A stretch of 64,000 bases of DNA from an uncultured virus (IMG/VR IMGVR_UViG_3300020056_000009) (lineage: Duplodnaviria > Heunggongvirae > Uroviricota > Caudoviricetes). The stretch lies in the IMG/VR virus record IMGVR_UViG_3300020056_000009; one strand, given 5' to 3'. Position numbers and translations under genes: made by a program. Position 1 is the stretch's first letter. Every line of letters begins with the position of its first letter. Shown piece after piece: positions 1 to 64,000 of this stretch. The notes under the pieces are model-generated. The model saw nothing but the letters and a program-made list of their open reading frames with translations. It was not told the DNA's origin and did no database searches.

Positions 1-60
1 ACAATTTCCATTTGTTTATGGCTTGATGACCATACTCTACAAAGGTAAATGGAGGCCACA

Positions 61-495
61 TCATATCTTCCCACCACCAATCTCCATCAAACTGTTCCTT
101 AGCCTCTTCATAATTACCCCACATTTACTTTCTACTGCCGAAACTATACTTTCATAAGTTGGATTACCCATTTCTGCTTCAGGCTCAATACTACCATAAA
201 AATCCGTATTATCTACCTCATCTAATTGCTTCAATAAACCGACTTGAGTTATTAGAAACGCCGAAAATAATCGAGCCAAATCTGCAGGCACCTCTAAATA
301 TTTAACCATACTTTTAGGACCCATAAACCTTTGTTGCTGGTGGTTGCCGATCGAACTATATTTGCTCCTCCAACACATCGCAGTTAGCAAAGCAAATGTT
401 TCTGCTCGATCATGATGTCTGTCATCTTCTGCGAGTTCACAATCTGTTACAAAGTTTTCACCAACTTTCATTAAAATTGGATTAATTGTAATCAT
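61..495 (-). CDS. hypothetical protein
   Basis: 144-aa ORF coupled to the upstream gene; N-terminus MITINPILMKVGENF resembles the neighbour's MWTIHPLFLEMGEKF. Confidence 0.65.
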   Translation of the reverse strand: MITINPILMKVGENFVTDCELAEDDRHHDRAETFALLTAMCWRSKYSSIGNHQQQRFMGPKSMVKYLEVPADLARLFSAFLITQVGLLKQLDEVDNTDFYGSIEPEAEMGNPTYESIVSAVESKCGVIMKRLRNSLMEIGGGKI

Positions 496-941
496 TGTAA
501 CACCTCTAAAATATTTTTTCGATTGATGGATTCATGATTAATATCAATAAATACAAATCCTTCAATCGGATATGAAAAATCGTTTGTGTTATCAAACAAA
601 ACCTCTTTAGGTTTAATAACTAAATTCACCCCATCAATTCCATGTTTATCATAATTTTCGGCTGTTTCTTTAATAGTGTTTATACTTCCACCCCAAATGG
701 TATTAGAAAAGGTAGAAAAAGTTTTTTTGATTGTAGGCATCCATTCTTGCAAATAACCGTGTGCTAAACTTGACATAGCCTGATCTAAAACCATATCATT
801 TCTTAAATCGGCAGCATCCATTGTATTCCATTTACCATTTCTATATGTAATCATATTCATAAAAGCCAAGGCCCAAAGAGTTGAATCATTTTTTGAAAAT
901 TTTTCACCCATCTCTAAAAACAAGGGATGGATAGTCCACAT
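492..941 (-). CDS. hypothetical protein with C-terminal SIN tag
   Basis: minus-strand TATAAATAG ~30 nt upstream; ends HESINRKNILEVLQ. Confidence 0.75.
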   Translation of the reverse strand: MWTIHPLFLEMGEKFSKNDSTLWALAFMNMITYRNGKWNTMDAADLRNDMVLDQAMSSLAHGYLQEWMPTIKKTFSTFSNTIWGGSINTIKETAENYDKHGIDGVNLVIKPKEVLFDNTNDFSYPIEGFVFIDINHESINRKNILEVLQ

Positions 942-1027
942 AAGAGTATCTTATAATCTCGACTATTTATAGTTGTTTATAACTATATTTATAAATAGGT
1001 GGTCGCTATCAATTAACATCGGGTAAT

Positions 1028-1885
1028 ATGAATGTCATGGCTATTTATCCCGGATTTGGAGCGTCCCTCTTGGGAGCGTTCCTCAGTAGACCAAATGAAA
1101 TCCGACCCCAAGTTATTATCGAGAACCGGGACTATGCAGTTTCCACTCTCATCTCGCACATGGAATCGGGACACTTACCTGCAGTTCCTATCTGGGATGA
1201 CCTTGCCACCTTCAATGCTATACCGTGGACTCAACGAGTGGATTTCGTCCTCGCAGGATGGTCCCACTTGGGTCTCCAAAACAGAGAGTATGAATCGTTG
1301 GGCAACCTGTTGGTCGCACTTGGCAGACCCACAACTATCATGGAGTTCCGTCCCGATGTTTTATACGACCGACCAAGATTTATTGCTTTCGGTGGCTTCT
1401 TACAATCATTGGGTTTCCAACTTCAAGTATCAACCCTCTCGGCAGCACAACTCGGACACACCCACAGCCGACGAAGATTATTTGTGGTCATCACCCCGGC
1501 TATCGCAGGGACTCCTATGGCCGACAATTTCCAATCGAGACCACAAGGGACCGGGAGGTTGGAATCGGACCCTAAAGAAATTAGCAGAAAACAAGGGTCC
1601 GGAATCGATGGCAACAGCGAGTCGTTTATGGATGGAATTGACGGATTCTACTCACAATTACCCCTCCCTCCCGCTCCGAATTCAGACGATTGGACCTCCC
1701 TCTTGGACACACGGCCCGATCTCGCTCCCGCTTTGCCAGAGTCGGTTATCGGCCACCTTTTCGGAATGGCTGATGGGTTTTCCAATCGGTTGGACAGACT
1801 GTGGGTCTTAGGTGGAGAAGGTGTGCCACAAGTATGGGCAACAATTATAACTTCAGTCTTTGATAATTTATTGCCTGTGGATTAG
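1028..1885 (+). CDS. degenerate C5-cytosine DNA methyltransferase-like protein (alpha frame)
   Basis: motif I-like IYPGFGA, IWDDL, motif VIII HSRRRLF, motif X-like RLWVLGGEGVPQV; catalytic PC and ENV absent. Confidence 0.7.
   Translation: MNVMAIYPGFGASLLGAFLSRPNEIRPQVIIENRDYAVSTLISHMESGHLPAVPIWDDLATFNAIPWTQRVDFVLAGWSHLGLQNREYESLGNLLVALGRPTTIMEFRPDVLYDRPRFIAFGGFLQSLGFQLQVSTLSAAQLGHTHSRRRLFVVITPAIAGTPMADNFQSRPQGTGRLESDPKEISRKQGSGIDGNSESFMDGIDGFYSQLPLPPAPNSDDWTSLLDTRPDLAPALPESVIGHLFGMADGFSNRLDRLWVLGGEGVPQVWATIITSVFDNLLPVD
1032..1811 (+). CDS. alternative-frame C5-MTase beta-subunit-like protein
   Basis: 259 open codons nested in the +1 frame; LWPTISNRDHKG and FSEWLMGFPIGWT (motif IX-like). Confidence 0.65.
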   Translation: MSWLFIPDLERPSWERSSVDQMKSDPKLLSRTGTMQFPLSSRTWNRDTYLQFLSGMTLPPSMLYRGLNEWISSSQDGPTWVSKTESMNRWATCWSHLADPQLSWSSVPMFYTTDQDLLLSVASYNHWVSNFKYQPSRQHNSDTPTADEDYLWSSPRLSQGLLWPTISNRDHKGPGGWNRTLKKLAENKGPESMATASRLWMELTDSTHNYPSLPLRIQTIGPPSWTHGPISLPLCQSRLSATFSEWLMGFPIGWTDCGS

Positions 1886-2429
1886 TATATCCCATGTCCA
1901 AATCTTTTACATATTTAATTTCGTATAATCCTTTAGGAACATACCAATTAGTATCCCAACCAAAGTTTTCATTTAATTGGTATTCACTATGACCTACCAT
2001 TGTGCCGTCACCATCAATAAACCAATTTCCAGGCTGCAAACTTGATATCTGTCCATCAAATTTTTCTTCAAGTGGTAATATCGGATTATTAGGATTTTTT
2101 ATTAGCCACTCATTAAATTCATTATTTCCATCTCCAATAAAAGTATCATGACCCCTCCAAACAAGTGGATAATACTCTTCCATAAATTTCTTTAATTTAT
2201 CAAATTTTTTTGGAATTAATTTTTCTAATTCTTCCTCATATAAACCTTGGTCATTTCCCTTTGGTTCTCTTTCAAATAAACTATGACTATATAGAGTAAT
2301 CATATATGATTCTGTATCATCAACCCCAATTAAATCCATTACTTGTGGAATCCATTCGGTCTGTAATTCAATTACTACTGTTTCAGGATCTCTTTCTGAC
2401 ATAGGTATGTCTCCTAACCATCGATCCAT
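1845..2429 (-). CDS. hypothetical protein with C-terminal AIN tag
   Basis: start placed 30 nt from the shared TATA at ~2452-2459; ends NPQAINYQRLKL. Confidence 0.7.
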   Translation of the reverse strand: MDRWLGDIPMSERDPETVVIELQTEWIPQVMDLIGVDDTESYMITLYSHSLFEREPKGNDQGLYEEELEKLIPKKFDKLKKFMEEYYPLVWRGHDTFIGDGNNEFNEWLIKNPNNPILPLEEKFDGQISSLQPGNWFIDGDGTMVGHSEYQLNENFGWDTNWYVPKGLYEIKYVKDLDMGYTNPQAINYQRLKL

Positions 2430-2481
2430 ATTATTAATAATGATAAACAACTATATAAAGGTAATCACTTAATTATAAATC

Positions 2482-2793
2482 ATGACTGACCTACATATCG
2501 GACTTTGTGCTGCTCGACACCCTATGCCTGTCACCGACTTTGTTTTTCCCAACACCATTTCAAATCCTATGGATTTTGAAGGACTAACTGCTGAAGCACT
2601 TGAGTGGATTGAAAATCAAGTTATTGCTGAAAACGATGCTGAAACCTTTTATCTTTATGTTACCGGACTAACTTCTGCCCTCACCAGTTTTTTGTTGGCA
2701 TGGCAAGAAATCGGATTGGATTTGGCAGACCGTTTGGTGCTTATGCATTATGATCGAAGTCAGGATATTTATTTGCCTCAAGAGTGGTATTGA
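2482..2793 (+). CDS. small alpha/beta hypothetical protein
   Basis: TATA 30 nt upstream; RHPMPV, LYVTGLT and LMHYD segments look like conserved motifs. Confidence 0.75.
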   Translation: MTDLHIGLCAARHPMPVTDFVFPNTISNPMDFEGLTAEALEWIENQVIAENDAETFYLYVTGLTSALTSFLLAWQEIGLDLADRLVLMHYDRSQDIYLPQEWY

Positions 2794-2831
2794 CCGAAAT
2801 CTTTATAAGGGTAACTACACAAGGGATTATT

Positions 2832-3812
2832 ATGAGCCGACTTGGTTATGCCTGTATCAATATGACCTTGGGAGGTCCCGATGTCAAGCCTAAGCGTATG
2901 CGTATCACTACTAATCGCAGTTGTATTCTTGCTACTGCTCGTCGTGATGGCTTGCCCTATATCGCCCAACTCGCTTATCACAATGTTATCGACCTTGAAA
3001 AAATTATTCATTGGAATCATAATCAAGGCATTACTTTATTTCGTCTTTCTTCCGACATTTTTCCCTTTATGTCCCATCCCGAGTTCAATTACAAAATTTC
3101 TGACCTTGACAAAATTATGGCTGATTTAGTTAGTCCACCCCCTCGCAACATTACTCAAGTTTTGCAAGATATTGGTAAGTTTGTTCTTGCTAACAACCAC
3201 CGTCTATCCACACACCCCGGACCTTACAATGTTTTGGCTTCTCGCAATCCAGAAGTAATCACCAAGACTTGTCTTGACCTTGATGCTCATGCCCATATTT
3301 TTGACACTATGGGTCTTCCGGCCGACCACAACACTAAGATTAACATTCATGTCGGCGGTGCTTATGGTGAGCCCGATGCGGCTCTTGCTCGCTTCTGTGC
3401 TAACTTTTCCAAGTTGGGTGCTACTACCCAAGCCCGTTTGACTGTCGAAAACGATGACCGTGCCAATCTATACTCTGTGCAAGATCTTTACGATGGTGTT
3501 CACAAGGTTATTGGCATTCCTATTGTTTTTGACTATCATCACCATCAGTTCAATACCGGCGGTTTGTCTGAGCAACAGGCTCTCGAACTTGCCATGTCTA
3601 CTTGGCCCGCCCACATTGTTCCAACTGTGCATTATTCCGAGTCCCGTGAGGTTCATGACAATTCCGGTGACCCCACGCCAGCACACTCTTATCTTATCAA
3701 CGAGGTTCCTGACACCTATGGACATACGGTTGATATTATGGTCGAGGCCAAGGGCAAGGAACTCGCCATTTTGACCCACATGGGTCTTGAAGACATAGAG
3801 GTGGCGGCATGA
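2832..3812 (+). CDS. uvsE: UV damage endonuclease UvsE/UVDE
   Basis: RLGYACIN, LFRLSS, STHPGPY, INIHVGG, RLTVENDD, FDYHHH, HYSE, DIMVEAKGKE. Confidence 0.95.
   Translation: MSRLGYACINMTLGGPDVKPKRMRITTNRSCILATARRDGLPYIAQLAYHNVIDLEKIIHWNHNQGITLFRLSSDIFPFMSHPEFNYKISDLDKIMADLVSPPPRNITQVLQDIGKFVLANNHRLSTHPGPYNVLASRNPEVITKTCLDLDAHAHIFDTMGLPADHNTKINIHVGGAYGEPDAALARFCANFSKLGATTQARLTVENDDRANLYSVQDLYDGVHKVIGIPIVFDYHHHQFNTGGLSEQQALELAMSTWPAHIVPTVHYSESREVHDNSGDPTPAHSYLINEVPDTYGHTVDIMVEAKGKELAILTHMGLEDIEVAA
3782..3795 (+). repeat. GGGTCTTGAAGACA dispersed 14-mer, copy 1
   Basis: exact match to four other copies; core GTCTT-G-AAGAC is palindromic. Confidence 0.9.
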
Positions 3813-4030
3813 AGGTTTGGGTTAAATCTTTTGTCAGACCTTGGTTCGGTTTAATTGCTCTTCAACCCCTAATTTTTATTTATTTATTTTTGGTGTTTCC
3901 AAATGAGTGGTGGTATCATTACAAAACCCAAGCCGGACCTCTCAATATTCTTGGAACTCTTTGGCTAATTCCTGCTTACCACTATTATGATCATTGGTGG
4001 AATATGCATCAGCATCTTGTCGAAGAATAG
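3809..4030 (+). CDS. small membrane protein
   Basis: two hydrophobic stretches; ATGA coupling with uvsE and an upstream GAGGTGG SD. Confidence 0.65.
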   Translation: MKVWVKSFVRPWFGLIALQPLIFIYLFLVFPNEWWYHYKTQAGPLNILGTLWLIPAYHYYDHWWNMHQHLVEE

Positions 4031-4057
4031 ATATAGTAGCGAGAACAAAGTTCTCGC
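4028..4057 (+). promoter_or_regulatory. TATA-like box plus inverted repeat abutting ATG
   Basis: TAGATATAG then GCGAGAAC-aaa-GTTCTCGC-ATG(4058). Confidence 0.7.
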
Positions 4058-4246
4058 ATGGTATACATCTTTTGTCCTTGTGGCAAAGGTCAAATTATCG
4101 GCACTTTACGAGGAATTGTGGAACCACCAAAACCCGAAATCAATTGTCTTACTTGTAGTGAAAAATATTATTGGAAATCATTTCTCAAATGGGATGGTTG
4201 GGAAGGCAGATATTGGTATGAGTGGACTCTTAAAGCCAAATTATAA
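4058..4246 (+). CDS. small Zn-ribbon protein
   Basis: CPCG...CLTC; promoter-hairpin directly upstream. Confidence 0.7.
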   Translation: MVYIFCPCGKGQIIGTLRGIVEPPKPEINCLTCSEKYYWKSFLKWDGWEGRYWYEWTLKAKL

Positions 4247-4271
4247 ATAGTCGAGATAACAATATTATCTC

Positions 4272-6083
4272 ATGCCTGTTCGAAAAGTAGGTCCAAATTC
4301 TTATCAATGGGGAACCTCAGGTAAAGTATATTCAGGAAAAGGTGCTAAGGCCAAAGCCGAGCGTCAAGGTCGTGCTATCTACGCTTCTGGATACAAGGGT
4401 GCTGAAAGTTATAAGCCCCCAGCATCAGCCATAGCCAATGCTAAGCGTGGACTCAAACTTCGTAAAGAATGGGGTCGTGGTGGGCTGTCGCCCAGCGAGG
4501 CTGCTGCTCAAGGAATTGATTCCGGAGTAACTCGGGCTCGTAGGATCGCTTCCGGAACAGTAAGTCGTCATGATGTCCGTCGGATGTCAGCGTTTAATCG
4601 TCATCGCAAAAACTATCGTCCCGACAAGAAGATGTCTGATGGTGGCCCCACCGCTGGAACAATTGCATGGTTACTGTGGGGCGGCACCTCCGGTGTGAAT
4701 TGGGCTAAGAAAAAATCGGCTACTATGGGTGCTGAAACCTTTGGTGCGGAAGAATATTTAACTTCACAAGAAATTAAGCAACACATTGAATACACGCACT
4801 TGGACGAAAACGGAGAACCCGATTACTACTATTGGAATCCCGAATGGGATGATTTAATTTTTTCAAGAGAACAAATACCCATGACTTTGTTTGAAGATTG
4901 GAATTGGGATGACACACCTGTTAGTAGTAGGCGTTTAGAAGATATTTTAATCGGTTCACATATGAATACTCAGTATCCTACTATTGTATTAAGGGAGGAT
5001 GATGGAGAATATGATGTTATTGATGGATTCCATAGGTTGAATGCGATGCACATTCTTGGACATGAATTAGTAGACGCTTATGTTGGAAGAAATAAAAAAT
5101 CCTTAGCGGCAGAAAACTGGGGCGGAGATCCTGATGGTCCACTCGCTAAGGCATTAGCCCAAGCCCGTGAATCATTAAAGCAATCTCGAAAACCATTACA
5201 AATCACACGGTTACCTGACCCTAACCAAAAAACCCTGAAGGATTTTGAAGCCGATGTAATTACAAATCATAGACCCTATCCAGATGTATATGGTCGCTAT
5301 GGATGGAAAATAACAAGTAAATTTTGTTGGAAGTGTGGTGATTTGGACCATCATTATAGCAATTGCAAATCCACACAAAAATATACTGATGCTTTGAGTC
5401 GAAAAAAGGATATGCTGAAAGCGGTCAATGCAGCCATCAAACTTTATTCAAACAATCCAAGTGATGTTAATGACTTAAAGGAACTACGCCGTATGATTAA
5501 AAATAACCACTTTGGAATCGCTCGCCATTATTTTAATAGTTTAGATACTGTTGTAAGAGATAATATCGGTTATGATACAGAAATTAGTTTTGAAGCCGAT
5601 TGGCAAGACCTTCCTCGCAATAAGTTAGGTCAATGGCAACGCCCTGTTTCTATCACCACCCTCAATAACTTAATTGCCACAACCCCCGGCGTTCCCAAGT
5701 TATCAGAATTGTTGAATCTTTATGGTGGCGACACTCCTAATAACCGAGTTCGATTATACAATGATATGCTAACTCTTCGCATCACTACGGAAGATTTTGA
5801 AGATGATATTCCCACCTTTGAACAATCCGATGCTTATGCTTGGATTTTAGAAGAGCCTTTAGATGTCGCTGAAGAAAATCCCCAAATGACTCCGGAATAT
5901 TGGGATCGATATATCCGACATTTAGGAATGACTTCTTCACAAACGGAATTAGAATCCCGTTTAGAAAACTTAATGAATAATTTAGATTTGTTTTCTGATG
6001 AAGAAGAACAATTTGCTGAAATTAGTATGCTCATGGCTGCTCTACGCCAACAAAAGTTCATGGAAAAATATCAGGCGGAATAA
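4272..6083 (+). CDS. multi-module protein: phage-head-associated-like domain, ParB/Srx-like domain, CCHC Zn knuckle
   Basis: AKRGL..RARRIA..IAWLLWGG; PTIVL..VIDGFHRLNA; CWKCGDLDHHYSNC; modules separated by xxAE/FEAD. Confidence 0.8.
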   Translation: MPVRKVGPNSYQWGTSGKVYSGKGAKAKAERQGRAIYASGYKGAESYKPPASAIANAKRGLKLRKEWGRGGLSPSEAAAQGIDSGVTRARRIASGTVSRHDVRRMSAFNRHRKNYRPDKKMSDGGPTAGTIAWLLWGGTSGVNWAKKKSATMGAETFGAEEYLTSQEIKQHIEYTHLDENGEPDYYYWNPEWDDLIFSREQIPMTLFEDWNWDDTPVSSRRLEDILIGSHMNTQYPTIVLREDDGEYDVIDGFHRLNAMHILGHELVDAYVGRNKKSLAAENWGGDPDGPLAKALAQARESLKQSRKPLQITRLPDPNQKTLKDFEADVITNHRPYPDVYGRYGWKITSKFCWKCGDLDHHYSNCKSTQKYTDALSRKKDMLKAVNAAIKLYSNNPSDVNDLKELRRMIKNNHFGIARHYFNSLDTVVRDNIGYDTEISFEADWQDLPRNKLGQWQRPVSITTLNNLIATTPGVPKLSELLNLYGGDTPNNRVRLYNDMLTLRITTEDFEDDIPTFEQSDAYAWILEEPLDVAEENPQMTPEYWDRYIRHLGMTSSQTELESRLENLMNNLDLFSDEEEQFAEISMLMAALRQQKFMEKYQAE

Positions 6084-6114
6084 TCATGCGAGCCGCTAAA
6101 CTTTTGTAGGAAGA

Positions 6115-6144
6115 TATAAATAGCAGAATAATTTATTATTCTGC
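6115..6144 (+). promoter_or_regulatory. TATA box plus 9-bp inverted repeat abutting ATG
   Basis: TATAAATA-GCAGAATAA-ttta-TTATTCTGC-ATG(6145). Confidence 0.8.
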
Positions 6145-6312
6145 ATGGAGTCCCTCAACGACCATTGCGTAGTATGTGGTCAAGTTATTGACTTAGGCAC
6201 CGTATCTATTTCTCTTCAGTATCGACGAGCCCACCCTCATTGTAGTTCCGATCGATATTCTGTTAATCTTGGCCGACCTAAAATCAAGTTGGTAGACAAG
6301 AAAACTAAATAA
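6145..6312 (+). CDS. 55-aa Zn-finger protein (absent from ORF track)
   Basis: MESLNDHCVVCG...AHPHC; canonical promoter directly upstream. Confidence 0.7.
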   Translation: MESLNDHCVVCGQVIDLGTVSISLQYRRAHPHCSSDRYSVNLGRPKIKLVDKKTK

Positions 6313-6335
6313 AGGTAATCACATTAATCATATCT

Positions 6336-6533
6336 GTGCACCCTACTCGGAAGATGATTAATCGGCTTATGGAAAAGGTTGAACAACATAATCAAAAGAT
6401 TTTGGAATGTTACCGTTCTATCGTCGAGTTAGAAAACGAACTCAGGAATAATCCAGACCACGAACACCAATGGCATCGAGAAAATCATGTTGCGGCACAA
6501 TCGGTATGCACAATCTGTGAGGTAATACAATGA
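6336..6533 (+). CDS. small coiled-coil/Zn-finger protein
   Basis: GTG start; HEHQW...CTIC. Confidence 0.6.
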   Translation: MHPTRKMINRLMEKVEQHNQKILECYRSIVELENELRNNPDHEHQWHRENHVAAQSVCTICEVIQ

Positions 6534-6979
6534 AGAAAATTGCAATAATGATGATAGTCTTGATGATGACGGCAGGCTGTTTGGGATCCGAGGGTCTTGA
6601 AGACATGGAGATTGGCGAGATAGTCAATCCCGAAATTATTTGGACTAACAATTCTTATCAATTTGATAATTTGTTGCCTATGGGCAACGGCAATCATACC
6701 GATTTGGTTTTGAACAACACTACGGTTGTTTATTTAGAGGTTTGGGCACGGTTCCACGAACCGTCAGCATGGGAACAAGGTTCTGTGAACCTTACCCTTG
6801 ATGGCCCCAACAATTATTCTTGGAGTTTTCAAACTACCAACACTACCAAAAATCTTTCTATCAATTTTACCGGAGCCGGAAATTATTCTTTCAGAATTAT
6901 GGCAGAAGGATCTGATGACCCCGTAGATAATCTCCCTGGAGATGCTTATGTGGTCTATACCCGTTTTGAAACTTGGTGA
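6530..6979 (+). CDS. putative archaeal lipoprotein, beta-rich
   Basis: MKK + hydrophobic stretch + AGCLG lipobox; several NxS/T sequons. Confidence 0.8.
   Translation: MKKIAIMMIVLMMTAGCLGSEGLEDMEIGEIVNPEIIWTNNSYQFDNLLPMGNGNHTDLVLNNTTVVYLEVWARFHEPSAWEQGSVNLTLDGPNNYSWSFQTTNTTKNLSINFTGAGNYSFRIMAEGSDDPVDNLPGDAYVVYTRFETW
6592..6605 (+). repeat. GGGTCTTGAAGACA copy 2
   Basis: exact match. Confidence 0.9.
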
Positions 6980-6983
6980 TATA

Positions 6984-7517
6984 ATGAATAAATTAAACGG
7001 ACTTAGATGCTACCTTGCCGGACCAATTGACCACGCTGATGATGATGGCGTTGGTTGGAGAGCCCGAGTAGGACTATGGCTTCAACAAAAAGGAGTTCAT
7101 GTTATGGACCCATGCAACAAGCCGACTTCCGATTCTACCTATAAAGAAATTGATGAAGAAAAAGTCAAGATGATGGAACTCAAAGAAAATCGAGATTTCG
7201 ATAGCCTTACCACTTATATGAAAGAAATTGTCCATGTCGATCTTCGGATGTTAGACCGCAGCGATTTCGTTATTGTTTATATTGATATGAACGCCAAGCC
7301 TTTTGGAACCATTTGGGAACTACAAAACGCCTTGAGTCAAAAGAAGCCCACTTTGGTATTTGTAGAAGGCGGAAAGTCCAAGATTTCTAATTGGGCTTAT
7401 GGAATTATGGATCACAATTATATTTTCGATAGTCTTCGAGATTTGTTGATTTATCTTCACGGCATTGATAACGGTGATACTGATGCCGATTTAACTCGGT
7501 GGGTCTTCTTTGAGTGA
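6984..7517 (+). CDS. nucleoside 2-deoxyribosyltransferase-family protein
   Basis: YLAGPID..WR..DP..DL..LDRSD..GTIWEL..A; GGTGA SD upstream. Confidence 0.85.
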   Translation: MNKLNGLRCYLAGPIDHADDDGVGWRARVGLWLQQKGVHVMDPCNKPTSDSTYKEIDEEKVKMMELKENRDFDSLTTYMKEIVHVDLRMLDRSDFVIVYIDMNAKPFGTIWELQNALSQKKPTLVFVEGGKSKISNWAYGIMDHNYIFDSLRDLLIYLHGIDNGDTDADLTRWVFFE

Positions 7518-7884
7518 TTGTAGTTTATGTTTTATTCAATCTGAAAAATTGAATACTGTTACTCATAATGGCTATGATTATCGGTTTTGTGATGAGTGTT
7601 ATTCATCATACTATTGGACCTGTCCGGATTGCTTCAGAAGTTTTTGGATTGGGTTTAATCCTGGAGTTCTTAACTCCCGACATCACGGCCCCCGGCATTA
7701 TCGAGAACTTGATGAGTTAGACCACCGTTGGCGAAGAAAACGAGTAGAGTGTGAGGGTTGGAAATCCGATGGTCGTAAGGCTGCTGACCGATACTATGGT
7801 TTTAATAGAACCCAATATCCTAAACGGCGAGGTCCGGTTATTCATGATGTAACCGATCTTACTCGCTACCCGAAATATCGTTAA
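7510..7884 (+). CDS. Cys-rich Zn-finger protein
   Basis: CSLC, CDEC, CPDC. Confidence 0.6.
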   Translation: MSDCSLCFIQSEKLNTVTHNGYDYRFCDECYSSYYWTCPDCFRSFWIGFNPGVLNSRHHGPRHYRELDELDHRWRRKRVECEGWKSDGRKAADRYYGFNRTQYPKRRGPVIHDVTDLTRYPKYR

Positions 7885-8467
7885 TGAGGGTTTTCATTTC
7901 CTTATTAATGTTTCTCCAACAAAAACTACAAAAACCATATTTGTGTCCCACAGTCATAGGACTACTTCCCCGTTCCCAAATATTTATATCCATTGATTTT
8001 ACCACAGAATTATCATATTTTGAAACAGTTTCATGCCAACAAATATCTTTAATTTGTCTATAATCATTATGGTCAGTATTAGAAAAATAAGGCCCATCAG
8101 GTTTAGAATTTAAACATTCATTCATAGTTTCCAAAAAATCCATTCGGTCTTCTTGACTAACTCCACAACCTGAACAAGCGTCGATTCGCCATCGATTTGG
8201 GTTTTCATAATTATTGGGCCCTACAAGGAAATCTAATAATTTCATAATTAAATTTTCTTTTTGTTTAACAATATAGTTAGGAATCCAACGACTACTTCGG
8301 TTGGGATGTCTTCGGGCTTCCCGATCTTCAGGAGTCATTTTATTAGCCCAATGATAATGATTATCTAAGTTTTGATAGTCTTCAAGATTATCAATAATAA
8401 ATTGTTCTATTTCTCCTCTATAACTCCAATTAATAATTCCTTTGGATAATCGATAACCAAAAGTCAT
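7859..8467 (-). CDS. hypothetical protein (IINW tag, CxxC pairs)
   Basis: shares the palindromic TATA at 8487-8502; GIINWSY near the N-terminus. Confidence 0.7.
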   Translation of the reverse strand: MTFGYRLSKGIINWSYRGEIEQFIIDNLEDYQNLDNHYHWANKMTPEDREARRHPNRSSRWIPNYIVKQKENLIMKLLDFLVGPNNYENPNRWRIDACSGCGVSQEDRMDFLETMNECLNSKPDGPYFSNTDHNDYRQIKDICWHETVSKYDNSVVKSMDINIWERGSSPMTVGHKYGFCSFCWRNINKEMKTLINDISGSE

Positions 8468-8486
8468 ATTATGTGGTTGTTGTGAG

Positions 8487-8502
8487 CAACTATATATAGT
8501 TG
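8487..8502. promoter_or_regulatory. bidirectional palindromic TATA box
   Basis: CAACTATATATAGTTG; ATGs at 8467(-) and 8521(+), each ~30 nt from the TATA start. Confidence 0.8.
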
Positions 8503-8520
8503 ATTATCATATGATAAATT

Positions 8521-9405
8521 ATGTTGCCACTTCCTGTGACCTCATTCCCACCCCAAGAGGTATGGACTTCCGTAGATTCGGGAGAAACTTACCCTCTCGA
8601 ATGGTGGTGGAACAATTATGTTTTGTCTCGAAATCCCGACGGCACCATTACTGCTGATACTAAATATTCTCGGGGAATTCCCCCTATGACGCTTCGTCAA
8701 GTCTCCATTATGGCTTCTGAAGATTCAGAAACTATTAAAATAGGGTGTCGAGATCCTAATTCTGCTGACTATTGTGAAGATTGTGAAGTCAAAGATAATT
8801 CCAAATGTGGCGTTTGTAAATCAGGATACACTCGCACCGAAGATGGCGAATGTTGGAAAATTGGTTACCGAGTTGTCGATTGTAAAACCAATGACATTTA
8901 TTATGGGCCTTTAGGCTATTATCAAAATTGTGATCTCAAACCTAAAGACAAAGATGGATATTGTTATATTCAAGATCCTGAACACTATAAGACTTTTGGT
9001 TCCGTATACAACATTAGTGATAATCGGGATTTTAAAGGACGCTTAAGAACACATCCGTGGATTAAGAAAAAATGGGGAACTTCTGACGAATCTCAAAGAT
9101 ATCATTATGTATCTTCTGACGGCACTAAAAAATTGGGTCGTAATTCTGATACTTGGAAAAAAATCAAAGAAAATTGTGGTGGCGAAGTTACCGAAACCCG
9201 AGTAGATACCGGACCCACTTATTTGGGCACTTTAGCAGGACAAAATCCCGAAGACCCCAAAGTAATAACAATTGATAACAATCAACAACAACAGCAAACA
9301 ACAGATGGTATGCAATCTCAAATTGAACCCGAAACCCCCGGTTTTCCGTGGCTTTGGGTTGGTTTAGGAGGCTTAGCCGTTTTGCCCCTCTTCTTAAATC
9401 GATAA
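8521..9405 (+). CDS. Cys-rich tail-anchored membrane protein
   Basis: GCRDPNSADY and EGF-like Cys; C-terminal WLWVGLGGLAVLPLFLNR. Confidence 0.8.
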   Translation: MLPLPVTSFPPQEVWTSVDSGETYPLEWWWNNYVLSRNPDGTITADTKYSRGIPPMTLRQVSIMASEDSETIKIGCRDPNSADYCEDCEVKDNSKCGVCKSGYTRTEDGECWKIGYRVVDCKTNDIYYGPLGYYQNCDLKPKDKDGYCYIQDPEHYKTFGSVYNISDNRDFKGRLRTHPWIKKKWGTSDESQRYHYVSSDGTKKLGRNSDTWKKIKENCGGEVTETRVDTGPTYLGTLAGQNPEDPKVITIDNNQQQQQTTDGMQSQIEPETPGFPWLWVGLGGLAVLPLFLNR

Positions 9406-9440
9406 GAAACTATAAATAGCAGAATGGATAATAATATCAC

Positions 9441-10208
9441 ATGAGTTTCGCTTGGGGTCAATCTTTGCCCTCCAACCATTATCGCACCAGCGAGTATCGT
9501 CGATCTCTCTACTCCGAAACTCAAACTTTTGAGGCACCTGCAGAAAGAGCAGTTCGTAATTCTATTTTAGACCAAGTAGATGATGCAGTTATTCCGAATA
9601 TCCGCCGACAACTAAAGGATGGTGGTGGCAACGCTGCCCTTAAATCTTTGGGTGATATGGACGATAAACAAATCCGCAAGTTATTTGAGGGATTGGTAGA
9701 TTCTGATAATTTCGATCAAATCGATAAAGGATGGCTTAAGAAAATGATTAAGGGAGAAGCCTTGGATAATGCAGATCTCAATCGTTTAGCCTCTTCAATT
9801 ACTTCTGATAGTCTTCAAAAAACTCTTACTCAAGAATCTCTTAAATCTGCTACCGATGCTGCCGCCGATGCTATTGAGAATGCGGCTGATTTTAGCCCTC
9901 GACAAAAAACCCTTATGCGATATGGATTAGCCGGAACAACAGTAGTTGGCACCGCTGCGGTCTTTATGGGATTGGGCGGTAACGAAGCCATTCAAAAGTT
10001 TATGGATTCCCAAACAGGCCGTGATTGTGATATTAAGGCTATGGACCAAGGATTGACGGAAGGTAGTGTAGAATACACTACGGCTGTTGAAGCCTGTCAA
10101 GAAGGATCTCTAAAAACTCTTCGTAATATGGGATATGCAGTTATCGCTGTTGGTGGTTTGTTAGGTTTTATTGCTATCACTCGTTTAATTCCTAAGAAGG
10201 AGGAATGA
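9441..10208 (+). CDS. membrane protein with C-terminal anchor
   Basis: Gly-rich hydrophobic segment plus C-terminal YAVIAVGGLLGFIAITRLIPKK. Confidence 0.85.
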   Translation: MSFAWGQSLPSNHYRTSEYRRSLYSETQTFEAPAERAVRNSILDQVDDAVIPNIRRQLKDGGGNAALKSLGDMDDKQIRKLFEGLVDSDNFDQIDKGWLKKMIKGEALDNADLNRLASSITSDSLQKTLTQESLKSATDAAADAIENAADFSPRQKTLMRYGLAGTTVVGTAAVFMGLGGNEAIQKFMDSQTGRDCDIKAMDQGLTEGSVEYTTAVEACQEGSLKTLRNMGYAVIAVGGLLGFIAITRLIPKKEE

Positions 10209-11239
10209 TTATGGGTTGGGCAAACCAACAAGGTTTCGAATCTGTTGAAGGCTTATCCACAGGGCTTCAATGGGCTGTCGATAATGCTGGAAAAGTAGCC
10301 TGTAAAACCGAATTTAAATCTCGTGTTAAAATCGTAGATGCGTCTGATAAAGATTTGAAAATTGATACTCAAAATGGAAACTTTATGTGGATGGAAGTTC
10401 CCGAAGGTTCTTCTATCTACTATGAGGTCGAAACTCTTGCTGACAAGAAAAAGGGTGCTTCAGATCGAGTTACTTTAGAAATCACCTATATGGATACTTC
10501 TTATTTGGGACGCATGATTAACTTGGCTTTAGAAGAGTTGGATGAAGATAGTTTGGTTAAAGTTCTTACGGGCGATACAGAACCGATTACCACATGGTTA
10601 GAAGGCAATCCTGATTTGGTAGACCCTTCATTACTTATGGCAACTATTTATTCCGAAACCATCACTACCAATGAAGAAGGCAAAGCCTCCGGAATTATTC
10701 CCATTGATAAATCTTGGCCGCTTTCCAATTATACTCTCAATTTCCATTATGGTTATTCTGCTTTGGCAGAACAATCTACGGGAGAGAAAACTTCTCGTTT
10801 GTGGATTGATGATATTGGACCCATTGTAGCCGAATTGTTACTGACTGCTGCTATTGGCGTTATTTCAGGAGGGGCTGCTTTAGGTATTAAGGCTGCCCAA
10901 GCCCTTAAAGCCGGACAAACCGTTGCTCGAATTAACAAGGCTCGTCGAATTGCCGAAGTAGTTGGTCTAATTCAATTAGCCAAGCAATATTTTAAACAAG
11001 GTTTTGGTATTGTAGGGTTAAACAAATATGATTGTTCTTTTCCCCTGTTAGGATTTAATCATACCTATGGGTTTGATAACAATTTTGAAACGGCCCTTTA
11101 TGATGAGTCGGGAAATCTTGATTTTTCCACTATTGATGAAAACAAATTAGAAGCCCTCATTAAGAAAAATTTGGCTCGTAACCTTGCCATTGGAGTTATT
11201 TTCACAGGATTATTAATTGCGGGATTGAGGAGGAAATAA
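10205..11239 (+). CDS. membrane protein with C-terminal anchor
   Basis: GGAGG SD; internal LLLTAAIGVISGGAALG; ends LAIGVIFTGLLIAGLRRK. Confidence 0.85.
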   Translation: MIMGWANQQGFESVEGLSTGLQWAVDNAGKVACKTEFKSRVKIVDASDKDLKIDTQNGNFMWMEVPEGSSIYYEVETLADKKKGASDRVTLEITYMDTSYLGRMINLALEELDEDSLVKVLTGDTEPITTWLEGNPDLVDPSLLMATIYSETITTNEEGKASGIIPIDKSWPLSNYTLNFHYGYSALAEQSTGEKTSRLWIDDIGPIVAELLLTAAIGVISGGAALGIKAAQALKAGQTVARINKARRIAEVVGLIQLAKQYFKQGFGIVGLNKYDCSFPLLGFNHTYGFDNNFETALYDESGNLDFSTIDENKLEALIKKNLARNLAIGVIFTGLLIAGLRRK

Positions 11240-11240
11240 G

Positions 11241-12170
11241 ATGGCTCTACAAGATAAGTTGTTAGGCTCTCCCGTAATTCTTTTGGGGCAAGATTCTGCA
11301 TCCATTGATACCGTATCTCTTTGTGGTTCTAAACATGAAGCATGGGTTTGGGTAACTGACGAAGACGAATCAGGATCTCCTAATGCTTTACAAGATAGTA
11401 TTATCGTAGGATTCAAAGGTTTAGATTCCAGCGGAGCCGGATGCATTGATGCTATTACCGAAGGTGCTCTTACCTATATCACCGATTTTAAACAATGGAG
11501 TGATACTGTTCAAGAAGGATATCAAGTTCTCAAAGACCGTGCAGATAATTGTCAAGGGGCTTGGGACTGCACTAAAGATTACACTAAATTAGGAATTTAT
11601 TCCAGTGCTGCTGGATTAACTACTGCTGCCGGAACTATTGGTTCGGGAGTAGCCTCCACTACCAAAAAGGGATGGAAAAAGGTCAAAGGATGGTTTTCGG
11701 CAGAATCCTTTTCAGCAGATACGATTCAAAACTGCACCGATAATTTTGGAGGAACTTTGTTTCACAATCAAAGTGGATCTGAACACAAAGTTAAAATTAT
11801 TGTAAATAAGTTATATCAAGGCGTAACAACCAAAGTTCACGAAGTTGAATTAGCAGGATCTTCCGAATACAAAAAGGTAGATAACAAACTATGGTTCGAA
11901 CCCGCCTATAAAAAATTAAAACTTACTGGACCGGGTATGTATACTATTCAAATCAAATCTTTGGCTGCTAATCAGGAATGTGGCACACCCGATTTAGATT
12001 TTACCACTACGGTTGAAGTTCTTCCTGATACTTCTGTTACTGAAGATACTTCAGGAGATGCGGTCGGATCTTTAGTAGCCTCTACCGGAGTTCGCCCACT
12101 TTATGTTTATGGAGGCATTATTTTATTTGGTGGTTTACTACTCTCCAAATTATACTCTCCAAGAAAATAG
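11241..12170 (+). CDS. membrane protein with C-terminal anchor
   Basis: GAGGAGG SD; FSAESFSAD; ends LYVYGGIILFGGLLLSKLYSPRK. Confidence 0.85.
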   Translation: MALQDKLLGSPVILLGQDSASIDTVSLCGSKHEAWVWVTDEDESGSPNALQDSIIVGFKGLDSSGAGCIDAITEGALTYITDFKQWSDTVQEGYQVLKDRADNCQGAWDCTKDYTKLGIYSSAAGLTTAAGTIGSGVASTTKKGWKKVKGWFSAESFSADTIQNCTDNFGGTLFHNQSGSEHKVKIIVNKLYQGVTTKVHEVELAGSSEYKKVDNKLWFEPAYKKLKLTGPGMYTIQIKSLAANQECGTPDLDFTTTVEVLPDTSVTEDTSGDAVGSLVASTGVRPLYVYGGIILFGGLLLSKLYSPRK

Positions 12171-12205
12171 ATACATATAAATAGGTGCGAGTTTAAACAC
12201 TCGCC

Positions 12206-12424
12206 ATGGACTGCCCCCTTTGCAATTGGAAACTTAAAAATCTGCGAGAGTGGGTTACTCAAGACGGTTATTTTGGCGAAGCCAAATGTAGTCCTTGTGG
12301 CGTAACTCTCTTAGCCCAAATGGATTTATACAAAGCCTATGATAACAAACATATTCCACCTCACCTAATTTCTGAAGCCGAACAGTTGTTGTTAGCATCG
12401 GGAAAGTTAGCCACACCTCCTTAA
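12206..12424 (+). CDS. small Zn-ribbon protein
   Basis: CPLC...CSPC; TATAAATAG upstream. Confidence 0.75.
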   Translation: MDCPLCNWKLKNLREWVTQDGYFGEAKCSPCGVTLLAQMDLYKAYDNKHIPPHLISEAEQLLLASGKLATPP

Positions 12425-12440
12425 TTTTGGAGAAATAATT

Positions 12441-13448
12441 ATGTATGTTCTCATTGATGCGGGATTCTTTGTCTCTCGTTTAGCACGAAATTGGGCACCA
12501 CAAGGTAGATTCCGTAAGTGGATGAATCGAGTCGAAGCCAAGAAAATGTCTATCGGACATTACTATAACAAAGTTCGCAAATCCTTGTATGGAGAACTTA
12601 GTTATCTTCAGATGCGAATCAACCAAGCCGGATTTGGCACCGCCGAAATCCACATGATGTTTGACGGCACCGAAGGTCGTCAAGCCCGTGGAACTTTGTT
12701 CCCCCAATACAAAGCCAACCGAGTTCCTAATTCGGTAGAAGAATATAACGCTTCTGAATATTCTATTCGGGACATTCGTGATGAATTACGAGCCGTCGGC
12801 ATGAATCCTGATAATCTTCGCAAGAAGTGGATTTCACATTATGAAGCCGAAAAAGAGGCTGACGATCTTATTGCCGAGTTTGTCGCTGAACACCCTGAAG
12901 ACACCATTATGATTTTCACCCAAGATTCCGACCTTTATCAACTTCGGGCTATCAATGAAACTATTCGTTTTCATAATTTTACGGAAGAGATTAATCCCAT
13001 CGATAACGGGTTTAGTTACCAGCATTATGCTGATTGGAAAGCCTTGGCAGGAGATTCTTCTGACAACATCCCCGGCGTTTCCAACTTGGGTCCCAAGCAA
13101 GCCGCCGATTTAGTTATCAATTATGGTTCTCTCGAAAATATACCTGACCCTTACTTTTTGTATTACACCTGCACCGAAACTGCCGCTTTGGTTTTAGCCA
13201 ATGTAATCACCCAATATCAAACTGACAATGATATTACGGATGCTACTATGAAGCGAAAATGGGGTGCTGCAATTATGAATCTCAAAAACGGTCAAGCCGT
13301 CAAACTCAATCAATCTCAATACGAAAAGTTAGTTAATTGTGAGGCCATCGATGAAGGCTATTTTCAACAACATAATGATCGGGACAACATTATGAACTAC
13401 CGAACCATTATTAAATTGCCCAGTCCACTTCATGATGGAAACATATAA
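12441..13448 (+). CDS. 5'-3' exonuclease/flap endonuclease (PolI-N/T5 D15/T4 RNase H type)
   Basis: LIDAG, MFDG..R..LFPQYKANR, EADDLIA, QDSDLYQL, LAGDSSDNIPGV..LGPK. Confidence 0.92.
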   Translation: MYVLIDAGFFVSRLARNWAPQGRFRKWMNRVEAKKMSIGHYYNKVRKSLYGELSYLQMRINQAGFGTAEIHMMFDGTEGRQARGTLFPQYKANRVPNSVEEYNASEYSIRDIRDELRAVGMNPDNLRKKWISHYEAEKEADDLIAEFVAEHPEDTIMIFTQDSDLYQLRAINETIRFHNFTEEINPIDNGFSYQHYADWKALAGDSSDNIPGVSNLGPKQAADLVINYGSLENIPDPYFLYYTCTETAALVLANVITQYQTDNDITDATMKRKWGAAIMNLKNGQAVKLNQSQYEKLVNCEAIDEGYFQQHNDRDNIMNYRTIIKLPSPLHDGNI

Positions 13449-13474
13449 ATAGGTAATCTAACCTATGGTTAATT

Positions 13475-13705
13475 ATGCCTTCTGAACTACGAATTGACCT
13501 TGAATCTTTGCAAGGATATATTGCGGCTACGGCTTCCGGAGCCGTTTCAGAACATAAGGCCGTCCATTATCTCCTCAAATCTATTTTAGATATGGGTTGT
13601 CGTTGGCGAGATAATCCCACTATTGTTATTACTCGTAACGATGTTGAGGCCGAATTAGATTCGGATTTAGCACAAGATTTAGACGACCTTTTGGGAGGCT
13701 TCTGA
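13475..13705 (+). CDS. hypothetical protein with acidic tail
   Basis: TATAAATAG 30 nt upstream; ends DLDDLLGGF. Confidence 0.75.
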   Translation: MPSELRIDLESLQGYIAATASGAVSEHKAVHYLLKSILDMGCRWRDNPTIVITRNDVEAELDSDLAQDLDDLLGGF

Positions 13706-13810
13706 TTGACCTGCCCTGTTTGTTCTTGTTGTCGTTTTGAAAAGCAAATGGAATTGTCTAATGGTTATTGGGTATGTGGTTGTGGCTATGCCATTAAATC
13801 ACTTGAATAA
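13706..13810 (+). CDS. 34-aa Zn-ribbon peptide (absent from ORF track)
   Basis: TTG start after GGAGG; CPVC...WVCGCG. Confidence 0.45.
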   Translation: MTCPVCSCCRFEKQMELSNGYWVCGCGYAIKSLE

Positions 13811-14029
13811 ACTTCCCAAACCATCAAACATTTCATCGTCACATTTGCCACAGAATTTTGTCTCATCGATGCCATGTTTACAACGAATAATTTTCTTAAA
13901 AACTTCTAAGACATTTTGTCTATTGATAGCATCAATGAAAAAACTATTACTACCGATATACTTACCATCATAAATCTTTTGAACCACATCTCTTACAATA
14001 TCATTTGAACCCCCTAATTGTTTCCTCAT
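13799..14029 (-). CDS. hypothetical protein with ribosomal-stalk-like C-terminus
   Basis: CKHG..CGKC; ends DDEMFDGLGSLFK; the frame is open ~35 codons upstream of this ATG. Confidence 0.65.
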   Translation of the reverse strand: MRKQLGGSNDIVRDVVQKIYDGKYIGSNSFFIDAINRQNVLEVFKKIIRCKHGIDETKFCGKCDDEMFDGLGSLFK

Positions 14030-14076
14030 TAGGTTGATATCTTGATCATCAAAATGACGATTTAATTGACCTGTGG

Positions 14077-14478
14077 CTAATTCTTCCCAAGTCCAAAAAT
14101 CATTTTTATCCTTTCTCCGAATAAAGATCCCAAACCTTCAAATCCCATTTCTTCTTCGGTAATAATACCATTTGCACTTCTAACATATTTTTTATCATCA
14201 CCCATAAACTCAAATTTAAATTCGTAAACTTTTGTTTGGTCATTAAATTTAAATTCCCAAGTTCTTGGAGTTCTAAACCACCAATCCCAAATATCCTCAT
14301 ATCCAGAACTCGATTCAAAAATATTAGTTATACCGGCATTATTCATAGTTGCCTCTATTTCATAATGAGACATCTTAATTACATCAATCCACCTTCTGTC
14401 ATTTGCCATTATATGAGCCGCCGATTCTGACCAACCAGAATCCATTAACTTTTTCTTAGTGGCTGATTTAACTACCAT
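14077..14478 (-). CDS. hypothetical protein with stalk-like EEEMGFEGLGSLFG motif
   Basis: GGAGGTAA SD upstream; motif near the C-terminus. Confidence 0.75.
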   Translation of the reverse strand: MVVKSATKKKLMDSGWSESAAHIMANDRRWIDVIKMSHYEIEATMNNAGITNIFESSSGYEDIWDWWFRTPRTWEFKFNDQTKVYEFKFEFMGDDKKYVRSANGIITEEEMGFEGLGSLFGERIKMIFGLGKN

Positions 14479-14479
14479 A

Positions 14480-15013
14480 TTAGATTACCTCCTGTTTGTT
14501 AATGGCTTGCCAAATTATATTTTCTTCGGGTGGTCGCCACGCCCACATAATCGCAGGATTGTTCATATCAAAGTTTTCTTGATTCAGCATTCCCATAGGT
14601 GCTTCATTATCAAAGTAATAGCGAGCATTATGAATATAATCTTCCGGGCTGGTAGTATAAGCATTAGGCTCACTACTACTTAATGGATCATCAAAAGGTT
14701 TTATCCATTCATTATACCATTCCCGCTCATCTTTATTAGAAAACCACGATTTATTATTAGCATAAGCATGATGTAATCTTGTCCAAAAACCCTTTCTGGG
14801 CAGGGGTGTTTCAGCAACGATTCTTTCATCATTTGTAGTTAAGTCACCCAAATCATAAAAAGTCCACCAATCTGCTGCTGACATTCCCGGATACCATTGT
14901 AAACTATCATCAGATCCAAAAATTGCTTTTGTTATGGCCGATTTTGACCATTCCATTATATCATCAGTTTTAAACCGATTATGAATAATCGCCCACACTT
15001 CCGATTTAAACAT
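14480..15013 (-). CDS. hypothetical Trp-rich protein, AIN tag
   Basis: coupled in operon; ends WQAINKQEVI. Confidence 0.75.
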   Translation of the reverse strand: MFKSEVWAIIHNRFKTDDIMEWSKSAITKAIFGSDDSLQWYPGMSAADWWTFYDLGDLTTNDERIVAETPLPRKGFWTRLHHAYANNKSWFSNKDEREWYNEWIKPFDDPLSSSEPNAYTTSPEDYIHNARYYFDNEAPMGMLNQENFDMNNPAIMWAWRPPEENIIWQAINKQEVI

Positions 15014-15531
15014 TATAACACCTTCCTTTTGTTTATAGCATCATAGCCTATTTTTTCCTGATGATACTCTTGCAACCATCGATCTACTTTAGAAATAAAA
15101 CGCTTATCCAATTGATAAAAATCATAAACCGAACCATCATAATCATCGCTAAATGGAATACCATCATAAGTGTTATTATCTAAATCTAACAACCATACAT
15201 CTCGGGGTTCTAATCTAAATGTTTCAGAATTATGTTCTATTAACATGGGAATTGCTATTAAATTATCTCCTAAACCCACTTCACCATGACTGCGATTAGT
15301 TAAGAAAAATATCCCATGTTGTTTTGCTAACTCTAATATATAGTCATCATAGTCTGGACCAAAAGAAACCTGTGTAATGGGGCGACCCCCTAAGTTTTCT
15401 TTAGCCAATTTTAATAGCAGATCAAAGGAATCTTTTTCATCTAAGACCTCAGTTTTTCCTTTAAGAAAGTTATTATAATCACCCATGCAAAATAGCATAT
15501 TAATCCATTTTTCTCCTGGATAATAAGTCAT
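15013..15531 (-). CDS. hypothetical protein, AIN tag
   Basis: coupled; ends GYDAINKRKVL. Confidence 0.75.
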   Translation of the reverse strand: MTYYPGEKWINMLFCMGDYNNFLKGKTEVLDEKDSFDLLLKLAKENLGGRPITQVSFGPDYDDYILELAKQHGIFFLTNRSHGEVGLGDNLIAIPMLIEHNSETFRLEPRDVWLLDLDNNTYDGIPFSDDYDGSVYDFYQLDKRFISKVDRWLQEYHQEKIGYDAINKRKVL

Positions 15532-16067
15532 TAAATCTTCCCCCGGTTAATAGCCATTGGAATTATAATTTCCTCAAACCAAATTTTTAATTGATCATTT
15601 TCACTTCCTGTTTTTTCCCAAGCCAATAATAATTCTCGATACAAAAAACTTGGAATATCTTTAAAATTTGGAGTAATATAATAGTTACCAACTTTAACCC
15701 AAATAGCCCATTTTTCTGATAAAATTGACTCGTAATAACCACCCCAAAAATTTTTAGCAAATGGTCCCGTAACTTGTTCTTCTTCTGGAATTTTCTGCAT
15801 CTTAATTGGTGGTGATTTTTTCCAATGCAAGTTTTTAGTATCAATACCATTTAACCAAAACCCCTGCCAGAGAATTGCCCAATAACGAGAACTGTGACTC
15901 CCAGACTCTGCTTTTTTGACAGTAAATCTATATGTATCATAATTGGTTTCTACCCACATATAATAATTTTTATTAGCCTCAAATTTATCTAAAAATTCTA
16001 AACCTACATTAAATTGTTCCAAAGCATTTTCTTCATCCATTTTAAAAATGACAGGCTCAGAAATCAT
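15531..16067 (-). CDS. hypothetical protein, AIN tag
   Basis: coupled; ends PMAINRGKI. Confidence 0.75.
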   Translation of the reverse strand: MISEPVIFKMDEENALEQFNVGLEFLDKFEANKNYYMWVETNYDTYRFTVKKAESGSHSSRYWAILWQGFWLNGIDTKNLHWKKSPPIKMQKIPEEEQVTGPFAKNFWGGYYESILSEKWAIWVKVGNYYITPNFKDIPSFLYRELLLAWEKTGSENDQLKIWFEEIIIPMAINRGKI

Positions 16068-16069
16068 AA

Positions 16070-16537
16070 TTAATCCTCATATTGCTTTCTTATTGAATCC
16101 AAAGTGTCAAAATTATTTTCTACTATCCAACCAAATCTACAATCAAGTTCATTATCAAGAACCGCATAATAATCATTGCCATCAAAATTCCATTTGACAG
16201 CCCACACCGGAAGGTAAGATTGTCCATAATCTATTTTCCAAGCCACCTCATCAAAAAAATTTTTTTCATCATAGGATTCTAAAACATATCTTTGAGATTC
16301 CGAAAAATACATTTCAGACCATTTAAATAAACCTGATGTATCCGTTGATACTTGATCAATTTTGATAACTTGTTGAGCATTTTCCTTAGCAAAATCCTCA
16401 GCGTCATCGATAATATTTACTAATAATTGACTTTCTAAAGTTGAAACTATCTCATCTGCATTTTTGTCTTGTTTTGTAATAAGAATTACTTGACCTCCGG
16501 CTTCGGAAGTCCGTAACCAATTGACAATTCCAGTCAT
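16070..16537 (-). CDS. hypothetical protein, IINWL-type N-terminus
   Basis: MTGIVNWLRT; minus-strand TATATAG promoter ~30 nt upstream. Confidence 0.75.
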   Translation of the reverse strand: MTGIVNWLRTSEAGGQVILITKQDKNADEIVSTLESQLLVNIIDDAEDFAKENAQQVIKIDQVSTDTSGLFKWSEMYFSESQRYVLESYDEKNFFDEVAWKIDYGQSYLPVWAVKWNFDGNDYYAVLDNELDCRFGWIVENNFDTLDSIRKQYED

Positions 16538-16612
16538 GTCGAATGATTCTTCTTCCGACTATATATAATCTCCGACATAACATATAAGTAGGTGCAAACC
16601 ACAGGTTTGCCC

Positions 16613-17380
16613 ATGATCGCTATCAGCATTGATTCCAAAGAATCTGATAACACCAAACATCTTTTTGAAATGTTATTGAACGCCGATGTTGTCAATCTTC
16701 CCGAAGGTGACATCAAAGTATATGAATATGACAATCCTGATAACTTTTCTCTTTTTGAACGCAAAACTTGGTCTGATGCTTATTCTTCATGGACCAGCAA
16801 GCGAATGCAAGAGCAAATCAGCCGATTGGTTGCCTCCGGAGGTCGTAACTATTTGATTATCGAAGGATCTCCTCGTGATATTTTCACCGCCAATCCTAAT
16901 CAGATTCAATCCCTCCAACAGTTTTTTAATCGTCTTACCAGCGAGGCCATTCCGGTGATTTACACCGAGTCCCTTGATGAAACTATTCGCTTTATTAGAA
17001 GTCACGCTCTCCGTATGGAAGAAAATGAGTTATATCAATTGATTCGTCCTGTCACCGTTGTAACTTCTACCAGCAATAAACATCACGCCGTTTTAGAACA
17101 AATCCCCCGGGTCGGGAAGAAACTCGCTAAGAAAATCTATCAAACCTATGGTTCTTTAGGAGATTTCGTAGTTAATTTCAAAACCACTTCCGAAGAAGTT
17201 GGCGTCAAACCTAAATCTGTTACCTATCAGAAAATCGTAGAGTTCTTAGACCAAACATGGAATCCCCAAGTAGATCGAGAAATTATCTTCCAAGCCGTCG
17301 GAACCGACCCAGACCTTACGGGTCTTGAAGACATTGCTTCTGAGCCCGAAGAAGAGAGTGAACAAAAGACGCTCTTCTGA
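16613..17380 (+). CDS. ERCC4/XPF-family structure-specific endonuclease with HhH
   Basis: IDSKE, GD, ERKTWSD, RMQEQ, LIIEG, QIPRVGKKLA; C-terminal QKTLF; start set by promoter-hairpin GCAAACC-aca-GGTTTGC. Confidence 0.9.
   Translation: MIAISIDSKESDNTKHLFEMLLNADVVNLPEGDIKVYEYDNPDNFSLFERKTWSDAYSSWTSKRMQEQISRLVASGGRNYLIIEGSPRDIFTANPNQIQSLQQFFNRLTSEAIPVIYTESLDETIRFIRSHALRMEENELYQLIRPVTVVTSTSNKHHAVLEQIPRVGKKLAKKIYQTYGSLGDFVVNFKTTSEEVGVKPKSVTYQKIVEFLDQTWNPQVDREIIFQAVGTDPDLTGLEDIASEPEEESEQKTLF
17320..17333 (+). repeat. GGGTCTTGAAGACA copy 3
   Basis: exact match. Confidence 0.9.
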
Positions 17381-17415
17381 TAAACTATATATTGGTGGTT
17401 TCATAAACCATAACT

Positions 17416-18162
17416 ATGGCTCATCGTTTTATGAATCTTGATGTCGTTTCGGCACTCAACCAACTGCAAACCGAATCGCAAGAAATCAACACCGCTTTCT
17501 TTGACCCACCTTACAACATCGGTTTTAGATACTCTAATCTTGTTGATGACAACCTTCCCGAAAACGAATATCACGATCTTATCGGAGATACTTTTGAAGC
17601 CCTCAAACCCATTTTGGCAGCCGATGGTTCGGCTTTCTTGGTTCACTATCCCGAAGCCTGTGCTCGATTACTTCCCATTATTGAGTCCAAAGGTTATCGA
17701 CTTCAACAATGGATTTCTTGGGTTTATCCCAGCAACATTGGTATGACCAAAAAGCGATTCACTACGGCTCACCGTGCTCTTCTGTGGTTTGTTCATGTAG
17801 ATTGCGAACAACCTAAGTTTAACAACAAGGCTGACCCTATGCCCTACAAAAATCCGACCGACCCCCGAGTTCAAAAGCAAATCGCCAAAGGCAGTAAGGG
17901 CGTTAGTCCTTATGATTGGTGGGAAATTAACATGGTTAAAGCAGGTTCGGCAGAACATAAAGGATGGTATAACCAAATCCCCTATGACTTGATTAAACGC
18001 ATGGTGTTGTCTACCACCGACCCCAACGATGTAGTCTTGGATGGTTTCGCAGGGTCTTGTAGCACATGGCCGGTATGCAACGACCACAATCGCACCGCCA
18101 TTTTGGTTGATTTAGATCCCAACTCTAAGAAACACTTTGATGATTTTATGAATGGGTCTTGA
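17416..18162 (+). CDS. beta-class amino-DNA methyltransferase (DPPY, probably N6-adenine)
   Basis: FDPPY N-terminal; VLDGFAGS C-terminal. Confidence 0.9.
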   Translation: MAHRFMNLDVVSALNQLQTESQEINTAFFDPPYNIGFRYSNLVDDNLPENEYHDLIGDTFEALKPILAADGSAFLVHYPEACARLLPIIESKGYRLQQWISWVYPSNIGMTKKRFTTAHRALLWFVHVDCEQPKFNNKADPMPYKNPTDPRVQKQIAKGSKGVSPYDWWEINMVKAGSAEHKGWYNQIPYDLIKRMVLSTTDPNDVVLDGFAGSCSTWPVCNDHNRTAILVDLDPNSKKHFDDFMNGS

Positions 18163-18167
18163 AGACA
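18154..18167 (+). repeat. GGGTCTTGAAGACA copy 4
   Basis: exact match; spans the MTase stop codon in a different frame from copies 1-3. Confidence 0.9.
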
Positions 18168-18179
18168 TTTGGTGGTGTC

Positions 18180-18317
18180 ATGTTAGGATGGTTGTTTTCA
18201 CTTTTGGGCTATAATAAAAAGCCCCAACGCCACGAATTCGATCAAGCGTTGGAAGTTATTGAAGAGTATAATGATGAATCGAAACTCCGTAGGGAAAGAA
18301 TGAAAAATAATAAATAG
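18180..18317 (+). CDS. 45-aa peptide (absent from ORF track)
   Basis: GGTGGTG SD; MLGWLFSLLGY...; fills the intergenic gap. Confidence 0.5.
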   Translation: MLGWLFSLLGYNKKPQRHEFDQALEVIEEYNDESKLRRERMKNNK

Positions 18318-18338
18318 TCGATTAGATGACTAATCGAC
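18309..18338 (+). promoter_or_regulatory. TATA box plus 9-bp inverted repeat abutting ATG
   Basis: AATAAATA-GTCGATTAG-atga-CTAATCGAC-ATG(18339). Confidence 0.8.
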
Positions 18339-18803
18339 ATGGCAATTTATTCGCTGTGGGGTGAAACCGATTTGCCAAAATCGGAAAAAATTGTTGTGGG
18401 TCAAATAGATTTAGACACCGGAGCCATTTACTTAAATTATAAGGCTCATAATGTTGGCATATACATTACTTCTGATGGACAAAAGTATCAAAGTTTTACT
18501 TCTGATATGGGAGATATCCCCAGCATAGCCAATCAGCATGGACTTTCCGAAGAAGCCAGTTTAGCCGGATACGCTCGTCGATCAGATTCTTTAGGTGGCT
18601 TTAAATATAGTATTCTTAAAGAAGTGGTTGATGAAGTATTATCTCTACCACCTCAATTATTTGTTGGCCTTCGGGCTTTAGAAAAAATTAAAAATGGAGA
18701 GCGAGCAGTTACTACTATTCTTTGGGACCACCTTATCAGCGAACCAAAGGTTCCTATGGCTATCAATTATTTGAGTTTACTCAAAACCGAAAAGCATAAA
18801 TAG
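18339..18803 (+). CDS. hypothetical protein, AIN tag
   Basis: ends PMAINYLSLLKTEKHK. Confidence 0.75.
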   Translation: MAIYSLWGETDLPKSEKIVVGQIDLDTGAIYLNYKAHNVGIYITSDGQKYQSFTSDMGDIPSIANQHGLSEEASLAGYARRSDSLGGFKYSILKEVVDEVLSLPPQLFVGLRALEKIKNGERAVTTILWDHLISEPKVPMAINYLSLLKTEKHK

Positions 18804-18824
18804 GTGGTCTCCCCAAATCAACCT

Positions 18825-19442
18825 ATGGTTGAATTAACTTGTCAAGTTATTCCCGATGAGTTCACGGATTACCTCTCCTCGTCCTTTGATTATGAATTCG
18901 ATGGAACTTCTAAGTTCACCCTTCCCGATTTCACAACCCCGGAAAATTTTAAGATTGGATTAATTGTCGGATCTTCCGGATCTGGAAAATCACAGATTCT
19001 AAAAAATTATTTTAATTTTAGCGAAGAGGGTCACGAATGGCAACCCGATAAGGCTATTGTTTCGCATTTCAATAATCCTGAAGAGGCTGTCAAAAAACTC
19101 ATGGCTTGTGGACTTTCTTCTATTCCCAGCATGACTAAGCCTTACCGAGTCTTGTCTAACGGAGAACGATTTCGAGCCGATGTAGCCCGACAATTATCCG
19201 ATGGAGCCATTATTGATGAATACACTTCCGTAGTAAACCGTGAAGTAGCCAAGTCGCTTTCTATCGCTCTTCATAATTATGTCCATACTGAAGGACTAAC
19301 TCACATTGTTTTGGCTTCTTGTCATCGTGATATTATTGATTGGCTTAAACCTGATTGGATTTTCGATACAGATAGTATGGATTTGGCCGAAATGGATGTA
19401 ACCCACCGTCGGAGAGTGGCTCGAATTGAAATTGAATATTGA
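18825..19442 (+). CDS. ABC-type ATPase (phage ABC-ATPase/GNAT type)
   Basis: GSSGSGKS, LSNGERFRA, IIDEYTSVV, ASCH, LKPDWIFD. Confidence 0.9.
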   Translation: MVELTCQVIPDEFTDYLSSSFDYEFDGTSKFTLPDFTTPENFKIGLIVGSSGSGKSQILKNYFNFSEEGHEWQPDKAIVSHFNNPEEAVKKLMACGLSSIPSMTKPYRVLSNGERFRADVARQLSDGAIIDEYTSVVNREVAKSLSIALHNYVHTEGLTHIVLASCHRDIIDWLKPDWIFDTDSMDLAEMDVTHRRRVARIEIEY

Positions 19443-19908
19443 GGTCTTTGAAATTTTCGGTGCCGACGCTAAGCGTTCCTACTGGAAAATTTTTGAGAAG
19501 CACCACTATTTATCTAACCAATTAAATGTGGCGGCCCGGTGTTTTATAGCCACCCTCAATGGAGAATTAGTAGGTTTTAACTCGGTTTTACCCCAACCCA
19601 GTGGAACCCTTTCCAATGCTTTTAGAGAACACCGATTGGTTATCCTTGCCGACTTTCAAGGCATGGGCTTAGGAACTTCGCTTTCCGAATGTATCGGCAC
19701 CATTATGAGATCCGAAAACAAACGCTATTATAGCAAAACTACCAATCCCAAATTAGGAGTATATCGTAATAAATCACCTCAATGGCGAGCCACCAGCAAA
19801 AACGGAATCGCCCGAAAACTACATGAAGGTCGTAACCGCAACATGAGTAATGACGCTGTGCGTTATGGAGTAGTATGCTACTCCCACGAATATATTGGAG
19901 AAGATTAA
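19426..19908 (+). CDS. GNAT/Mom-like acetyltransferase
   Basis: WKIFEKHHYL, REHRLVILADFQGMGLG; TTG start overlapping the ATPase end in the +1 frame. Confidence 0.85.
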   Translation: MKLNIEVFEIFGADAKRSYWKIFEKHHYLSNQLNVAARCFIATLNGELVGFNSVLPQPSGTLSNAFREHRLVILADFQGMGLGTSLSECIGTIMRSENKRYYSKTTNPKLGVYRNKSPQWRATSKNGIARKLHEGRNRNMSNDAVRYGVVCYSHEYIGED

Positions 19909-19909
19909 G

Positions 19910-20632
19910 ATGACCCGACTACAAGCCAAACTACGAGTGCCCCTTGCCAAAAATATCCTACGGGCTTTAGAAGCCATTAACGAAGAAGGTATTCTGCAAT
20001 GGGATGAAAACGGATTGTCTACCATGTTGGTAGATGGCAATCGTTTCAAAATGCTTCGAGTGGTAGCCCCTGCGGATAGTTTTATTGATTATTCTTATGT
20101 CGGCTTAAACCCGATTAGAGTCGGCGTTATTTTTAGTCGTATGGGACAAATCATCAAAACCCTGACCGCTAAAGATGAATTGGTCTTCACTTATGAAAAC
20201 GATCGGTTTTATCTCCAAGCCAACGGGATTCAGCAAAATATCAAGTTATTGAGATTAGACCTCATGCATGAAGTTACCGAATGGCCTTCTTTAGACCACA
20301 CCTATGATGCCACTATCCCCGGCAAAGAGGCTAACGATTTCCTCAAAACTTCTGGCAAAAATCTCACCTTCGTTATTTCTTCTTCCGAAGATTCCGAAGA
20401 AATCCAATGGAACACCGGTTCCGGCGATGAAGCAATTTCATGGACTCCGATTAACCAACAAGTTACCGGAACGATTGGATCTTCTCAATTTACGACTGAA
20501 GAAGTTAAATCTGCCCTAACTGCTGCTCCTAAAGAAGACCTCACCCTACGAGGTTCTGCTGATAGCCCTATTGAGTTTCAATGGACTTTTGAAAACATCA
20601 ATATGACCGCCTTAGTCGCCCCAAGGAAGTGA
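19910..20632 (+). CDS. pcna: PCNA-like sliding clamp (divergent)
   Basis: ~240 aa; INEEGIL..GLSTMLVD..F.DY; ends PIEF..ALVAPRK. Confidence 0.8.
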   Translation: MTRLQAKLRVPLAKNILRALEAINEEGILQWDENGLSTMLVDGNRFKMLRVVAPADSFIDYSYVGLNPIRVGVIFSRMGQIIKTLTAKDELVFTYENDRFYLQANGIQQNIKLLRLDLMHEVTEWPSLDHTYDATIPGKEANDFLKTSGKNLTFVISSSEDSEEIQWNTGSGDEAISWTPINQQVTGTIGSSQFTTEEVKSALTAAPKEDLTLRGSADSPIEFQWTFENINMTALVAPRK

Positions 20633-20636
20633 TAAC

Positions 20637-20873
20637 ATGACCAAAATTATTAGAAAGAAAAACAAGCCGACCTCATACCAAGCCGCCAAATCGTTAGTAG
20701 ACTTAAATGAGGTTGTTACCGCCCAAATTATGATTGACCGATTATTTGATGTGGGTCGTCGAGAAATCCCACCCAAGCGAAGTTTGTCGGCTCTTATGAA
20801 GCAAGACCCTGATTTTGAACAACTACCCAAAACCACCACTCGTGGCCCTGCCACCTTTAAGCGAATTGCGTGA
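20637..20873 (+). CDS. small basic, putative winged-helix protein
   Basis: basic; REIPPKRSLSALM resembles the ORFs at 27904 and 45416. Confidence 0.6.
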   Translation: MTKIIRKKNKPTSYQAAKSLVDLNEVVTAQIMIDRLFDVGRREIPPKRSLSALMKQDPDFEQLPKTTTRGPATFKRIA

Positions 20874-20877
20874 TCTC

Positions 20878-21012
20878 ATGAAATACAATCCCACCACTAA
20901 TAAGGTCTACTGTAAAAAATGTCATCTTTTAGTTCCCGAATCAAATTGGCTTATCAAAAAGGGAGTGCGAGTTGGCTACCGCTGTGATAATTGTGCTGGA
21001 GGGAGAAAATGA
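20878..21012 (+). CDS. small Zn-ribbon protein
   Basis: CKKC...CDNC. Confidence 0.6.
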   Translation: MKYNPTTNKVYCKKCHLLVPESNWLIKKGVRVGYRCDNCAGGRK

Positions 21013-21740
21013 TTCTTTGTGGCGATAGTTTGTCATTGTTAAATGATGTTGAAGATAAATCTATTCAACTTACCGTAACTTCACCACCTTATTTCAATGC
21101 TCGGGATTATTCTCAGTATTCTTCGGTAGAAGATTACATGGAACAAATGAAAGAAATTTTTTCTTTATTGCATCAGAAAACTGCTGATTCCCGAATGTGT
21201 GTTATCAACATTTCTCCGGTCTTAGTTCCTCGTGAATCTCGATCCCAACAATCTTTTCGGATTCCACTTCCTTATTATTATGTTCCTATGATGGAATCAA
21301 TTGGATGGGAATTTTTAGAAGATATCATTTGGAAAAAACCCGATGGGGCTGCACCCAATCGTAATGGTGGATTTTTTAAACATCGCAAGCCTTTGGCTTA
21401 CAAACCTAATATCGTTACCGAATATATTTTGGTTTTCAAAAAGAAATCTGATAAATTATTAGACAAGTTTATTCGCAACGAATCTTTGGTTCCTGATGGT
21501 TATGAACGCACAAATGTTTGGGAAATTAATCCCGAGACTAAATCTCAACACCCAGCACCCTATCCTGTTGGATTAGTAGAAAGAATTATCCAATATTATT
21601 CTTACGAAGGTGATTTAGTTTTCGATCCTTTCATGGGTTCGGGAACTACGGCTTTGGCTGCTAAAAATCTTAATCGAAAGTGGTTAGGCTTTGAATTGCA
21701 CCAAAAGTATGTAGACATGGCGTTAGAAAGACTTAAGTAG
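21009..21740 (+). CDS. beta-class DNA methyltransferase (SPPY, probably N4-cytosine)
   Basis: TSPPY, IIWKK, HPAPYP, DPFMGSGTT. Confidence 0.93.
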   Translation: MILCGDSLSLLNDVEDKSIQLTVTSPPYFNARDYSQYSSVEDYMEQMKEIFSLLHQKTADSRMCVINISPVLVPRESRSQQSFRIPLPYYYVPMMESIGWEFLEDIIWKKPDGAAPNRNGGFFKHRKPLAYKPNIVTEYILVFKKKSDKLLDKFIRNESLVPDGYERTNVWEINPETKSQHPAPYPVGLVERIIQYYSYEGDLVFDPFMGSGTTALAAKNLNRKWLGFELHQKYVDMALERLK

Positions 21741-21761
21741 TTAAAAAGGAGATAATCATTA

Positions 21762-21887
21762 ATGTCATGGGAACTCCACGACCCCGAACCCCCGGAAGAT
21801 ATTCCGTGGCATTCTAAAATCTTAATCTTACTTTTCATGTTTGGCATTTTTGGTATGGGTGCTTTGACACAAAGTATATATTGGTGA
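21762..21887 (+). CDS. 41-aa tail-anchored peptide (absent from ORF track)
   Basis: AGGAG SD; acidic N-terminus plus ILILLFMFGIFGMGAL. Confidence 0.55.
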   Translation: MSWELHDPEPPEDIPWHSKILILLFMFGIFGMGALTQSIYW

Positions 21888-21905
21888 CCGAAACATTGTT
21901 TCGGT

Positions 21906-22268
21906 ATGTTGTTTAAGGAAGGCGACACCTTATCGCAGACCAAAATGAAATCCATGATGACAGGCCATACCCAGCGTCGTTGGACTAAGCATGAGAATCC
22001 CGACGAAGGAGAACCGAAGGCGTCTTTTATTCCTGTGGCCTTAACTACGCTTTTTCATGGCAGTTCGGTAACAATTACTTCTGCAGTTAGTATGAAAAAT
22101 TATGAAGTTTATGCGGCTACTTCTGAAACCCAAAAGTTCCGTTGGATTTACGATAGTAAGAAAAAACAATTTTTTAAATTTTCAATCATGGATCTTGCCG
22201 ACTTAGATATGGGGGCTCGTCGAGCCCGAAATGCCGAGCGTAAAAAGTTAAATAGTAGTGAGGAGTAA
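21906..22268 (+). CDS. hypothetical protein
   Basis: promoter-hairpin ACCGAAAC-att-GTTTCGGT-ATG. Confidence 0.75.
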   Translation: MLFKEGDTLSQTKMKSMMTGHTQRRWTKHENPDEGEPKASFIPVALTTLFHGSSVTITSAVSMKNYEVYAATSETQKFRWIYDSKKKQFFKFSIMDLADLDMGARRARNAERKKLNSSEE

Positions 22269-22277
22269 TGTCATCAT

Positions 22278-22706
22278 ATGGATGCAAAGCCTCAGTCGGA
22301 TACAATTGTTGATTTGATGTGGCACCCAGACCTCATAAAACTATTCTTTCAATGTAAATCGTGGCAACAAAGAGTTAATTTATTAGAAGGTCTTAATACA
22401 GGTAATAAAATAAATTGGCCGACCAAGGGAACATATGACAATAAGGTGGTATCGGCGTATGTCAATCATGACATGATGAAGAAGGAGTTTGTTGGTGGCG
22501 GAGAATGGAAAGAAAAATTTCAAGATTATTTAAAATTAGAATCCGTAATAGTAAAACCTTTTAAGGGCTATTGGGAGCAAGCCGACAATAGTTGGTATCT
22601 TAGTGAAGGAAATTATGGGGATATTGGATATTATGTTATGGAATATTGTTTAGTTCCGGTTAAAAAACCACAATCGATTAATTATCTGACTTTAAAATTG
22701 GATTAA
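22278..22706 (+). CDS. hypothetical protein, SIN tag
   Basis: ends PQSINYLTLKLD. Confidence 0.7.
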   Translation: MDAKPQSDTIVDLMWHPDLIKLFFQCKSWQQRVNLLEGLNTGNKINWPTKGTYDNKVVSAYVNHDMMKKEFVGGGEWKEKFQDYLKLESVIVKPFKGYWEQADNSWYLSEGNYGDIGYYVMEYCLVPVKKPQSINYLTLKLD

Positions 22707-23061
22707 TAATCGTATACAAAATTTGGTAATCGTGTTCATCATTATCTCTATACCATAATGAAATTGTCCAACTATTTTCTATATATTGGGAAGGATCTGC
22801 ACAAATTCTTTTGATTGTGCTACGGATTTCATCTCTTTCTGAAGGTCTTGGATTATTATATTGTAAAATTATTGGATTTGGTGCATATACCCCCCAGTCA
22901 TCATGCTCACTACAATACTCCCACCATTCATCGTTTAAAATGATTTGAGCATCAACAGGAGTCACCCCCACCAAAGTAGTATGAGATTCTGTAAAATTAA
23001 TTGTGCGTTGAATCATAACATATTCTGCCGTGCTTGAGCGAAGCCAATTGATAATCTCCAT
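22678..23061 (-). CDS. hypothetical protein, IINWL N-terminus
   Basis: MEIINWLRS; minus-strand promoter-hairpin TGGTTATC-aaa-GATAACCA. Confidence 0.75.
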   Translation of the reverse strand: MEIINWLRSSTAEYVMIQRTINFTESHTTLVGVTPVDAQIILNDEWWEYCSEHDDWGVYAPNPIILQYNNPRPSERDEIRSTIKRICADPSQYIENSWTISLWYRDNDEHDYQILYTIINPILKSDN

Positions 23062-23133
23062 GTGGTTATCTTTGATAACCAACTATATAAAGATTCATAA
23101 ATTATAAATAGGTGCCAACCACAAAGTTTGCTC

Positions 23134-23322
23134 ATGAAGATTCCAGAAATGTTTGTCGCCAAAGTTCGTGATTATCTTCGTTTTCCTCACAACCGCCAAC
23201 TAAAACGGGTGTTGTTGGAAATGATTGATGACATGGAAGGCGAAGAAGTAGATCGAGAAGCCCTTCGAGAAATGGTTGTTGAAATCGAAATGGGTGCTAT
23301 TACTTTAGGTGAAGAAGAATGA
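23134..23322 (+). CDS. hypothetical protein
   Basis: TATAAATAG 31 nt upstream. Confidence 0.7.
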   Translation: MKIPEMFVAKVRDYLRFPHNRQLKRVLLEMIDDMEGEEVDREALREMVVEIEMGAITLGEEE

Positions 23323-23567
23323 ATGATGACTTTATTCCCGTAGTTATCCAAACCCTACGGGTTATGTTGTTTAATGACAATTCTCGTTTTACCGATTTTT
23401 TAGTTGCCTATATGCATTCTAATTCCGGACACTCACTATATCCCTCTGCTGAAAGGTTATTCAATGAGTTTTTTGATTTTATGGAAACTAATCCTACGGA
23501 AGAAGAAAAAATCTTCTTAGAAGAACATCTTCAAAAGGTTTGGGAAGAAAAGGAGTGGGCCCCATGA
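23319..23567 (+). CDS. hypothetical protein
   Basis: ATGA coupling; AGGTGA SD. Confidence 0.65.
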   Translation: MNDDFIPVVIQTLRVMLFNDNSRFTDFLVAYMHSNSGHSLYPSAERLFNEFFDFMETNPTEEEKIFLEEHLQKVWEEKEWAP

Positions 23568-23689
23568 GTATCTTTGCCAACATCATTTTGGTATTTATTA
23601 TCATAAATACCATCATGGGAATTTCCGAATGGCTTTATTTTCGATATGCCGAGTAAAAGTTTATATAGGTAGTTTGATAATGTATTATC

Positions 23690-25693
23690 ATGGCTGATTT
23701 TTCAGACCCCACTATTCGGGCAAATTGGCTACAAGATGTCAAAGTAAAACTTGGTCTTGACTATCAAGATTTTTATAATCTTAAATTTAAGGACATTAGA
23801 CATATCCCTCTTTTTAGCCAATTCCAAAGAAATTGTGCCGATTGGATCTCAGAAGTAGAAAATGCCTTCCCGCAATACGATTGGAAGTTTTATAGATTTG
23901 ATAGAGTAATCAACCGATGGCAACATTCACATTATCAAAAACAATGGTGGCAAGATTTTAAAAATGATTTAAACATTACTACTCAAGAACAAATGTATAA
24001 ATTAAGTAGAAAAGATTTAGTTAATCATACTCGATCCACAATTAATCTCTTTCGTATTGATTACAATAATGAACATTCTTCATTCATTATGGCAATGGAG
24101 CCACAATTTGATTGGAAACCCTATCGTTTTGTTAATACTCCTTTTTGGTATTGGAAAGACCTAAAAAATCAGCGTCAATGGTTTGAAGACTTAATGGAAC
24201 ATGAAGGTTGGCAAACATGGGAAGATTGTTATCAAATCACTCAAAAGAAAATTAAAAATTTTAATGGTGATGCCTTAATTTCAAAATCCAGCCCACATTG
24301 TTCCAGCATTATTGAATTATTACAAACCCTTGTTCCAGAGTGTGATTGGAAATTTTATAAATTAGGTCAAGCCCCGGCAGGTTATTGGGATGACCCACAA
24401 AATCAACAAATGTGGTGGGATGATTTTTATCAACACATGGGTTGTCCAAGTCAAAAAGAAATGTATAAAATTACTCACGATGATGTTATTGCTTTTTATG
24501 GTTGTAGTTTACTTAATAGAAGATATTCTATTTACGATTTAATCAAAAATTTCAACCCTCATTTAGAATGGGACGATTCTTTATTTGCTGTAGTCCCATA
24601 TGGATTTTATGAAGATTGGAATAATAGAAAAAAATTGTTTGATCGATTTTGCGATTATTATAACATTACTAATTGGGAACAATTATACGATATTGAACAT
24701 GAACAAGTTGCAGAAGTTATTTCCATGACTATGTTTGGTGGGACATCAAAAGGTTATTATGATAGTATCAAGCAATGGTTTATAGACATGGTTCCGGAAT
24801 TTAAATTCAAGGGATATCTTTTTAGTATGGTAGAAAGAAATTATTGGGATTCTATGGAAAATCGAAGGGAAGTTATTTATGATTTAATGGAAGCAAAAGG
24901 TTGGCAATTAGAAGATCTTTATCAACTAAAAATTCAAGATATTAGAGATATGGGGGCTGCAACAATGGCTGCGAGATATATGGATTCTACTCTTGATATG
25001 CTTTGTGATTTATTTCCTGAGTTTAATTGGAAACCCCATAGATTTAAAAAGGTTGGTGGAGGCTATTGGGGAACTCGGGAAAAACCCAATCGTAAATCAA
25101 TTGAATTATATTGGCAAGATTTGTGTAAACATTTTTCATTATCAGCCTTAGAAGATTTTCCACAAATGACTCAAAAAGAATTAACTTCTTTTTATGGTGG
25201 TGGACCAATGGCTTCTTGCGGCCCTCGTTTTTCTTGGTATGAATTGTGTTGTTATATGATGCCGGATATAGATTGGGACAGATCTGTTTTCGATAAAAAG
25301 GGGAAAAATCAAGGATTGCTTTATCGAATTTTACGAGATAATTTAGATTCCTCAGCCATTCTTGAATGGAAATCAGAAGGAAAATTCTCACAATCAGGAA
25401 GAAGAATGGGTTATGATATCTATCTACCCAAATTTAATGCTGTGATCGAATATCAAGGATTTCAACACTATACTTGGAAAGAAAATGTTTTTGGAGGGGA
25501 AAAATCTCACAAACAATTAGTTCTAAGAGATGCCGAAAAGAAAAAATGGGCCTTAGATAATAATTACATTTATCTTGAAATTCCCAATCTTGATGGATAT
25601 ACTAACCTTCCCGGTTGGCAGCATAATTTAGAATCATTTTTAGAAATTGCAAAACTTCAAGGAGTAGATTTCGATCTCGAAATCGGGTCTTGA
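23690..25693 (+). CDS. tandem-repeat protein with C-terminal PD-(D/E)xK (Vsr/DUF559-like) endonuclease
   Basis: ~7 repeats of ~75 aa (W..N..WF..Y.I..G..P..W..F); YDIYLPKFNAVIEYQGFQHY..RDAEK. Confidence 0.8.
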   Translation: MADFSDPTIRANWLQDVKVKLGLDYQDFYNLKFKDIRHIPLFSQFQRNCADWISEVENAFPQYDWKFYRFDRVINRWQHSHYQKQWWQDFKNDLNITTQEQMYKLSRKDLVNHTRSTINLFRIDYNNEHSSFIMAMEPQFDWKPYRFVNTPFWYWKDLKNQRQWFEDLMEHEGWQTWEDCYQITQKKIKNFNGDALISKSSPHCSSIIELLQTLVPECDWKFYKLGQAPAGYWDDPQNQQMWWDDFYQHMGCPSQKEMYKITHDDVIAFYGCSLLNRRYSIYDLIKNFNPHLEWDDSLFAVVPYGFYEDWNNRKKLFDRFCDYYNITNWEQLYDIEHEQVAEVISMTMFGGTSKGYYDSIKQWFIDMVPEFKFKGYLFSMVERNYWDSMENRREVIYDLMEAKGWQLEDLYQLKIQDIRDMGAATMAARYMDSTLDMLCDLFPEFNWKPHRFKKVGGGYWGTREKPNRKSIELYWQDLCKHFSLSALEDFPQMTQKELTSFYGGGPMASCGPRFSWYELCCYMMPDIDWDRSVFDKKGKNQGLLYRILRDNLDSSAILEWKSEGKFSQSGRRMGYDIYLPKFNAVIEYQGFQHYTWKENVFGGEKSHKQLVLRDAEKKKWALDNNYIYLEIPNLDGYTNLPGWQHNLESFLEIAKLQGVDFDLEIGS

Positions 25694-25808
25694 GTCCGGT
25701 GAATACCAAACAACTATAATCAACCCAAATAAAACTAAACAAAAATAAAGAGGGTTTAGAAACCACCATAACAAAGTATAAATAGATGGGGTGCAGATGA
25801 TTAAATCC

Positions 25809-27830
25809 ATGTCCGAAAGCAAGTTCTACCTCACCGATTCATTCGTCGAAAAATACCGTCGCAAGAAGGCTCCATTTGGTTTCAACGGTCTTGGAGAGTT
25901 GGTTTACAACCGCACATACAGTCGCCTTAAGGACGATGGCAAAAACGAACAATGGTTTGAAACGGTTCGTCGTGTTGTCGAAGGAACTTACAATATGCAA
26001 AAGCGACATATCGAAATGCATGGTTTGGGTTGGAACGCTTGGAAAGCCCAACACTCCGCTCAAGAGATGTATGATCGAATTTGGAATATGAAGTTCTTGC
26101 CCCCCGGACGCGGTTTATGGGCCATGGGAACACCGATTACCGAAGAAAAGGGCTTGTTTGCTGCTCTCAATAACTGTGCTTTTGTCTCCACCGAAAACCT
26201 CAAAGAAGATCTTGCCGCACCTTTTGTATTCCTTATGGATGCTTCCATGCTGGGTGTTGGCGTCGGATTCGATGTCAAGGGTGCTGGAAAAGTTATGGTT
26301 AAAGGCCCCTCCGATACTCGTCGCCCCGAACAATTTGTGATTCCCGATACCCGAGAAGGATGGGTAGATTCTGTCAAGATGCAAATTGAATCATATTTAT
26401 TGGGCACCGCCCCGGTAACTTTTGACTATTCGCAAATCCGACCCGCTGGTGAACCTATTCGTGGTTTTGGTGGCGAATCTTCCGGACCTCGACCTTTGGT
26501 AGATCTCCACACTCACATTGATTCCGTTTTGTCTAAAGAAATTGGATCTCCCATTAGTCAAACCGCTATTGTGGATATCATGAACCTAATCGGTAAGTGT
26601 GTTGTCGCCGGCAATGTCCGACGCACCGCTGAAATTGTGTTTGGTCCTGCTGATTCTGAAGAGTATATTGACCTCAAAAATTACGAAGTCAATCCACACC
26701 GTATGGATTATGGATGGACCAGTAACAACTCTGTTTTCGCAACCGTTGGTATGGATTATGGACCTACTGCGGAACGGGTAAACCTCAATGGTGAACCCGG
26801 CTATGCGTGGTTGGACAACATGAGGGCATATGGCCGAATGAAAGATCCGATTAATAACAAAGACCACCGAGCCAAAGGTGGTAATCCTTGTCTTGAGCAA
26901 ACTTTAGAATCCTATGAGTTGTGTTGCCTTGTGGAAACCTTCCCCAATAACCATGAGTCTTTAGAGGATTATCTCAAGACTCTCAAATACGCTTACCTAT
27001 ATGCTAAGACTGTTACCCTTGGAAAAACGCATTGGCCGGAAACCAACAAAGTGATGCTACGAAACCGCCGAATCGGTTGCAGCATGAGTGGTATTGCCCA
27101 ATTCCTCGCAGACCGTGGTATGAGTAATCTTATTGATTGGATGGATGCGGGATATGACCACATTCAAAGATTAGACACCGAGTATTCTGATTGGTTCGCT
27201 ATTCCCAAGTCTATCAAAACTACGAGTATCAAGCCTTCGGGCACGGTTTCACTCTTGGCGGGAGCAACCCCCGGCATTCACTTTCCCGAATCCCGATATT
27301 ATATCCGTCGTATGCGATTAGGCAAAATCTCTAATCTTGTTCCGGCTTTAGTTAAGGCTGGATACAAGGTAGAACCTTGTGTCGGTGCTGAAGAAGATAC
27401 TGTTGTTGTCGAAATCCCCGTAGATGTAGGCGAAGGAGTTCGCACCGTCGATCAAGTTTCTATGTGGGAACAATTATCGTTGGCGGCTGTGGCTCAACGC
27501 TATTGGGCTGATAACCAAGTGTCTTGCACCGTGACCTTCCAACCGGAAACCGAAGGAAGTCAAATTGCCTCCGCCCTTGATGTTTTCCAATATCAATTGA
27601 AGGGAATCTCCTTCCTTCCCAAACTTGATTTCGGGGCTTTCCCGCAAATGCCCTATGAGGCTATCGATTTGGAAACCTATACCGAGATGAAGTCCGAATT
27701 AGGAAAACTCAACTTTGGTCGTGTTAAGGGCGAAGAAATTATTGCTGAGCGATTCTGTGATAACGATGTTTGTGATATTGACTTTGTTTCGGTATCTTCT
27801 GATACTGAAGAATTGGTTGCTGATGAGTAA
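25809..27830 (+). CDS. nrdJ: class II (adenosylcobalamin) ribonucleotide reductase, monomeric RTPR type
   Basis: RTYSR, PPGRGLW, LNNC, GNVRRTAE, NPCLEQ, LCCLVE, IKPSGT, C-terminal CDNDVC. Confidence 0.96.
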   Translation: MSESKFYLTDSFVEKYRRKKAPFGFNGLGELVYNRTYSRLKDDGKNEQWFETVRRVVEGTYNMQKRHIEMHGLGWNAWKAQHSAQEMYDRIWNMKFLPPGRGLWAMGTPITEEKGLFAALNNCAFVSTENLKEDLAAPFVFLMDASMLGVGVGFDVKGAGKVMVKGPSDTRRPEQFVIPDTREGWVDSVKMQIESYLLGTAPVTFDYSQIRPAGEPIRGFGGESSGPRPLVDLHTHIDSVLSKEIGSPISQTAIVDIMNLIGKCVVAGNVRRTAEIVFGPADSEEYIDLKNYEVNPHRMDYGWTSNNSVFATVGMDYGPTAERVNLNGEPGYAWLDNMRAYGRMKDPINNKDHRAKGGNPCLEQTLESYELCCLVETFPNNHESLEDYLKTLKYAYLYAKTVTLGKTHWPETNKVMLRNRRIGCSMSGIAQFLADRGMSNLIDWMDAGYDHIQRLDTEYSDWFAIPKSIKTTSIKPSGTVSLLAGATPGIHFPESRYYIRRMRLGKISNLVPALVKAGYKVEPCVGAEEDTVVVEIPVDVGEGVRTVDQVSMWEQLSLAAVAQRYWADNQVSCTVTFQPETEGSQIASALDVFQYQLKGISFLPKLDFGAFPQMPYEAIDLETYTEMKSELGKLNFGRVKGEEIIAERFCDNDVCDIDFVSVSSDTEELVADE

Positions 27831-27873
27831 ATTACTCACAGAGTAGTTTACATTGTTTGATATAACCGAAACA

Positions 27874-27903
27874 TACAAATAGCAGAATAGCAAACTATTC
27901 TGC
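27874..27903 (+). promoter_or_regulatory. TATA-like box plus 9-bp inverted repeat abutting ATG
   Basis: TACAAATA-GCAGAATAG-caaa-CTATTCTGC-ATG(27904). Confidence 0.75.
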
Positions 27904-28158
27904 ATGGGTCGCTCTAAACAACAGGTCATCATCGATCATGCTAAAACTATTTTAGTTCGCCGTCCGGCAACTTCCGAAGAAATCCGAAATTCTATCGTGG
28001 CTTCCGGTCGTCGCCATGTGCCGACGGCACGAGAAATCACCTTTGCCCTTCGTGGTTCCCGAGAATTTGTTTTGTTAGATAAAGTAGATACCAGTTCTCT
28101 AAGTCGGGTTCGTAGTCATCAAGTAAACCTTTGGGGATTGCGTGGACGCAACTATTAA
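27904..28158 (+). CDS. putative winged-helix DNA-binding protein
   Basis: basic; TSEEI..VPTAREI..LRG..F..NLWGL. Confidence 0.7.
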   Translation: MGRSKQQVIIDHAKTILVRRPATSEEIRNSIVASGRRHVPTAREITFALRGSREFVLLDKVDTSSLSRVRSHQVNLWGLRGRNY

Positions 28159-28222
28159 TGCTTTGTATTAAAAAGCATAAATAATCATAAACTATAAATA
28201 GTAGCGATGATAATATCGCCAC

Positions 28223-28369
28223 ATGGAGTTCGAATTAGCGGTGCAAAAGGCAGAACACTCCGCCATTGTTACCCAAATGCAATGCAATAATGTTCAACAC
28301 CGCTTATCACATCTTAATCAATGTGCTCGGGTATTATTGGCTAAATCACTTCGATTTTTGAAGGAGTGA
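28223..28369 (+). CDS. 48-aa peptide (absent from ORF track)
   Basis: TATAAATAG 30 nt upstream with an imperfect hairpin; stop overlaps the next GTG. Confidence 0.6.
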   Translation: MEFELAVQKAEHSAIVTQMQCNNVQHRLSHLNQCARVLLAKSLRFLKE

Positions 28370-28689
28370 TTATCTTGTCAGATACCGATTTATCAGGAGT
28401 CGAAGAGGCTCTACGAGATTTCGCTCTTATGATGGAGGGGTTTTTAGCCGACTCCGATAGTTATGCTGTGGCTCTTAACAATTTAGAACATACTGTTGGT
28501 GACCTCAAAGAAGACCTTTCCGGATTATTGAAAACAGTTCGTGATGGTAATGGACAACCACCGCTTACTACCCGTTTGGCAGTTATCGAAGAAAAAGTGG
28601 CTGAAGCCGATCGAAAACTAAATCGATGGTGGGCTTTGTTAGTAGCCGCCGTTCCAGGTTTCTTGGCTTTCTTGCAAAACATGATGTGA
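28366..28689 (+). CDS. coiled-coil tail-anchored protein
   Basis: heptads, GNGQPPL, C-terminal WWALLVAAVPGFLAFL. Confidence 0.75.
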   Translation: MIILSDTDLSGVEEALRDFALMMEGFLADSDSYAVALNNLEHTVGDLKEDLSGLLKTVRDGNGQPPLTTRLAVIEEKVAEADRKLNRWWALLVAAVPGFLAFLQNMM

Positions 28690-28711
28690 TATTTTACCGT
28701 TGTAAAATATC
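28688..28711. terminator. perfect 10-bp stem hairpin after gene end
   Basis: GATATTTTAC-cgtt-GTAAAATATC; function inferred from position only. Confidence 0.4.
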
Positions 28712-28725
28712 GGGTCTTGAAGACA
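28712..28725 (+). repeat. GGGTCTTGAAGACA copy 5 (intergenic)
   Basis: exact match, between the hairpin and a TATA box. Confidence 0.9.
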
Positions 28726-28759
28726 AATTATAAATAGTCGGAAGGGTTTATTATATACC

Positions 28760-29098
28760 ATGCCTTATTCCAATCCTGAGAAAAAGAAGCAGTATATGGC
28801 TCAATACAATAAAAAGTATTATCAAGCCAATGCTGAAGATATCAAGCCTCGTGCTAAATCCAATAAGAAATCCCTTCGTCAAGAAAAACACGATTGGTTG
28901 GTTTCTGCTTTAGGAGGTTCTTGCCCCCATTGTAATCAAACTACTTGGCAATATCTAAGAATTAGATCTCTTGATGAATCAGTCTTGCCCATGCCCGTCG
29001 AAGATCAATCTTGGGAAAAAATCCGTAGTTATACTTCGGAGGCTCGTTTGATTTGCACGGTTTGTGAATTAGATTCTAAACGACGAAACCCAAACTAA
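28760..29098 (+). CDS. degenerate HNH-like protein
   Basis: MPYSNPEKKKQY..LGGSCPHC..LICTVC; paralog of 33115 lacking the His residues. Confidence 0.7.
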   Translation: MPYSNPEKKKQYMAQYNKKYYQANAEDIKPRAKSNKKSLRQEKHDWLVSALGGSCPHCNQTTWQYLRIRSLDESVLPMPVEDQSWEKIRSYTSEARLICTVCELDSKRRNPN

Positions 29099-29131
29099 AA
29101 CTTTATATAGATGATATCCCTAATGGATATC

Positions 29132-30283
29132 ATGGCGAACTTAATCGTTCTCGGACCCACCAATTTGTATAAAATCGATACTACGGGATCTATCCGACAT
29201 TGGAAAGGTTGGGTAGAACAAGTTGGCTCTAATCATGTCATCAAAGTTTCTACGGGTGTTAAAGGAGGAAAAATGACTACTACTAAGGGTGTAGTGGTTA
29301 CCAAAGGAAAAGCCGGACGCACTTTGGGACAACAATCTAAATCACAATTTGATTCTATTGTTCAAAAGAAAAAAGATTCGGGATATACTACCAATGCTTC
29401 TGGAAAAGGGTCTTCCGGAGGAGTTAGGGTTTCGGCTATGTTGGCTCAAAACTATGAAAAACACGCTAAGAAAATTAAATTACCTGCGGTGGCACAACCC
29501 AAATTAGACGGAGTTCGTTGCTTGGCACAAATGCACAAAGGAAAAGTAATTTTGCTATCTCGTAATAACAAACCCTTCCCAGAACTCCCCGGTATTAGAG
29601 ATGCTATTAAAAAGATTAAACTCCCTGAAGGCATTATTTTGGATGGAGAGTTATATTCTACGGAACTTGGAAAAGACCAAGCCGAAAACTTCCAACGAGT
29701 CGTGGGCTTAGTAAGGAAACAAAAATTGAAGCCACAAGATGTAGATGATTCTAAGAAAGTAAAACTCAATGTTTTCGATCTTATTGATACCGCCGACCCC
29801 GGCAAAACTTTTGCTAAGCGATATAAAGAGGCTACTTCTTGGGTAAAAAAAGATTCTTCTAAGCGATTGACGATGGTTCCAATTTATCAAGTTAAATCCG
29901 ATAACGATATTCAAAAACTGCTCACCAAAAATCTTCAAGATGGCTACGAAGGAGTCATGATTCGCAATGTTGCCAGCCCCTATGAAGGAAAGCGATCTTA
30001 CAATCTTCAAAAGTATAAGAAATTCGATGATGAAGAATTCAAAATTGTAGGTTATCAAGAAGGACAAGGCAATGATGCCGGCACAGTTATTTGGACTTGT
30101 GAAGTTCCCAAAACCAAGAAACGATTTACGGTGCGTCCTAAAGGCACTCGTGCTGAAAGAGCCAAATTACTCAAGGATGGCAAAAAGTATGTCGGCAAAA
30201 AATTGACGGTTAAGTTCCAAGATTACACTTCTGCCGGAATTCCACGATTCCCTGTGGGCTTAACTATTCGTGATTACGAGTGA
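29132..30283 (+). CDS. lig: ATP-dependent DNA ligase with N-terminal WGR-like domain
   Basis: QPKLDGVR, LDGELY, VFDL, EGVMIR, LQKYK, PRFP. Confidence 0.95.
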   Translation: MANLIVLGPTNLYKIDTTGSIRHWKGWVEQVGSNHVIKVSTGVKGGKMTTTKGVVVTKGKAGRTLGQQSKSQFDSIVQKKKDSGYTTNASGKGSSGGVRVSAMLAQNYEKHAKKIKLPAVAQPKLDGVRCLAQMHKGKVILLSRNNKPFPELPGIRDAIKKIKLPEGIILDGELYSTELGKDQAENFQRVVGLVRKQKLKPQDVDDSKKVKLNVFDLIDTADPGKTFAKRYKEATSWVKKDSSKRLTMVPIYQVKSDNDIQKLLTKNLQDGYEGVMIRNVASPYEGKRSYNLQKYKKFDDEEFKIVGYQEGQGNDAGTVIWTCEVPKTKKRFTVRPKGTRAERAKLLKDGKKYVGKKLTVKFQDYTSAGIPRFPVGLTIRDYE

Positions 30284-30316
30284 AATTATAAGTAGTAGTG
30301 ATGATAACATCATCAC

Positions 30317-30718
30317 ATGGAAATCATTAATTGGATTAAGGAAACTCCTGAAATCTTTTTTGTGGCTTCTTACGGCAGTTATGACCAAGACCAAACCATT
30401 CAGTTTTTCACACGAAAAAATTATGAAAAAATTATTTTTAATTGGCATATTTCACCTCTCGTTGATTATTGGAATACTGGTGAATGTAAACTTTTAGAAC
30501 TCAAAATGATGCCGGATATTAGTGAGCGTCCCATGTGGCGAGAAATCTATCAAAATTATTCTCCTGAAGAGGACAATTATGTTCCCACACCCGAACAAAT
30601 TGAAGTAGTTTTACAAAATAGAATTGGAGAGATTTTATCAGGAGAGATCTTTCAAATTAGTTTTACTTCTTCGGATGACCAATATTATGCCCTTACTACC
30701 GGAGTTGTAAGATTATGA
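30317..30718 (+). CDS. hypothetical protein, IINW N-terminus
   Basis: MEIINWIKE; promoter-hairpin GTGATGAT-aac-ATCATCAC-ATG. Confidence 0.75.
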   Translation: MEIINWIKETPEIFFVASYGSYDQDQTIQFFTRKNYEKIIFNWHISPLVDYWNTGECKLLELKMMPDISERPMWREIYQNYSPEEDNYVPTPEQIEVVLQNRIGEILSGEIFQISFTSSDDQYYALTTGVVRL

Positions 30719-31095
30719 GTGGCATTATCAATTGGCTAAAAACTGGATATGAACCTCCCTTTTGGATTGTAATCCAATATAATGTTGCTGCCATGAGAGT
30801 AAAAAAAGTAAAAAACTTTGCAAGCGGAATCAATCTAATTTTGGAAAGCATCCATAGTTTTTGGGAATTAGATGGAGATGGCGATAATTACTCTTTACAA
30901 GATGGAGATGCATTAACCTTTATTATAGGCAAACAAGATCCAATACAATATGGAGAAACAATTATTTTTGAAAATGATCTTCTTGAATTAAAAGAAGAAC
31001 CATTTATACAAGTTAAACAGTATATTGAAGATAATGGTGATTATTCTGATTGGATTATTTGTAAATCTACGGATCTTACGGAGGCATGGCAATGA
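30715..31095 (+). CDS. hypothetical protein, IINWL N-terminus
   Basis: MSGIINWLKT; coupled to upstream gene. Confidence 0.75.
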   Translation: MSGIINWLKTGYEPPFWIVIQYNVAAMRVKKVKNFASGINLILESIHSFWELDGDGDNYSLQDGDALTFIIGKQDPIQYGETIIFENDLLELKEEPFIQVKQYIEDNGDYSDWIICKSTDLTEAWQ

Positions 31096-31439
31096 ATCTA
31101 ATTAATTGGCTACGACGACCCGATCGATATTGGATATGGATTAACATTGGTCAAAATCAATATGAAGGTCCTCTTATGGAGGTCCAAGTTATGTTATTTC
31201 CAGAAGTTGTTGATGAATATGTGGCTTGGCAAATAGAAGAGTTTACTTATGATGATTACGAAATGGTAAAAGTTAAAACTGACCTCAATGAATTATCTCG
31301 TTCCTTTTTATCAAAATTTATTTACACTCCCGAAGTAGACGGTGACCCCACGAAAGAAATTATCAGTTTCCAAAGATATCGAGGTAAAAAAGGAGATCGT
31401 TATCTAACTACTTCCTATTTATTTGAGGTGAAAGCATGA
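31092..31439 (+). CDS. hypothetical protein, LINWL N-terminus
   Basis: MNLINWLRR; GGAGG SD. Confidence 0.75.
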   Translation: MNLINWLRRPDRYWIWINIGQNQYEGPLMEVQVMLFPEVVDEYVAWQIEEFTYDDYEMVKVKTDLNELSRSFLSKFIYTPEVDGDPTKEIISFQRYRGKKGDRYLTTSYLFEVKA

Positions 31440-31708
31440 CGACTAAAGAAGATATTTTAAAGGCTATGGAAGCCGAAAAGCATAAAATCATGGCTTCCAG
31501 CGTTAAACCCCAAATGCAACCCAATCTAACTGCCCAAGATATTGTTAATGCTCATTATGAGGCCATCCGTCCTGGAAAAGGTGGTCAAAAGATTGGAGCC
31601 GACAGTAAATTAGGAGCACCTAAACCCGCTACCGATATTACGAAAGCACCCAATGTTGATTTCGAAATCCCCGGAATTCGAGAGATGCTCAAAAAAGATA
31701 GGCGTTGA
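31436..31708 (+). CDS. hypothetical protein
   Basis: GAGGTGA SD; ATGA coupling. Confidence 0.7.
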   Translation: MTTKEDILKAMEAEKHKIMASSVKPQMQPNLTAQDIVNAHYEAIRPGKGGQKIGADSKLGAPKPATDITKAPNVDFEIPGIREMLKKDRR

Positions 31709-31712
31709 TTTT

Positions 31713-32111
31713 ATGACGGATATACAACCACACCAACAGAAAGTTTTAGATTATCTTGGAACTGATGTATCTACTACTGGCATAACTTCTATGGATTTTC
31801 AAGATGCTCTACGATGGTTATATTCTGAAGGTTGGTATTTTGATACCGATCCGGAGGCATGGGATGAAACTGATAACTTGATAACCTATTTAATAAAAGA
31901 CATACAAACTAATGGTGATTTTAGTGATTATATGGATGCATTTGGGGTGAAAGGAACATATCTCTATTTTGCATCATTCACTATGAATGACCCAATTTTA
32001 ATGAGGTGGGGAATTACTAATCCCGGATACGATATGTGGCCTAATGATTATATCAAGTTTGCACTTGGAATTGGATATCATGCTATCAACAAAAGAAATA
32101 TATTGAGGTGA
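31713..32111 (+). CDS. hypothetical protein, AIN tag
   Basis: ends GYHAINKRNILR. Confidence 0.7.
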   Translation: MTDIQPHQQKVLDYLGTDVSTTGITSMDFQDALRWLYSEGWYFDTDPEAWDETDNLITYLIKDIQTNGDFSDYMDAFGVKGTYLYFASFTMNDPILMRWGITNPGYDMWPNDYIKFALGIGYHAINKRNILR

Positions 32112-32115
32112 TATT

Positions 32116-32748
32116 ATGTTTGCAATTAATTATTTTTCACCTTGGAAATTCGGACCTATCGTCCCTGAAATACCGATTAGTAAGTATCAAGATAAACTTC
32201 AGGAAATCAACGATGTGGTAGAGTTCGGCTATCCCGATGAATGGTTGGAAATACATAACTTTCAAGTTGTTGGTAATTTGGAGCATCTTCTGACAGGGGC
32301 TCTTTTTAGGCTTCACATAGGTTTCGATGCTATGGTGGAGCAACATCGAGAGGGTTTCTCTTTCATGAATTATTTTGTTAGCATGGAACCTCTCAACCAA
32401 GCCGCCAAGGATTTCCAGAAACATCCCGAGGTTAGGGAACTGGTTCCCGATACCGATCCAAGTTGGAATGGCGATGCTCTATCGAGTTACTCGGCACCCT
32501 ACCATACATGGATTCAACTCGCTAATGGGATGGAGGATAGGGAATACAGGGCGAAACCAATTATAGATTTTTCAAAAAGGTGGAACATTCCACTTCAACC
32601 CCTCGATCTTCGTAAGATATGGCATGATTTTGTTGATCTCTCTAAATATCCTAATTTAGAGTTGGAAGCGAATCTTTCCCACCCGACTCAGAATCCAAGG
32701 TCTCAAGGTCTGACCCATTATTTCAAGGTGGCGGCTGCACATAAATAA
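32116..32748 (+). CDS. hypothetical protein, N-terminal AINY
   Basis: GAGGTGATATTATG SD; MFAINYF. Confidence 0.75.
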   Translation: MFAINYFSPWKFGPIVPEIPISKYQDKLQEINDVVEFGYPDEWLEIHNFQVVGNLEHLLTGALFRLHIGFDAMVEQHREGFSFMNYFVSMEPLNQAAKDFQKHPEVRELVPDTDPSWNGDALSSYSAPYHTWIQLANGMEDREYRAKPIIDFSKRWNIPLQPLDLRKIWHDFVDLSKYPNLELEANLSHPTQNPRSQGLTHYFKVAAAHK

Positions 32749-32797
32749 AAGAAAGATATAAGTAGGTGGTCACCTACAAACTTTTTAGTTGATAATT

Positions 32798-33109
32798 ATG
32801 TGGGATGATATCTTTAACAATTATTTTAGAACATACCGAAGACCTTATACGACCCGTCGATTTGACAACTTTTATGTCGATCTTTATCGTATGATGGAAG
32901 AAGCCCTTGATGAAGTAGAACCCAAACCTGAACCACCCAAGCCGGAATTCAAAATTGTGTCTACTAAAACGGTTAAGCGAAACGGTAATACTTACCGTGT
33001 TACTGTCGAAAAATTATCAGATTCAGAAGAATCCGATGACACCCCTGAAGTTCAAATTGATGAATCGGCGGAAGACTTTGACGAAGACACCAAGAATGAT
33101 ATGGCTTGA
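32798..33109 (+). CDS. hypothetical protein with acidic tail
   Basis: TATAAGTAG promoter with GTAGGTG-gt-CACCTAC palindrome. Confidence 0.7.
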   Translation: MWDDIFNNYFRTYRRPYTTRRFDNFYVDLYRMMEEALDEVEPKPEPPKPEFKIVSTKTVKRNGNTYRVTVEKLSDSEESDDTPEVQIDESAEDFDEDTKNDMA

Positions 33110-33114
33110 TAGTT

Positions 33115-33516
33115 ATGCCTTTCAAAGATCCGGAAAAGCGAAAGGAATATCAAAAACAGTATCAACGCAAGTATTATCTCAACAATAAAACTGCGTTTAT
33201 CAATAGATCTGTTGCCAATAAGCGTTTGCGTCGTCAAGAAAAGAAAGATTGGCTCCATGCCCAATTGGGTGGTGTCTGTCAAAAATGTGGCTACAATAAC
33301 CCCGCCGGATTAGATGTTCATCACACCGATTCTACCCTCAAACAGAATTGGGGCACCATTCGTCCCGGACAACAAGGAGGTAGCGGAGTCATCCGACCTA
33401 AAGGCATCACAGATTATTCTTGGAAAGACCTCAAAGCCAAACTTCACACTTTAGAATTACTCTGTTCTAATTGTCATCGAGAACATCATGCCGAATCCGA
33501 TGATTCGGAAGAATGA
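33115..33516 (+). CDS. HNH endonuclease-like protein
   Basis: MPFKDPEKRKEY..CQKCG..LDVHH..LCSNCHREHH. Confidence 0.8.
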   Translation: MPFKDPEKRKEYQKQYQRKYYLNNKTAFINRSVANKRLRRQEKKDWLHAQLGGVCQKCGYNNPAGLDVHHTDSTLKQNWGTIRPGQQGGSGVIRPKGITDYSWKDLKAKLHTLELLCSNCHREHHAESDDSEE

Positions 33517-33606
33517 TACATAAAACCATAAACTATAAATAGGAGAAAACATTTACTTATAGGTTAGAGGGAACAGAGGGTTCCCTATGAATAACTATAT
33601 AGGAAA

Positions 33607-35334
33607 ATGATTACTATGAAAACTAATACATTCAAAAACACGATGCTTACAATTTTAACTGCCCTAATGCTTGCTATGTCAGCAGGCGTTGTAGCCGCAG
33701 CCGGTTCCGATCCTTTGGACCCTGCTGACGGTGGTGCTGATTGGGACGGCGATGGTCTAACCAACTCCGAAGAACAATCTCAAGGCACTAACATGAACAA
33801 CGCTGACTCGGATGGCGATGGACTTCCTGATGGATGGGAAGTAAACAATGGACTTAATCCCACTTCAGGCGGCGATGCAAACGCCGACCCTGATGGTGAT
33901 GGTCTAACCAACGCTCAAGAGTATGCTAAGGGCACAAACCCCAACAACGCTGATACTGATGGTGATGGTAAACCCGATAACACCGACCAGTTCCCAACCG
34001 ATCCTAATGATGGTGAATACTCTGATTCTGATGGCGACGGTATTCCTGATGCTTACGACCCCGATTTCCAAGAATCCCAAGCCGGTAGCGGCGACGGTGG
34101 CACCGAAGGCGGTGGCGAATCCGAAGCCGGTGGCCAAGGTCAAGGTCAAGGACAGGGACAAGGACAAGGTCAAGGACAGGGACAAGGTCAAGGTCAAGGA
34201 CAAGGTCAGGGTCAAGGTCAAGGACAAGGACAAGGACAGGGTCAGGGACAAGGTCAGGGTCAAGGTCAGGGACAGGGACAAGGACAAGGTCAAGGACAGG
34301 GACAAGGTCAAGGTCAAGGACAAGGTCAGGGTCAAGGACAGGGTCAAGGACAAGGCCAAGGCCAAGGACAATCACAAGGTCAAGGACAAAGCGGCCAGCA
34401 GGGTCAGCAAGGCCAACAAGGACAACAGGGCCAACAGGGACAACAGGGGCAACAAGGCCAGCAAGGTCAGCAAGGTCAGCAAGGCCAACAGGGACAGTCC
34501 GGCCAACAGGGGCAACAAGGACAACAAGGCCAACAACAAGATAATGGTCAAGGCCAACAACAACAAGGTGGACAACAGGGTGGTCAGCAAGGCGATCAAC
34601 AAGCCGGAGACCAAAATGGTGCTAACCAAAACGGACAAAACGAGCAACAGCAAGGTCAAACCCAGAATGGACAACAAGGCCAACAGGGGCAACAAAGCGA
34701 CCAACAACAAGGACAACAATTGGACGGCCAATCCGAGTTTGATAACGACGGTGACGGCATTCCTGACGAGTTGGACAACGATGATGACAATGACGGTATT
34801 CCCGATATTCTCGACGACAACCCTATGGACCACGACAACGATGGAATTGCCGACTTTGAAGACGACGATGATGACGGCGACGGCATCGCTGACGATGAAG
34901 AAGTCAATGATGGCGACCCCAACACCAACATCTATGACCATGATAACGACGGCATTTCCGATGTAGTCGATTTGGACATCGACAATGATGGTATTGACAA
35001 CCGCATGGACTTCTATGATAACGGTAGCGATGCTTCCCGTGACCACGACAACGATGGTCTCAACGATGCTGTGGATTCTGATGATGACAATGACGACATC
35101 CTCGATGTTGATGAAGTGGATGGTGCTTTCGGATCTTACCGCTACGACCACGACAACGATGGTATTTGGGATTCTACCGATACCGACGATGACAACGATG
35201 GTCTATCAGATTGGTTCGAGAACAACGACGGAAACGACCTCACGGGTCAATTTGACCACGACAACGACGGTGCTGACGACCACGAAGACTCCGACGACGA
35301 CAACGACGGTATCATCGACAACTTGGAACTGTGA
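33607..35334 (+). CDS. secreted protein with TSP3-like Ca-binding DxDGDG repeats flanking a GQ/GQQ low-complexity tract
   Basis: signal peptide; many D[SH]D[GN]DG repeats; ~40 GQ then GQQ units. Confidence 0.9.
   Translation: MITMKTNTFKNTMLTILTALMLAMSAGVVAAAGSDPLDPADGGADWDGDGLTNSEEQSQGTNMNNADSDGDGLPDGWEVNNGLNPTSGGDANADPDGDGLTNAQEYAKGTNPNNADTDGDGKPDNTDQFPTDPNDGEYSDSDGDGIPDAYDPDFQESQAGSGDGGTEGGGESEAGGQGQGQGQGQGQGQGQGQGQGQGQGQGQGQGQGQGQGQGQGQGQGQGQGQGQGQGQGQGQGQGQGQGQGQGQGQGQGQGQSQGQGQSGQQGQQGQQGQQGQQGQQGQQGQQGQQGQQGQQGQSGQQGQQGQQGQQQDNGQGQQQQGGQQGGQQGDQQAGDQNGANQNGQNEQQQGQTQNGQQGQQGQQSDQQQGQQLDGQSEFDNDGDGIPDELDNDDDNDGIPDILDDNPMDHDNDGIADFEDDDDDGDGIADDEEVNDGDPNTNIYDHDNDGISDVVDLDIDNDGIDNRMDFYDNGSDASRDHDNDGLNDAVDSDDDNDDILDVDEVDGAFGSYRYDHDNDGIWDSTDTDDDNDGLSDWFENNDGNDLTGQFDHDNDGADDHEDSDDDNDGIIDNLEL
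34132..34540 (+). repeat. coding tandem repeat (GGN CAR)n then (GGN CAR CAR)n
   Basis: 6-nt and 9-nt periodicity; 34150-34217 identical to 34270-34337. Confidence 0.95.
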
Positions 35335-35367
35335 AGATTACTACCCACATAATAGGTAATGATGGAC

Positions 35368-35387
35368 GGGATTCTACATAGAATCCC
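35368..35387. terminator. 9-bp stem hairpin downstream of the GQ gene
   Basis: GGGATTCTA-ca-TAGAATCCC. Confidence 0.4.
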
Positions 35388-35457
35388 CTCTGGAACTTAT
35401 TTCGTGGCTATTATCTTAACGCAAAGTAATAAATAGTAGAGAGATTAATTATTTAAC

Positions 35458-36318
35458 ATGGGTCGTTACACAATAACTTCCGCAACACAGTTGTGGGGTT
35501 TAATAACTAATTCCTTTACCACCAGCGGTTGGCGAGCCCATGGGTTTTTCAATTGGAGTTATGCCCCCCAGCCATCCACACATATAATTGATCAGGCTAT
35601 TGAAACTACTCAATCTACTGTTTGGGGTCATTTTTCAGCATTAATGGCTTGGTATTCATTAGATATTGCAAAACCTACTTGGGTGACAGACCCTAATTGG
35701 CTAAATATTTGGGCTCAGATACAACAAAAAAATTATTTTGAAGTTGATAATATCAACACTCGGAGATATGGAAACCGAAACATTGATTTCAATGATTTTT
35801 TTCAATGGTTAAAAGGTCATACTGCAGATGCTACTCGGGAAGTTTATGATTGGTATCCGGCCAACCGACCAGCCGGTTGGAAGGCTCAATTAGGACCTGC
35901 TAAAACCTTTCCCGGATTACTTGTTATTGATGCCAAAGGCAACGCCCCCAATCAATTTAAACCCAAAGGGCCTTTGCTACAATATACCTATAATGCTGGC
36001 ACCAAAAATGCCATTACTAATACCATTATGGTTGCCAAAACCCATGAAGTTGTCAAAGATTATGCAAAATACAAAGCCTCACCCGGGTGGCGAGGGCAGC
36101 CCTATGACCTCAATCAAATGTGGTCTCAAGGCTCTGCAAAAATGCCTTATCAAGATTGGATCGATGAATTAGAATCGGGTAATAGAAATCGAAATTGGAT
36201 GATGTATTCTGATGCTAATTCTCCAATTTTTTCTAAATTTATATCCGGCGTGGTTAAGGAAAAACAAACATTTATTCCCACTATCAATTACGAATATCGT
36301 TATTATGAGTTATTGTAA
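35458..36318 (+). CDS. hypothetical Trp-rich protein, TIN tag
   Basis: AATAAATAG 30 nt upstream; ends IPTINYEYRYYELL. Confidence 0.8.
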   Translation: MGRYTITSATQLWGLITNSFTTSGWRAHGFFNWSYAPQPSTHIIDQAIETTQSTVWGHFSALMAWYSLDIAKPTWVTDPNWLNIWAQIQQKNYFEVDNINTRRYGNRNIDFNDFFQWLKGHTADATREVYDWYPANRPAGWKAQLGPAKTFPGLLVIDAKGNAPNQFKPKGPLLQYTYNAGTKNAITNTIMVAKTHEVVKDYAKYKASPGWRGQPYDLNQMWSQGSAKMPYQDWIDELESGNRNRNWMMYSDANSPIFSKFISGVVKEKQTFIPTINYEYRYYELL

Positions 36319-36357
36319 ATCTAAAATTATAAATAGTCGAATGAGGAACCATTCGAC

Positions 36358-36621
36358 ATGAGATCTCTACGACAGAATGACCTCACCGAATTGTTTGCCG
36401 AGTTTGAAACTCTGCGTCGTAAATATGAACAAATGGTGGCAGATTATTCTTCTAAGGTAGTTAGTGCTGGAAAAGCCAAAAATCTTAAATTGGCTTTAAG
36501 ATATTCTTCCCAAGTTGCCGTTTATCGAGAAAGACTCGGATATTGTGTGGGCGTGTTAGCCATGATTCGTTGGCTTAGCGGTGGTCGCCAACCCCGGCTA
36601 AATCCCACCCGTCACAGATAA
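36358..36621 (+). CDS. hypothetical helical protein
   Basis: promoter-hairpin GTCGAATG-aggaac-CATTCGAC-ATG. Confidence 0.75.
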   Translation: MRSLRQNDLTELFAEFETLRRKYEQMVADYSSKVVSAGKAKNLKLALRYSSQVAVYRERLGYCVGVLAMIRWLSGGRQPRLNPTRHR

Positions 36622-36652
36622 TTATAAATAGTCGAATGGATAACCATTTGAC

Positions 36653-36850
36653 ATGAATTGGACACAAGTTGCAGGAATCGCTGCTATTGTCGGCGGTGGA
36701 TATTTTGCTATCGCCAATCTTCGTGCCCTTTATGGCATGGGCTGTCACCGACCTGCTTCGCTTTTAGTAGGTTCTATCGGAGCCATCTATCTCGGTCTAC
36801 GGTTGGTGCAATCAACACCTAAGGCTGAGGAGGCTTCTTCAGATGAGTAA
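36653..36850 (+). CDS. small two-TM membrane protein
   Basis: two hydrophobic helices; promoter-hairpin upstream. Confidence 0.75.
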   Translation: MNWTQVAGIAAIVGGGYFAIANLRALYGMGCHRPASLLVGSIGAIYLGLRLVQSTPKAEEASSDE

Positions 36851-37190
36851 TTATTCTGAGTTTATGGCTGCCCTTCGTGAGCAACGCCAAAAGGAACTTC
36901 GCCAGCAAGCCGTCTTAGGATTGAATCAAAAACACCAAGAGTCTCCCGATACCCGATTGCTCCCCCTCCCCTCAGACCCCACCCCCTTCCATCCGGAAAA
37001 TCAAAAACCCTCGTGGATTAACCAAGTAAATCACCACATGGACCTTCCGGAAATCAAAGCCGAATTAGACCGTGAAAAACGCCGAGAACAAATTAATTCT
37101 ACTCTTTATGGACAAAAACAACGGGTTTCTCTTACCCAATTGATCACTCGCCGTGCTCTTCGTCGCTTAAACCACCATGATGATAGGTGA
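36843..37190 (+). CDS. hypothetical protein
   Basis: GAGGAGG SD. Confidence 0.7.
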   Translation: MSNYSEFMAALREQRQKELRQQAVLGLNQKHQESPDTRLLPLPSDPTPFHPENQKPSWINQVNHHMDLPEIKAELDREKRREQINSTLYGQKQRVSLTQLITRRALRRLNHHDDR

Positions 37191-37756
37191 TTTCGGTGAC
37201 TGAAATTATTAATTGGTTGCGGACGACATCCGAGATTTATATCGTTCATAACTCGGCTTTTAGACCCAATAATTATTATTTTTCTAATTTACAGTTGGCT
37301 ACTCAATTCTTTAATACTCTAATTTTGTTTATTGGAGTTCACCATTCTTCTGACGAAGACATGATGGGAGATCTTTATCACCCTCGAAATGTTAAGGATT
37401 TCTCTACCCTTCGATTTAGGCAAGATTGGCCTGACGATGCCGTTGATCTCGACGAGATGAATTTAATATTTTATGTTGGTCATCGATGGGCGAGTCCCAA
37501 AAGCACCTCAGAGGATATTTTATATCAGGGAACTCTAATGTCTCCCTACAACGACATCAAAATCAAAGGTCCTGATTATAAAGATTATATTGGCATTTGG
37601 AAAGGCAGAAATTATTTACCTGCTGCTATTGAATCCGATGAAGCCCATAAATTTAATCATCCGGCTTCGCAAGTAGATTTTATTAAAGGATATTGGTTAG
37701 AAACCTTAGGTGGCACCTACGAAATCTCTTTAGGAAAGATTAATATAGATGAATGA
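37187..37756 (+). CDS. hypothetical protein, IINWL N-terminus
   Basis: EIINWLRT; probable start is GTG at 37196 after AGGTGA. Confidence 0.75.
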   Translation: MISVTEIINWLRTTSEIYIVHNSAFRPNNYYFSNLQLATQFFNTLILFIGVHHSSDEDMMGDLYHPRNVKDFSTLRFRQDWPDDAVDLDEMNLIFYVGHRWASPKSTSEDILYQGTLMSPYNDIKIKGPDYKDYIGIWKGRNYLPAAIESDEAHKFNHPASQVDFIKGYWLETLGGTYEISLGKINIDE

Positions 37757-37770
37757 ATTATTTATAATTC

Positions 37771-38277
37771 ATGTCTATCCGCCGACAAGGATATGAGTTC
37801 GAATTTACCGATCTCGGTAATCTGCCTAAGAAAAGATTAGATGTTTTATCAGAACGAGAACAATCAGTCTTAGTGGGTGCTGATATTCAAGATGGTTTCG
37901 GAGTTCTTACCAAATCGTTATATACTGAAGCCGATGAATATATTGTTTTAGATTATATTGGCTCCACCCCCGGCGGATTCCAAGCCGATGAATTAAAAGG
38001 AGCCGATTGGGGTCCTCGTGGTTTCGTTAATGTCGTTATTGATGATACTGGGTATTATCAAACCCTTGATGGACGAGATTATGATGGAATGTCGGGAATT
38101 GCAGCCCCATATCCTATTTCGACGGCTTACCAGCCGGCTTACAAAACTAAAATTCCTATTGAGGTTCCCCCGGGAACTTGGTGGGATATTAGATATGTGG
38201 CCTACAATCGTGTTATCGATGTTCCCACTACTTTTGCAGGAGTTACTTCGGAATGGACACCTACGGATACTATATGA
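37771..38277 (+). CDS. hypothetical (possibly structural) protein
   Basis: promoter-hairpin ATGAATTA-ttta-TAATTCAT overlapping the ATG. Confidence 0.8.
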   Translation: MSIRRQGYEFEFTDLGNLPKKRLDVLSEREQSVLVGADIQDGFGVLTKSLYTEADEYIVLDYIGSTPGGFQADELKGADWGPRGFVNVVIDDTGYYQTLDGRDYDGMSGIAAPYPISTAYQPAYKTKIPIEVPPGTWWDIRYVAYNRVIDVPTTFAGVTSEWTPTDTI

Positions 38278-38300
38278 TACGATAGTATCATATCGTTAGA

Positions 38301-38330
38301 TATAAATAGAAGAATCACTCATGATTCTTC
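38301..38330 (+). promoter_or_regulatory. TATA box plus 9-bp inverted repeat abutting ATG
   Basis: TATAAATA-GAAGAATCA-ctca-TGATTCTTC-ATG(38331). Confidence 0.8.
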
Positions 38331-41300
38331 ATGGGTATTTCTTTTGACCTCACGGTAGAAGAATTGCCGACCGGCATTTTAGACCGAGTTATTGCGGGCG
38401 GATATCATCTCAAAGATCTCTTTTCAGAATGTCGTTGGGATGGAATCTCAGTTACTGCGGATTCTTGGATTATTAACGATCTTCAAGTGGCTAACAACAT
38501 GGTATTCCTGTGTGGGTCTTATGAAGCCACATGGGATTCCTTCAATGCTGACGATACGATAGGCTCAGGATATCAATCTACTTCTATTTCTCAACCTATT
38601 CAACCTTGGAGAGATGGCTTTTTTGCTGCCGTGGCTTTTGATAATTTGGCTAATCCTGAGGGTTGGCATATTGTTCCCTGTCGTAATCTAATTGAACAAA
38701 TCACCTTTAATCCACCCACTAATGCTGATTCTAATGAAACGGGACTTAAATCTATGGTGATTGATCATAGAACTACTACTCTTAATGCTGAAACGGGTTC
38801 GGTATACATTACTGCCGTTGGATATGCAGGAATCGAAAATGCAGATTTATCGGGAAGATTTCTTCCACCACCCAATCAATACACGCCTTATTTAGATTCT
38901 ATTTATTCTAATCAAGATTTTTATCCTTATATTTACACCTTTAAAATTAGTTCTGCACCTTCAGAAGTCGCCAACATGACTGCACAATCTATCGGTAATT
39001 CCGATTTTGATGGCTTATTGGCTATCGACCAATTGGGGAAAGGATTTCACCTTGCCGGTCTAACTGCAGATCCTAATACGGGTCCTAATTCTCTTGATTT
39101 AGCAAATTCTTATGGTCTTTGGGGTGGAATCGCTGTATTTCCTATGGAACAATTTACTTATCGAGGTCATGAAATTGGGATTTTATTTACTCCTGTTACC
39201 AATTATAGTAATACTAACCCATATGGTCGTGCTTTCGGACCTTTCTTTTGTCCTACGGCTTATGAAGGAATGTTTCCCGTAATTAAACCTATGGAATTCT
39301 TGTGGACACACCCCGGCTATCAGGCCAGCCGAGCCAACGATATTAGTCAAGATTTGTTTAATCCCGAAACCGTATCTACGGGTGATGAAGTGCACTCCGA
39401 TGCTCTTTTTTGGCGACGAGGACATATTCCTCGACGACTTCATGATGTCGCTATGGCAACCTCAGTTCCCTCTATCCAAGACCCCAACAACTCGGCTTTT
39501 TCGTTTCAACCCGATACCAAATTGGGAACTTTAGTTTTCGTGGGCGATTGTCTTACTAAATCAACTTGTAGTTCGGCCAATGATCCTGCGACGGAATATG
39601 AACCGTTGTTAGGTTATGCTACTAATGGTTATTCGGATGTCGTTTCGTGGAATCAAGGGGTTATTTACGGATATTCTTCGGATAATATCTCTTTAGAAGA
39701 TGTAGCCACTTATTCCGGAGGCACTAACACTTCTGTGGTCGGTGCTACAATTAAATGGGTAGCCCCTTCTTTTGAAATTCCCGATCCTGCTGGCACAGCC
39801 ATTTATCATATTTTATTAGGCTTAGAGGCTACCAGCCCAGAATCTCGTGCCGAGATTTTAGATTTCCAACCGTGGCTAACCAATCCTTATGTATCTCCTT
39901 CGGCATATGTTAATGATTTCAAGGTTATTGGACCCTATGCTTCTTGGGATGGTATTTGGGAAACCACTACTGGATTGGAACTTCCAGAACAATGGACTAA
40001 CATTCTTGCACAACCACGAGAGTTTACCGACGATGAGGTTGCCAATGGATTATGGCTTCAAAATTATAAACGCTATACCGGAACTACGGGCGTTCCTACG
40101 GGAAGGTCTCAAGTAGCCTTAGGTTTTATTGATCGCACCCGCACGGGACCATATATGTTGGCTTATGACCCCGGGTCAATCGACCAAGATATCAATCCCT
40201 CTTTTAATAATTTTGGACAACCGCAATTGCTACAAGGACAACAAATGTTCAAACGAGGCACTAATGGAGGCACAGGATTTGCTGGACCTCCCGAATTGAC
40301 AACTTGGACTTCTTCAGGAGCCAATTCTAATCAAGTTTATTATCATGTCATTAATTCTGATGGTTGTTATCCCGATGCGGTTCCCGCTGCCGGATTTACT
40401 TGGTCAGGAGTTACCCTTAATGGTTTTGATATTTCGGCTATTTATCCTGGAGCCACATCTCCACCACCTACCTTAACTTATACCACTATTGCTTCTTTAG
40501 TTTCGGATCTTAATGCGGCTCTGTCTTATGTTATTTCCGCCGGTCCACCTTTTAATCAAAACACACCCATAGGAGTTAATGGTCTTAGATTTGCCGCCAC
40601 TTCTGATGGCTTAGGAGTTTACATCAAAGTAGACAATGCTATTTTAGTTGCTAATGGAGGTTCCGACCCCACAAGTTATGGTTCTGGATTACGAGTCAAT
40701 GAACCTACCTTTTTAGGTTCTCCTACTAATTATCCCTATCAGGCTGGAGGTGGAATTGATTATCCTTTTATCGGAGCCCAAGCCGTTGATGTAGATCCAC
40801 TTACCGTTACCAATGCGGTAGGCTCTTTCTTAGAAGTTGGAGAACAATTTAATGATGCTATTGGAGATTCATCTACTACTCGTCGCCCTATTAGCGGTGA
40901 TTATGATACTGACCGTGACCAATGGATTTTTACTTTTGCCGATACTCAATTTTCTGTGGTCGCCGCCACTACGGATTATTCTGAGATTTTAGACCAAACT
41001 GATAACTTTGTTCGCAATACTTCCGGGCCGATTGCGGCTGCCATGCTGTTTGCCAACCGTCAAGAAACCTTTTTCTTGGACGGCGTGGCGGTGGCAGGAT
41101 CTTATTATGGACCTGATGGTGACCCCACGGGAGTTGCCAACGATAATGAATATGTCGTCACAGGAACTACGGGTCGTAATGTCAAGGTATTCCTTAATTA
41201 TGTCTTATATGATGAATTAGACGCTCTTATTGCCGTTGAAGTAGCCAATTTGGGACTTCGAGTAACCCCCGAAAATGTCTTATGGTATAAAACTACGATT

Positions 41301-41600
41301 TTGAACCAAAATGCCGACCACGAAGTAACTTTGGAAGAAATCCAATCTTGGATGGCTCTTCAAAGAGCCCAATATGAAGAAATGCAACGCAATAAGAAAC
41401 CCGTCAATTATGACGACGGTGGCAAAGCCACCGTCAAAGACTTTATTCTTGATGAATCTACGATTCAAGATCTTCTTCCAGAATTAACTCGATTACCTCC
41501 CAATCCTGATTCCGATGATTCTGATGCCGATTTCTTAGGCAACGATCTTTCGGGATACATTAAAGACGAAGAAGAATCCCGTCGAGAAACTGATAATTAA
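38331..41600 (+). CDS. large 1089-aa protein, G/T/S/N/P-rich, possibly structural
   Basis: long ORF with beta-type composition and an acidic helical C-terminus; no motif recognised. Confidence 0.85.
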   Translation: MGISFDLTVEELPTGILDRVIAGGYHLKDLFSECRWDGISVTADSWIINDLQVANNMVFLCGSYEATWDSFNADDTIGSGYQSTSISQPIQPWRDGFFAAVAFDNLANPEGWHIVPCRNLIEQITFNPPTNADSNETGLKSMVIDHRTTTLNAETGSVYITAVGYAGIENADLSGRFLPPPNQYTPYLDSIYSNQDFYPYIYTFKISSAPSEVANMTAQSIGNSDFDGLLAIDQLGKGFHLAGLTADPNTGPNSLDLANSYGLWGGIAVFPMEQFTYRGHEIGILFTPVTNYSNTNPYGRAFGPFFCPTAYEGMFPVIKPMEFLWTHPGYQASRANDISQDLFNPETVSTGDEVHSDALFWRRGHIPRRLHDVAMATSVPSIQDPNNSAFSFQPDTKLGTLVFVGDCLTKSTCSSANDPATEYEPLLGYATNGYSDVVSWNQGVIYGYSSDNISLEDVATYSGGTNTSVVGATIKWVAPSFEIPDPAGTAIYHILLGLEATSPESRAEILDFQPWLTNPYVSPSAYVNDFKVIGPYASWDGIWETTTGLELPEQWTNILAQPREFTDDEVANGLWLQNYKRYTGTTGVPTGRSQVALGFIDRTRTGPYMLAYDPGSIDQDINPSFNNFGQPQLLQGQQMFKRGTNGGTGFAGPPELTTWTSSGANSNQVYYHVINSDGCYPDAVPAAGFTWSGVTLNGFDISAIYPGATSPPPTLTYTTIASLVSDLNAALSYVISAGPPFNQNTPIGVNGLRFAATSDGLGVYIKVDNAILVANGGSDPTSYGSGLRVNEPTFLGSPTNYPYQAGGGIDYPFIGAQAVDVDPLTVTNAVGSFLEVGEQFNDAIGDSSTTRRPISGDYDTDRDQWIFTFADTQFSVVAATTDYSEILDQTDNFVRNTSGPIAAAMLFANRQETFFLDGVAVAGSYYGPDGDPTGVANDNEYVVTGTTGRNVKVFLNYVLYDELDALIAVEVANLGLRVTPENVLWYKTTILNQNADHEVTLEEIQSWMALQRAQYEEMQRNKKPVNYDDGGKATVKDFILDESTIQDLLPELTRLPPNPDSDDSDADFLGNDLSGYIKDEEESRRETDN

Positions 41601-41726
41601 TATTTATTTATTGCAAATATACGGAAATTTATTTCCCGATTACGAAATAAATGTGATGCATAAACCCTATAACTATTTATAGTCGAAAATCTAATTCTTA
41701 TTTGGATTTTTCCAGAAGGGAAAATT

Positions 41727-42146
41727 ATGCGGTTTAGAAAAGAATTTGAAATGCCCATGAATAAATCTTCGACTGTTATTGCTACCATCGAAATCATGGA
41801 ATCAAATTGTTTAGAACAAATTATCGTGCACCCCATCCCCGGATTTTCCGCCAATGATTATGCCACTATTTCTATCACTCATGGATCTCAAGAATTATAT
41901 CGTGGAGAATTAGTATCAGATGGCATGGTAATTGATTTAGAACAATGTTTATTAGGTGGTTCCGACACCCCCGAAATTACCGTTTCCGTAGAATGCAGTT
42001 CCTTATGGGCAGCCCTGACCGGAGATTCCAGCGATACCGATCAAGAAACTTATTGGTGCAAAATGTCTATGGTCTTCCTTGATAACCATGTCAATTACGA
42101 GGAAATCGAAGAATTCGATTCCGGATTCCAATCCCAATGGGCATAG
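41727..42146 (+). CDS. hypothetical beta-rich protein
   Basis: 139-aa ORF filling the gap; start uncertain. Confidence 0.7.
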   Translation: MRFRKEFEMPMNKSSTVIATIEIMESNCLEQIIVHPIPGFSANDYATISITHGSQELYRGELVSDGMVIDLEQCLLGGSDTPEITVSVECSSLWAALTGDSSDTDQETYWCKMSMVFLDNHVNYEEIEEFDSGFQSQWA

Positions 42147-42177
42147 ATATAAATAGAAGAATCACCTATGGTTCGCC

Positions 42178-43173
42178 ATGAAGTTGCTTTTGTTCACCGG
42201 CAAAGGCGGTGTAGGCAAGTCTACCAGTTCGGCTGCCACCGCACTTTATTATTCTCGATTGGGCCTAAAAACCCTTTTGGTATCTTCCGACCCAGCCCAT
42301 AGCACCGATGATACTGTCGGCACTAAAATTGGAGATACTCCCCGAGAGATTAGTCCTAATTTATGGGCTATGAATATCAATGCTTCGGTAGTCACTCACG
42401 CTCGACAACAAGAGATGCATTCGGCCTTTGTCAAAACTTTTGGCAAGTTTATTCCTTCGCTTTCGGATGATGATTCCGGAATGTCAAAAGTCTTTTCTAT
42501 TAACAATGCTATTCCCGGAATTGACGAATGGGGTGCTGCCGAAGTTATGTCCCAACAATTTCAATCAGGACACTACGATCTTGTCGTTTTTGATACGGCT
42601 CCTACGGGACACACTCTCAAGGCTTTAGCAGCCCCCGCCCATGTCAAACAATTTATTTTACAACTCCGCCGACTCAAATCTAAAGTATTAGGAAAACTAA
42701 TGTTGTTTAAAAACCGAAATGAAATTGATGAATTAGAATTGGTTTTAGGAAAGTTTTGCGATGAAATCGATGAACTACGAACTAATCTATCGGACCCCAC
42801 GAAATCTAAAGTAGTTTTGGTAAGCATTCCTACGGAAGCCGGATTCATGGAGTTTTTCCGAACCGTTAAATATCTGCAATCCCTTAATCTAAATCCACAC
42901 ACTTTGGTATTAAATCATTTAGTTCCTGACATGGGATCTGAAGTTTGGGCTACGGCGAAAGATAATCCTGCTGTGACTATGGTTTATCATGAATATCGTA
43001 ATCAACAACCGTGGATTCAAAAATACCAAAAGGTTTGTGCTGATAATAACATTCGTTTAGTAGGTTCTGTTAGACTACCTTATGAGCCCAAAGGAGTTAC
43101 GACCGACTCTCATTTAGGTGATTTTGCGGAACTAATTTGTGGACCTGATAAAGTATCACCTCCGGAGGAATAA
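42178..43173 (+). CDS. Get3/TRC40/ArsA-family ATPase (single domain)
   Basis: GKGGVGKST, SSDPAHS, PGIDE, FDTAPTGHTL, helical insert after switch II. Confidence 0.93.
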   Translation: MKLLLFTGKGGVGKSTSSAATALYYSRLGLKTLLVSSDPAHSTDDTVGTKIGDTPREISPNLWAMNINASVVTHARQQEMHSAFVKTFGKFIPSLSDDDSGMSKVFSINNAIPGIDEWGAAEVMSQQFQSGHYDLVVFDTAPTGHTLKALAAPAHVKQFILQLRRLKSKVLGKLMLFKNRNEIDELELVLGKFCDEIDELRTNLSDPTKSKVVLVSIPTEAGFMEFFRTVKYLQSLNLNPHTLVLNHLVPDMGSEVWATAKDNPAVTMVYHEYRNQQPWIQKYQKVCADNNIRLVGSVRLPYEPKGVTTDSHLGDFAELICGPDKVSPPEE

Positions 43174-43175
43174 TA

Positions 43176-43481
43176 ATGGATTTAGAAATAATTGTATGGA
43201 TTTTAGTAGCCACGGTATTAGCACAGGGCGGATTATCTCTGTGGTTTGTTAATTGGGTTCTTTGGCGAAATAAATCTCTGACGGATTTAATTGTATGGAA
43301 ACAAGTTAATGGGGAAAAGTTAGATATTTTAGCCTCTCGTTTTAGAATTTCCACGCCTAAACCTCTTTGCGATTGGTGTGATACCGTTGGTCATAAAAAA
43401 GAAGACTGCCCCTCTAATCCCGATAATTATCATATCAATCAAGTAGAAGTCAAACCCATTACTCTTACCTTAGAGGATTAA
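43176..43481 (+). CDS. membrane-anchored CCHC Zn-knuckle protein
   Basis: N-terminal TM; CDWCDTVGHKKEDC; GGAGG SD. Confidence 0.75.
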   Translation: MDLEIIVWILVATVLAQGGLSLWFVNWVLWRNKSLTDLIVWKQVNGEKLDILASRFRISTPKPLCDWCDTVGHKKEDCPSNPDNYHINQVEVKPITLTLED

Positions 43482-43518
43482 GCAAAAATATATATAGTCG
43501 ATTGACGAATCAATCGTC

Positions 43519-44016
43519 ATGGGATTCTACGAATACAACTCATTTGGTAAGTTCCAAGCCGAAGCCGATTATAGTGATGCTCTTCCTGCTAACGCAGAAT
43601 TGATTGCTGGTTACGAAAGGGCTTTAGGAGAACAACACGAAATTTTTACCGATTTTGATGTTTCCGCTGGCAAAACCGCTAAGTTGGCAGTTTACAAAAA
43701 CGGCGACAAGTTCGATTTGATTGCTCTTGAAGGCACGGGTGCTTCCGATTATAAACTCCTTAAGCACTATGGAGAATTTGAGACACAAGATGCGGCTACG
43801 GCAGAGTTCGATACTTTGGTAGGCGAATGTTCCGATCCCAATGCTACTTACAACCAATCTACTAACAAGTGTGATTGTAACGAAGGATACCTTCTTAACT
43901 CTGATACCGGACTCTGTGAAGCCGAAGATGAAGGATTCCTCAAGGAAAACGCTATGGCTATCGGTATTGGGGCTGTGGCTTTAGCCCTTATGGGAATTGT
44001 TCTCAGCCGACGGTGA
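43519..44016 (+). CDS. tail-anchored protein with EGF-like Cys module
   Basis: FQAE; CSDPNA..CDCNEGY..C; ends AIGIGAVALALMGIVLSRR. Confidence 0.85.
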   Translation: MGFYEYNSFGKFQAEADYSDALPANAELIAGYERALGEQHEIFTDFDVSAGKTAKLAVYKNGDKFDLIALEGTGASDYKLLKHYGEFETQDAATAEFDTLVGECSDPNATYNQSTNKCDCNEGYLLNSDTGLCEAEDEGFLKENAMAIGIGAVALALMGIVLSRR

Positions 44017-44020
44017 TTAG

Positions 44021-44428
44021 TTGATTTGGACCGCAGTTTTAATTGGTGCTGCACCTATGGCAATTATGTTGCTTACTACTGATAAATTATTAAAGAATCA
44101 ACGACCTGTCGTTTATTACGGTGGACTTATTGGAGCCGGATTATTGGCTTGGCAAATTACCGAATGGTTAGACCGTCGATACCGACTTTCTCGACCCGAT
44201 CTTTTTGGTGCTGAATATATGATGGGTTTCGATAATGGTGATTTCGAAATGTGGCATTGGGCAGATGTCCCCGAAGATATTATCAAGCAAGGAAAAAATG
44301 CTATTGCTGAGTATATTTGGATGGAAGGCGAACTCTGTGATGGTGAAGAATGGGATGGGATGGAAGAAGACTTGGAAGATTCTGGCGATGATTGGCAACC
44401 TCTTTTAGATACGCTCCAAAAAGTATAA
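44021..44428 (+). CDS. membrane protein with acidic C-terminal module
   Basis: two TM segments, then LFGAE, then an acidic domain. Confidence 0.75.
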   Translation: MIWTAVLIGAAPMAIMLLTTDKLLKNQRPVVYYGGLIGAGLLAWQITEWLDRRYRLSRPDLFGAEYMMGFDNGDFEMWHWADVPEDIIKQGKNAIAEYIWMEGELCDGEEWDGMEEDLEDSGDDWQPLLDTLQKV

Positions 44429-44454
44429 ATAAGAGATAACCCTCAGTTATCTCT
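44424..44454 (+). promoter_or_regulatory. TATA box plus 9-bp inverted repeat abutting ATG
   Basis: TATAAATA-AGAGATAAC-cctca-GTTATCTCT-ATG(44455). Confidence 0.8.
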
Positions 44455-44829
44455 ATGAACTTTGATTGGGACGATGTTTCTATCTCTAATCCCCAAGTAA
44501 TCATGGCTCTCAATCAATTAAACCAAAAGTTTGGATTGGGCAAAGTTTGGTATAGAACTTCTTCATCTGGCACCGGACTTCATGTCATGATTGCCGATTT
44601 ATATCCTGTAAACAAAAATCCCTATCATTTAGAATTGCGACCCTTTGATTTTGCTGATGATTTGGTATTCCAATGGCGACAGTATTTAGCCGCCGAACCT
44701 TTTGATTTGGAGTGTTCGGGAAGACTTACGGCTGACCGAGAACGAGCGGCTCACGGTTTCCGAATTGGTCGGATCTTTTCTAATAAAAATGGCTCGAATT
44801 CGGGACCTTGGGAGTGTTATTATGGATGA
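44455..44829 (+). CDS. small AEP/primase-polymerase-like protein (tentative)
   Basis: N-terminal FDWDD and RTSSSGTGLHV (SGxGxH). Confidence 0.5.
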   Translation: MNFDWDDVSISNPQVIMALNQLNQKFGLGKVWYRTSSSGTGLHVMIADLYPVNKNPYHLELRPFDFADDLVFQWRQYLAAEPFDLECSGRLTADRERAAHGFRIGRIFSNKNGSNSGPWECYYG

Positions 44830-44974
44830 ATTATCTCGGGCTACGGCTTTAATGATTTCTCACCTTATGATTTCTAACAATTTCTTTATTGAGGGTAAAC
44901 CCACCGAAGACCCCCACGAAGTAGTTGCTGCCATGCATCAAAGTAAAAAAATTATGTCAGTTCCAAAAAAATAA
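44822..44974 (+). CDS. 50-aa hypothetical protein
   Basis: GGGAGTG SD; overlaps the upstream stop. Confidence 0.5.
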   Translation: MDELSRATALMISHLMISNNFFIEGKPTEDPHEVVAAMHQSKKIMSVPKK

Positions 44975-45026
44975 TCGTTATTTTATAACGATAGATATAA
45001 ATAGGAATGAATGAGAATCATTCATT

Positions 45027-45419
45027 ATGACCGAACTAAGATATTGGGACAGGGTAGGCTTTATGGTTACCCGAGAGCAAGCCGAAGATATTGCTGGACG
45101 CATGAATGGTGCTACCGGAAAGACTCTTGATGATGATATTGAAGAGTTCGTAGAAAACCGAGTCGATCTTTCAGAAGTTCTTATTGAAATCAAAACTCTT
45201 TTCGACAATCCCCCGGCTTCTGACCAACAACTTAGTGACGATAACTTGGCTATTTTGGCTCTCATGGATTTTGAAAACAACAAGAAATCGTTTATCAAAG
45301 CCAAAAAGGAAGAAGGCATGGAATTGGCTGAAGCCAAAGAAGCCTATGAGTTTGAAAAGGCTCGCTTAGTGCGAGAATCTTTGGGACTCCCCGAACCCGA
45401 GGATCTTGAAGAGGAGTGA
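45027..45419 (+). CDS. hypothetical acidic helical protein
   Basis: promoter-hairpin AATGAATGA-gaa-TCATTCATT-ATG. Confidence 0.8.
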   Translation: MTELRYWDRVGFMVTREQAEDIAGRMNGATGKTLDDDIEEFVENRVDLSEVLIEIKTLFDNPPASDQQLSDDNLAILALMDFENNKKSFIKAKKEEGMELAEAKEAYEFEKARLVRESLGLPEPEDLEEE

Positions 45420-45862
45420 TTCCTTTGGGATCCTCTAAACCATTACCACTAACGGAATCGTTAGTCTTTGATATTGTAGAATATTTGTTAGACAACGACG
45501 GTTATGGCTTTAGCACTCAAATCTCGGAAACTATGGTGGCTAACAAACCTCGAAGATATACCAGCCGTGAAGTTATTGGTGTTCTTCGCAACCGACCTAT
45601 GTTTAAACACGCTCAATCTAAAGATCGTCGAGGAGGCATTCGTTGGCGATTAGACCTTCTTTCTTTAGTCAAATATTTTGAAAATAAAAATTATGTTGAG
45701 CGAGCCGAAGATAGATCTATCTATGACCGAGTTCGAGAATTAAAATGGAAACAATTAATTCGCACCGTGGCGGCTATGGAATCTCTCCTTCCCGAAATTG
45801 AAAACCCTCGTCCCGAAACTATTGACGAATGTTATGAGATTTTGGCAAATCTATGGTCGTGA
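45416..45862 (+). CDS. putative winged-helix protein
   Basis: STQISE..YTSREVIGVLRNRPMF..RWRL. Confidence 0.65.
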   Translation: MIPLGSSKPLPLTESLVFDIVEYLLDNDGYGFSTQISETMVANKPRRYTSREVIGVLRNRPMFKHAQSKDRRGGIRWRLDLLSLVKYFENKNYVERAEDRSIYDRVRELKWKQLIRTVAAMESLLPEIENPRPETIDECYEILANLWS

Positions 45863-45866
45863 TTGG

Positions 45867-46646
45867 ATGACTCTTCCTTTGGCCTATTACCAACATTCCG
45901 ATGGTTCCGGAAATTTTGGCGATGAAATATCTCGCTATATTGTTTCTCAAGTATCGGGTCAAGAAGTGGTTTTGGCCCAACCCGATGAACCCAAACTATT
46001 TGCCGTAGGCAGTTTACTGCATATGAAAGAATTATCATCTTCAGATCATATTTGGGGCACGGGTATGATGGCTTATGTGCTTCGTTGTAGTCATCTGCCC
46101 CACATTCATGCCGTTAGAGGTCCCCTAACCCGACAATTCTTAATGGGTTGTGGACAACAAGTTCCCGAAGTTTATGGTGACCCGGCCCTCTTATTGCCCC
46201 GATATTATCAACCCGAATTAATTCCCGAACTAAAAAATAAAATTGTAGTAGTTCCTCATTGGTCACAATGGGGTGAAATGAATCACCTTGCGGAAGAATT
46301 AGAAATTTTTTATGGTGCTGTGGTAATCAACCCTACGGATGATTGGCAAACCGTAGTAAATCAAATTGCTTCTGCTAAGGCCGTGGTCTCCACCTCACTT
46401 CATGGTCTTATTATTGCTGATGCTTATGACATTCCAAATATATGGTTGAATTCCGGAGACTTAGTAGGCCACCAATCTACTCTCAAGTTTCAAGATTATC
46501 TTTTGTCTCAAAATCGAGCCATAACCAGTATTTCATCCGTAGAAGAAATCGAATCTGCAGATTATTACTCTGAGGGAAATCAAATTGATTTAGATCTTTT
46601 AGTTGAGGCGTTTCCTTCGGACCTATCCGAATACCTTATCCGATAG
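45867..46646 (+). CDS. polysaccharide pyruvyl transferase family protein
   Basis: GNFGD, WGTG, AVRGPLT, GDPALLLP, STSLHGLIIADAYDIP. Confidence 0.9.
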   Translation: MTLPLAYYQHSDGSGNFGDEISRYIVSQVSGQEVVLAQPDEPKLFAVGSLLHMKELSSSDHIWGTGMMAYVLRCSHLPHIHAVRGPLTRQFLMGCGQQVPEVYGDPALLLPRYYQPELIPELKNKIVVVPHWSQWGEMNHLAEELEIFYGAVVINPTDDWQTVVNQIASAKAVVSTSLHGLIIADAYDIPNIWLNSGDLVGHQSTLKFQDYLLSQNRAITSISSVEEIESADYYSEGNQIDLDLLVEAFPSDLSEYLIR

Positions 46647-46677
46647 ATATAAATAGTTGAAGCGATTAAAAAAGGGT

Positions 46678-47466
46678 ATGGCCTATTTCATTCGTCGTTA
46701 TCAATCAGGCGTCAAAAATTCAGGCACACAAGATATTCTTACTTCCGAAGTAGAAATTCCAATTCCAACTTTTGTTATGTTGGCTGAATCTACGGGACCC
46801 GGTAAGTATTTACTTTGTGAGCGTGGACCCGGTATTCGTGGCTTCCGCAAAATTACAGATTGCGTTATCGAACCCCCGGTTATCGACACCGTATCTAATG
46901 ATTATTTAGAAGACGAAGAACTTTTGTTTGCTGCCGAAAACTCAGTTTCGGTCAAGCGTAATCTCAAACTCTCTGATATGAGTAATGAAGACCTCATGGA
47001 TTTAATGTCTTCTATGGAATCTGCCAGCATTAGTTCTGATGCTGAATTTTCCAAGTTCCGCAAAGATCTTGCGGCAGTTAATCGTGAAATGCGTCGTCGT
47101 ATGATGACGGCAGAACATTCTGCCGAAAACGCTTTCACCGGACCCTCTACTGCTAAAATGCCTGTGGCTTCGGCCATGTTTGGTATTAGTCCTATGACCG
47201 CAGGGGCCATTGGAGCCTTAGTGGGTGGACTCGGTGGAGTATTGGCTACGGCATTTTACTATCGTAGCAAAATTGATAATTTGGGTGCTGAAATGGAATC
47301 GGTCAAGAAAATGCTTTCTGAAGCCGAAGTTGCTATTAAGCGAGCCGAAAGTAACGCTGAAAAAGCAGCCCAAACAGCACAAAAGGTTTCGGAGTTCGAT
47401 CAAAATAAGTTTTTTGACATGAACCTGCTTTCCAATTATCAAACTCGAACTCGCCCCGGTTTCTGA
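46678..47466 (+). CDS. membrane-anchored coiled-coil protein
   Basis: TATAAATAG upstream; FAAE/HSAE/LGAE; TM AIGALVGGLGGVLATAFY. Confidence 0.8.
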   Translation: MAYFIRRYQSGVKNSGTQDILTSEVEIPIPTFVMLAESTGPGKYLLCERGPGIRGFRKITDCVIEPPVIDTVSNDYLEDEELLFAAENSVSVKRNLKLSDMSNEDLMDLMSSMESASISSDAEFSKFRKDLAAVNREMRRRMMTAEHSAENAFTGPSTAKMPVASAMFGISPMTAGAIGALVGGLGGVLATAFYYRSKIDNLGAEMESVKKMLSEAEVAIKRAESNAEKAAQTAQKVSEFDQNKFFDMNLLSNYQTRTRPGF

Positions 47467-47477
47467 GGTGATCCGTA

Positions 47478-47969
47478 ATGGATATGGAAAAAATGGCATC
47501 AATGTTGGACTCGTATAGAAAGTTGTTAGAAAAAGAGCGTGATGTAGTTATTAGAGAACAATTTGGACAATTTATGGACCAAATCGGTATTTCTGATCCT
47601 ACGGTTATTGATAATTATTACGAATCTTTTCAATCTATGCTTTCTGAAATCGATCATGATGAAGTATCTCTTCATGAAAAACTAAAAGGCTGTATCGAAT
47701 CTGATTTCTTTCATCAAGTTTTAACTGCTAAAACCAGCAACCGAGAACGAGAACTTCGTAAAATCACTTCACTTCTATCGGAGTTTATCCAAAAATCTGC
47801 AGATAATTCTACTTCTGACGAACAATTCTTGCAATCAATTTTAGCCGAAACTCTTCGCACCGCTGCCGATGCATTAGAAACTAACCGAGATTCAGAACAA
47901 TCGGTTAATGAGGCTTGGGTTGATGCTTTACGATTAGGATATGATATCTTTATTGGCCGAAAGTTATAA
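47478..47969 (+). CDS. hypothetical helical protein
   Basis: GAGGTGA SD. Confidence 0.8.
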   Translation: MDMEKMASMLDSYRKLLEKERDVVIREQFGQFMDQIGISDPTVIDNYYESFQSMLSEIDHDEVSLHEKLKGCIESDFFHQVLTAKTSNRERELRKITSLLSEFIQKSADNSTSDEQFLQSILAETLRTAADALETNRDSEQSVNEAWVDALRLGYDIFIGRKL

Positions 47970-47994
47970 ATATGATTGTGACTAAGGGATAATT

Positions 47995-49050
47995 ATGTCT
48001 GATTTCGACAATCTTATTCGTTCCGATGATTTCGATGAGGTCGAAAGACTTTTAGCCAAGGAACGAGCCGAAAAGAAAACTTCTAAAACCGAAAAGAAAA
48101 AGTCCCTCATGGAAATGGTTGCCGGTTCTAACGATGCTGCTGCTTTGGCTCGTCGTCTTAATGTAGATCCCGATATGTCGGAAAAGGTTTTAGTGCCTCT
48201 CTTAAATTTCCTTGATAAATATGGTGTTGGTGGGGCAGTAGCCGAATCATCTACGGCTCAAGCCGCCACAGGACTCTTTGAATTTTTGGGAGATATTACG
48301 CCTGTAATCAAACAAAGTATGGATTATTTTGCAGGACGACAAAATGAACTTAGCCAACAAGACCTTGATTTCCTAAATCAAATTAAGGATGCCCAAACCG
48401 GAGATATGGATGGTTTATTTATTGGAGAAACTATGGAAGAAACTCCTGCCGAACCTACACCACCTCCGGCACCCAAAGAACAACCGGGACAAATCCCCTT
48501 AGATGTAGACCCCTTCCGAGATGGTGTCGATTGGACTAAGGTAGTGGGAGAACAACCAAAACAAACCGTTATTCCTGAAGCCGAGCCTAATGAAGCCTAT
48601 ATTCAAAATTTGGAAAGATTGGCGGCTGCTTCGGGAATGAGTATGGACGATGTTAAGCGTTCTGATCGACAAGCCAAGACTAATAACTTTGGACGAGTAG
48701 AAAAAGAAATTGATTATTCTGATGCTTTCAATATTGATTTAGGATTAGAAAAGATTAATGCCGCTATGAATCAAGAAAAGAACAAATTGCAATCCTCTTC
48801 TAAAATCCAATTTGATGAGTCCGTTCCTGTTCCCGATTCGGCTACGGCTTTTGACCCTCTCGAAACTCCTAATTACACCACCCCATCATTTACCGGAACT
48901 TTACAATCCGTAGACCAATTAGCAGAAAATGCTGGAGTAGACCTTGACGCTCCGTGGGTTGAAGAAGATTATGACCCTGCTGATGATGATATTGGCTATG
49001 ATTTACCCACCATAGAACCTGATGAGGAGGTTTTAGGGGATGACGACTGA
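47995..49050 (+). CDS. hypothetical acidic protein
   Basis: TATAAATA 30 nt upstream; 351 aa. Confidence 0.85.
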   Translation: MSDFDNLIRSDDFDEVERLLAKERAEKKTSKTEKKKSLMEMVAGSNDAAALARRLNVDPDMSEKVLVPLLNFLDKYGVGGAVAESSTAQAATGLFEFLGDITPVIKQSMDYFAGRQNELSQQDLDFLNQIKDAQTGDMDGLFIGETMEETPAEPTPPPAPKEQPGQIPLDVDPFRDGVDWTKVVGEQPKQTVIPEAEPNEAYIQNLERLAAASGMSMDDVKRSDRQAKTNNFGRVEKEIDYSDAFNIDLGLEKINAAMNQEKNKLQSSSKIQFDESVPVPDSATAFDPLETPNYTTPSFTGTLQSVDQLAENAGVDLDAPWVEEDYDPADDDIGYDLPTIEPDEEVLGDDD

Positions 49051-49456
49051 TATTAATCCGGTTTGGAGTCGTTTTTGTGCTATCCAATTAGAAACTTGGT
49101 TGGAATGGCTTCGTAATATCCATTTGCGATCTTATTTTGATTTGGGTGACCGTTTTATTATGCTTAATCCTTATTATTATCCCTCCGCAGAAGACCAAGA
49201 AGCCTTGCCTATTTTTAATCGTTTAATGATTAACGAAGATTTTATTGGCTCATTATCTGATAAAGGAATCTCGGTTTGGGCTAATTCTGGTTTCCAAGAT
49301 TTTGTCGAGGCTTTGCGACCCTATGGCAATCGTTATCCCGAAATTGCCCAAATTATTACTTATTTTGAAACTCACTTGCAATGGTTCCGACGAGTGTATC
49401 AATTCCTTCGTGCAGAAATGATTATGCAATTACGAGAAGAAGGTCGTTCAATTTGA
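49040..49456 (+). CDS. hypothetical protein
   Basis: overlaps the upstream stop; GAGGAGG SD. Confidence 0.75.
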   Translation: MTTDINPVWSRFCAIQLETWLEWLRNIHLRSYFDLGDRFIMLNPYYYPSAEDQEALPIFNRLMINEDFIGSLSDKGISVWANSGFQDFVEALRPYGNRYPEIAQIITYFETHLQWFRRVYQFLRAEMIMQLREEGRSI

Positions 49457-49494
49457 TGCGAAGTTTTATATAGTTGGCGTAATCAATATAGAAT

Positions 49495-51639
49495 ATGCCT
49501 ACGCTGACGATTGACCAATGTATGACCATCATGGGTTATCTCAATATGGAGGCGTTTTCCAAGAAAACTCTTACTGCTATTGATGATGATGTTGTTGCCT
49601 TTTTAAACAATAATGGATATACTATTCCTGTTTGGGGTTCAGGTCGTGGAGCCAATAACCCGGTTATCGGTGGAGGATCTCAATATTCTGCCATGCTTTC
49701 TGATAAAAAGTTTTGGAATGATGCCAATATTCAAGCCTATTTAGGATTTACGGGACAAGGCGAGGCCGACGATTATACTCGAAATGTTTCTGCCCCACCT
49801 GCCACTAATACCGGAACTTCTTCCGGTGCAAAATTGAATTCTGCTGGAGATAAACTTCCTTCTCGAAATCTTGGACCTGAATATTTTGACCACAATGGCA
49901 TGATGGCAAAAAACATTTTGTCTATCGCTTCCACAGGTATGCCTGATACTACATGGATTGCCTCCGCTAAAAAGGTAGCCGCTGGTGCTAACTATCTTTC
50001 AGAATTTCCGGCCCAATTAGGTGACACCTATGTTCTTGGAAATGCTTTGTTACATCCACAATTAGCGTCTACAACGCCTACAACGCCTACGGCGACGCCA
50101 ACTCCTGCCCCTACGACACCTATGGTGTCAGATGATGAAGAAACGACTACTGAACCTGCGGTGTCAGAAGAAACCGTAGAAGAAGTTGTTACTCCACCTG
50201 CTGCTAACAATAACTTTGGAACCCAACCTGATAAAGAACTTGTAGTTAGCATTTCTAATTCAGGACGGGCCCTCAATGATGCTACTTTCGCTTCTCGTGA
50301 AACCAACAACAATGGATTTTATCCTTATCCCGGAACTTTGATTGTTCCTCTTCTTGCTGACACGCAAAATGCTCTCTTACAGCCCCCGGCAACTGCTAAA
50401 GCCGCCCCTGTTTTAGATCTTTTTGCTGACAATGTAGATACATCTTCTGTCGCTCCGGCATCAACTCCCCGAGCACAATTAGTTTTTAATGGCGATATTG
50501 TTCTTAACACCCCCCATGGCAGTTATAAATTAACTTCTTACGATGAACTCCAAGTTCGTTGGGTTCGTGGAAAAGAAGAAGTCTCCGGATTACTTGCGAA
50601 AAAGGGAGGCACAGAAATTTTCCGAATTGATTCTTTGTCGATTCAACCTTTTACATTCTCTGATGTTTTCAATTATATTGATGGCATTTCTACTCCAGGA
50701 CCTTGGGTAGCCCCCGATGTTCTTGCTAACGCTTCCGAAGTATCACTTCCATTTATTTATGCAGGACCTCAACGAGATTCCGATTATGGAATTACTACCG
50801 TTAGTAGTAGCAAAGATGATTACAACGAAGCCCTTAATGAACTTCGTGATAATGGCGTAATCTTTGGATACTATGGCGTTACTACTCAACCTATTCAAGC
50901 CAGCCTTTCGGTTTATGAAGGTGGAATCGCAGATAGTGATGGCACTTTGCGTGATGAAAATTATTGGTTATCTCGTGTGGCTGGAGAAACCTCTGACGAT
51001 CTCGATGTTTCTACTTCCTACTTGGCAGTTAATCTTTTGATGTCGGGCGATACGGGACAAAACTCCGATCTCTTTGTTGGTTCCGGAGAAATGCGTCAAG
51101 AAACTTTAATTTTCCCAGGCGATGAGCAAGATTTGGATTTGTTGCTAACACCCTTTATTGATGATAAAACTGTTATTGGAGAATTAGAAATTGATTCCGA
51201 AGGTCTTCGACAACTAATGCTCAAAGATATTATGACTTCCACCCCACAAACTGAAGTAGATGATGATGGTAATCCTACGGGAGAAACCACCGTTACGGAT
51301 GCTACTTTAGTCTTTGAAAACCTAACGACCTCCGAAGAAGTCAAGATTTCTATTCCCAATCCTGATGACGAATTCGCTGCAAAAGACCTTTTGGGTAATT
51401 TAATTCGAGGCACCGTCGAATCTATTGAACTCCGTTCTGGTGATGCTGCTGCTGCTCACGAAAAGCAAAAAATCCTCCGACGCCAAGAGCGTATGGGTTC
51501 TAATTGGAATATTCGTAACAGTAGCAAGACTGATCAAAATGCTACCAGCACCGTTGCCTTTGAAAAGGGCCGAAAATACTATATAGTAGGGCGACACGAT
51601 GGTAAACCAATCCTATTGGAATTGGAATTGGAGTTCTGA
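49495..51639 (+). CDS. 714-aa hypothetical protein with Pro/Thr linker
   Basis: long ORF; first gene of the MoxR block. Confidence 0.85.
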   Translation: MPTLTIDQCMTIMGYLNMEAFSKKTLTAIDDDVVAFLNNNGYTIPVWGSGRGANNPVIGGGSQYSAMLSDKKFWNDANIQAYLGFTGQGEADDYTRNVSAPPATNTGTSSGAKLNSAGDKLPSRNLGPEYFDHNGMMAKNILSIASTGMPDTTWIASAKKVAAGANYLSEFPAQLGDTYVLGNALLHPQLASTTPTTPTATPTPAPTTPMVSDDEETTTEPAVSEETVEEVVTPPAANNNFGTQPDKELVVSISNSGRALNDATFASRETNNNGFYPYPGTLIVPLLADTQNALLQPPATAKAAPVLDLFADNVDTSSVAPASTPRAQLVFNGDIVLNTPHGSYKLTSYDELQVRWVRGKEEVSGLLAKKGGTEIFRIDSLSIQPFTFSDVFNYIDGISTPGPWVAPDVLANASEVSLPFIYAGPQRDSDYGITTVSSSKDDYNEALNELRDNGVIFGYYGVTTQPIQASLSVYEGGIADSDGTLRDENYWLSRVAGETSDDLDVSTSYLAVNLLMSGDTGQNSDLFVGSGEMRQETLIFPGDEQDLDLLLTPFIDDKTVIGELEIDSEGLRQLMLKDIMTSTPQTEVDDDGNPTGETTVTDATLVFENLTTSEEVKISIPNPDDEFAAKDLLGNLIRGTVESIELRSGDAAAAHEKQKILRRQERMGSNWNIRNSSKTDQNATSTVAFEKGRKYYIVGRHDGKPILLELELEF

Positions 51640-51648
51640 GGTGATATT

Positions 51649-54600
51649 ATGGATGATGACGAAATCAATGACGAAATCGACGAGTTAGGAGACCTTTTTA
51701 GCGATCTTCCTGAAGATACCGAAGAAATTAACACCGATGTTGATGAGGTTCCTACGGAAGCCCCACAAGATGACTCTTCTGAAGAAGAAACTATGGATGA
51801 TATCGTAGAAACTACCATTCCCGAAGAAGAAGGAACTAACATTCCTTTCCATCCTGATGTAATGCAAGAATTGTCTAATTTCGTTGGCACCGAAGAACTT
51901 GATGCTATTGCCAAGTTTATTATGCCCGAATATGACGAAGAAGGCGAAATTATTTCCCCACTTGTTACTTCACCACAAGCCCCGGATTCTATTAAGTTTG
52001 TTCGTTCCATTTTGGGTGGTAATACTGCCGACCTTCTCAACAAGGTAGCCGACCTTCGAGGAACCACTCTCAATGAGATGGTCAAAGTAGTAGAACTACC
52101 TGAAGATCTTAACCGTATCGATATTCTTAACGATGGTCTTGGCGGTGCCCGATTTATTCAAATGTTCGATGCTCAAGGTAATGATATTACCAGCGTTCTA
52201 AATTTGGATTTGGATGATATTGGACAACTTAAAGTAGACAAGGTTTTCCGTGGCTCCACTATGACCGCTTTAGATAATGGTGAAGGTCAATGGTCTCCCG
52301 ACAGCATGGGCAAGGCCGTATCTCCACCTTTCCAAGAGTATTACAATTTGATTTCACAACGAGAAACTCGTAAGCAACGAGTTGATACTCTCCAATGGCT
52401 CCGTAAACTTATTAACCGTCTTAACTCCGTTTTCGGTTTCGACGATTACCGACAATTAGAAGCATTTATGGCCGCATGGCTAATGAAGAACGCTACTTGC
52501 CGATTGTCAGGTATTCCAGGAACAGGAAAGACTACGGTTATTAACTGTGCTGCTACCCTTATGGGTAACTCCTATGGATTCCATATCAACAAAACCTATT
52601 TGGCTACCGATTCTACGATGGAAAAATATCCTCTCGATTATACCGGTAACCACACCCTCCCTGATTTCACGATGATTTATGCCGATAACTCTATGGTTTC
52701 CAATGCTCACATGGTTGATGTTGCTCCTTCAGGACAACAATACAATGTTTTGTATAACGACCAACGCAACGAATCCATTTATCGTAATTGGAATGGATGG
52801 CGTTTCCGAGATTGGCAACCTACGGCTCCCGGAACGGTGCGACTATCAGGATCTTATTCCTTTGATTTCAATTTCCTTCGACGCTACGAACCAGCCTATG
52901 AAAAATTAGGTCTTCCTGCTATCGATGGTGACCGATTGTCCAAAGCCCCCATGACCCCTGAAAAGTTCCACAAGGTTCTAAACAACTGTTGGGAAGTTGA
53001 AGTTGCTCAAGATTTCGATCTTAAAGCACACCTCAAGGGACAATCAATGTCCCATTGGGACCCCAACTCTGAAGGCTTCAAAGAGGCTAAAAAGGCTGGT
53101 AAAACTCGTATGATGGTTAAGCCAATTCAATATTTCGGTAGAGATGGTTCAGTATCTTTCTTTAATAACAATACTGGACCCACTTACGGACCCTACCAAA
53201 TGCGATTGCGATTCCCTGAAATTGATTCCGCTGTTATGGAAGATGGCTTTAAGCATATTACTGATTTGGCTACCTATATCGGTGCTACGGGACAACAAGG
53301 ATTGTTCTCCGATACGGGTCGTAACGAAGGTTATTGGCTCCGACATCTAATGTGCCATTGGTTTGTTGATGACCGCACTAACTCCGATCGCGGTTTGTTC
53401 GATATCAGCGTAGAAATGCTCCGAGAAATCGGTGTGGCAAAGATTGACTTCGACAAGCGACCTGATGAAGTTCTTTATGGTCTTGAAATCCGTGCTGTTG
53501 AAGCCGTAAACCAAGCCGGAGAAACAGTCAGCACCTATGAGTTCGAACCTGTGCCTCGTGAAATTGTAACGCAACCGGTTAAGTTCTTCAACGAAGCCAA
53601 CCGTTCTCAATCTGGTGTTGAAGACGCCGTTCTTGGTCTAATTGCTGAAAAGTTAGTCGAATATCGTGGTAAAACTTTCAAGTCTCCCGATTTCGTAGCA
53701 TGGATGGACACCAACCCTCACCAAAAGGGTAACGACTTGGCATTTACTGACCGTATCGATATGGAACTACTCTTTAAGTCAGTTTCTCTCGGTGGCCGAT
53801 ATGACCAATTGTCCAACAAATTCGGTGGGGCCGGTGGAAAAGAACCTCAACTAATCTTGGTAGATTATCTTACTAAGGATGGTAATGACCCCAATTCTTT
53901 CCGTCCTATGCGTATCGTTAATCTGTTCAGTCTATGGAAGACTGTCGGCAAAGATATGAAGTTTACATCCCCCGGTTCAACCTTTGATGGTCTGCGTGAT
54001 ATTTCAGTTATCTCGGTTCTGTTTTCCCAAATTTTCGCCAAGCGACCCTCTTCGATCACTTTTGGTGATAACGCCTACAACTACACTTTCGCTGAAGATG
54101 ATAATCTCAATCTTTACGAATCACCTCTTTTGGATTATTCTACCACTACCAACACCAACACTTCTGATAAGGGAACCACTTCTCCTGTGCTAACTGATGA
54201 TGCCAACCTAATTTTCGGTAGCATGGATGCTGGACAAGGACAACTACCAATTGTCTTTACTCGTGTTCTTGGTTTCCGTTTCACCAACTCTTTGGTAAAA
54301 CTATCTCAAGCCTTCGCATTCTTGCGAGGCAAAGATTTCGTTTCTCGCCAAGAAATTTTGGATGCTGTGCCTTATGTAATTGCACACCGTATGGGTCGTG
54401 CTAAGGCGGGTGCTAAAGACATGGAAGGAAACAACAAGGGTCTTGATGGAAACCGTTTGGGATATGTCAATGAACAAGAATTCATTCGAGAATTCATCGT
54501 TAAGGGCTATCTTGAAGGTAAAATCGGTGATGTTTCACCCTTTAACGAAGACAATAACAACCTCTTGGACAATGTAGATTATTTCTACAATCATTGTCGC

Positions 54601-55947
54601 ACCATGATGGATTCTGTGCCAAATGTTTGGGAATATGAATCTTTGGTAATGGAACCCATTTACCGCAATATCTTGGAAGGCGATGTTGATGATATCACTC
54701 CAATTCACTGGCACATTGCTACCATGGTTGTCGAAGAAGAACGCAAGGGTCGTGGACGAACCGTTATGCGAGATTATTCCAAGTCATTTGCAGGTCCTCG
54801 TGGCACCCCACTAATTACCAAGGCCCCTACCAATTATCATGAAATGTATAGTAATTACGAATTCATGATTTTGAATCCCTCTCCTAACGGAGAACCATCA
54901 GCATGGGACTACTACCGTCTGCGTGGTTTGGTATCTCGTGAACCCAACTTGTTTACTCATGACCGTGAACGATTGCTAACCATGATTTCTGGTGAAATGC
55001 GATCTACTGTTGGTGCTGAAGGTCTTCAACTTCGCAACGATATTGGTAGTGTATCAGTTATTCCCTTCCCACAAGCCGTATCATCTGGTCGAATGCGATA
55101 CTATCCTGAAGGAGATGAATCTCCGTGGCCCCGTCCCGACCAAATTTATTGGCCTGTTTATGATGACGCTCAAGGAGCATGGGGAACTCTTATTGGTTTT
55201 GGTGCTGCCGAAACCTATGATAACACTCAAGTTGCCACACCATTGTCAGTTCAAAATGATTTCTCCTTAGCGGCGGCTAACCAATCCCTCCGAGTTTCAG
55301 GACGATATCTCCAATCAGGCGGTGTCACTTCCCTCTCTAAATACGATGTGGCCTCTACCCTCAAGAAGTTTTACGATAACTTTACGCCTTATGTCGGTGC
55401 AGGTTGGGACATGGAAGATACCTTCCCTAACGCTGATGTCAAAAACTCCAATGCTGGAAAGGCTATTACCTTTGAATCATGGATTAAAAAGGCTCAAGAG
55501 TTCTTGAAGCGTAAAATCCGAGATCCTGTGGGCGATGCTTACAATGATATCTATGCTTGTTTTGAATTGGACCACGCTCCAATTTCTGTTCCACAGGCTG
55601 CCCTACGAGGAATCACGGGAGATGACAAACTTCGCTTGTGGCTCCGACTCAGTTATGTTGGTTCCAACATTACCGAAACGGGTGCTGATTTGGTAGATAT
55701 TCTCTTTACCGTCGGTATTTCTTCGGCTTTGGCAACTACCAGCAAGAACAATCTTGGTTTGTTGGCTCAAGGTGCTGACTTTACCATTGTTCCTGTCACG
55801 GAAGATAAGCAATACACGCAACGCTATTATAGCAACGGTGCATCACAACCAGGATACAAAACCAACACGGCTTTGGTAGACTCAGGTAACATGATGTCTT
55901 CCGATCGCAACTATTATAACAACCTCTTTGCAGAATCTTTGCAATGA
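51649..55947 (+). CDS. giant MoxR-like AAA+ ATPase with large insertions
   Basis: Walker A SGIPGTGKT, Walker B-like FFNEANR, sensor-1 MDTNP, AFTDRID, lid AFAFLRGKDFV..VIAHR. Confidence 0.85.
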   Translation: MDDDEINDEIDELGDLFSDLPEDTEEINTDVDEVPTEAPQDDSSEEETMDDIVETTIPEEEGTNIPFHPDVMQELSNFVGTEELDAIAKFIMPEYDEEGEIISPLVTSPQAPDSIKFVRSILGGNTADLLNKVADLRGTTLNEMVKVVELPEDLNRIDILNDGLGGARFIQMFDAQGNDITSVLNLDLDDIGQLKVDKVFRGSTMTALDNGEGQWSPDSMGKAVSPPFQEYYNLISQRETRKQRVDTLQWLRKLINRLNSVFGFDDYRQLEAFMAAWLMKNATCRLSGIPGTGKTTVINCAATLMGNSYGFHINKTYLATDSTMEKYPLDYTGNHTLPDFTMIYADNSMVSNAHMVDVAPSGQQYNVLYNDQRNESIYRNWNGWRFRDWQPTAPGTVRLSGSYSFDFNFLRRYEPAYEKLGLPAIDGDRLSKAPMTPEKFHKVLNNCWEVEVAQDFDLKAHLKGQSMSHWDPNSEGFKEAKKAGKTRMMVKPIQYFGRDGSVSFFNNNTGPTYGPYQMRLRFPEIDSAVMEDGFKHITDLATYIGATGQQGLFSDTGRNEGYWLRHLMCHWFVDDRTNSDRGLFDISVEMLREIGVAKIDFDKRPDEVLYGLEIRAVEAVNQAGETVSTYEFEPVPREIVTQPVKFFNEANRSQSGVEDAVLGLIAEKLVEYRGKTFKSPDFVAWMDTNPHQKGNDLAFTDRIDMELLFKSVSLGGRYDQLSNKFGGAGGKEPQLILVDYLTKDGNDPNSFRPMRIVNLFSLWKTVGKDMKFTSPGSTFDGLRDISVISVLFSQIFAKRPSSITFGDNAYNYTFAEDDNLNLYESPLLDYSTTTNTNTSDKGTTSPVLTDDANLIFGSMDAGQGQLPIVFTRVLGFRFTNSLVKLSQAFAFLRGKDFVSRQEILDAVPYVIAHRMGRAKAGAKDMEGNNKGLDGNRLGYVNEQEFIREFIVKGYLEGKIGDVSPFNEDNNNLLDNVDYFYNHCRTMMDSVPNVWEYESLVMEPIYRNILEGDVDDITPIHWHIATMVVEEERKGRGRTVMRDYSKSFAGPRGTPLITKAPTNYHEMYSNYEFMILNPSPNGEPSAWDYYRLRGLVSREPNLFTHDRERLLTMISGEMRSTVGAEGLQLRNDIGSVSVIPFPQAVSSGRMRYYPEGDESPWPRPDQIYWPVYDDAQGAWGTLIGFGAAETYDNTQVATPLSVQNDFSLAAANQSLRVSGRYLQSGGVTSLSKYDVASTLKKFYDNFTPYVGAGWDMEDTFPNADVKNSNAGKAITFESWIKKAQEFLKRKIRDPVGDAYNDIYACFELDHAPISVPQAALRGITGDDKLRLWLRLSYVGSNITETGADLVDILFTVGISSALATTSKNNLGLLAQGADFTIVPVTEDKQYTQRYYSNGASQPGYKTNTALVDSGNMMSSDRNYYNNLFAESLQ

Positions 55948-55986
55948 CCCAAAAGTTAATATAGTTGATGACCTTAAGATAGTCAT

Positions 55987-57237
55987 ATGGCTAAGTTGCC
56001 CTCGACTTCGGTTCGTGCGTCAGCCCACTTGCCAGCCAATTTTATTGATACCTATAAAGTATTCAAGAAAATGACGGGTATTCCTTCCGATACTCAAATG
56101 GTTTTGTCTACCTCGCTTCACAATGCTTATACCAATTCTAAGCAAGTTTGTTTTGGACCGGAATGGGTAGACTCATCAATTCCTGCCAATTTTCATGGTT
56201 TCGATAATCTTGATGAAGTTATTGCCATGAATCAATTCGTTATTGCCCACGAAGTTGGACATCTTTCGGTTCAACCCGGGTGGGAAGTATCTTGGGGAAA
56301 AGACATTGGTGAATGGCCTATCGACCACGCTCGCCAACCCCGATGGAGCAATGTTTTCTCGGATGTCTTGGTAAACACCCACATTATGCAGGCTCGTGAT
56401 TGGTCACGCACCGGTTCAGATCCCGAAACTCAAAAGATTCTTGATTTGATGCCGTGGTCACAACGATGGCACTTAAAATCTCGCATTTGCGAAAATACTC
56501 TTAAACACGATATGCTTCGAGCCGCTGGCACTCTCCCTGATAACCGATATCAAGCCCCCGGTTTAGTTCGTGGTGCTTACGATCCTTCTGACCCTGATGA
56601 CCAATTTACTCCTGATGAAGCCTTGACTCCTCTTTATCAAGTTAAAACCGGACACGGAAGAGGATTCCAAGTTTACCCACCCCTTTCTCATTGTGTTTCC
56701 AAACCAGACAAATGGCGACAAGTAGTTGTTAAAACTGATTATAATTTAGTCCAATGTAGCCAATGTGAAGAGATTTTCCCCGATAAACTCCAAATTCGTG
56801 GTCGTTGTCCTCGATGTAACAAAAGTTGTTCCGCTTACAAAACTATTTCTGCTGGAACTTATACCGTTACCAAAACTAAAGATTTAAATCAAGAAGTTAA
56901 TCCTACCAATCCTACTTTTCCCCATTATTATGAAATTAATAATTCTTGGATTCCCTTTTATATTTGTCAAGAACTTTGTCCTGATTGTGGAGAAGCCGCT
57001 TCTTGCGATCTTACCGAAGGTTTTTCTACGGTAATCAACGACCCTGCAGCATCGGCTTGTTCCGAACAATCTACCCTTTGGCGAGTATTAGTTATGCAAG
57101 AATATGCTGGATTCCGTGCTCTCCAAGATGGTTTTAGAGGAAAAACAGGCATAGAAGCCGGATTAGCCTTTTTAGAGGCCATCGGTATTATTGCGGATTT
57201 TGCAGAAATGAAGTGTCAAGACTTCCCGGCGAGGTGA
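55987..57237 (+). CDS. HExxH metallopeptidase-like protein (DUF2201-N-like) with Zn ribbons
   Basis: IAHEVGH..NVFSDVLVN; CSQC, CPRC, CPDC. Confidence 0.7.
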   Translation: MAKLPSTSVRASAHLPANFIDTYKVFKKMTGIPSDTQMVLSTSLHNAYTNSKQVCFGPEWVDSSIPANFHGFDNLDEVIAMNQFVIAHEVGHLSVQPGWEVSWGKDIGEWPIDHARQPRWSNVFSDVLVNTHIMQARDWSRTGSDPETQKILDLMPWSQRWHLKSRICENTLKHDMLRAAGTLPDNRYQAPGLVRGAYDPSDPDDQFTPDEALTPLYQVKTGHGRGFQVYPPLSHCVSKPDKWRQVVVKTDYNLVQCSQCEEIFPDKLQIRGRCPRCNKSCSAYKTISAGTYTVTKTKDLNQEVNPTNPTFPHYYEINNSWIPFYICQELCPDCGEAASCDLTEGFSTVINDPAASACSEQSTLWRVLVMQEYAGFRALQDGFRGKTGIEAGLAFLEAIGIIADFAEMKCQDFPAR

Positions 57238-57241
57238 TATT

Positions 57242-59869
57242 ATGTATGATAACAATCCTTTTCCATCTATGGCTGGTAGCCAAATCCTAAAAGATATGTT
57301 TAAGGCCATTTATCGACCAGACCCTTCTGACGACAATAAGTTAGCCGAAGGAGTTCGAGAAAATAGAAATTATTTCAATTCTCATAAAGCGGCTATGGTA
57401 AATCTTATGAAGCGTTTTTTGGGAGGTTATGAACCTATCGAAGAAAATAACTCTATGGATTCCGGAATCTATGTTTGTGATCCTAATTTTGGTGGTTGCG
57501 GTCGAGCCGATTTCATGTATAATTGGGAATTTGTAGACATGGGAGTTTATGATGCTCGTAATTGGTTAGGTTCTTTAGAATTAAAACAAGATAAAATTTG
57601 GGCTCAACGAGGATTCCCCGTCATTACCCGAGTTCGCTGCAATGATTACAATCATTGTCAAGACTGTAATGCTACTTTTGCAACTCGAACCAGAGGCCGT
57701 AGTTGTATTTATTGTGGTAGTAATAACACCCAAGGTGGTGGTTGTGGAAAAGAACATTTTGCAGTCCATTTAGTTCGTGAAACTACGGCTGATAATATTG
57801 AGGCCCAAACCCTTCCGGCTATTAAACCCACTAACTATGTTTTGGGAACTATGCGTGGTAAACCAGCACAAATTTCTTCCAGTAAACCGTTTGCTTTTAG
57901 ATTGACTTATGCCGGAGTTCCTAACGACCAAAGAATTACTTCTTTTCAACAGGCTTGTGATTATATTCCTAATTTAGAAGTAGGTTATGAAGCCTCTTCA
58001 GATGGTTATACCTTTTATCGACCTAATCGATTGGTTTCTTCCGAGGGTGAGGAAACTTTCTTTGGAACGCCCTCACTTAATCCTACTGATAGCAGACAAA
58101 TTATGAATGGTCAAACTGATTCTAAAGGCAATAGTTGGTTTTTAGACCCTGAAGTTGCCGATCTTGAATTCATTGATATGAATCGATATAGTAGTTCCTC
58201 TGAAAAAATGAGATCTAAATTATTGGATTTTAACTCTGAACCTTCTCGCTATCCACTCAGTAAACTTCGTTTTGCCTTTACTATGGAACCGCAATTAGTT
58301 TGCACTAATCACGCTTCCTATTATGGTTCCGGAAACCGAATGTTGTGGGGACTTGCGGGGCAAGTCACTTGTCCTAAATGTGGTCGAACCAATCAACCGT
58401 ATGAACGAAGAGATCGATCTACCGGAGCGATTACCCGAGAATGTCGGTCTTGTAATTTTGATATTACTCTTCTACCTCCTTTTTCATCACCCCGTCCTCT
58501 TAGTTTGTGTCCCGAATGCGGTAATAACACCGACCCTATTAACATTCGAGAAATTAAATCGGGAGTTAAGGGTAAATTGATTTATCCTCGTAAAAAATTA
58601 TTTATTAAAGCCGACCCCAAGATTTTCCCACTCCAAGTTCAAGGAAAAGCCAACACTCTTCCCGGAAGCAGAACACTTTTGATGGTTACTGACGATGATG
58701 AAGATGGATACAGTTACGAATTACATTTGGCCGATAAATACACTACCCTGATGGTTCCTAATTCTTTAGAACAGGCTCAAGGATTATTAGGAATGGGTGA
58801 TGGTGCTTCTGGCTCGGCTTCAGATTCTTGCCCCAAAGATAATATGTGCTCTCTTACCGGAGAACCCTTATCAGCATCTATGGGACCCTCAGGACCTATT
58901 GCACCTGCCGGAGCACCGGTTCCCGACCCCGAAGGATGTTGTATTCTTCCTGATGGAAATCTAATCAATACTACGGAATTAGGCTGTTTGGCCCTTAATG
59001 GAAATTATCAAGGCGATGGCACAGATGTGGCAGATTATATGACTACTCGTTCTGCTTCTCTAACTTATCCCGAATCAGGAGTTTCCTTCCCAGCGTTTTC
59101 ATGGATTGTTTGTGAAGGTCACGCCCAATCAGCCTATCGAAATAATCGTCGAAAGTGGGTTGATATGTCAGTTCCTAATAGAGTTTATCGAGATCCTAAT
59201 ACCGGAGAATCAGGAACTTTGCGAACATTCCCTCGCTTTAGTGAAGGGCCCAATTATGACCCTCGAACCAAAATTATGGTAGGTTCTCCCCCTGCACCTG
59301 AAATGGCTCGTCGCAGTAAATATCAATGGATGAATCCTCGGACTCACATGATGATGGATATTTTTAAGCATTGTTCTATTAACTTGCGAGGCAGATCTCC
59401 TGACTCGGCTTTTGCCAACCCCACTCACCGACCTAAGGCTCGGGGTTATGTTGAACTTGATGCTAATACCATTGCTCCTCTCTACACTTGTCGCACTTGT
59501 TTGAGTATGATGACTTATGGAAGAGATTTAGCCTTTAAGAATGACTCTTCAGGAGCCGGTAATCCCTATGGTAAACCTTGGACTACTATTGGAGGTGCTG
59601 CTAATCTAAGAGAGGCATGGAATGATGGACGCCCTGAAAAGTATTATCCCGGAGTCGAAGTCATGTGGGAACGACGAAAAGCAGGACAATATACAGGATG
59701 GATTGATGATAACACCCCCAGTTTCTTGCCTCGTCGTATCGATGTTTATTCGGAAGCCATTTTGCATATGGAGATTAAAACTACGCAACAAGAAAACGGA
59801 TGGTGGGCGTGGATTCATGACCAAACCATTTATCAGATGTCAAAAACCCCCGGTTCATATATTATTTAG
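57242..59869 (+). CDS. 875-aa multi-Zn-ribbon protein
   Basis: CQDC, CIYC, CPKC, CRSC, CPEC, CRTC; GAGGTGATATTATG SD. Confidence 0.85.
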   Translation: MYDNNPFPSMAGSQILKDMFKAIYRPDPSDDNKLAEGVRENRNYFNSHKAAMVNLMKRFLGGYEPIEENNSMDSGIYVCDPNFGGCGRADFMYNWEFVDMGVYDARNWLGSLELKQDKIWAQRGFPVITRVRCNDYNHCQDCNATFATRTRGRSCIYCGSNNTQGGGCGKEHFAVHLVRETTADNIEAQTLPAIKPTNYVLGTMRGKPAQISSSKPFAFRLTYAGVPNDQRITSFQQACDYIPNLEVGYEASSDGYTFYRPNRLVSSEGEETFFGTPSLNPTDSRQIMNGQTDSKGNSWFLDPEVADLEFIDMNRYSSSSEKMRSKLLDFNSEPSRYPLSKLRFAFTMEPQLVCTNHASYYGSGNRMLWGLAGQVTCPKCGRTNQPYERRDRSTGAITRECRSCNFDITLLPPFSSPRPLSLCPECGNNTDPINIREIKSGVKGKLIYPRKKLFIKADPKIFPLQVQGKANTLPGSRTLLMVTDDDEDGYSYELHLADKYTTLMVPNSLEQAQGLLGMGDGASGSASDSCPKDNMCSLTGEPLSASMGPSGPIAPAGAPVPDPEGCCILPDGNLINTTELGCLALNGNYQGDGTDVADYMTTRSASLTYPESGVSFPAFSWIVCEGHAQSAYRNNRRKWVDMSVPNRVYRDPNTGESGTLRTFPRFSEGPNYDPRTKIMVGSPPAPEMARRSKYQWMNPRTHMMMDIFKHCSINLRGRSPDSAFANPTHRPKARGYVELDANTIAPLYTCRTCLSMMTYGRDLAFKNDSSGAGNPYGKPWTTIGGAANLREAWNDGRPEKYYPGVEVMWERRKAGQYTGWIDDNTPSFLPRRIDVYSEAILHMEIKTTQQENGWWAWIHDQTIYQMSKTPGSYII

Positions 59870-59880
59870 GAAGTGAAAAA

Positions 59881-60918
59881 ATGAGTGGAATTAGTAGTAG
59901 TGCCTCGGGCGGACCTTGTAATTATCAAGGTAATAGTGTTGCCATTGAAGATGAAGATGATGATAACGATTTCGTTAATCCTTTGGAATACTTCTTTGAA
60001 GAAATTGCCCCACCCTATGTAGATTCTCCTAAAGCCCAACGCTATCCTGAAGTTCCTATTCGCACCACAGATTGGGATATCAGTCAAGGAACCAAACCAG
60101 CCATTAAATCTACTTTAGTGCCATTCCCTTTTCCAGGAACAGGTCCTGCTATGCTGGTAGACCAACCGATTCCTAAAGGCACCGAAGGAAAAAACACCGC
60201 TATTTTGATTTCTATTGATCGTTCAGGATCTATGGGTGGCAATGCCTTCCCCGTTCAAGGTCGAAGTCTAAGCCGTATTGAAGTGGCTCGTGGAATTGTT
60301 TGTGCTCTCATTAGATTGGCTCAAAATCAAGGTGACCATTTCGCAGTATTATCATGGGGCTCCGGTGTTTATACCGAATGGCCCCAATCACCACCCGGCA
60401 ATTTGGATTCGTGGGCGATGCCTTTGTCTACCAACTATGATGAAGCCTTAGATTATTTTAAACAATATGAATCAGGAGGCAACTGTCCTTATCCACCTAT
60501 TCCTTGCACCGATGGAACTACTTTCCAATTTGCTACCCAAGCCTTAGTAGATAAAATTCGTGGGACGGGAATGGAATCCGTTATTTCTTTTGTAGTCACC
60601 GATGCTTTTGCAGATTATGGTAGCAACGGGGCCCGAAATATGTTTTCAGGATTCTTTAGTCCTGATCAAGCCACCGGAATTCCGATGGACACTATGCTTC
60701 GTCGTGGGGATTCTGCAGTTTATTATTTCGGTATTGACAACTTAGGCAACGCTCCTACTTGCCGAAGAACTGCCGAACAATTGAATCAAATGATTGACGA
60801 CCATTATGGAAAACCACAACGACCCAAATCGGCTCACTTCTTCCCCTTAGACCCCGCTAATCCTAATGCGGCTCGTGAAATGGCAGAACTTATGTTAGAA
60901 TTGGCAGAACACGATTAA
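59881..60918 (+). CDS. von Willebrand factor A domain protein
   Basis: MIDAS IDRSGSM, DGTTF, FVVTDA. Confidence 0.88.
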   Translation: MSGISSSASGGPCNYQGNSVAIEDEDDDNDFVNPLEYFFEEIAPPYVDSPKAQRYPEVPIRTTDWDISQGTKPAIKSTLVPFPFPGTGPAMLVDQPIPKGTEGKNTAILISIDRSGSMGGNAFPVQGRSLSRIEVARGIVCALIRLAQNQGDHFAVLSWGSGVYTEWPQSPPGNLDSWAMPLSTNYDEALDYFKQYESGGNCPYPPIPCTDGTTFQFATQALVDKIRGTGMESVISFVVTDAFADYGSNGARNMFSGFFSPDQATGIPMDTMLRRGDSAVYYFGIDNLGNAPTCRRTAEQLNQMIDDHYGKPQRPKSAHFFPLDPANPNAAREMAELMLELAEHD

Positions 60919-60960
60919 GCAACATAAAAGTTCATATAGTAGAACCGCCTAAGAATAATC

Positions 60961-62124
60961 ATGTCTGAAGTAATTGATTTACCAGACCGTGTGGTTTTGG
61001 GTAAAGATATTCACTTCCCTGCTTATGGCAGCGATTCTATTATTTCTCAAGTGCTTTTCGTTACCGGAAAGCGTGGCTCTGGGAAATCTTGGACTGCTGC
61101 CGTGATTATGGAAGAGTATCATCGATTAGGACTCCAATTCGTTTGTTTCGATGCTCTTGACGCTCACGGTCATATTGGCGAACAATTACCCAATGTAGTT
61201 CCCCTTCGTCCCGGACCAGCGGAAACCATTAATATGAAAGAATTGGTAGAAACTCTCCGAAACACTCCCAAATCAGTTATTATTTCTATGGCGGGAATGC
61301 CCTTAGCCAAACAACAAGAAATGATTACCGAATATTGTGAGGCATTGTTAGAAGGCACTTTAGGAAAAGGAATTATGACTGTCTTTGAAGAATGTCAAGA
61401 CTTTATTCCTCAAATGGGCAAACCTAACTCGGCTGATGCTATTGTCCGACTTTGTAAATTGGGTCGGGCTTTAGGCTATGGAGCCACTTTGATTTCTCAG
61501 CGACCTGCGGGTGTTGGCAAAGAAGCACTTTCTCAGGCTTCTATTTACCTCGTTCACAATGTTATTAACGCTCGGGATCTCAAAGCCCTTGATGACCAAT
61601 TGTCTTTCGGAACTGATAAAAAAACCATTAAGCGAATGTTGGATGGTATCGCTAAAGCCAAAAAAGGAGAAGTTATTGCCTATGCTCCCGAGTTTTATCG
61701 AGATCGAGGTTATGTCGTCGTTGGTAAAATCCGAGGAGATCGAAAAACCGAACACAAAGGTCACAACATTGAAGTCAAAGATGCTCGGGAACGATTTTCT
61801 GAAGAAATTGATGACCATCGATCGTTATCTTCTTTAGACCGTCCTTTAGAAATCAACAAACCCCCGGTATCTAAACCCACTTTTTCTACTAATGTTGGTG
61901 GTGGCGTAGTCCCCCCATCAACTAAGGAAATTTTGATTCCTACCGAAAAGAAATCCGAGTGGTCACCAGAACCCGAAGAACCTGATTTTGAATATGATTT
62001 AGAATCCGAATCGGATTCGGAAGAATCTGATGTTAATCCTGTTGTCGTAGCCACTTTTGTCGGCGGAGTTATTCTCACCGGAACTTTAGGTTTCTTGGTT
62101 TATCGTGGCTTTAATTCAGCATGA
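60961..62124 (+). CDS. HerA/FtsK-superfamily ATPase with C-terminal membrane anchor
   Basis: GKRGSGKS, VFEECQ, LGRALG, ISQRP; ends VVVATFVGGVILTGTLGFLVYR. Confidence 0.88.
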   Translation: MSEVIDLPDRVVLGKDIHFPAYGSDSIISQVLFVTGKRGSGKSWTAAVIMEEYHRLGLQFVCFDALDAHGHIGEQLPNVVPLRPGPAETINMKELVETLRNTPKSVIISMAGMPLAKQQEMITEYCEALLEGTLGKGIMTVFEECQDFIPQMGKPNSADAIVRLCKLGRALGYGATLISQRPAGVGKEALSQASIYLVHNVINARDLKALDDQLSFGTDKKTIKRMLDGIAKAKKGEVIAYAPEFYRDRGYVVVGKIRGDRKTEHKGHNIEVKDARERFSEEIDDHRSLSSLDRPLEINKPPVSKPTFSTNVGGGVVPPSTKEILIPTEKKSEWSPEPEEPDFEYDLESESDSEESDVNPVVVATFVGGVILTGTLGFLVYRGFNSA

Positions 62125-62167
62125 TTTTAGGGAAAATCATAAATAGGTGGCAACCAAAAGGTTGCCC

Positions 62168-62959
62168 ATGATGTTAGGCGAAGCCTATTACAAAAGATTT
62201 CATTTACAGATTCCTGAAGAAGATCTGCGACTCTCCGACCATGATTTTAGTCTTAAATATGAGGGCTTAAGCCCTCAAGACCTCTTTTCAGGACTAACTC
62301 TTTATTTTTATGCTCGTAAAACCACTCGTTCTGAAGGACGCAACCGATCTTTATTTGTTAATTCTCAATCAGGATTACAAGAAGCCTGTTTTGATGAAGA
62401 TATGGTAGGCCCAATTGCTTGGACTATTACCGGAGATACTAAACGATGGATTCCAATTACTCCTGCAAACAATCCTGTAGAACCTCTCAAACCACAGGGG
62501 TCTTCAAACCAAATTGATTTTGCGGCAGAATCAACCGAAGGCCAAATTTCTTGGACTATTCCTATTCGGTGGCAAACTTGTGCGGAATTTAGGGTGCCTC
62601 GTTTAAACATCAAAGAATGCAATCCTCAATTTGTCGTCGGGGCCCCCGGTTTTACCAATCGTAATTACAAGTTTAAAGGTAAATCTAAACCCAAATTAGG
62701 TGCGGGATTTATTGTTAAGGCTGAACAAGTAACTTATGATGAACGAGAATATGATAATCACCATATCAAAAATTTATCAGACCTACAAGGCAAACCCGCT
62801 TGGTTTTATGTTCCCGTCAATTATGTTAATCCCAAAGCACTTTGGGAAGGCAACAAAACTTTAGGAATTACTATTAATTATCCCGTTACAGGCTTTTTAG
62901 AGTCTTTAGGATTAGTAGAAAGATTACCACCCAAATTCCATATGAATGCTAAACTATAA
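62168..62959 (+). CDS. hypothetical protein
   Basis: promoter-hairpin GGCAACC-aaaa-GGTTGCC; internal FAAE. Confidence 0.8.
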   Translation: MMLGEAYYKRFHLQIPEEDLRLSDHDFSLKYEGLSPQDLFSGLTLYFYARKTTRSEGRNRSLFVNSQSGLQEACFDEDMVGPIAWTITGDTKRWIPITPANNPVEPLKPQGSSNQIDFAAESTEGQISWTIPIRWQTCAEFRVPRLNIKECNPQFVVGAPGFTNRNYKFKGKSKPKLGAGFIVKAEQVTYDEREYDNHHIKNLSDLQGKPAWFYVPVNYVNPKALWEGNKTLGITINYPVTGFLESLGLVERLPPKFHMNAKL

Positions 62960-62985
62960 ATAGTCGGAACGATACTATTCTAACT

Positions 62986-63339
62986 ATGCTTCTAAACGAT
63001 GTGCCTGTAATTCAAGACCAAAACACCGGAGTATCTTGCTTCCCTTGGGAATCAGATATGGGTGCAGTCCACTCTTTTGACCTCAACAACTCTTCCGCTA
63101 TGACGGATTCTACTTTGGGCATGGTCGCTAAGGAAGATACCATGACGGAAGCCAATGTTACCAAAGAAGATGAAGAATCTGTCCAACAAGATGATGGTCA
63201 AGGCGAATCCGAATCAGATCTTGAAACCAAGGCTGCAGAAGGCACGACTTCCGGAATCGATTTCAAGAAGTTGGGTGTTATGGCTTTGGTAGGCGTTGGT
63301 GCTTACTCTGTTGTCACCATGATTCTTAACCGATATTGA
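62986..63339 (+). CDS. acidic tail-anchored protein
   Basis: KAAE; ends LGVMALVGVGAYSVVTMILNRY. Confidence 0.8.
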   Translation: MLLNDVPVIQDQNTGVSCFPWESDMGAVHSFDLNNSSAMTDSTLGMVAKEDTMTEANVTKEDEESVQQDDGQGESESDLETKAAEGTTSGIDFKKLGVMALVGVGAYSVVTMILNRY

Positions 63340-63376
63340 GTAAAAGTATAAATAGTAGAAGCAAGGAGTAATCATT

Positions 63377-64000
63377 ATGGCACGAGTAATCGGAAAATCC
63401 ACAGTATTGCCTGATGGACCTTACCAACCTAACCTACCTCAATTACCACAAGTCTCTTTGACTCGTGATACTTTGTCGGCTCACAACGCTATGGGTCAAT
63501 CACTCAGCGTAGCCGCCCCTCGACCCGCAGCACCCGTTATTAACACCCCTGCTTTTAATGTTCCTGAAGGTGAAGGACTTTCTCTTGAAGAAATCCTACT
63601 TGGTGGTGGATTCGGACAAGGTGTTGTTCCTAACGCTCCTCGCCCCGCACCAACCAAGATTGGTATGCCTAAACTAAATCTCAGTTCACTTCAACAATCA
63701 CGACAATCCGATTTCGATGTTAATGCTTACGCCCTTATGGGACAACGCATTACACCTGAAGGACAATACCTACGACCCAGCCATATGCAAGAAATCTATG
63801 GTGATATGGACCACACTCCCAATGTGGCTCACTTAGACCGTGTTCGTCCTGAAACTATGATGCCTACTTTTGATGTGCATCAACCCACAGAATACTTCGG
63901 TAACAACCCTGCTTTCGAAGTAGACCGTGCTGCAATTCGACCCACCAACCCCCGTCTACTTAGTAGCGGTGCCCCACAAGTGAATGTGCCTCGCACCGAG
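63377..64000 (+). CDS. Pro-rich hypothetical protein, truncated by the window end
   Basis: TATAAATAG 30 nt upstream; MARVIGKSTVLP... open to 64000. Confidence 0.75.
   Translation, partial: MARVIGKSTVLPDGPYQPNLPQLPQVSLTRDTLSAHNAMGQSLSVAAPRPAAPVINTPAFNVPEGEGLSLEEILLGGGFGQGVVPNAPRPAPTKIGMPKLNLSSLQQSRQSDFDVNAYALMGQRITPEGQYLRPSHMQEIYGDMDHTPNVAHLDRVRPETMMPTFDVHQPTEYFGNNPAFEVDRAAIRPTNPRLLSSGAPQVNVPRTE

Follow-up and report, generated by a model that had tools for sequence, protein, structure and literature searches.

We identified a conserved gene cassette in the window (the whole stretch of 64,000 nucleotides of uncultured-virus DNA that was analysed) which encodes a giant MoxR-type AAA+ ATPase (gene l), a putative HExxH peptidase (m), a Cys-rich protein (n) and a vWA protein (o). 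The cassette lies in a six-gene block (k to p) which is the core of a conserved module in a large virus-like lineage that is widespread in marine and estuarine settings and carries archaeal-type replication and transcription genes. The pairing of MoxR ATPases with vWA proteins is known; here a giant MoxR-type ATPase is combined with vWA, HExxH and Cys-rich proteins in an oceanic lineage of large virus-like elements, a lineage of which we found no description in print. In our reading, for which we see about even chances, l to o form a MoxR/vWA machine for protein remodelling, equipped with a dedicated peptidase, that acts in virion or appendage maturation. The genes of the module in the window are as follows.

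42178 to 43173, plus strand: ArsA/Get3-like ATPase (Pfam ArsA_ATPase, E 2.6e-54), with a homologue in the corresponding upstream position of 48 other loci
44455 to 49456, plus strand: genes c, d, e, g, h, i and j, collinear with k to p, mostly small conserved proteins
49495 to 51639, plus strand: k, 714 aa
51649 to 55947, plus strand: l, 1432 aa, MoxR-type ATPase (predicted)
55987 to 57237, plus strand: m, 416 aa, putative HExxH peptidase
57242 to 59869, plus strand: n, 875 aa, Cys-rich protein
59881 to 60918, plus strand: o, 345 aa, vWA protein
60961 to 62124, plus strand: p, 387 aa, HerA/FtsK-class ATPase with a C-terminal anchor
62147 to 64000, plus strand: q (270 aa), r (117 aa, resembling a tail-anchored protein) and s (continues past the end of the window), collinear genes downstream of p

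All six genes from k to p, which the original prediction described as large and co-oriented, are given by the ORF list on the plus strand at these coordinates, with intergenic gaps of 9, 39, 4, 11 and 42 nt (k-l, l-m, m-n, n-o and o-p, respectively). Synteny was analysed by an iterated HMM search of the ORFs of 88 related loci, all of which were recovered via l, and presence was scored where both flanks were present. The relatives reach as little as 33% identity to the window copy of l; since several loci are identical or almost identical in sequence (the ORF maps of L001, L002 and L051 are identical), the number of independent genomes is lower than 88. Gene k was present in 70 of 71 flanked loci, l in 72/72, m in 66/66, n in 59/59, o in 53/53 and p in 49/49. 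At the single locus where k was missed (L088), a 454-aa ORF occupies the k position. All 88 loci were collinear, with no strand switch, and the order k-l-m-n-o-p was invariant. The six-gene cluster, with its order fixed across the 88 loci, is not a chance arrangement, and the expectation that these genes would be kept together in relatives was borne out.

The limits of 49495 to 62124 originally drawn around the block are right as to the genes found there and too narrow for the conserved unit, which continues on both sides: k to p occupy the centre of a wider collinear module of ~20 kb (window positions 42178 to 64000). In the flanked loci, the upstream genes were present in 56/56 (d), 63/63 (e), 64/64 (g), 66/66 (h), 66/66 (i) and 70/70 (j) cases, and the span from c to j also encodes an acidic low-complexity protein and a protein that has a hydrophobic segment in mid-chain. 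Downstream, q and r were found in 39 and 34 of 41 flanked loci, respectively, and the C-terminal hydrophobic segment of r in 34 of 35.

A PolD-bearing relative (G008, a 123-kb record) keeps the genes c, e, g, i, p and s as well as PolD, and l, m, n and o are all missing from its 123 kb, as judged by searches in each of which a second relative (G003) served as positive control. Because G008 retains p without any of these four genes, l to o behave as one separable cassette, and their joint absence is what a single functional unit predicts, which supports such a unit. The six genes had been proposed to form one machine; this idea keeps its footing for l to o, which are missing together from G008, and not for p, which lies outside this unit of gain and loss.

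The neighbourhood of the cassette also offers an alternative, in which l to o act on DNA and, with p and DNA-binding neighbours, assemble or remodel a membrane-bound complex for packaging, replication initiation or end processing of a linear genome with inverted terminal repeats. It would agree with the nature of p as a HerA/FtsK/CedD-like ATPase, with the richness of n in zinc ribbons, with the inverted terminal repeats that IMG/VR assigns to G002 and G003, and with a SAP DNA-binding domain (E 7e-11) in one homologue of i, which is the sole Pfam match of any strength among the conserved genes of the c-j span. Gene c has conserved FDWDD...SSSxxGxH motifs, which resemble what we take to be the motifs of AEP-like primase-polymerases. 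We nevertheless consider an action on DNA unlikely, as G008 keeps p, c and i without l to o, which makes the core DNA functions independent of the cassette, domain searches found no nuclease, helicase or polymerase domain in k to o, and MoxR/vWA pairs are known as protein remodellers (PMC7159879, in part).

The prediction that p is a membrane-anchored HerA agrees with its HerA-class P-loop core, consisting of a Walker A motif (residues 36-43), an acidic Walker B motif and a QRP block, and with its C-terminal hydrophobic anchor (residues 358-381), a segment found in 52/52 members. Gene p scored 24.5 bits against the DUF87/HerA family of Pfam (cut-off 23.2), its profile matched a DUF87 protein (8yho, 1.4e-14) and HerA (4d2i, 2.8e-11) in the PDB, and its best PHROG was phrog_2666, 'terminase large subunit' (2.8e-15). 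The P-loop core and these matches are what p shares with HerA, CedD and the packaging ATPases of membrane-containing viruses. It differs from the HerA/FtsK class in its C-terminal anchor and in its size of 387 aa, which falls short of the full-length HerA architecture (N-terminal barrel, ~500-600 aa); since Walker A already lies at residues 36-43, there is no room for the barrel. Scores against the NCBIfam models for HerA and CedD (37.5 and 32 bits) are far below the cut-offs of 970 and 600, and a tblastn search with p against the phage collection gave no match at E<=0.001.

An archaeal mobile-element context had been assumed for the window, and the finding of PolD, TBP, PCNA and an archaeal Holliday-junction resolvase in relatives fits this assumption; the host is probably an archaeon, since PolD, TBP and PCNA are encoded by relatives. 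In G003, searches with 123 ORFs against Pfam (E<=1e-4) and 94 ORFs against PHROGs (E<=1e-5) found no structural family such as capsid, portal or terminase apart from p, so a virion module, or a particle-forming virus at all, stays a candidate. The element might instead be a large linear extrachromosomal element, the module of which builds a membrane apparatus for DNA transfer or secretion with p as motor and l to o as assembly chaperone. Such an element would explain why no capsid gene was recognised in G003 and would fit the terminal inverted repeats, the resemblance of the membrane-anchored p to CedD and HerA, and the presence of ArsA/Get3 together with 6 tail-anchor-like proteins among the 84 called genes. 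It is very unlikely in our view: relatives are listed by IMG/VR as viral records, 94% coding and 72 of the 84 called genes on one strand give a virus-like look, the best PHROG of p carries the name of a terminase large subunit, and Pfam and PHROG searches of G003 found no conjugation family.

Within the cassette, the designation of l as a MoxR-like ATPase was upheld. Walker A (GIPGTGKTT, residues 288-296) is invariant, with GxxGxGK[ST] in 80/80 full-length members, and AAA_lid_2 matched residues 881-917 (E 2e-7, 31.1 bits, cut-off 22.7; 33.2 bits with the sub-region alone). An hhalign comparison with two real MoxR proteins aligned the stretch from Walker B to sensor 1, FFNEANRS...WMDTNPH...DRID with DEINRA...ATQNP...DRF (P 2.7e-4, probability 42%). 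AAA_3, the MoxR model of Pfam, aligned the same stretch and matched l in three of three records with 13.1-14.8 bits, below the cut-off of 27; it was not listed for the window copy at E<=0.01, and a search of the l profile against PDB sequences gave no match at E<=1. The Walker B motif, KFFNEANR, has Asn648-Glu649 in place of DE and departs from the hhhhDE/INR pattern, and hhalign pairs these two residues with the D-E of the real MoxR proteins. The Glu is retained and, since Asn takes the position of the Walker B Asp in 80/80 members, normal ATPase chemistry of l is not assured. Walker A and Walker B are separated by an insertion of ~350 residues, apparently in the region that carries the helix-2 insert in MoxR-clade proteins. 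Together with the vWA gene o, which lies two genes downstream of l in 53/53 flanked loci, these data support the prediction of l as a hypertrophied MoxR-type AAA+ ATPase with long N- and C-terminal extensions.

The vWA label of o is backed by its MIDAS motif and by profile matches. D113 and S115 are invariant among 21 sequences, DxSxS is found in 52 of 62 members of at least 300 aa, and VWA_2 was detected in 15 of 21 members (E<=1, best E 1.3e-6) and VWA_CoxE in 3 of 21; the window copy matched VWA_2 at E 8.6e-4 with 20.3 bits, below the cut-off of 27. Between m and o, n has invariant Cys clusters and several CxxC pairs like those of zinc ribbons (medians of 25 for Cys and 6 for CxxC), and the best PDB match of its profile was no better than E 1.2.

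MoxR ATPases pair with vWA co-chaperones, the MIDAS of which binds the client (PMC7159879 and PMC9976466, both in part). The NorQ/NorD, CbbQ/CbbO, RavA/ViaA and CoxD/CoxE pairs have in common with l and o the Walker A motif, a DEINR-like Walker B block, an NP sensor-1 block, a DR(F/I) block, a lid and a MIDAS-bearing vWA partner, and the mechanism is likely to be the same, in which the ATPase forms a ring, the vWA protein is its plug or adaptor and the client is bound through the MIDAS (PMC9976466, in part). The cellular proteins differ from l, which has the ~350-residue insert, long termini, the Walker B Asn in 80/80 members and an AAA_3 score below cut-off, and which occurs in a viral context, alongside a zinc-ribbon protein and a peptidase encoded on its own. 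Such a pair would also be used by a chelatase-like module, or one for cofactor insertion, of the CobS/CobT or NorQ/NorD type with an auxiliary metabolic function: AAA_lid_2 is common to that AAA+ group, and three of the 21 o homologues match VWA_CoxE. We consider such a function extremely improbable, even though a BFVD match of m carries the name CobT, as no CobN/ChlH-like gene or target enzyme gene was found nearby, l is ~4 times the size of those ATPases, and the cassette sits among lineage-specific genes of unknown function in strict linkage to the peptidase and the zinc-ribbon protein.

HExxH is present in 71/71 members of the m family, with H88, E89 and H92 invariant. The AlphaFold2 model of m (pLDDT 83.8, pTM 0.84) consists of an N-terminal zincin-like helical domain, a beta-rich region (~230-335) with conserved Cys pairs and a C-terminal helical hairpin. 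In this model, HExxH sits in the helix of residues 75-95, and the invariant residues N122, S125, D126 and N130 are on the next long helix. VIA-align gave weak matches to ZMPSTE24 (Z 5.8, 148 aligned, rmsd 4.6), BepA (5.4), jannalysin and abylysin (both 5.3) and selecase (5.2), tied with unrelated helical rows, and matched SH3 domains to residues 230-337 (Z 4.7-4.9). A Foldseek search with the model returned nothing at E<=0.001, no Pfam family matched at E<=0.01, and the m profile retrieved its own family alone from 1.84 billion representatives (48 matches, E<=0.001). The motif and the model support m as a putative zincin-type peptidase, the activity being predicted.

The narrower label of m as DUF2201-N-like had to be abandoned, as there is no sequence match: DUF2201_N (PF13203) was absent from the families of 22 m members at E<=1 and from three of three whole records at E<=10, where control genomes matched. 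A further difference from DUF2201_N/DUF2201 peptidase-vWA fusions is that the 875-aa gene n separates m from o. In a BFVD fold search with the m model, 6 of the top 25 rows were phage proteins of 600-780 aa named VWFA or CobT (probability up to 0.96 over 130 columns, E at least 0.13 for all). These matches fit the idea that m and o may be a split form of a peptidase-vWA protein, and we treat this as a lead.

The first gene of the block, k, had been called an ORFan of 714 aa, which is wrong, since homologues occur in 81 other loci. The protein has a Thr/Pro-rich linker and is fast-evolving (17-53% identity to the window copy, save for one relative with 90%), and no match was found in searches against Pfam, PHROG, PDB profiles and the Atlas. 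A fast-evolving k, a cassette that is dispensable in G008 and the description of MoxR-vWA cores with peptidase effectors in conflict systems (PMC7159879, in part) would all suit a host-takeover or counter-defence device, in which the MoxR/vWA switch and the peptidase effector remodel or cleave host proteins. The bacterial ternary systems that come closest, with VMAP, iSTAND, FtsH or beta-propeller components, share with the cassette a MoxR-vWA core, extra components and peptidase domains (PMC7159879, in part), but none of these four families was found, and k, l, m, n and o had no PADLOC match at E<=0.01. Conflict loci shuffle, whereas order and content are rigid across 88 loci with l down to 33% identity, and the cassette is inside a collinear, virus-like core and not in a variable island. 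As the described systems are also cellular and mostly from multicellular bacteria (PMC7159879, in part), we regard a conflict function as quite unlikely.

The best functional analogy for l and o is Acidianus two-tailed virus (ATV), an archaeal virus which encodes a MoxR-type AAA+ protein with a vWA partner. Its MoxR-type protein p618 and vWA protein p892 bind each other as well as virion and tail proteins, and both are linked to tail development (PMC4124505, in part). The two systems differ in several respects: l has 1432 aa versus 618, the annotated ATV record is without an adjacent HExxH or zinc-ribbon gene, and ATV has a circular genome of 62.7 kb and comes from a hot spring. The hhalign probabilities were 3.7% for l versus ORF618 and 2.7% for o versus ORF892, with generic motifs alone aligned. 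No specific kinship to p618/p892 was thus found, nor did hmmsearch with l and o give anything below E 0.2 against the ATV ORFs. The lowest E value from searching 16 module HMMs against the same ORFs was 0.0099, a weak match between c and an unannotated ORF.

Starting from the observed gene content, motifs, synteny, joint absence and archaeal context in relatives, we infer the following on oligomeric state, partners, clients, timing and presence in particles. Particle morphogenesis, polyprotein processing and host conflict, the roles first suggested for the block, are candidate functions. The cassette may work like the ATV pair p618/p892, in that l would form a ring and o would be the vWA adaptor, gripping an acidic residue of the client protein through its MIDAS. 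Once the client or a pro-piece is exposed, m would cleave it, n may be a scaffold or a client, and k is the strongest candidate for the role of client or surface component. The outcome would be ATP-driven remodelling and proteolytic maturation of the virion or of a virion appendage, an accessory elaboration rather than the basic work of capsid building or packaging. Gene p is one of the module's older core genes and may move DNA at the membrane for genome packaging, and the virus-encoded ArsA/Get3 may help to insert this tail-anchored protein.

The maturation reading is favoured by the fixed order, the joint absence of l to o in G008, the MoxR core, the vWA and HExxH motifs and the anchored p, and also by the retention of ArsA/Get3 upstream in 48 other loci and the lack of a defence-family match for k to o. 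Counting against it are the AAA_3 score below cut-off, the l profile without PDB match, the Walker B Asn, the weak fold matches of m (Z under 6), the lack of specific similarity to p618/p892, the hints of DNA transactions from the neighbours (AEP-like motifs in c, SAP in one i homologue) and the dispensability of the cassette for the core, as seen in G008. A bolder version, which we put forward tentatively and hold to be doubtful, is that a major group of large oceanic archaeal viruses (140-190 kb), with their own PolD and TBP and no recognisable capsid, portal or terminase, uses the cassette as its morphogenetic engine. A giant MoxR ring, a vWA adaptor and a zinc peptidase would then reshape a membrane-containing particle or build an appendage after assembly, in the manner of ATV and on a far larger scale, while insertion of the tail-anchored packaging ATPase into the viral membrane would fall to the virus-encoded Get3.

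Two minor observations concern the module as a whole. Contigs of four RNA libraries cover it, which is weak evidence for the maturation reading, as such libraries may contain DNA. A pyruvyl-transferase gene (45798-46646) lies within the c-j span and occurs in 2 loci only, including the window.

An ORF listing of the window confirmed the six large, co-oriented genes of the original prediction, here called k to p, each in its predicted place:

k, 49495-51639, + strand, fast-evolving protein of 714 aa
l, 51649-55947, + strand, MoxR-like ATPase of 1432 aa
m, 55987-57237, + strand, HExxH protein of 416 aa
n, 57242-59869, + strand, Cys-rich zinc-ribbon protein of 875 aa
o, 59881-60918, + strand, vWA protein of 345 aa
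p, 60961-62124, + strand, HerA-class ATPase of 387 aa

The intergenic gaps k-l, l-m, m-n, n-o and o-p measure 9, 39, 4, 11 and 42 nt, respectively. Of the 7999 candidates scored in searches with l, 233 proteins were related at E ≤ 0.001; the best 120 of these 233 are 792-1556 aa long, and their contigs reach 190,857 bases. Four l loci were found in IMG/VR, at least 214 confirmed stretches in metagenome contigs, 80 of which entered the analysis, and four contigs in MAGs, labelled Rickettsiales (two), Flavobacteriales and Acidiferrobacteraceae. Homologues of p number 373. No near-identical or protein-level match to 10.5 kb of the DNA, to l or to p was found in the phage collection. ORFs were called in the 88 related loci and iterated HMM searches were run with 19 window proteins. 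In this set, which was ascertained through l and in which several loci are duplicates of one sequence, every locus of sufficient length shows the order c-d-e-g-h-i-j-k-l-m-n-o-p-q-r-s on one strand (0/88 loci deviate), c to j being collinear genes upstream and q to s downstream, and where both flanks exist k is present in 70/71 loci, l in 72/72, m in 66/66, n in 59/59, o in 53/53 and p in 49/49. The sole locus without k is L088, where a 454-aa ORF occupies its position. As the order is fixed across loci, the k-p block forms the middle of a fixed-order module of ~20 kb. An all-against-all hhalign comparison of the 15 module families besides l gave no sign of paralogy (best probability 3.8%). 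Co-conservation in relatives, on which the original prediction depended, was found across the loci long enough to show it, and the observation of the block is confirmed and extended.

A scan of IMG/VR seeded with p provided a test free of the l-ascertainment bias. It returned five close loci, of which four belong to known l-bearing records and the fifth (L105) to G008, a 123-kb record classed as a provirus in IMG/VR, whose p is 61% identical to that of the window. PolD is present in G008, whose module runs c-e-g-i-p-s in compact form; within 6 kb of its p there is no h, j, k, l, m, n, o, q or r. Profiles of l, m, n and o had no match in the whole G008 record, while each found its gene in the control, the 160-kb relative G003. 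G008 is estimated to be 61% complete, so the cassette l-o could lie in the unseen part, but it is certainly missing from its usual place. The joint absence of l, m, n and o from G008 and the retention of p indicate that l-o is present or absent as a unit and that p belongs to an older core. With the remainder of the module in place, G008 is a ready comparison for what the cassette contributes. No further module gene lies within 6 kb of six distant p relatives (L106-L111, 24-31% identity).

The only Pfam match of l is AAA_lid_2, which scores above cut-off; sub-regions of l gave generic Pfam P-loop matches and the lid only. In an alignment of 12 homologues, GIPGTGKTT (residues 288-296) is invariant and is followed by ~350 residues, the first ~270 of which are poorly conserved. 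Next stands a nearly invariant block, KFFNEANRS...FVAWMDTNPHQKGNDLAFTDRID, with the lid after it. This block aligns to DEINRA...ATQNP...DRF of two MAG MoxR proteins (hhalign P 2.7e-4, probability 42%), and Pfam AAA_3 matches the stretch in 3/3 records, scoring 13-15 bits (cut-off 27). Asn takes the place of the Walker B Asp in 80/80 members. We read l as a probable, divergent MoxR-clade protein that carries a very large insertion in the stretch where the clade has its helix-2 insert. The predicted MoxR-like nature of l is favoured by the lid and the block alignment and weakened by the low AAA_3 score and the Walker B substitution. Against PDB sequences, a phmmer search with l and profile searches with k, l, m, n and o returned nothing meaningful.

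The assignment of o as a vWA protein is borne out by VWA_2 matches in 15/21 homologues (VWA_CoxE in 3/21) and by the invariant MIDAS residues D113 and S115. Tandem double copies of o occur in L021, L027, L028, L059, L080 and L084; L044 has four short o-like ORFs at the o position, perhaps a broken or mis-assembled copy. In m, the predicted HExxH motif was found in 71/71 members, with H88, E89 and H92 invariant, and no match to DUF2201_N was obtained by sequence, so that the proposed DUF2201_N likeness is unsupported at that level. Against 1.84 billion representatives the m profile gave 48 matches, all from its own family. An AlphaFold2 model of m (pLDDT 83.8, pTM 0.84) gave nothing at E ≤ 0.001 in Foldseek searches of PDB and BFVD. 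VIA-align of the N-terminal domain ranked the zinc peptidases ZMPSTE24 (5.8), BepA (5.4), jannalysin and abylysin (both 5.3) and selecase (5.2) at or near the top, with Z values that are low and tied with those of unrelated helical matches. Among the top 25 rows of the BFVD search, six are phage proteins named VWFA or CobT; that m and o may represent a split peptidase-vWA fusion is a lead from this model. The proteins k and n had no match in Pfam, PHROG or PDB profile searches, nor k in the ESM Atlas, where q also gave no usable match and neither protein has a stored model. The k protein diverges fast and contains a Thr/Pro-rich linker, and the Cys clusters of n are invariant.

MoxR/vWA pairs are remodelling machines, and to our knowledge their viral role rests almost entirely on one hot-spring virus, Acidianus two-tailed virus (ATV). 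ATV is the viral precedent for such a pair (PMC4124505), and NorQ/NorD and related pairs (PMC9976466, PMC7159879) offer a mechanistic model for l and o. By this analogy, l would form a ring on which o docks, holding the client through its MIDAS site; ATP-driven movement would remodel the client, m would cut it, and k and n are candidates for a scaffold or a client. The proteins l and o have no specific homology to p618 and p892, the MoxR-type and vWA proteins of ATV, and compared with known MoxR/vWA pairs the block is much enlarged and linked to its own peptidase and zinc-ribbon protein. The chaperone-protease machine originally proposed is partly supported: the co-conserved components l-o speak for it, whereas m has no DUF2201_N match by sequence and no specific kinship to the ATV pair was found. 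The block is a MoxR/vWA variant, in a lineage of which we found no description in the full-text literature searched. Because G008 manages without l-o, an accessory role of the cassette in maturation or appendage building is favoured over one in basic capsid assembly. Should the module turn out to build the particles, it would open a way into the structural biology of a large fraction of the marine archaeal virome, one in which capsid genes cannot be recognised.

The profile of p matches DUF87 and HerA structures (E 1.4e-14 and 2.8e-11, respectively), and a C-terminal hydrophobic anchor is present in 52/52 members, in agreement with the predicted membrane-anchored HerA-class ATPase. Matches to HerA, CedD and defence-type HerA models are far below cut-offs; in NCBIfam and PADLOC searches of the block proteins p alone matched, also below cut-offs. 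It is too short N-terminally to hold the barrel domain of HerA, and its PHROG match is to a family named terminase large subunit. An ArsA/Get3-like ATPase (42178-43173) lies directly upstream of the module, two to three genes upstream of c, and has a counterpart in 48 other loci. In Archaea, homologues of ArsA serve as Get3. Six of the 84 window genes, p and r included, are tail-anchor-like, with a single terminal hydrophobic segment (among them 8521-9405, 9441-10208, 43519-44016, 60961-62124 and 62986-63339). The p anchor, the conserved ArsA/Get3 and the six tail-anchor-like proteins together suggest a viral or assembly membrane in this lineage, and an insertion factor encoded by the virus that serves its own tail-anchored proteins. 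With the conserved Get3 and the tail-anchored ATPase, the idea that a virus supplies its own factor for inserting membrane proteins becomes testable.

The window has a coding density of 94% with 72/84 genes on the + strand (simple gene call) and no tRNA gene, and it encodes a class II ribonucleotide reductase, an ATP-dependent ligase, a flap nuclease, ERCC4, UvdE, two DNA methylases and the ArsA ATPase; overall it resembles a segment of a large dsDNA virus. G003 was scanned whole, with Pfam on 123 ORFs of at least 140 aa and PHROGs on 94 ORFs. Pfam identified TBP (5e-46), the PolD large subunit with all three domains (1e-104), PCNA, an archaeal Holliday-junction resolvase, ERCC4, an XPD-like helicase, PolX, a primase-like protein, ArsA, three C5 methylases and an AAA ATPase. 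Apart from p, neither scan of G003 found capsid, portal or terminase families, and PolB was found in 0/3 records. PolD and TBP also occur in the relatives G001, G002 and G004 and were not found in G006 or G007, whose viral contigs are short. G002 and G003 are listed in IMG/VR with inverted terminal repeats. TBP, PCNA, an archaeal Holliday-junction resolvase and a full-length PolD large subunit (DP2) are encoded in the lineage (L094:6624-10190, - strand; L089:15740-16381, + strand; also G001, G002, G004 and G008). To date PolD is known from Archaea alone, as PMC11348598 also states, and the host of the lineage is therefore most likely an archaeon. No TBP, PCNA or PolD was found among the window ORFs scanned, so the archaeal assignment of the window rests on its relatives. 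An identity as magrovirus was dropped: capsid, portal and terminase genes can be recognised in magroviruses, which also have PolB (PMC5434244), and G003 shows none of these. A tailed-phage or double-jelly-roll identity has no supporting family in G003, which is absence of evidence only.

The lineage is common in marine metagenomes and carries archaeal PolD and TBP; no description of it or of any virus group encoding PolD was found in full-text searches, which cover journals outside subscription. A PolD homologue search returned >4700 proteins. The six PolD clusters examined lie on contigs of at most ~180 kb whose bin labels conflict (Flavobacteriaceae, Woesearchaeota, Thorarchaeota) and are, for these reasons, probably the same elements as this lineage. 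Lineage contigs L085-L088 lie inside GTDB species-representative MAGs labelled Rickettsiales, Flavobacteriales and Acidiferrobacteraceae, and one lineage-bearing MAG also has PolD and TBP on other contigs. The bacterial labels are probably binning errors and L085-L088 contaminants in reference genomes.

Contigs from four RNA libraries, in which DNA may be present, cover 30, 30, 29 and 9 of 30 bins of window 44001-64000. Mean depth in three RNA libraries is 50-105 for the contig over r, s and beyond (62997-64000 on) and ~5-32 for the contigs over k-p; contig depth cannot rank genes, and high expression of s or its downstream neighbours is only a lead.

Elsewhere in the window, a 667-aa ORF (23690-25693) with a C-terminal HNH/homing-endonuclease match (PHROG E 2.9e-14) is directly followed 3' by the class II ribonucleotide reductase gene (25791-27830). 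The 575-aa protein encoded at 33607-35334 carries calcium-binding repeats of the bacterial thrombospondin type 3 and may act at the surface or in adhesion; its gene region has a raised GC of 0.48 and AT skew. The lowest-GC part of the window (0.34) is 14077-16537, where five successive - strand ORFs of 133-178 aa without Pfam match may form an early or accessory island. The window and its 97% relative L005 are the only loci with a polysaccharide pyruvyl transferase gene (45798-46646) between e and g; that of G003 is at another site, adjoining a family 2 glycosyltransferase. Within the module, c (44455-44829) encodes 124 aa with the family-wide motifs FDWDD...W.R.SSS..G.H...LEC.GR and no Pfam match; we take these to resemble motifs I and II of archaeo-eukaryotic primase-polymerases, the known ones being far larger. 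The i protein (47995-49050) is acidic and of low complexity, and its homologue in L035 (5509-6852) has a C-terminal SAP DNA-binding domain (E 7e-11).
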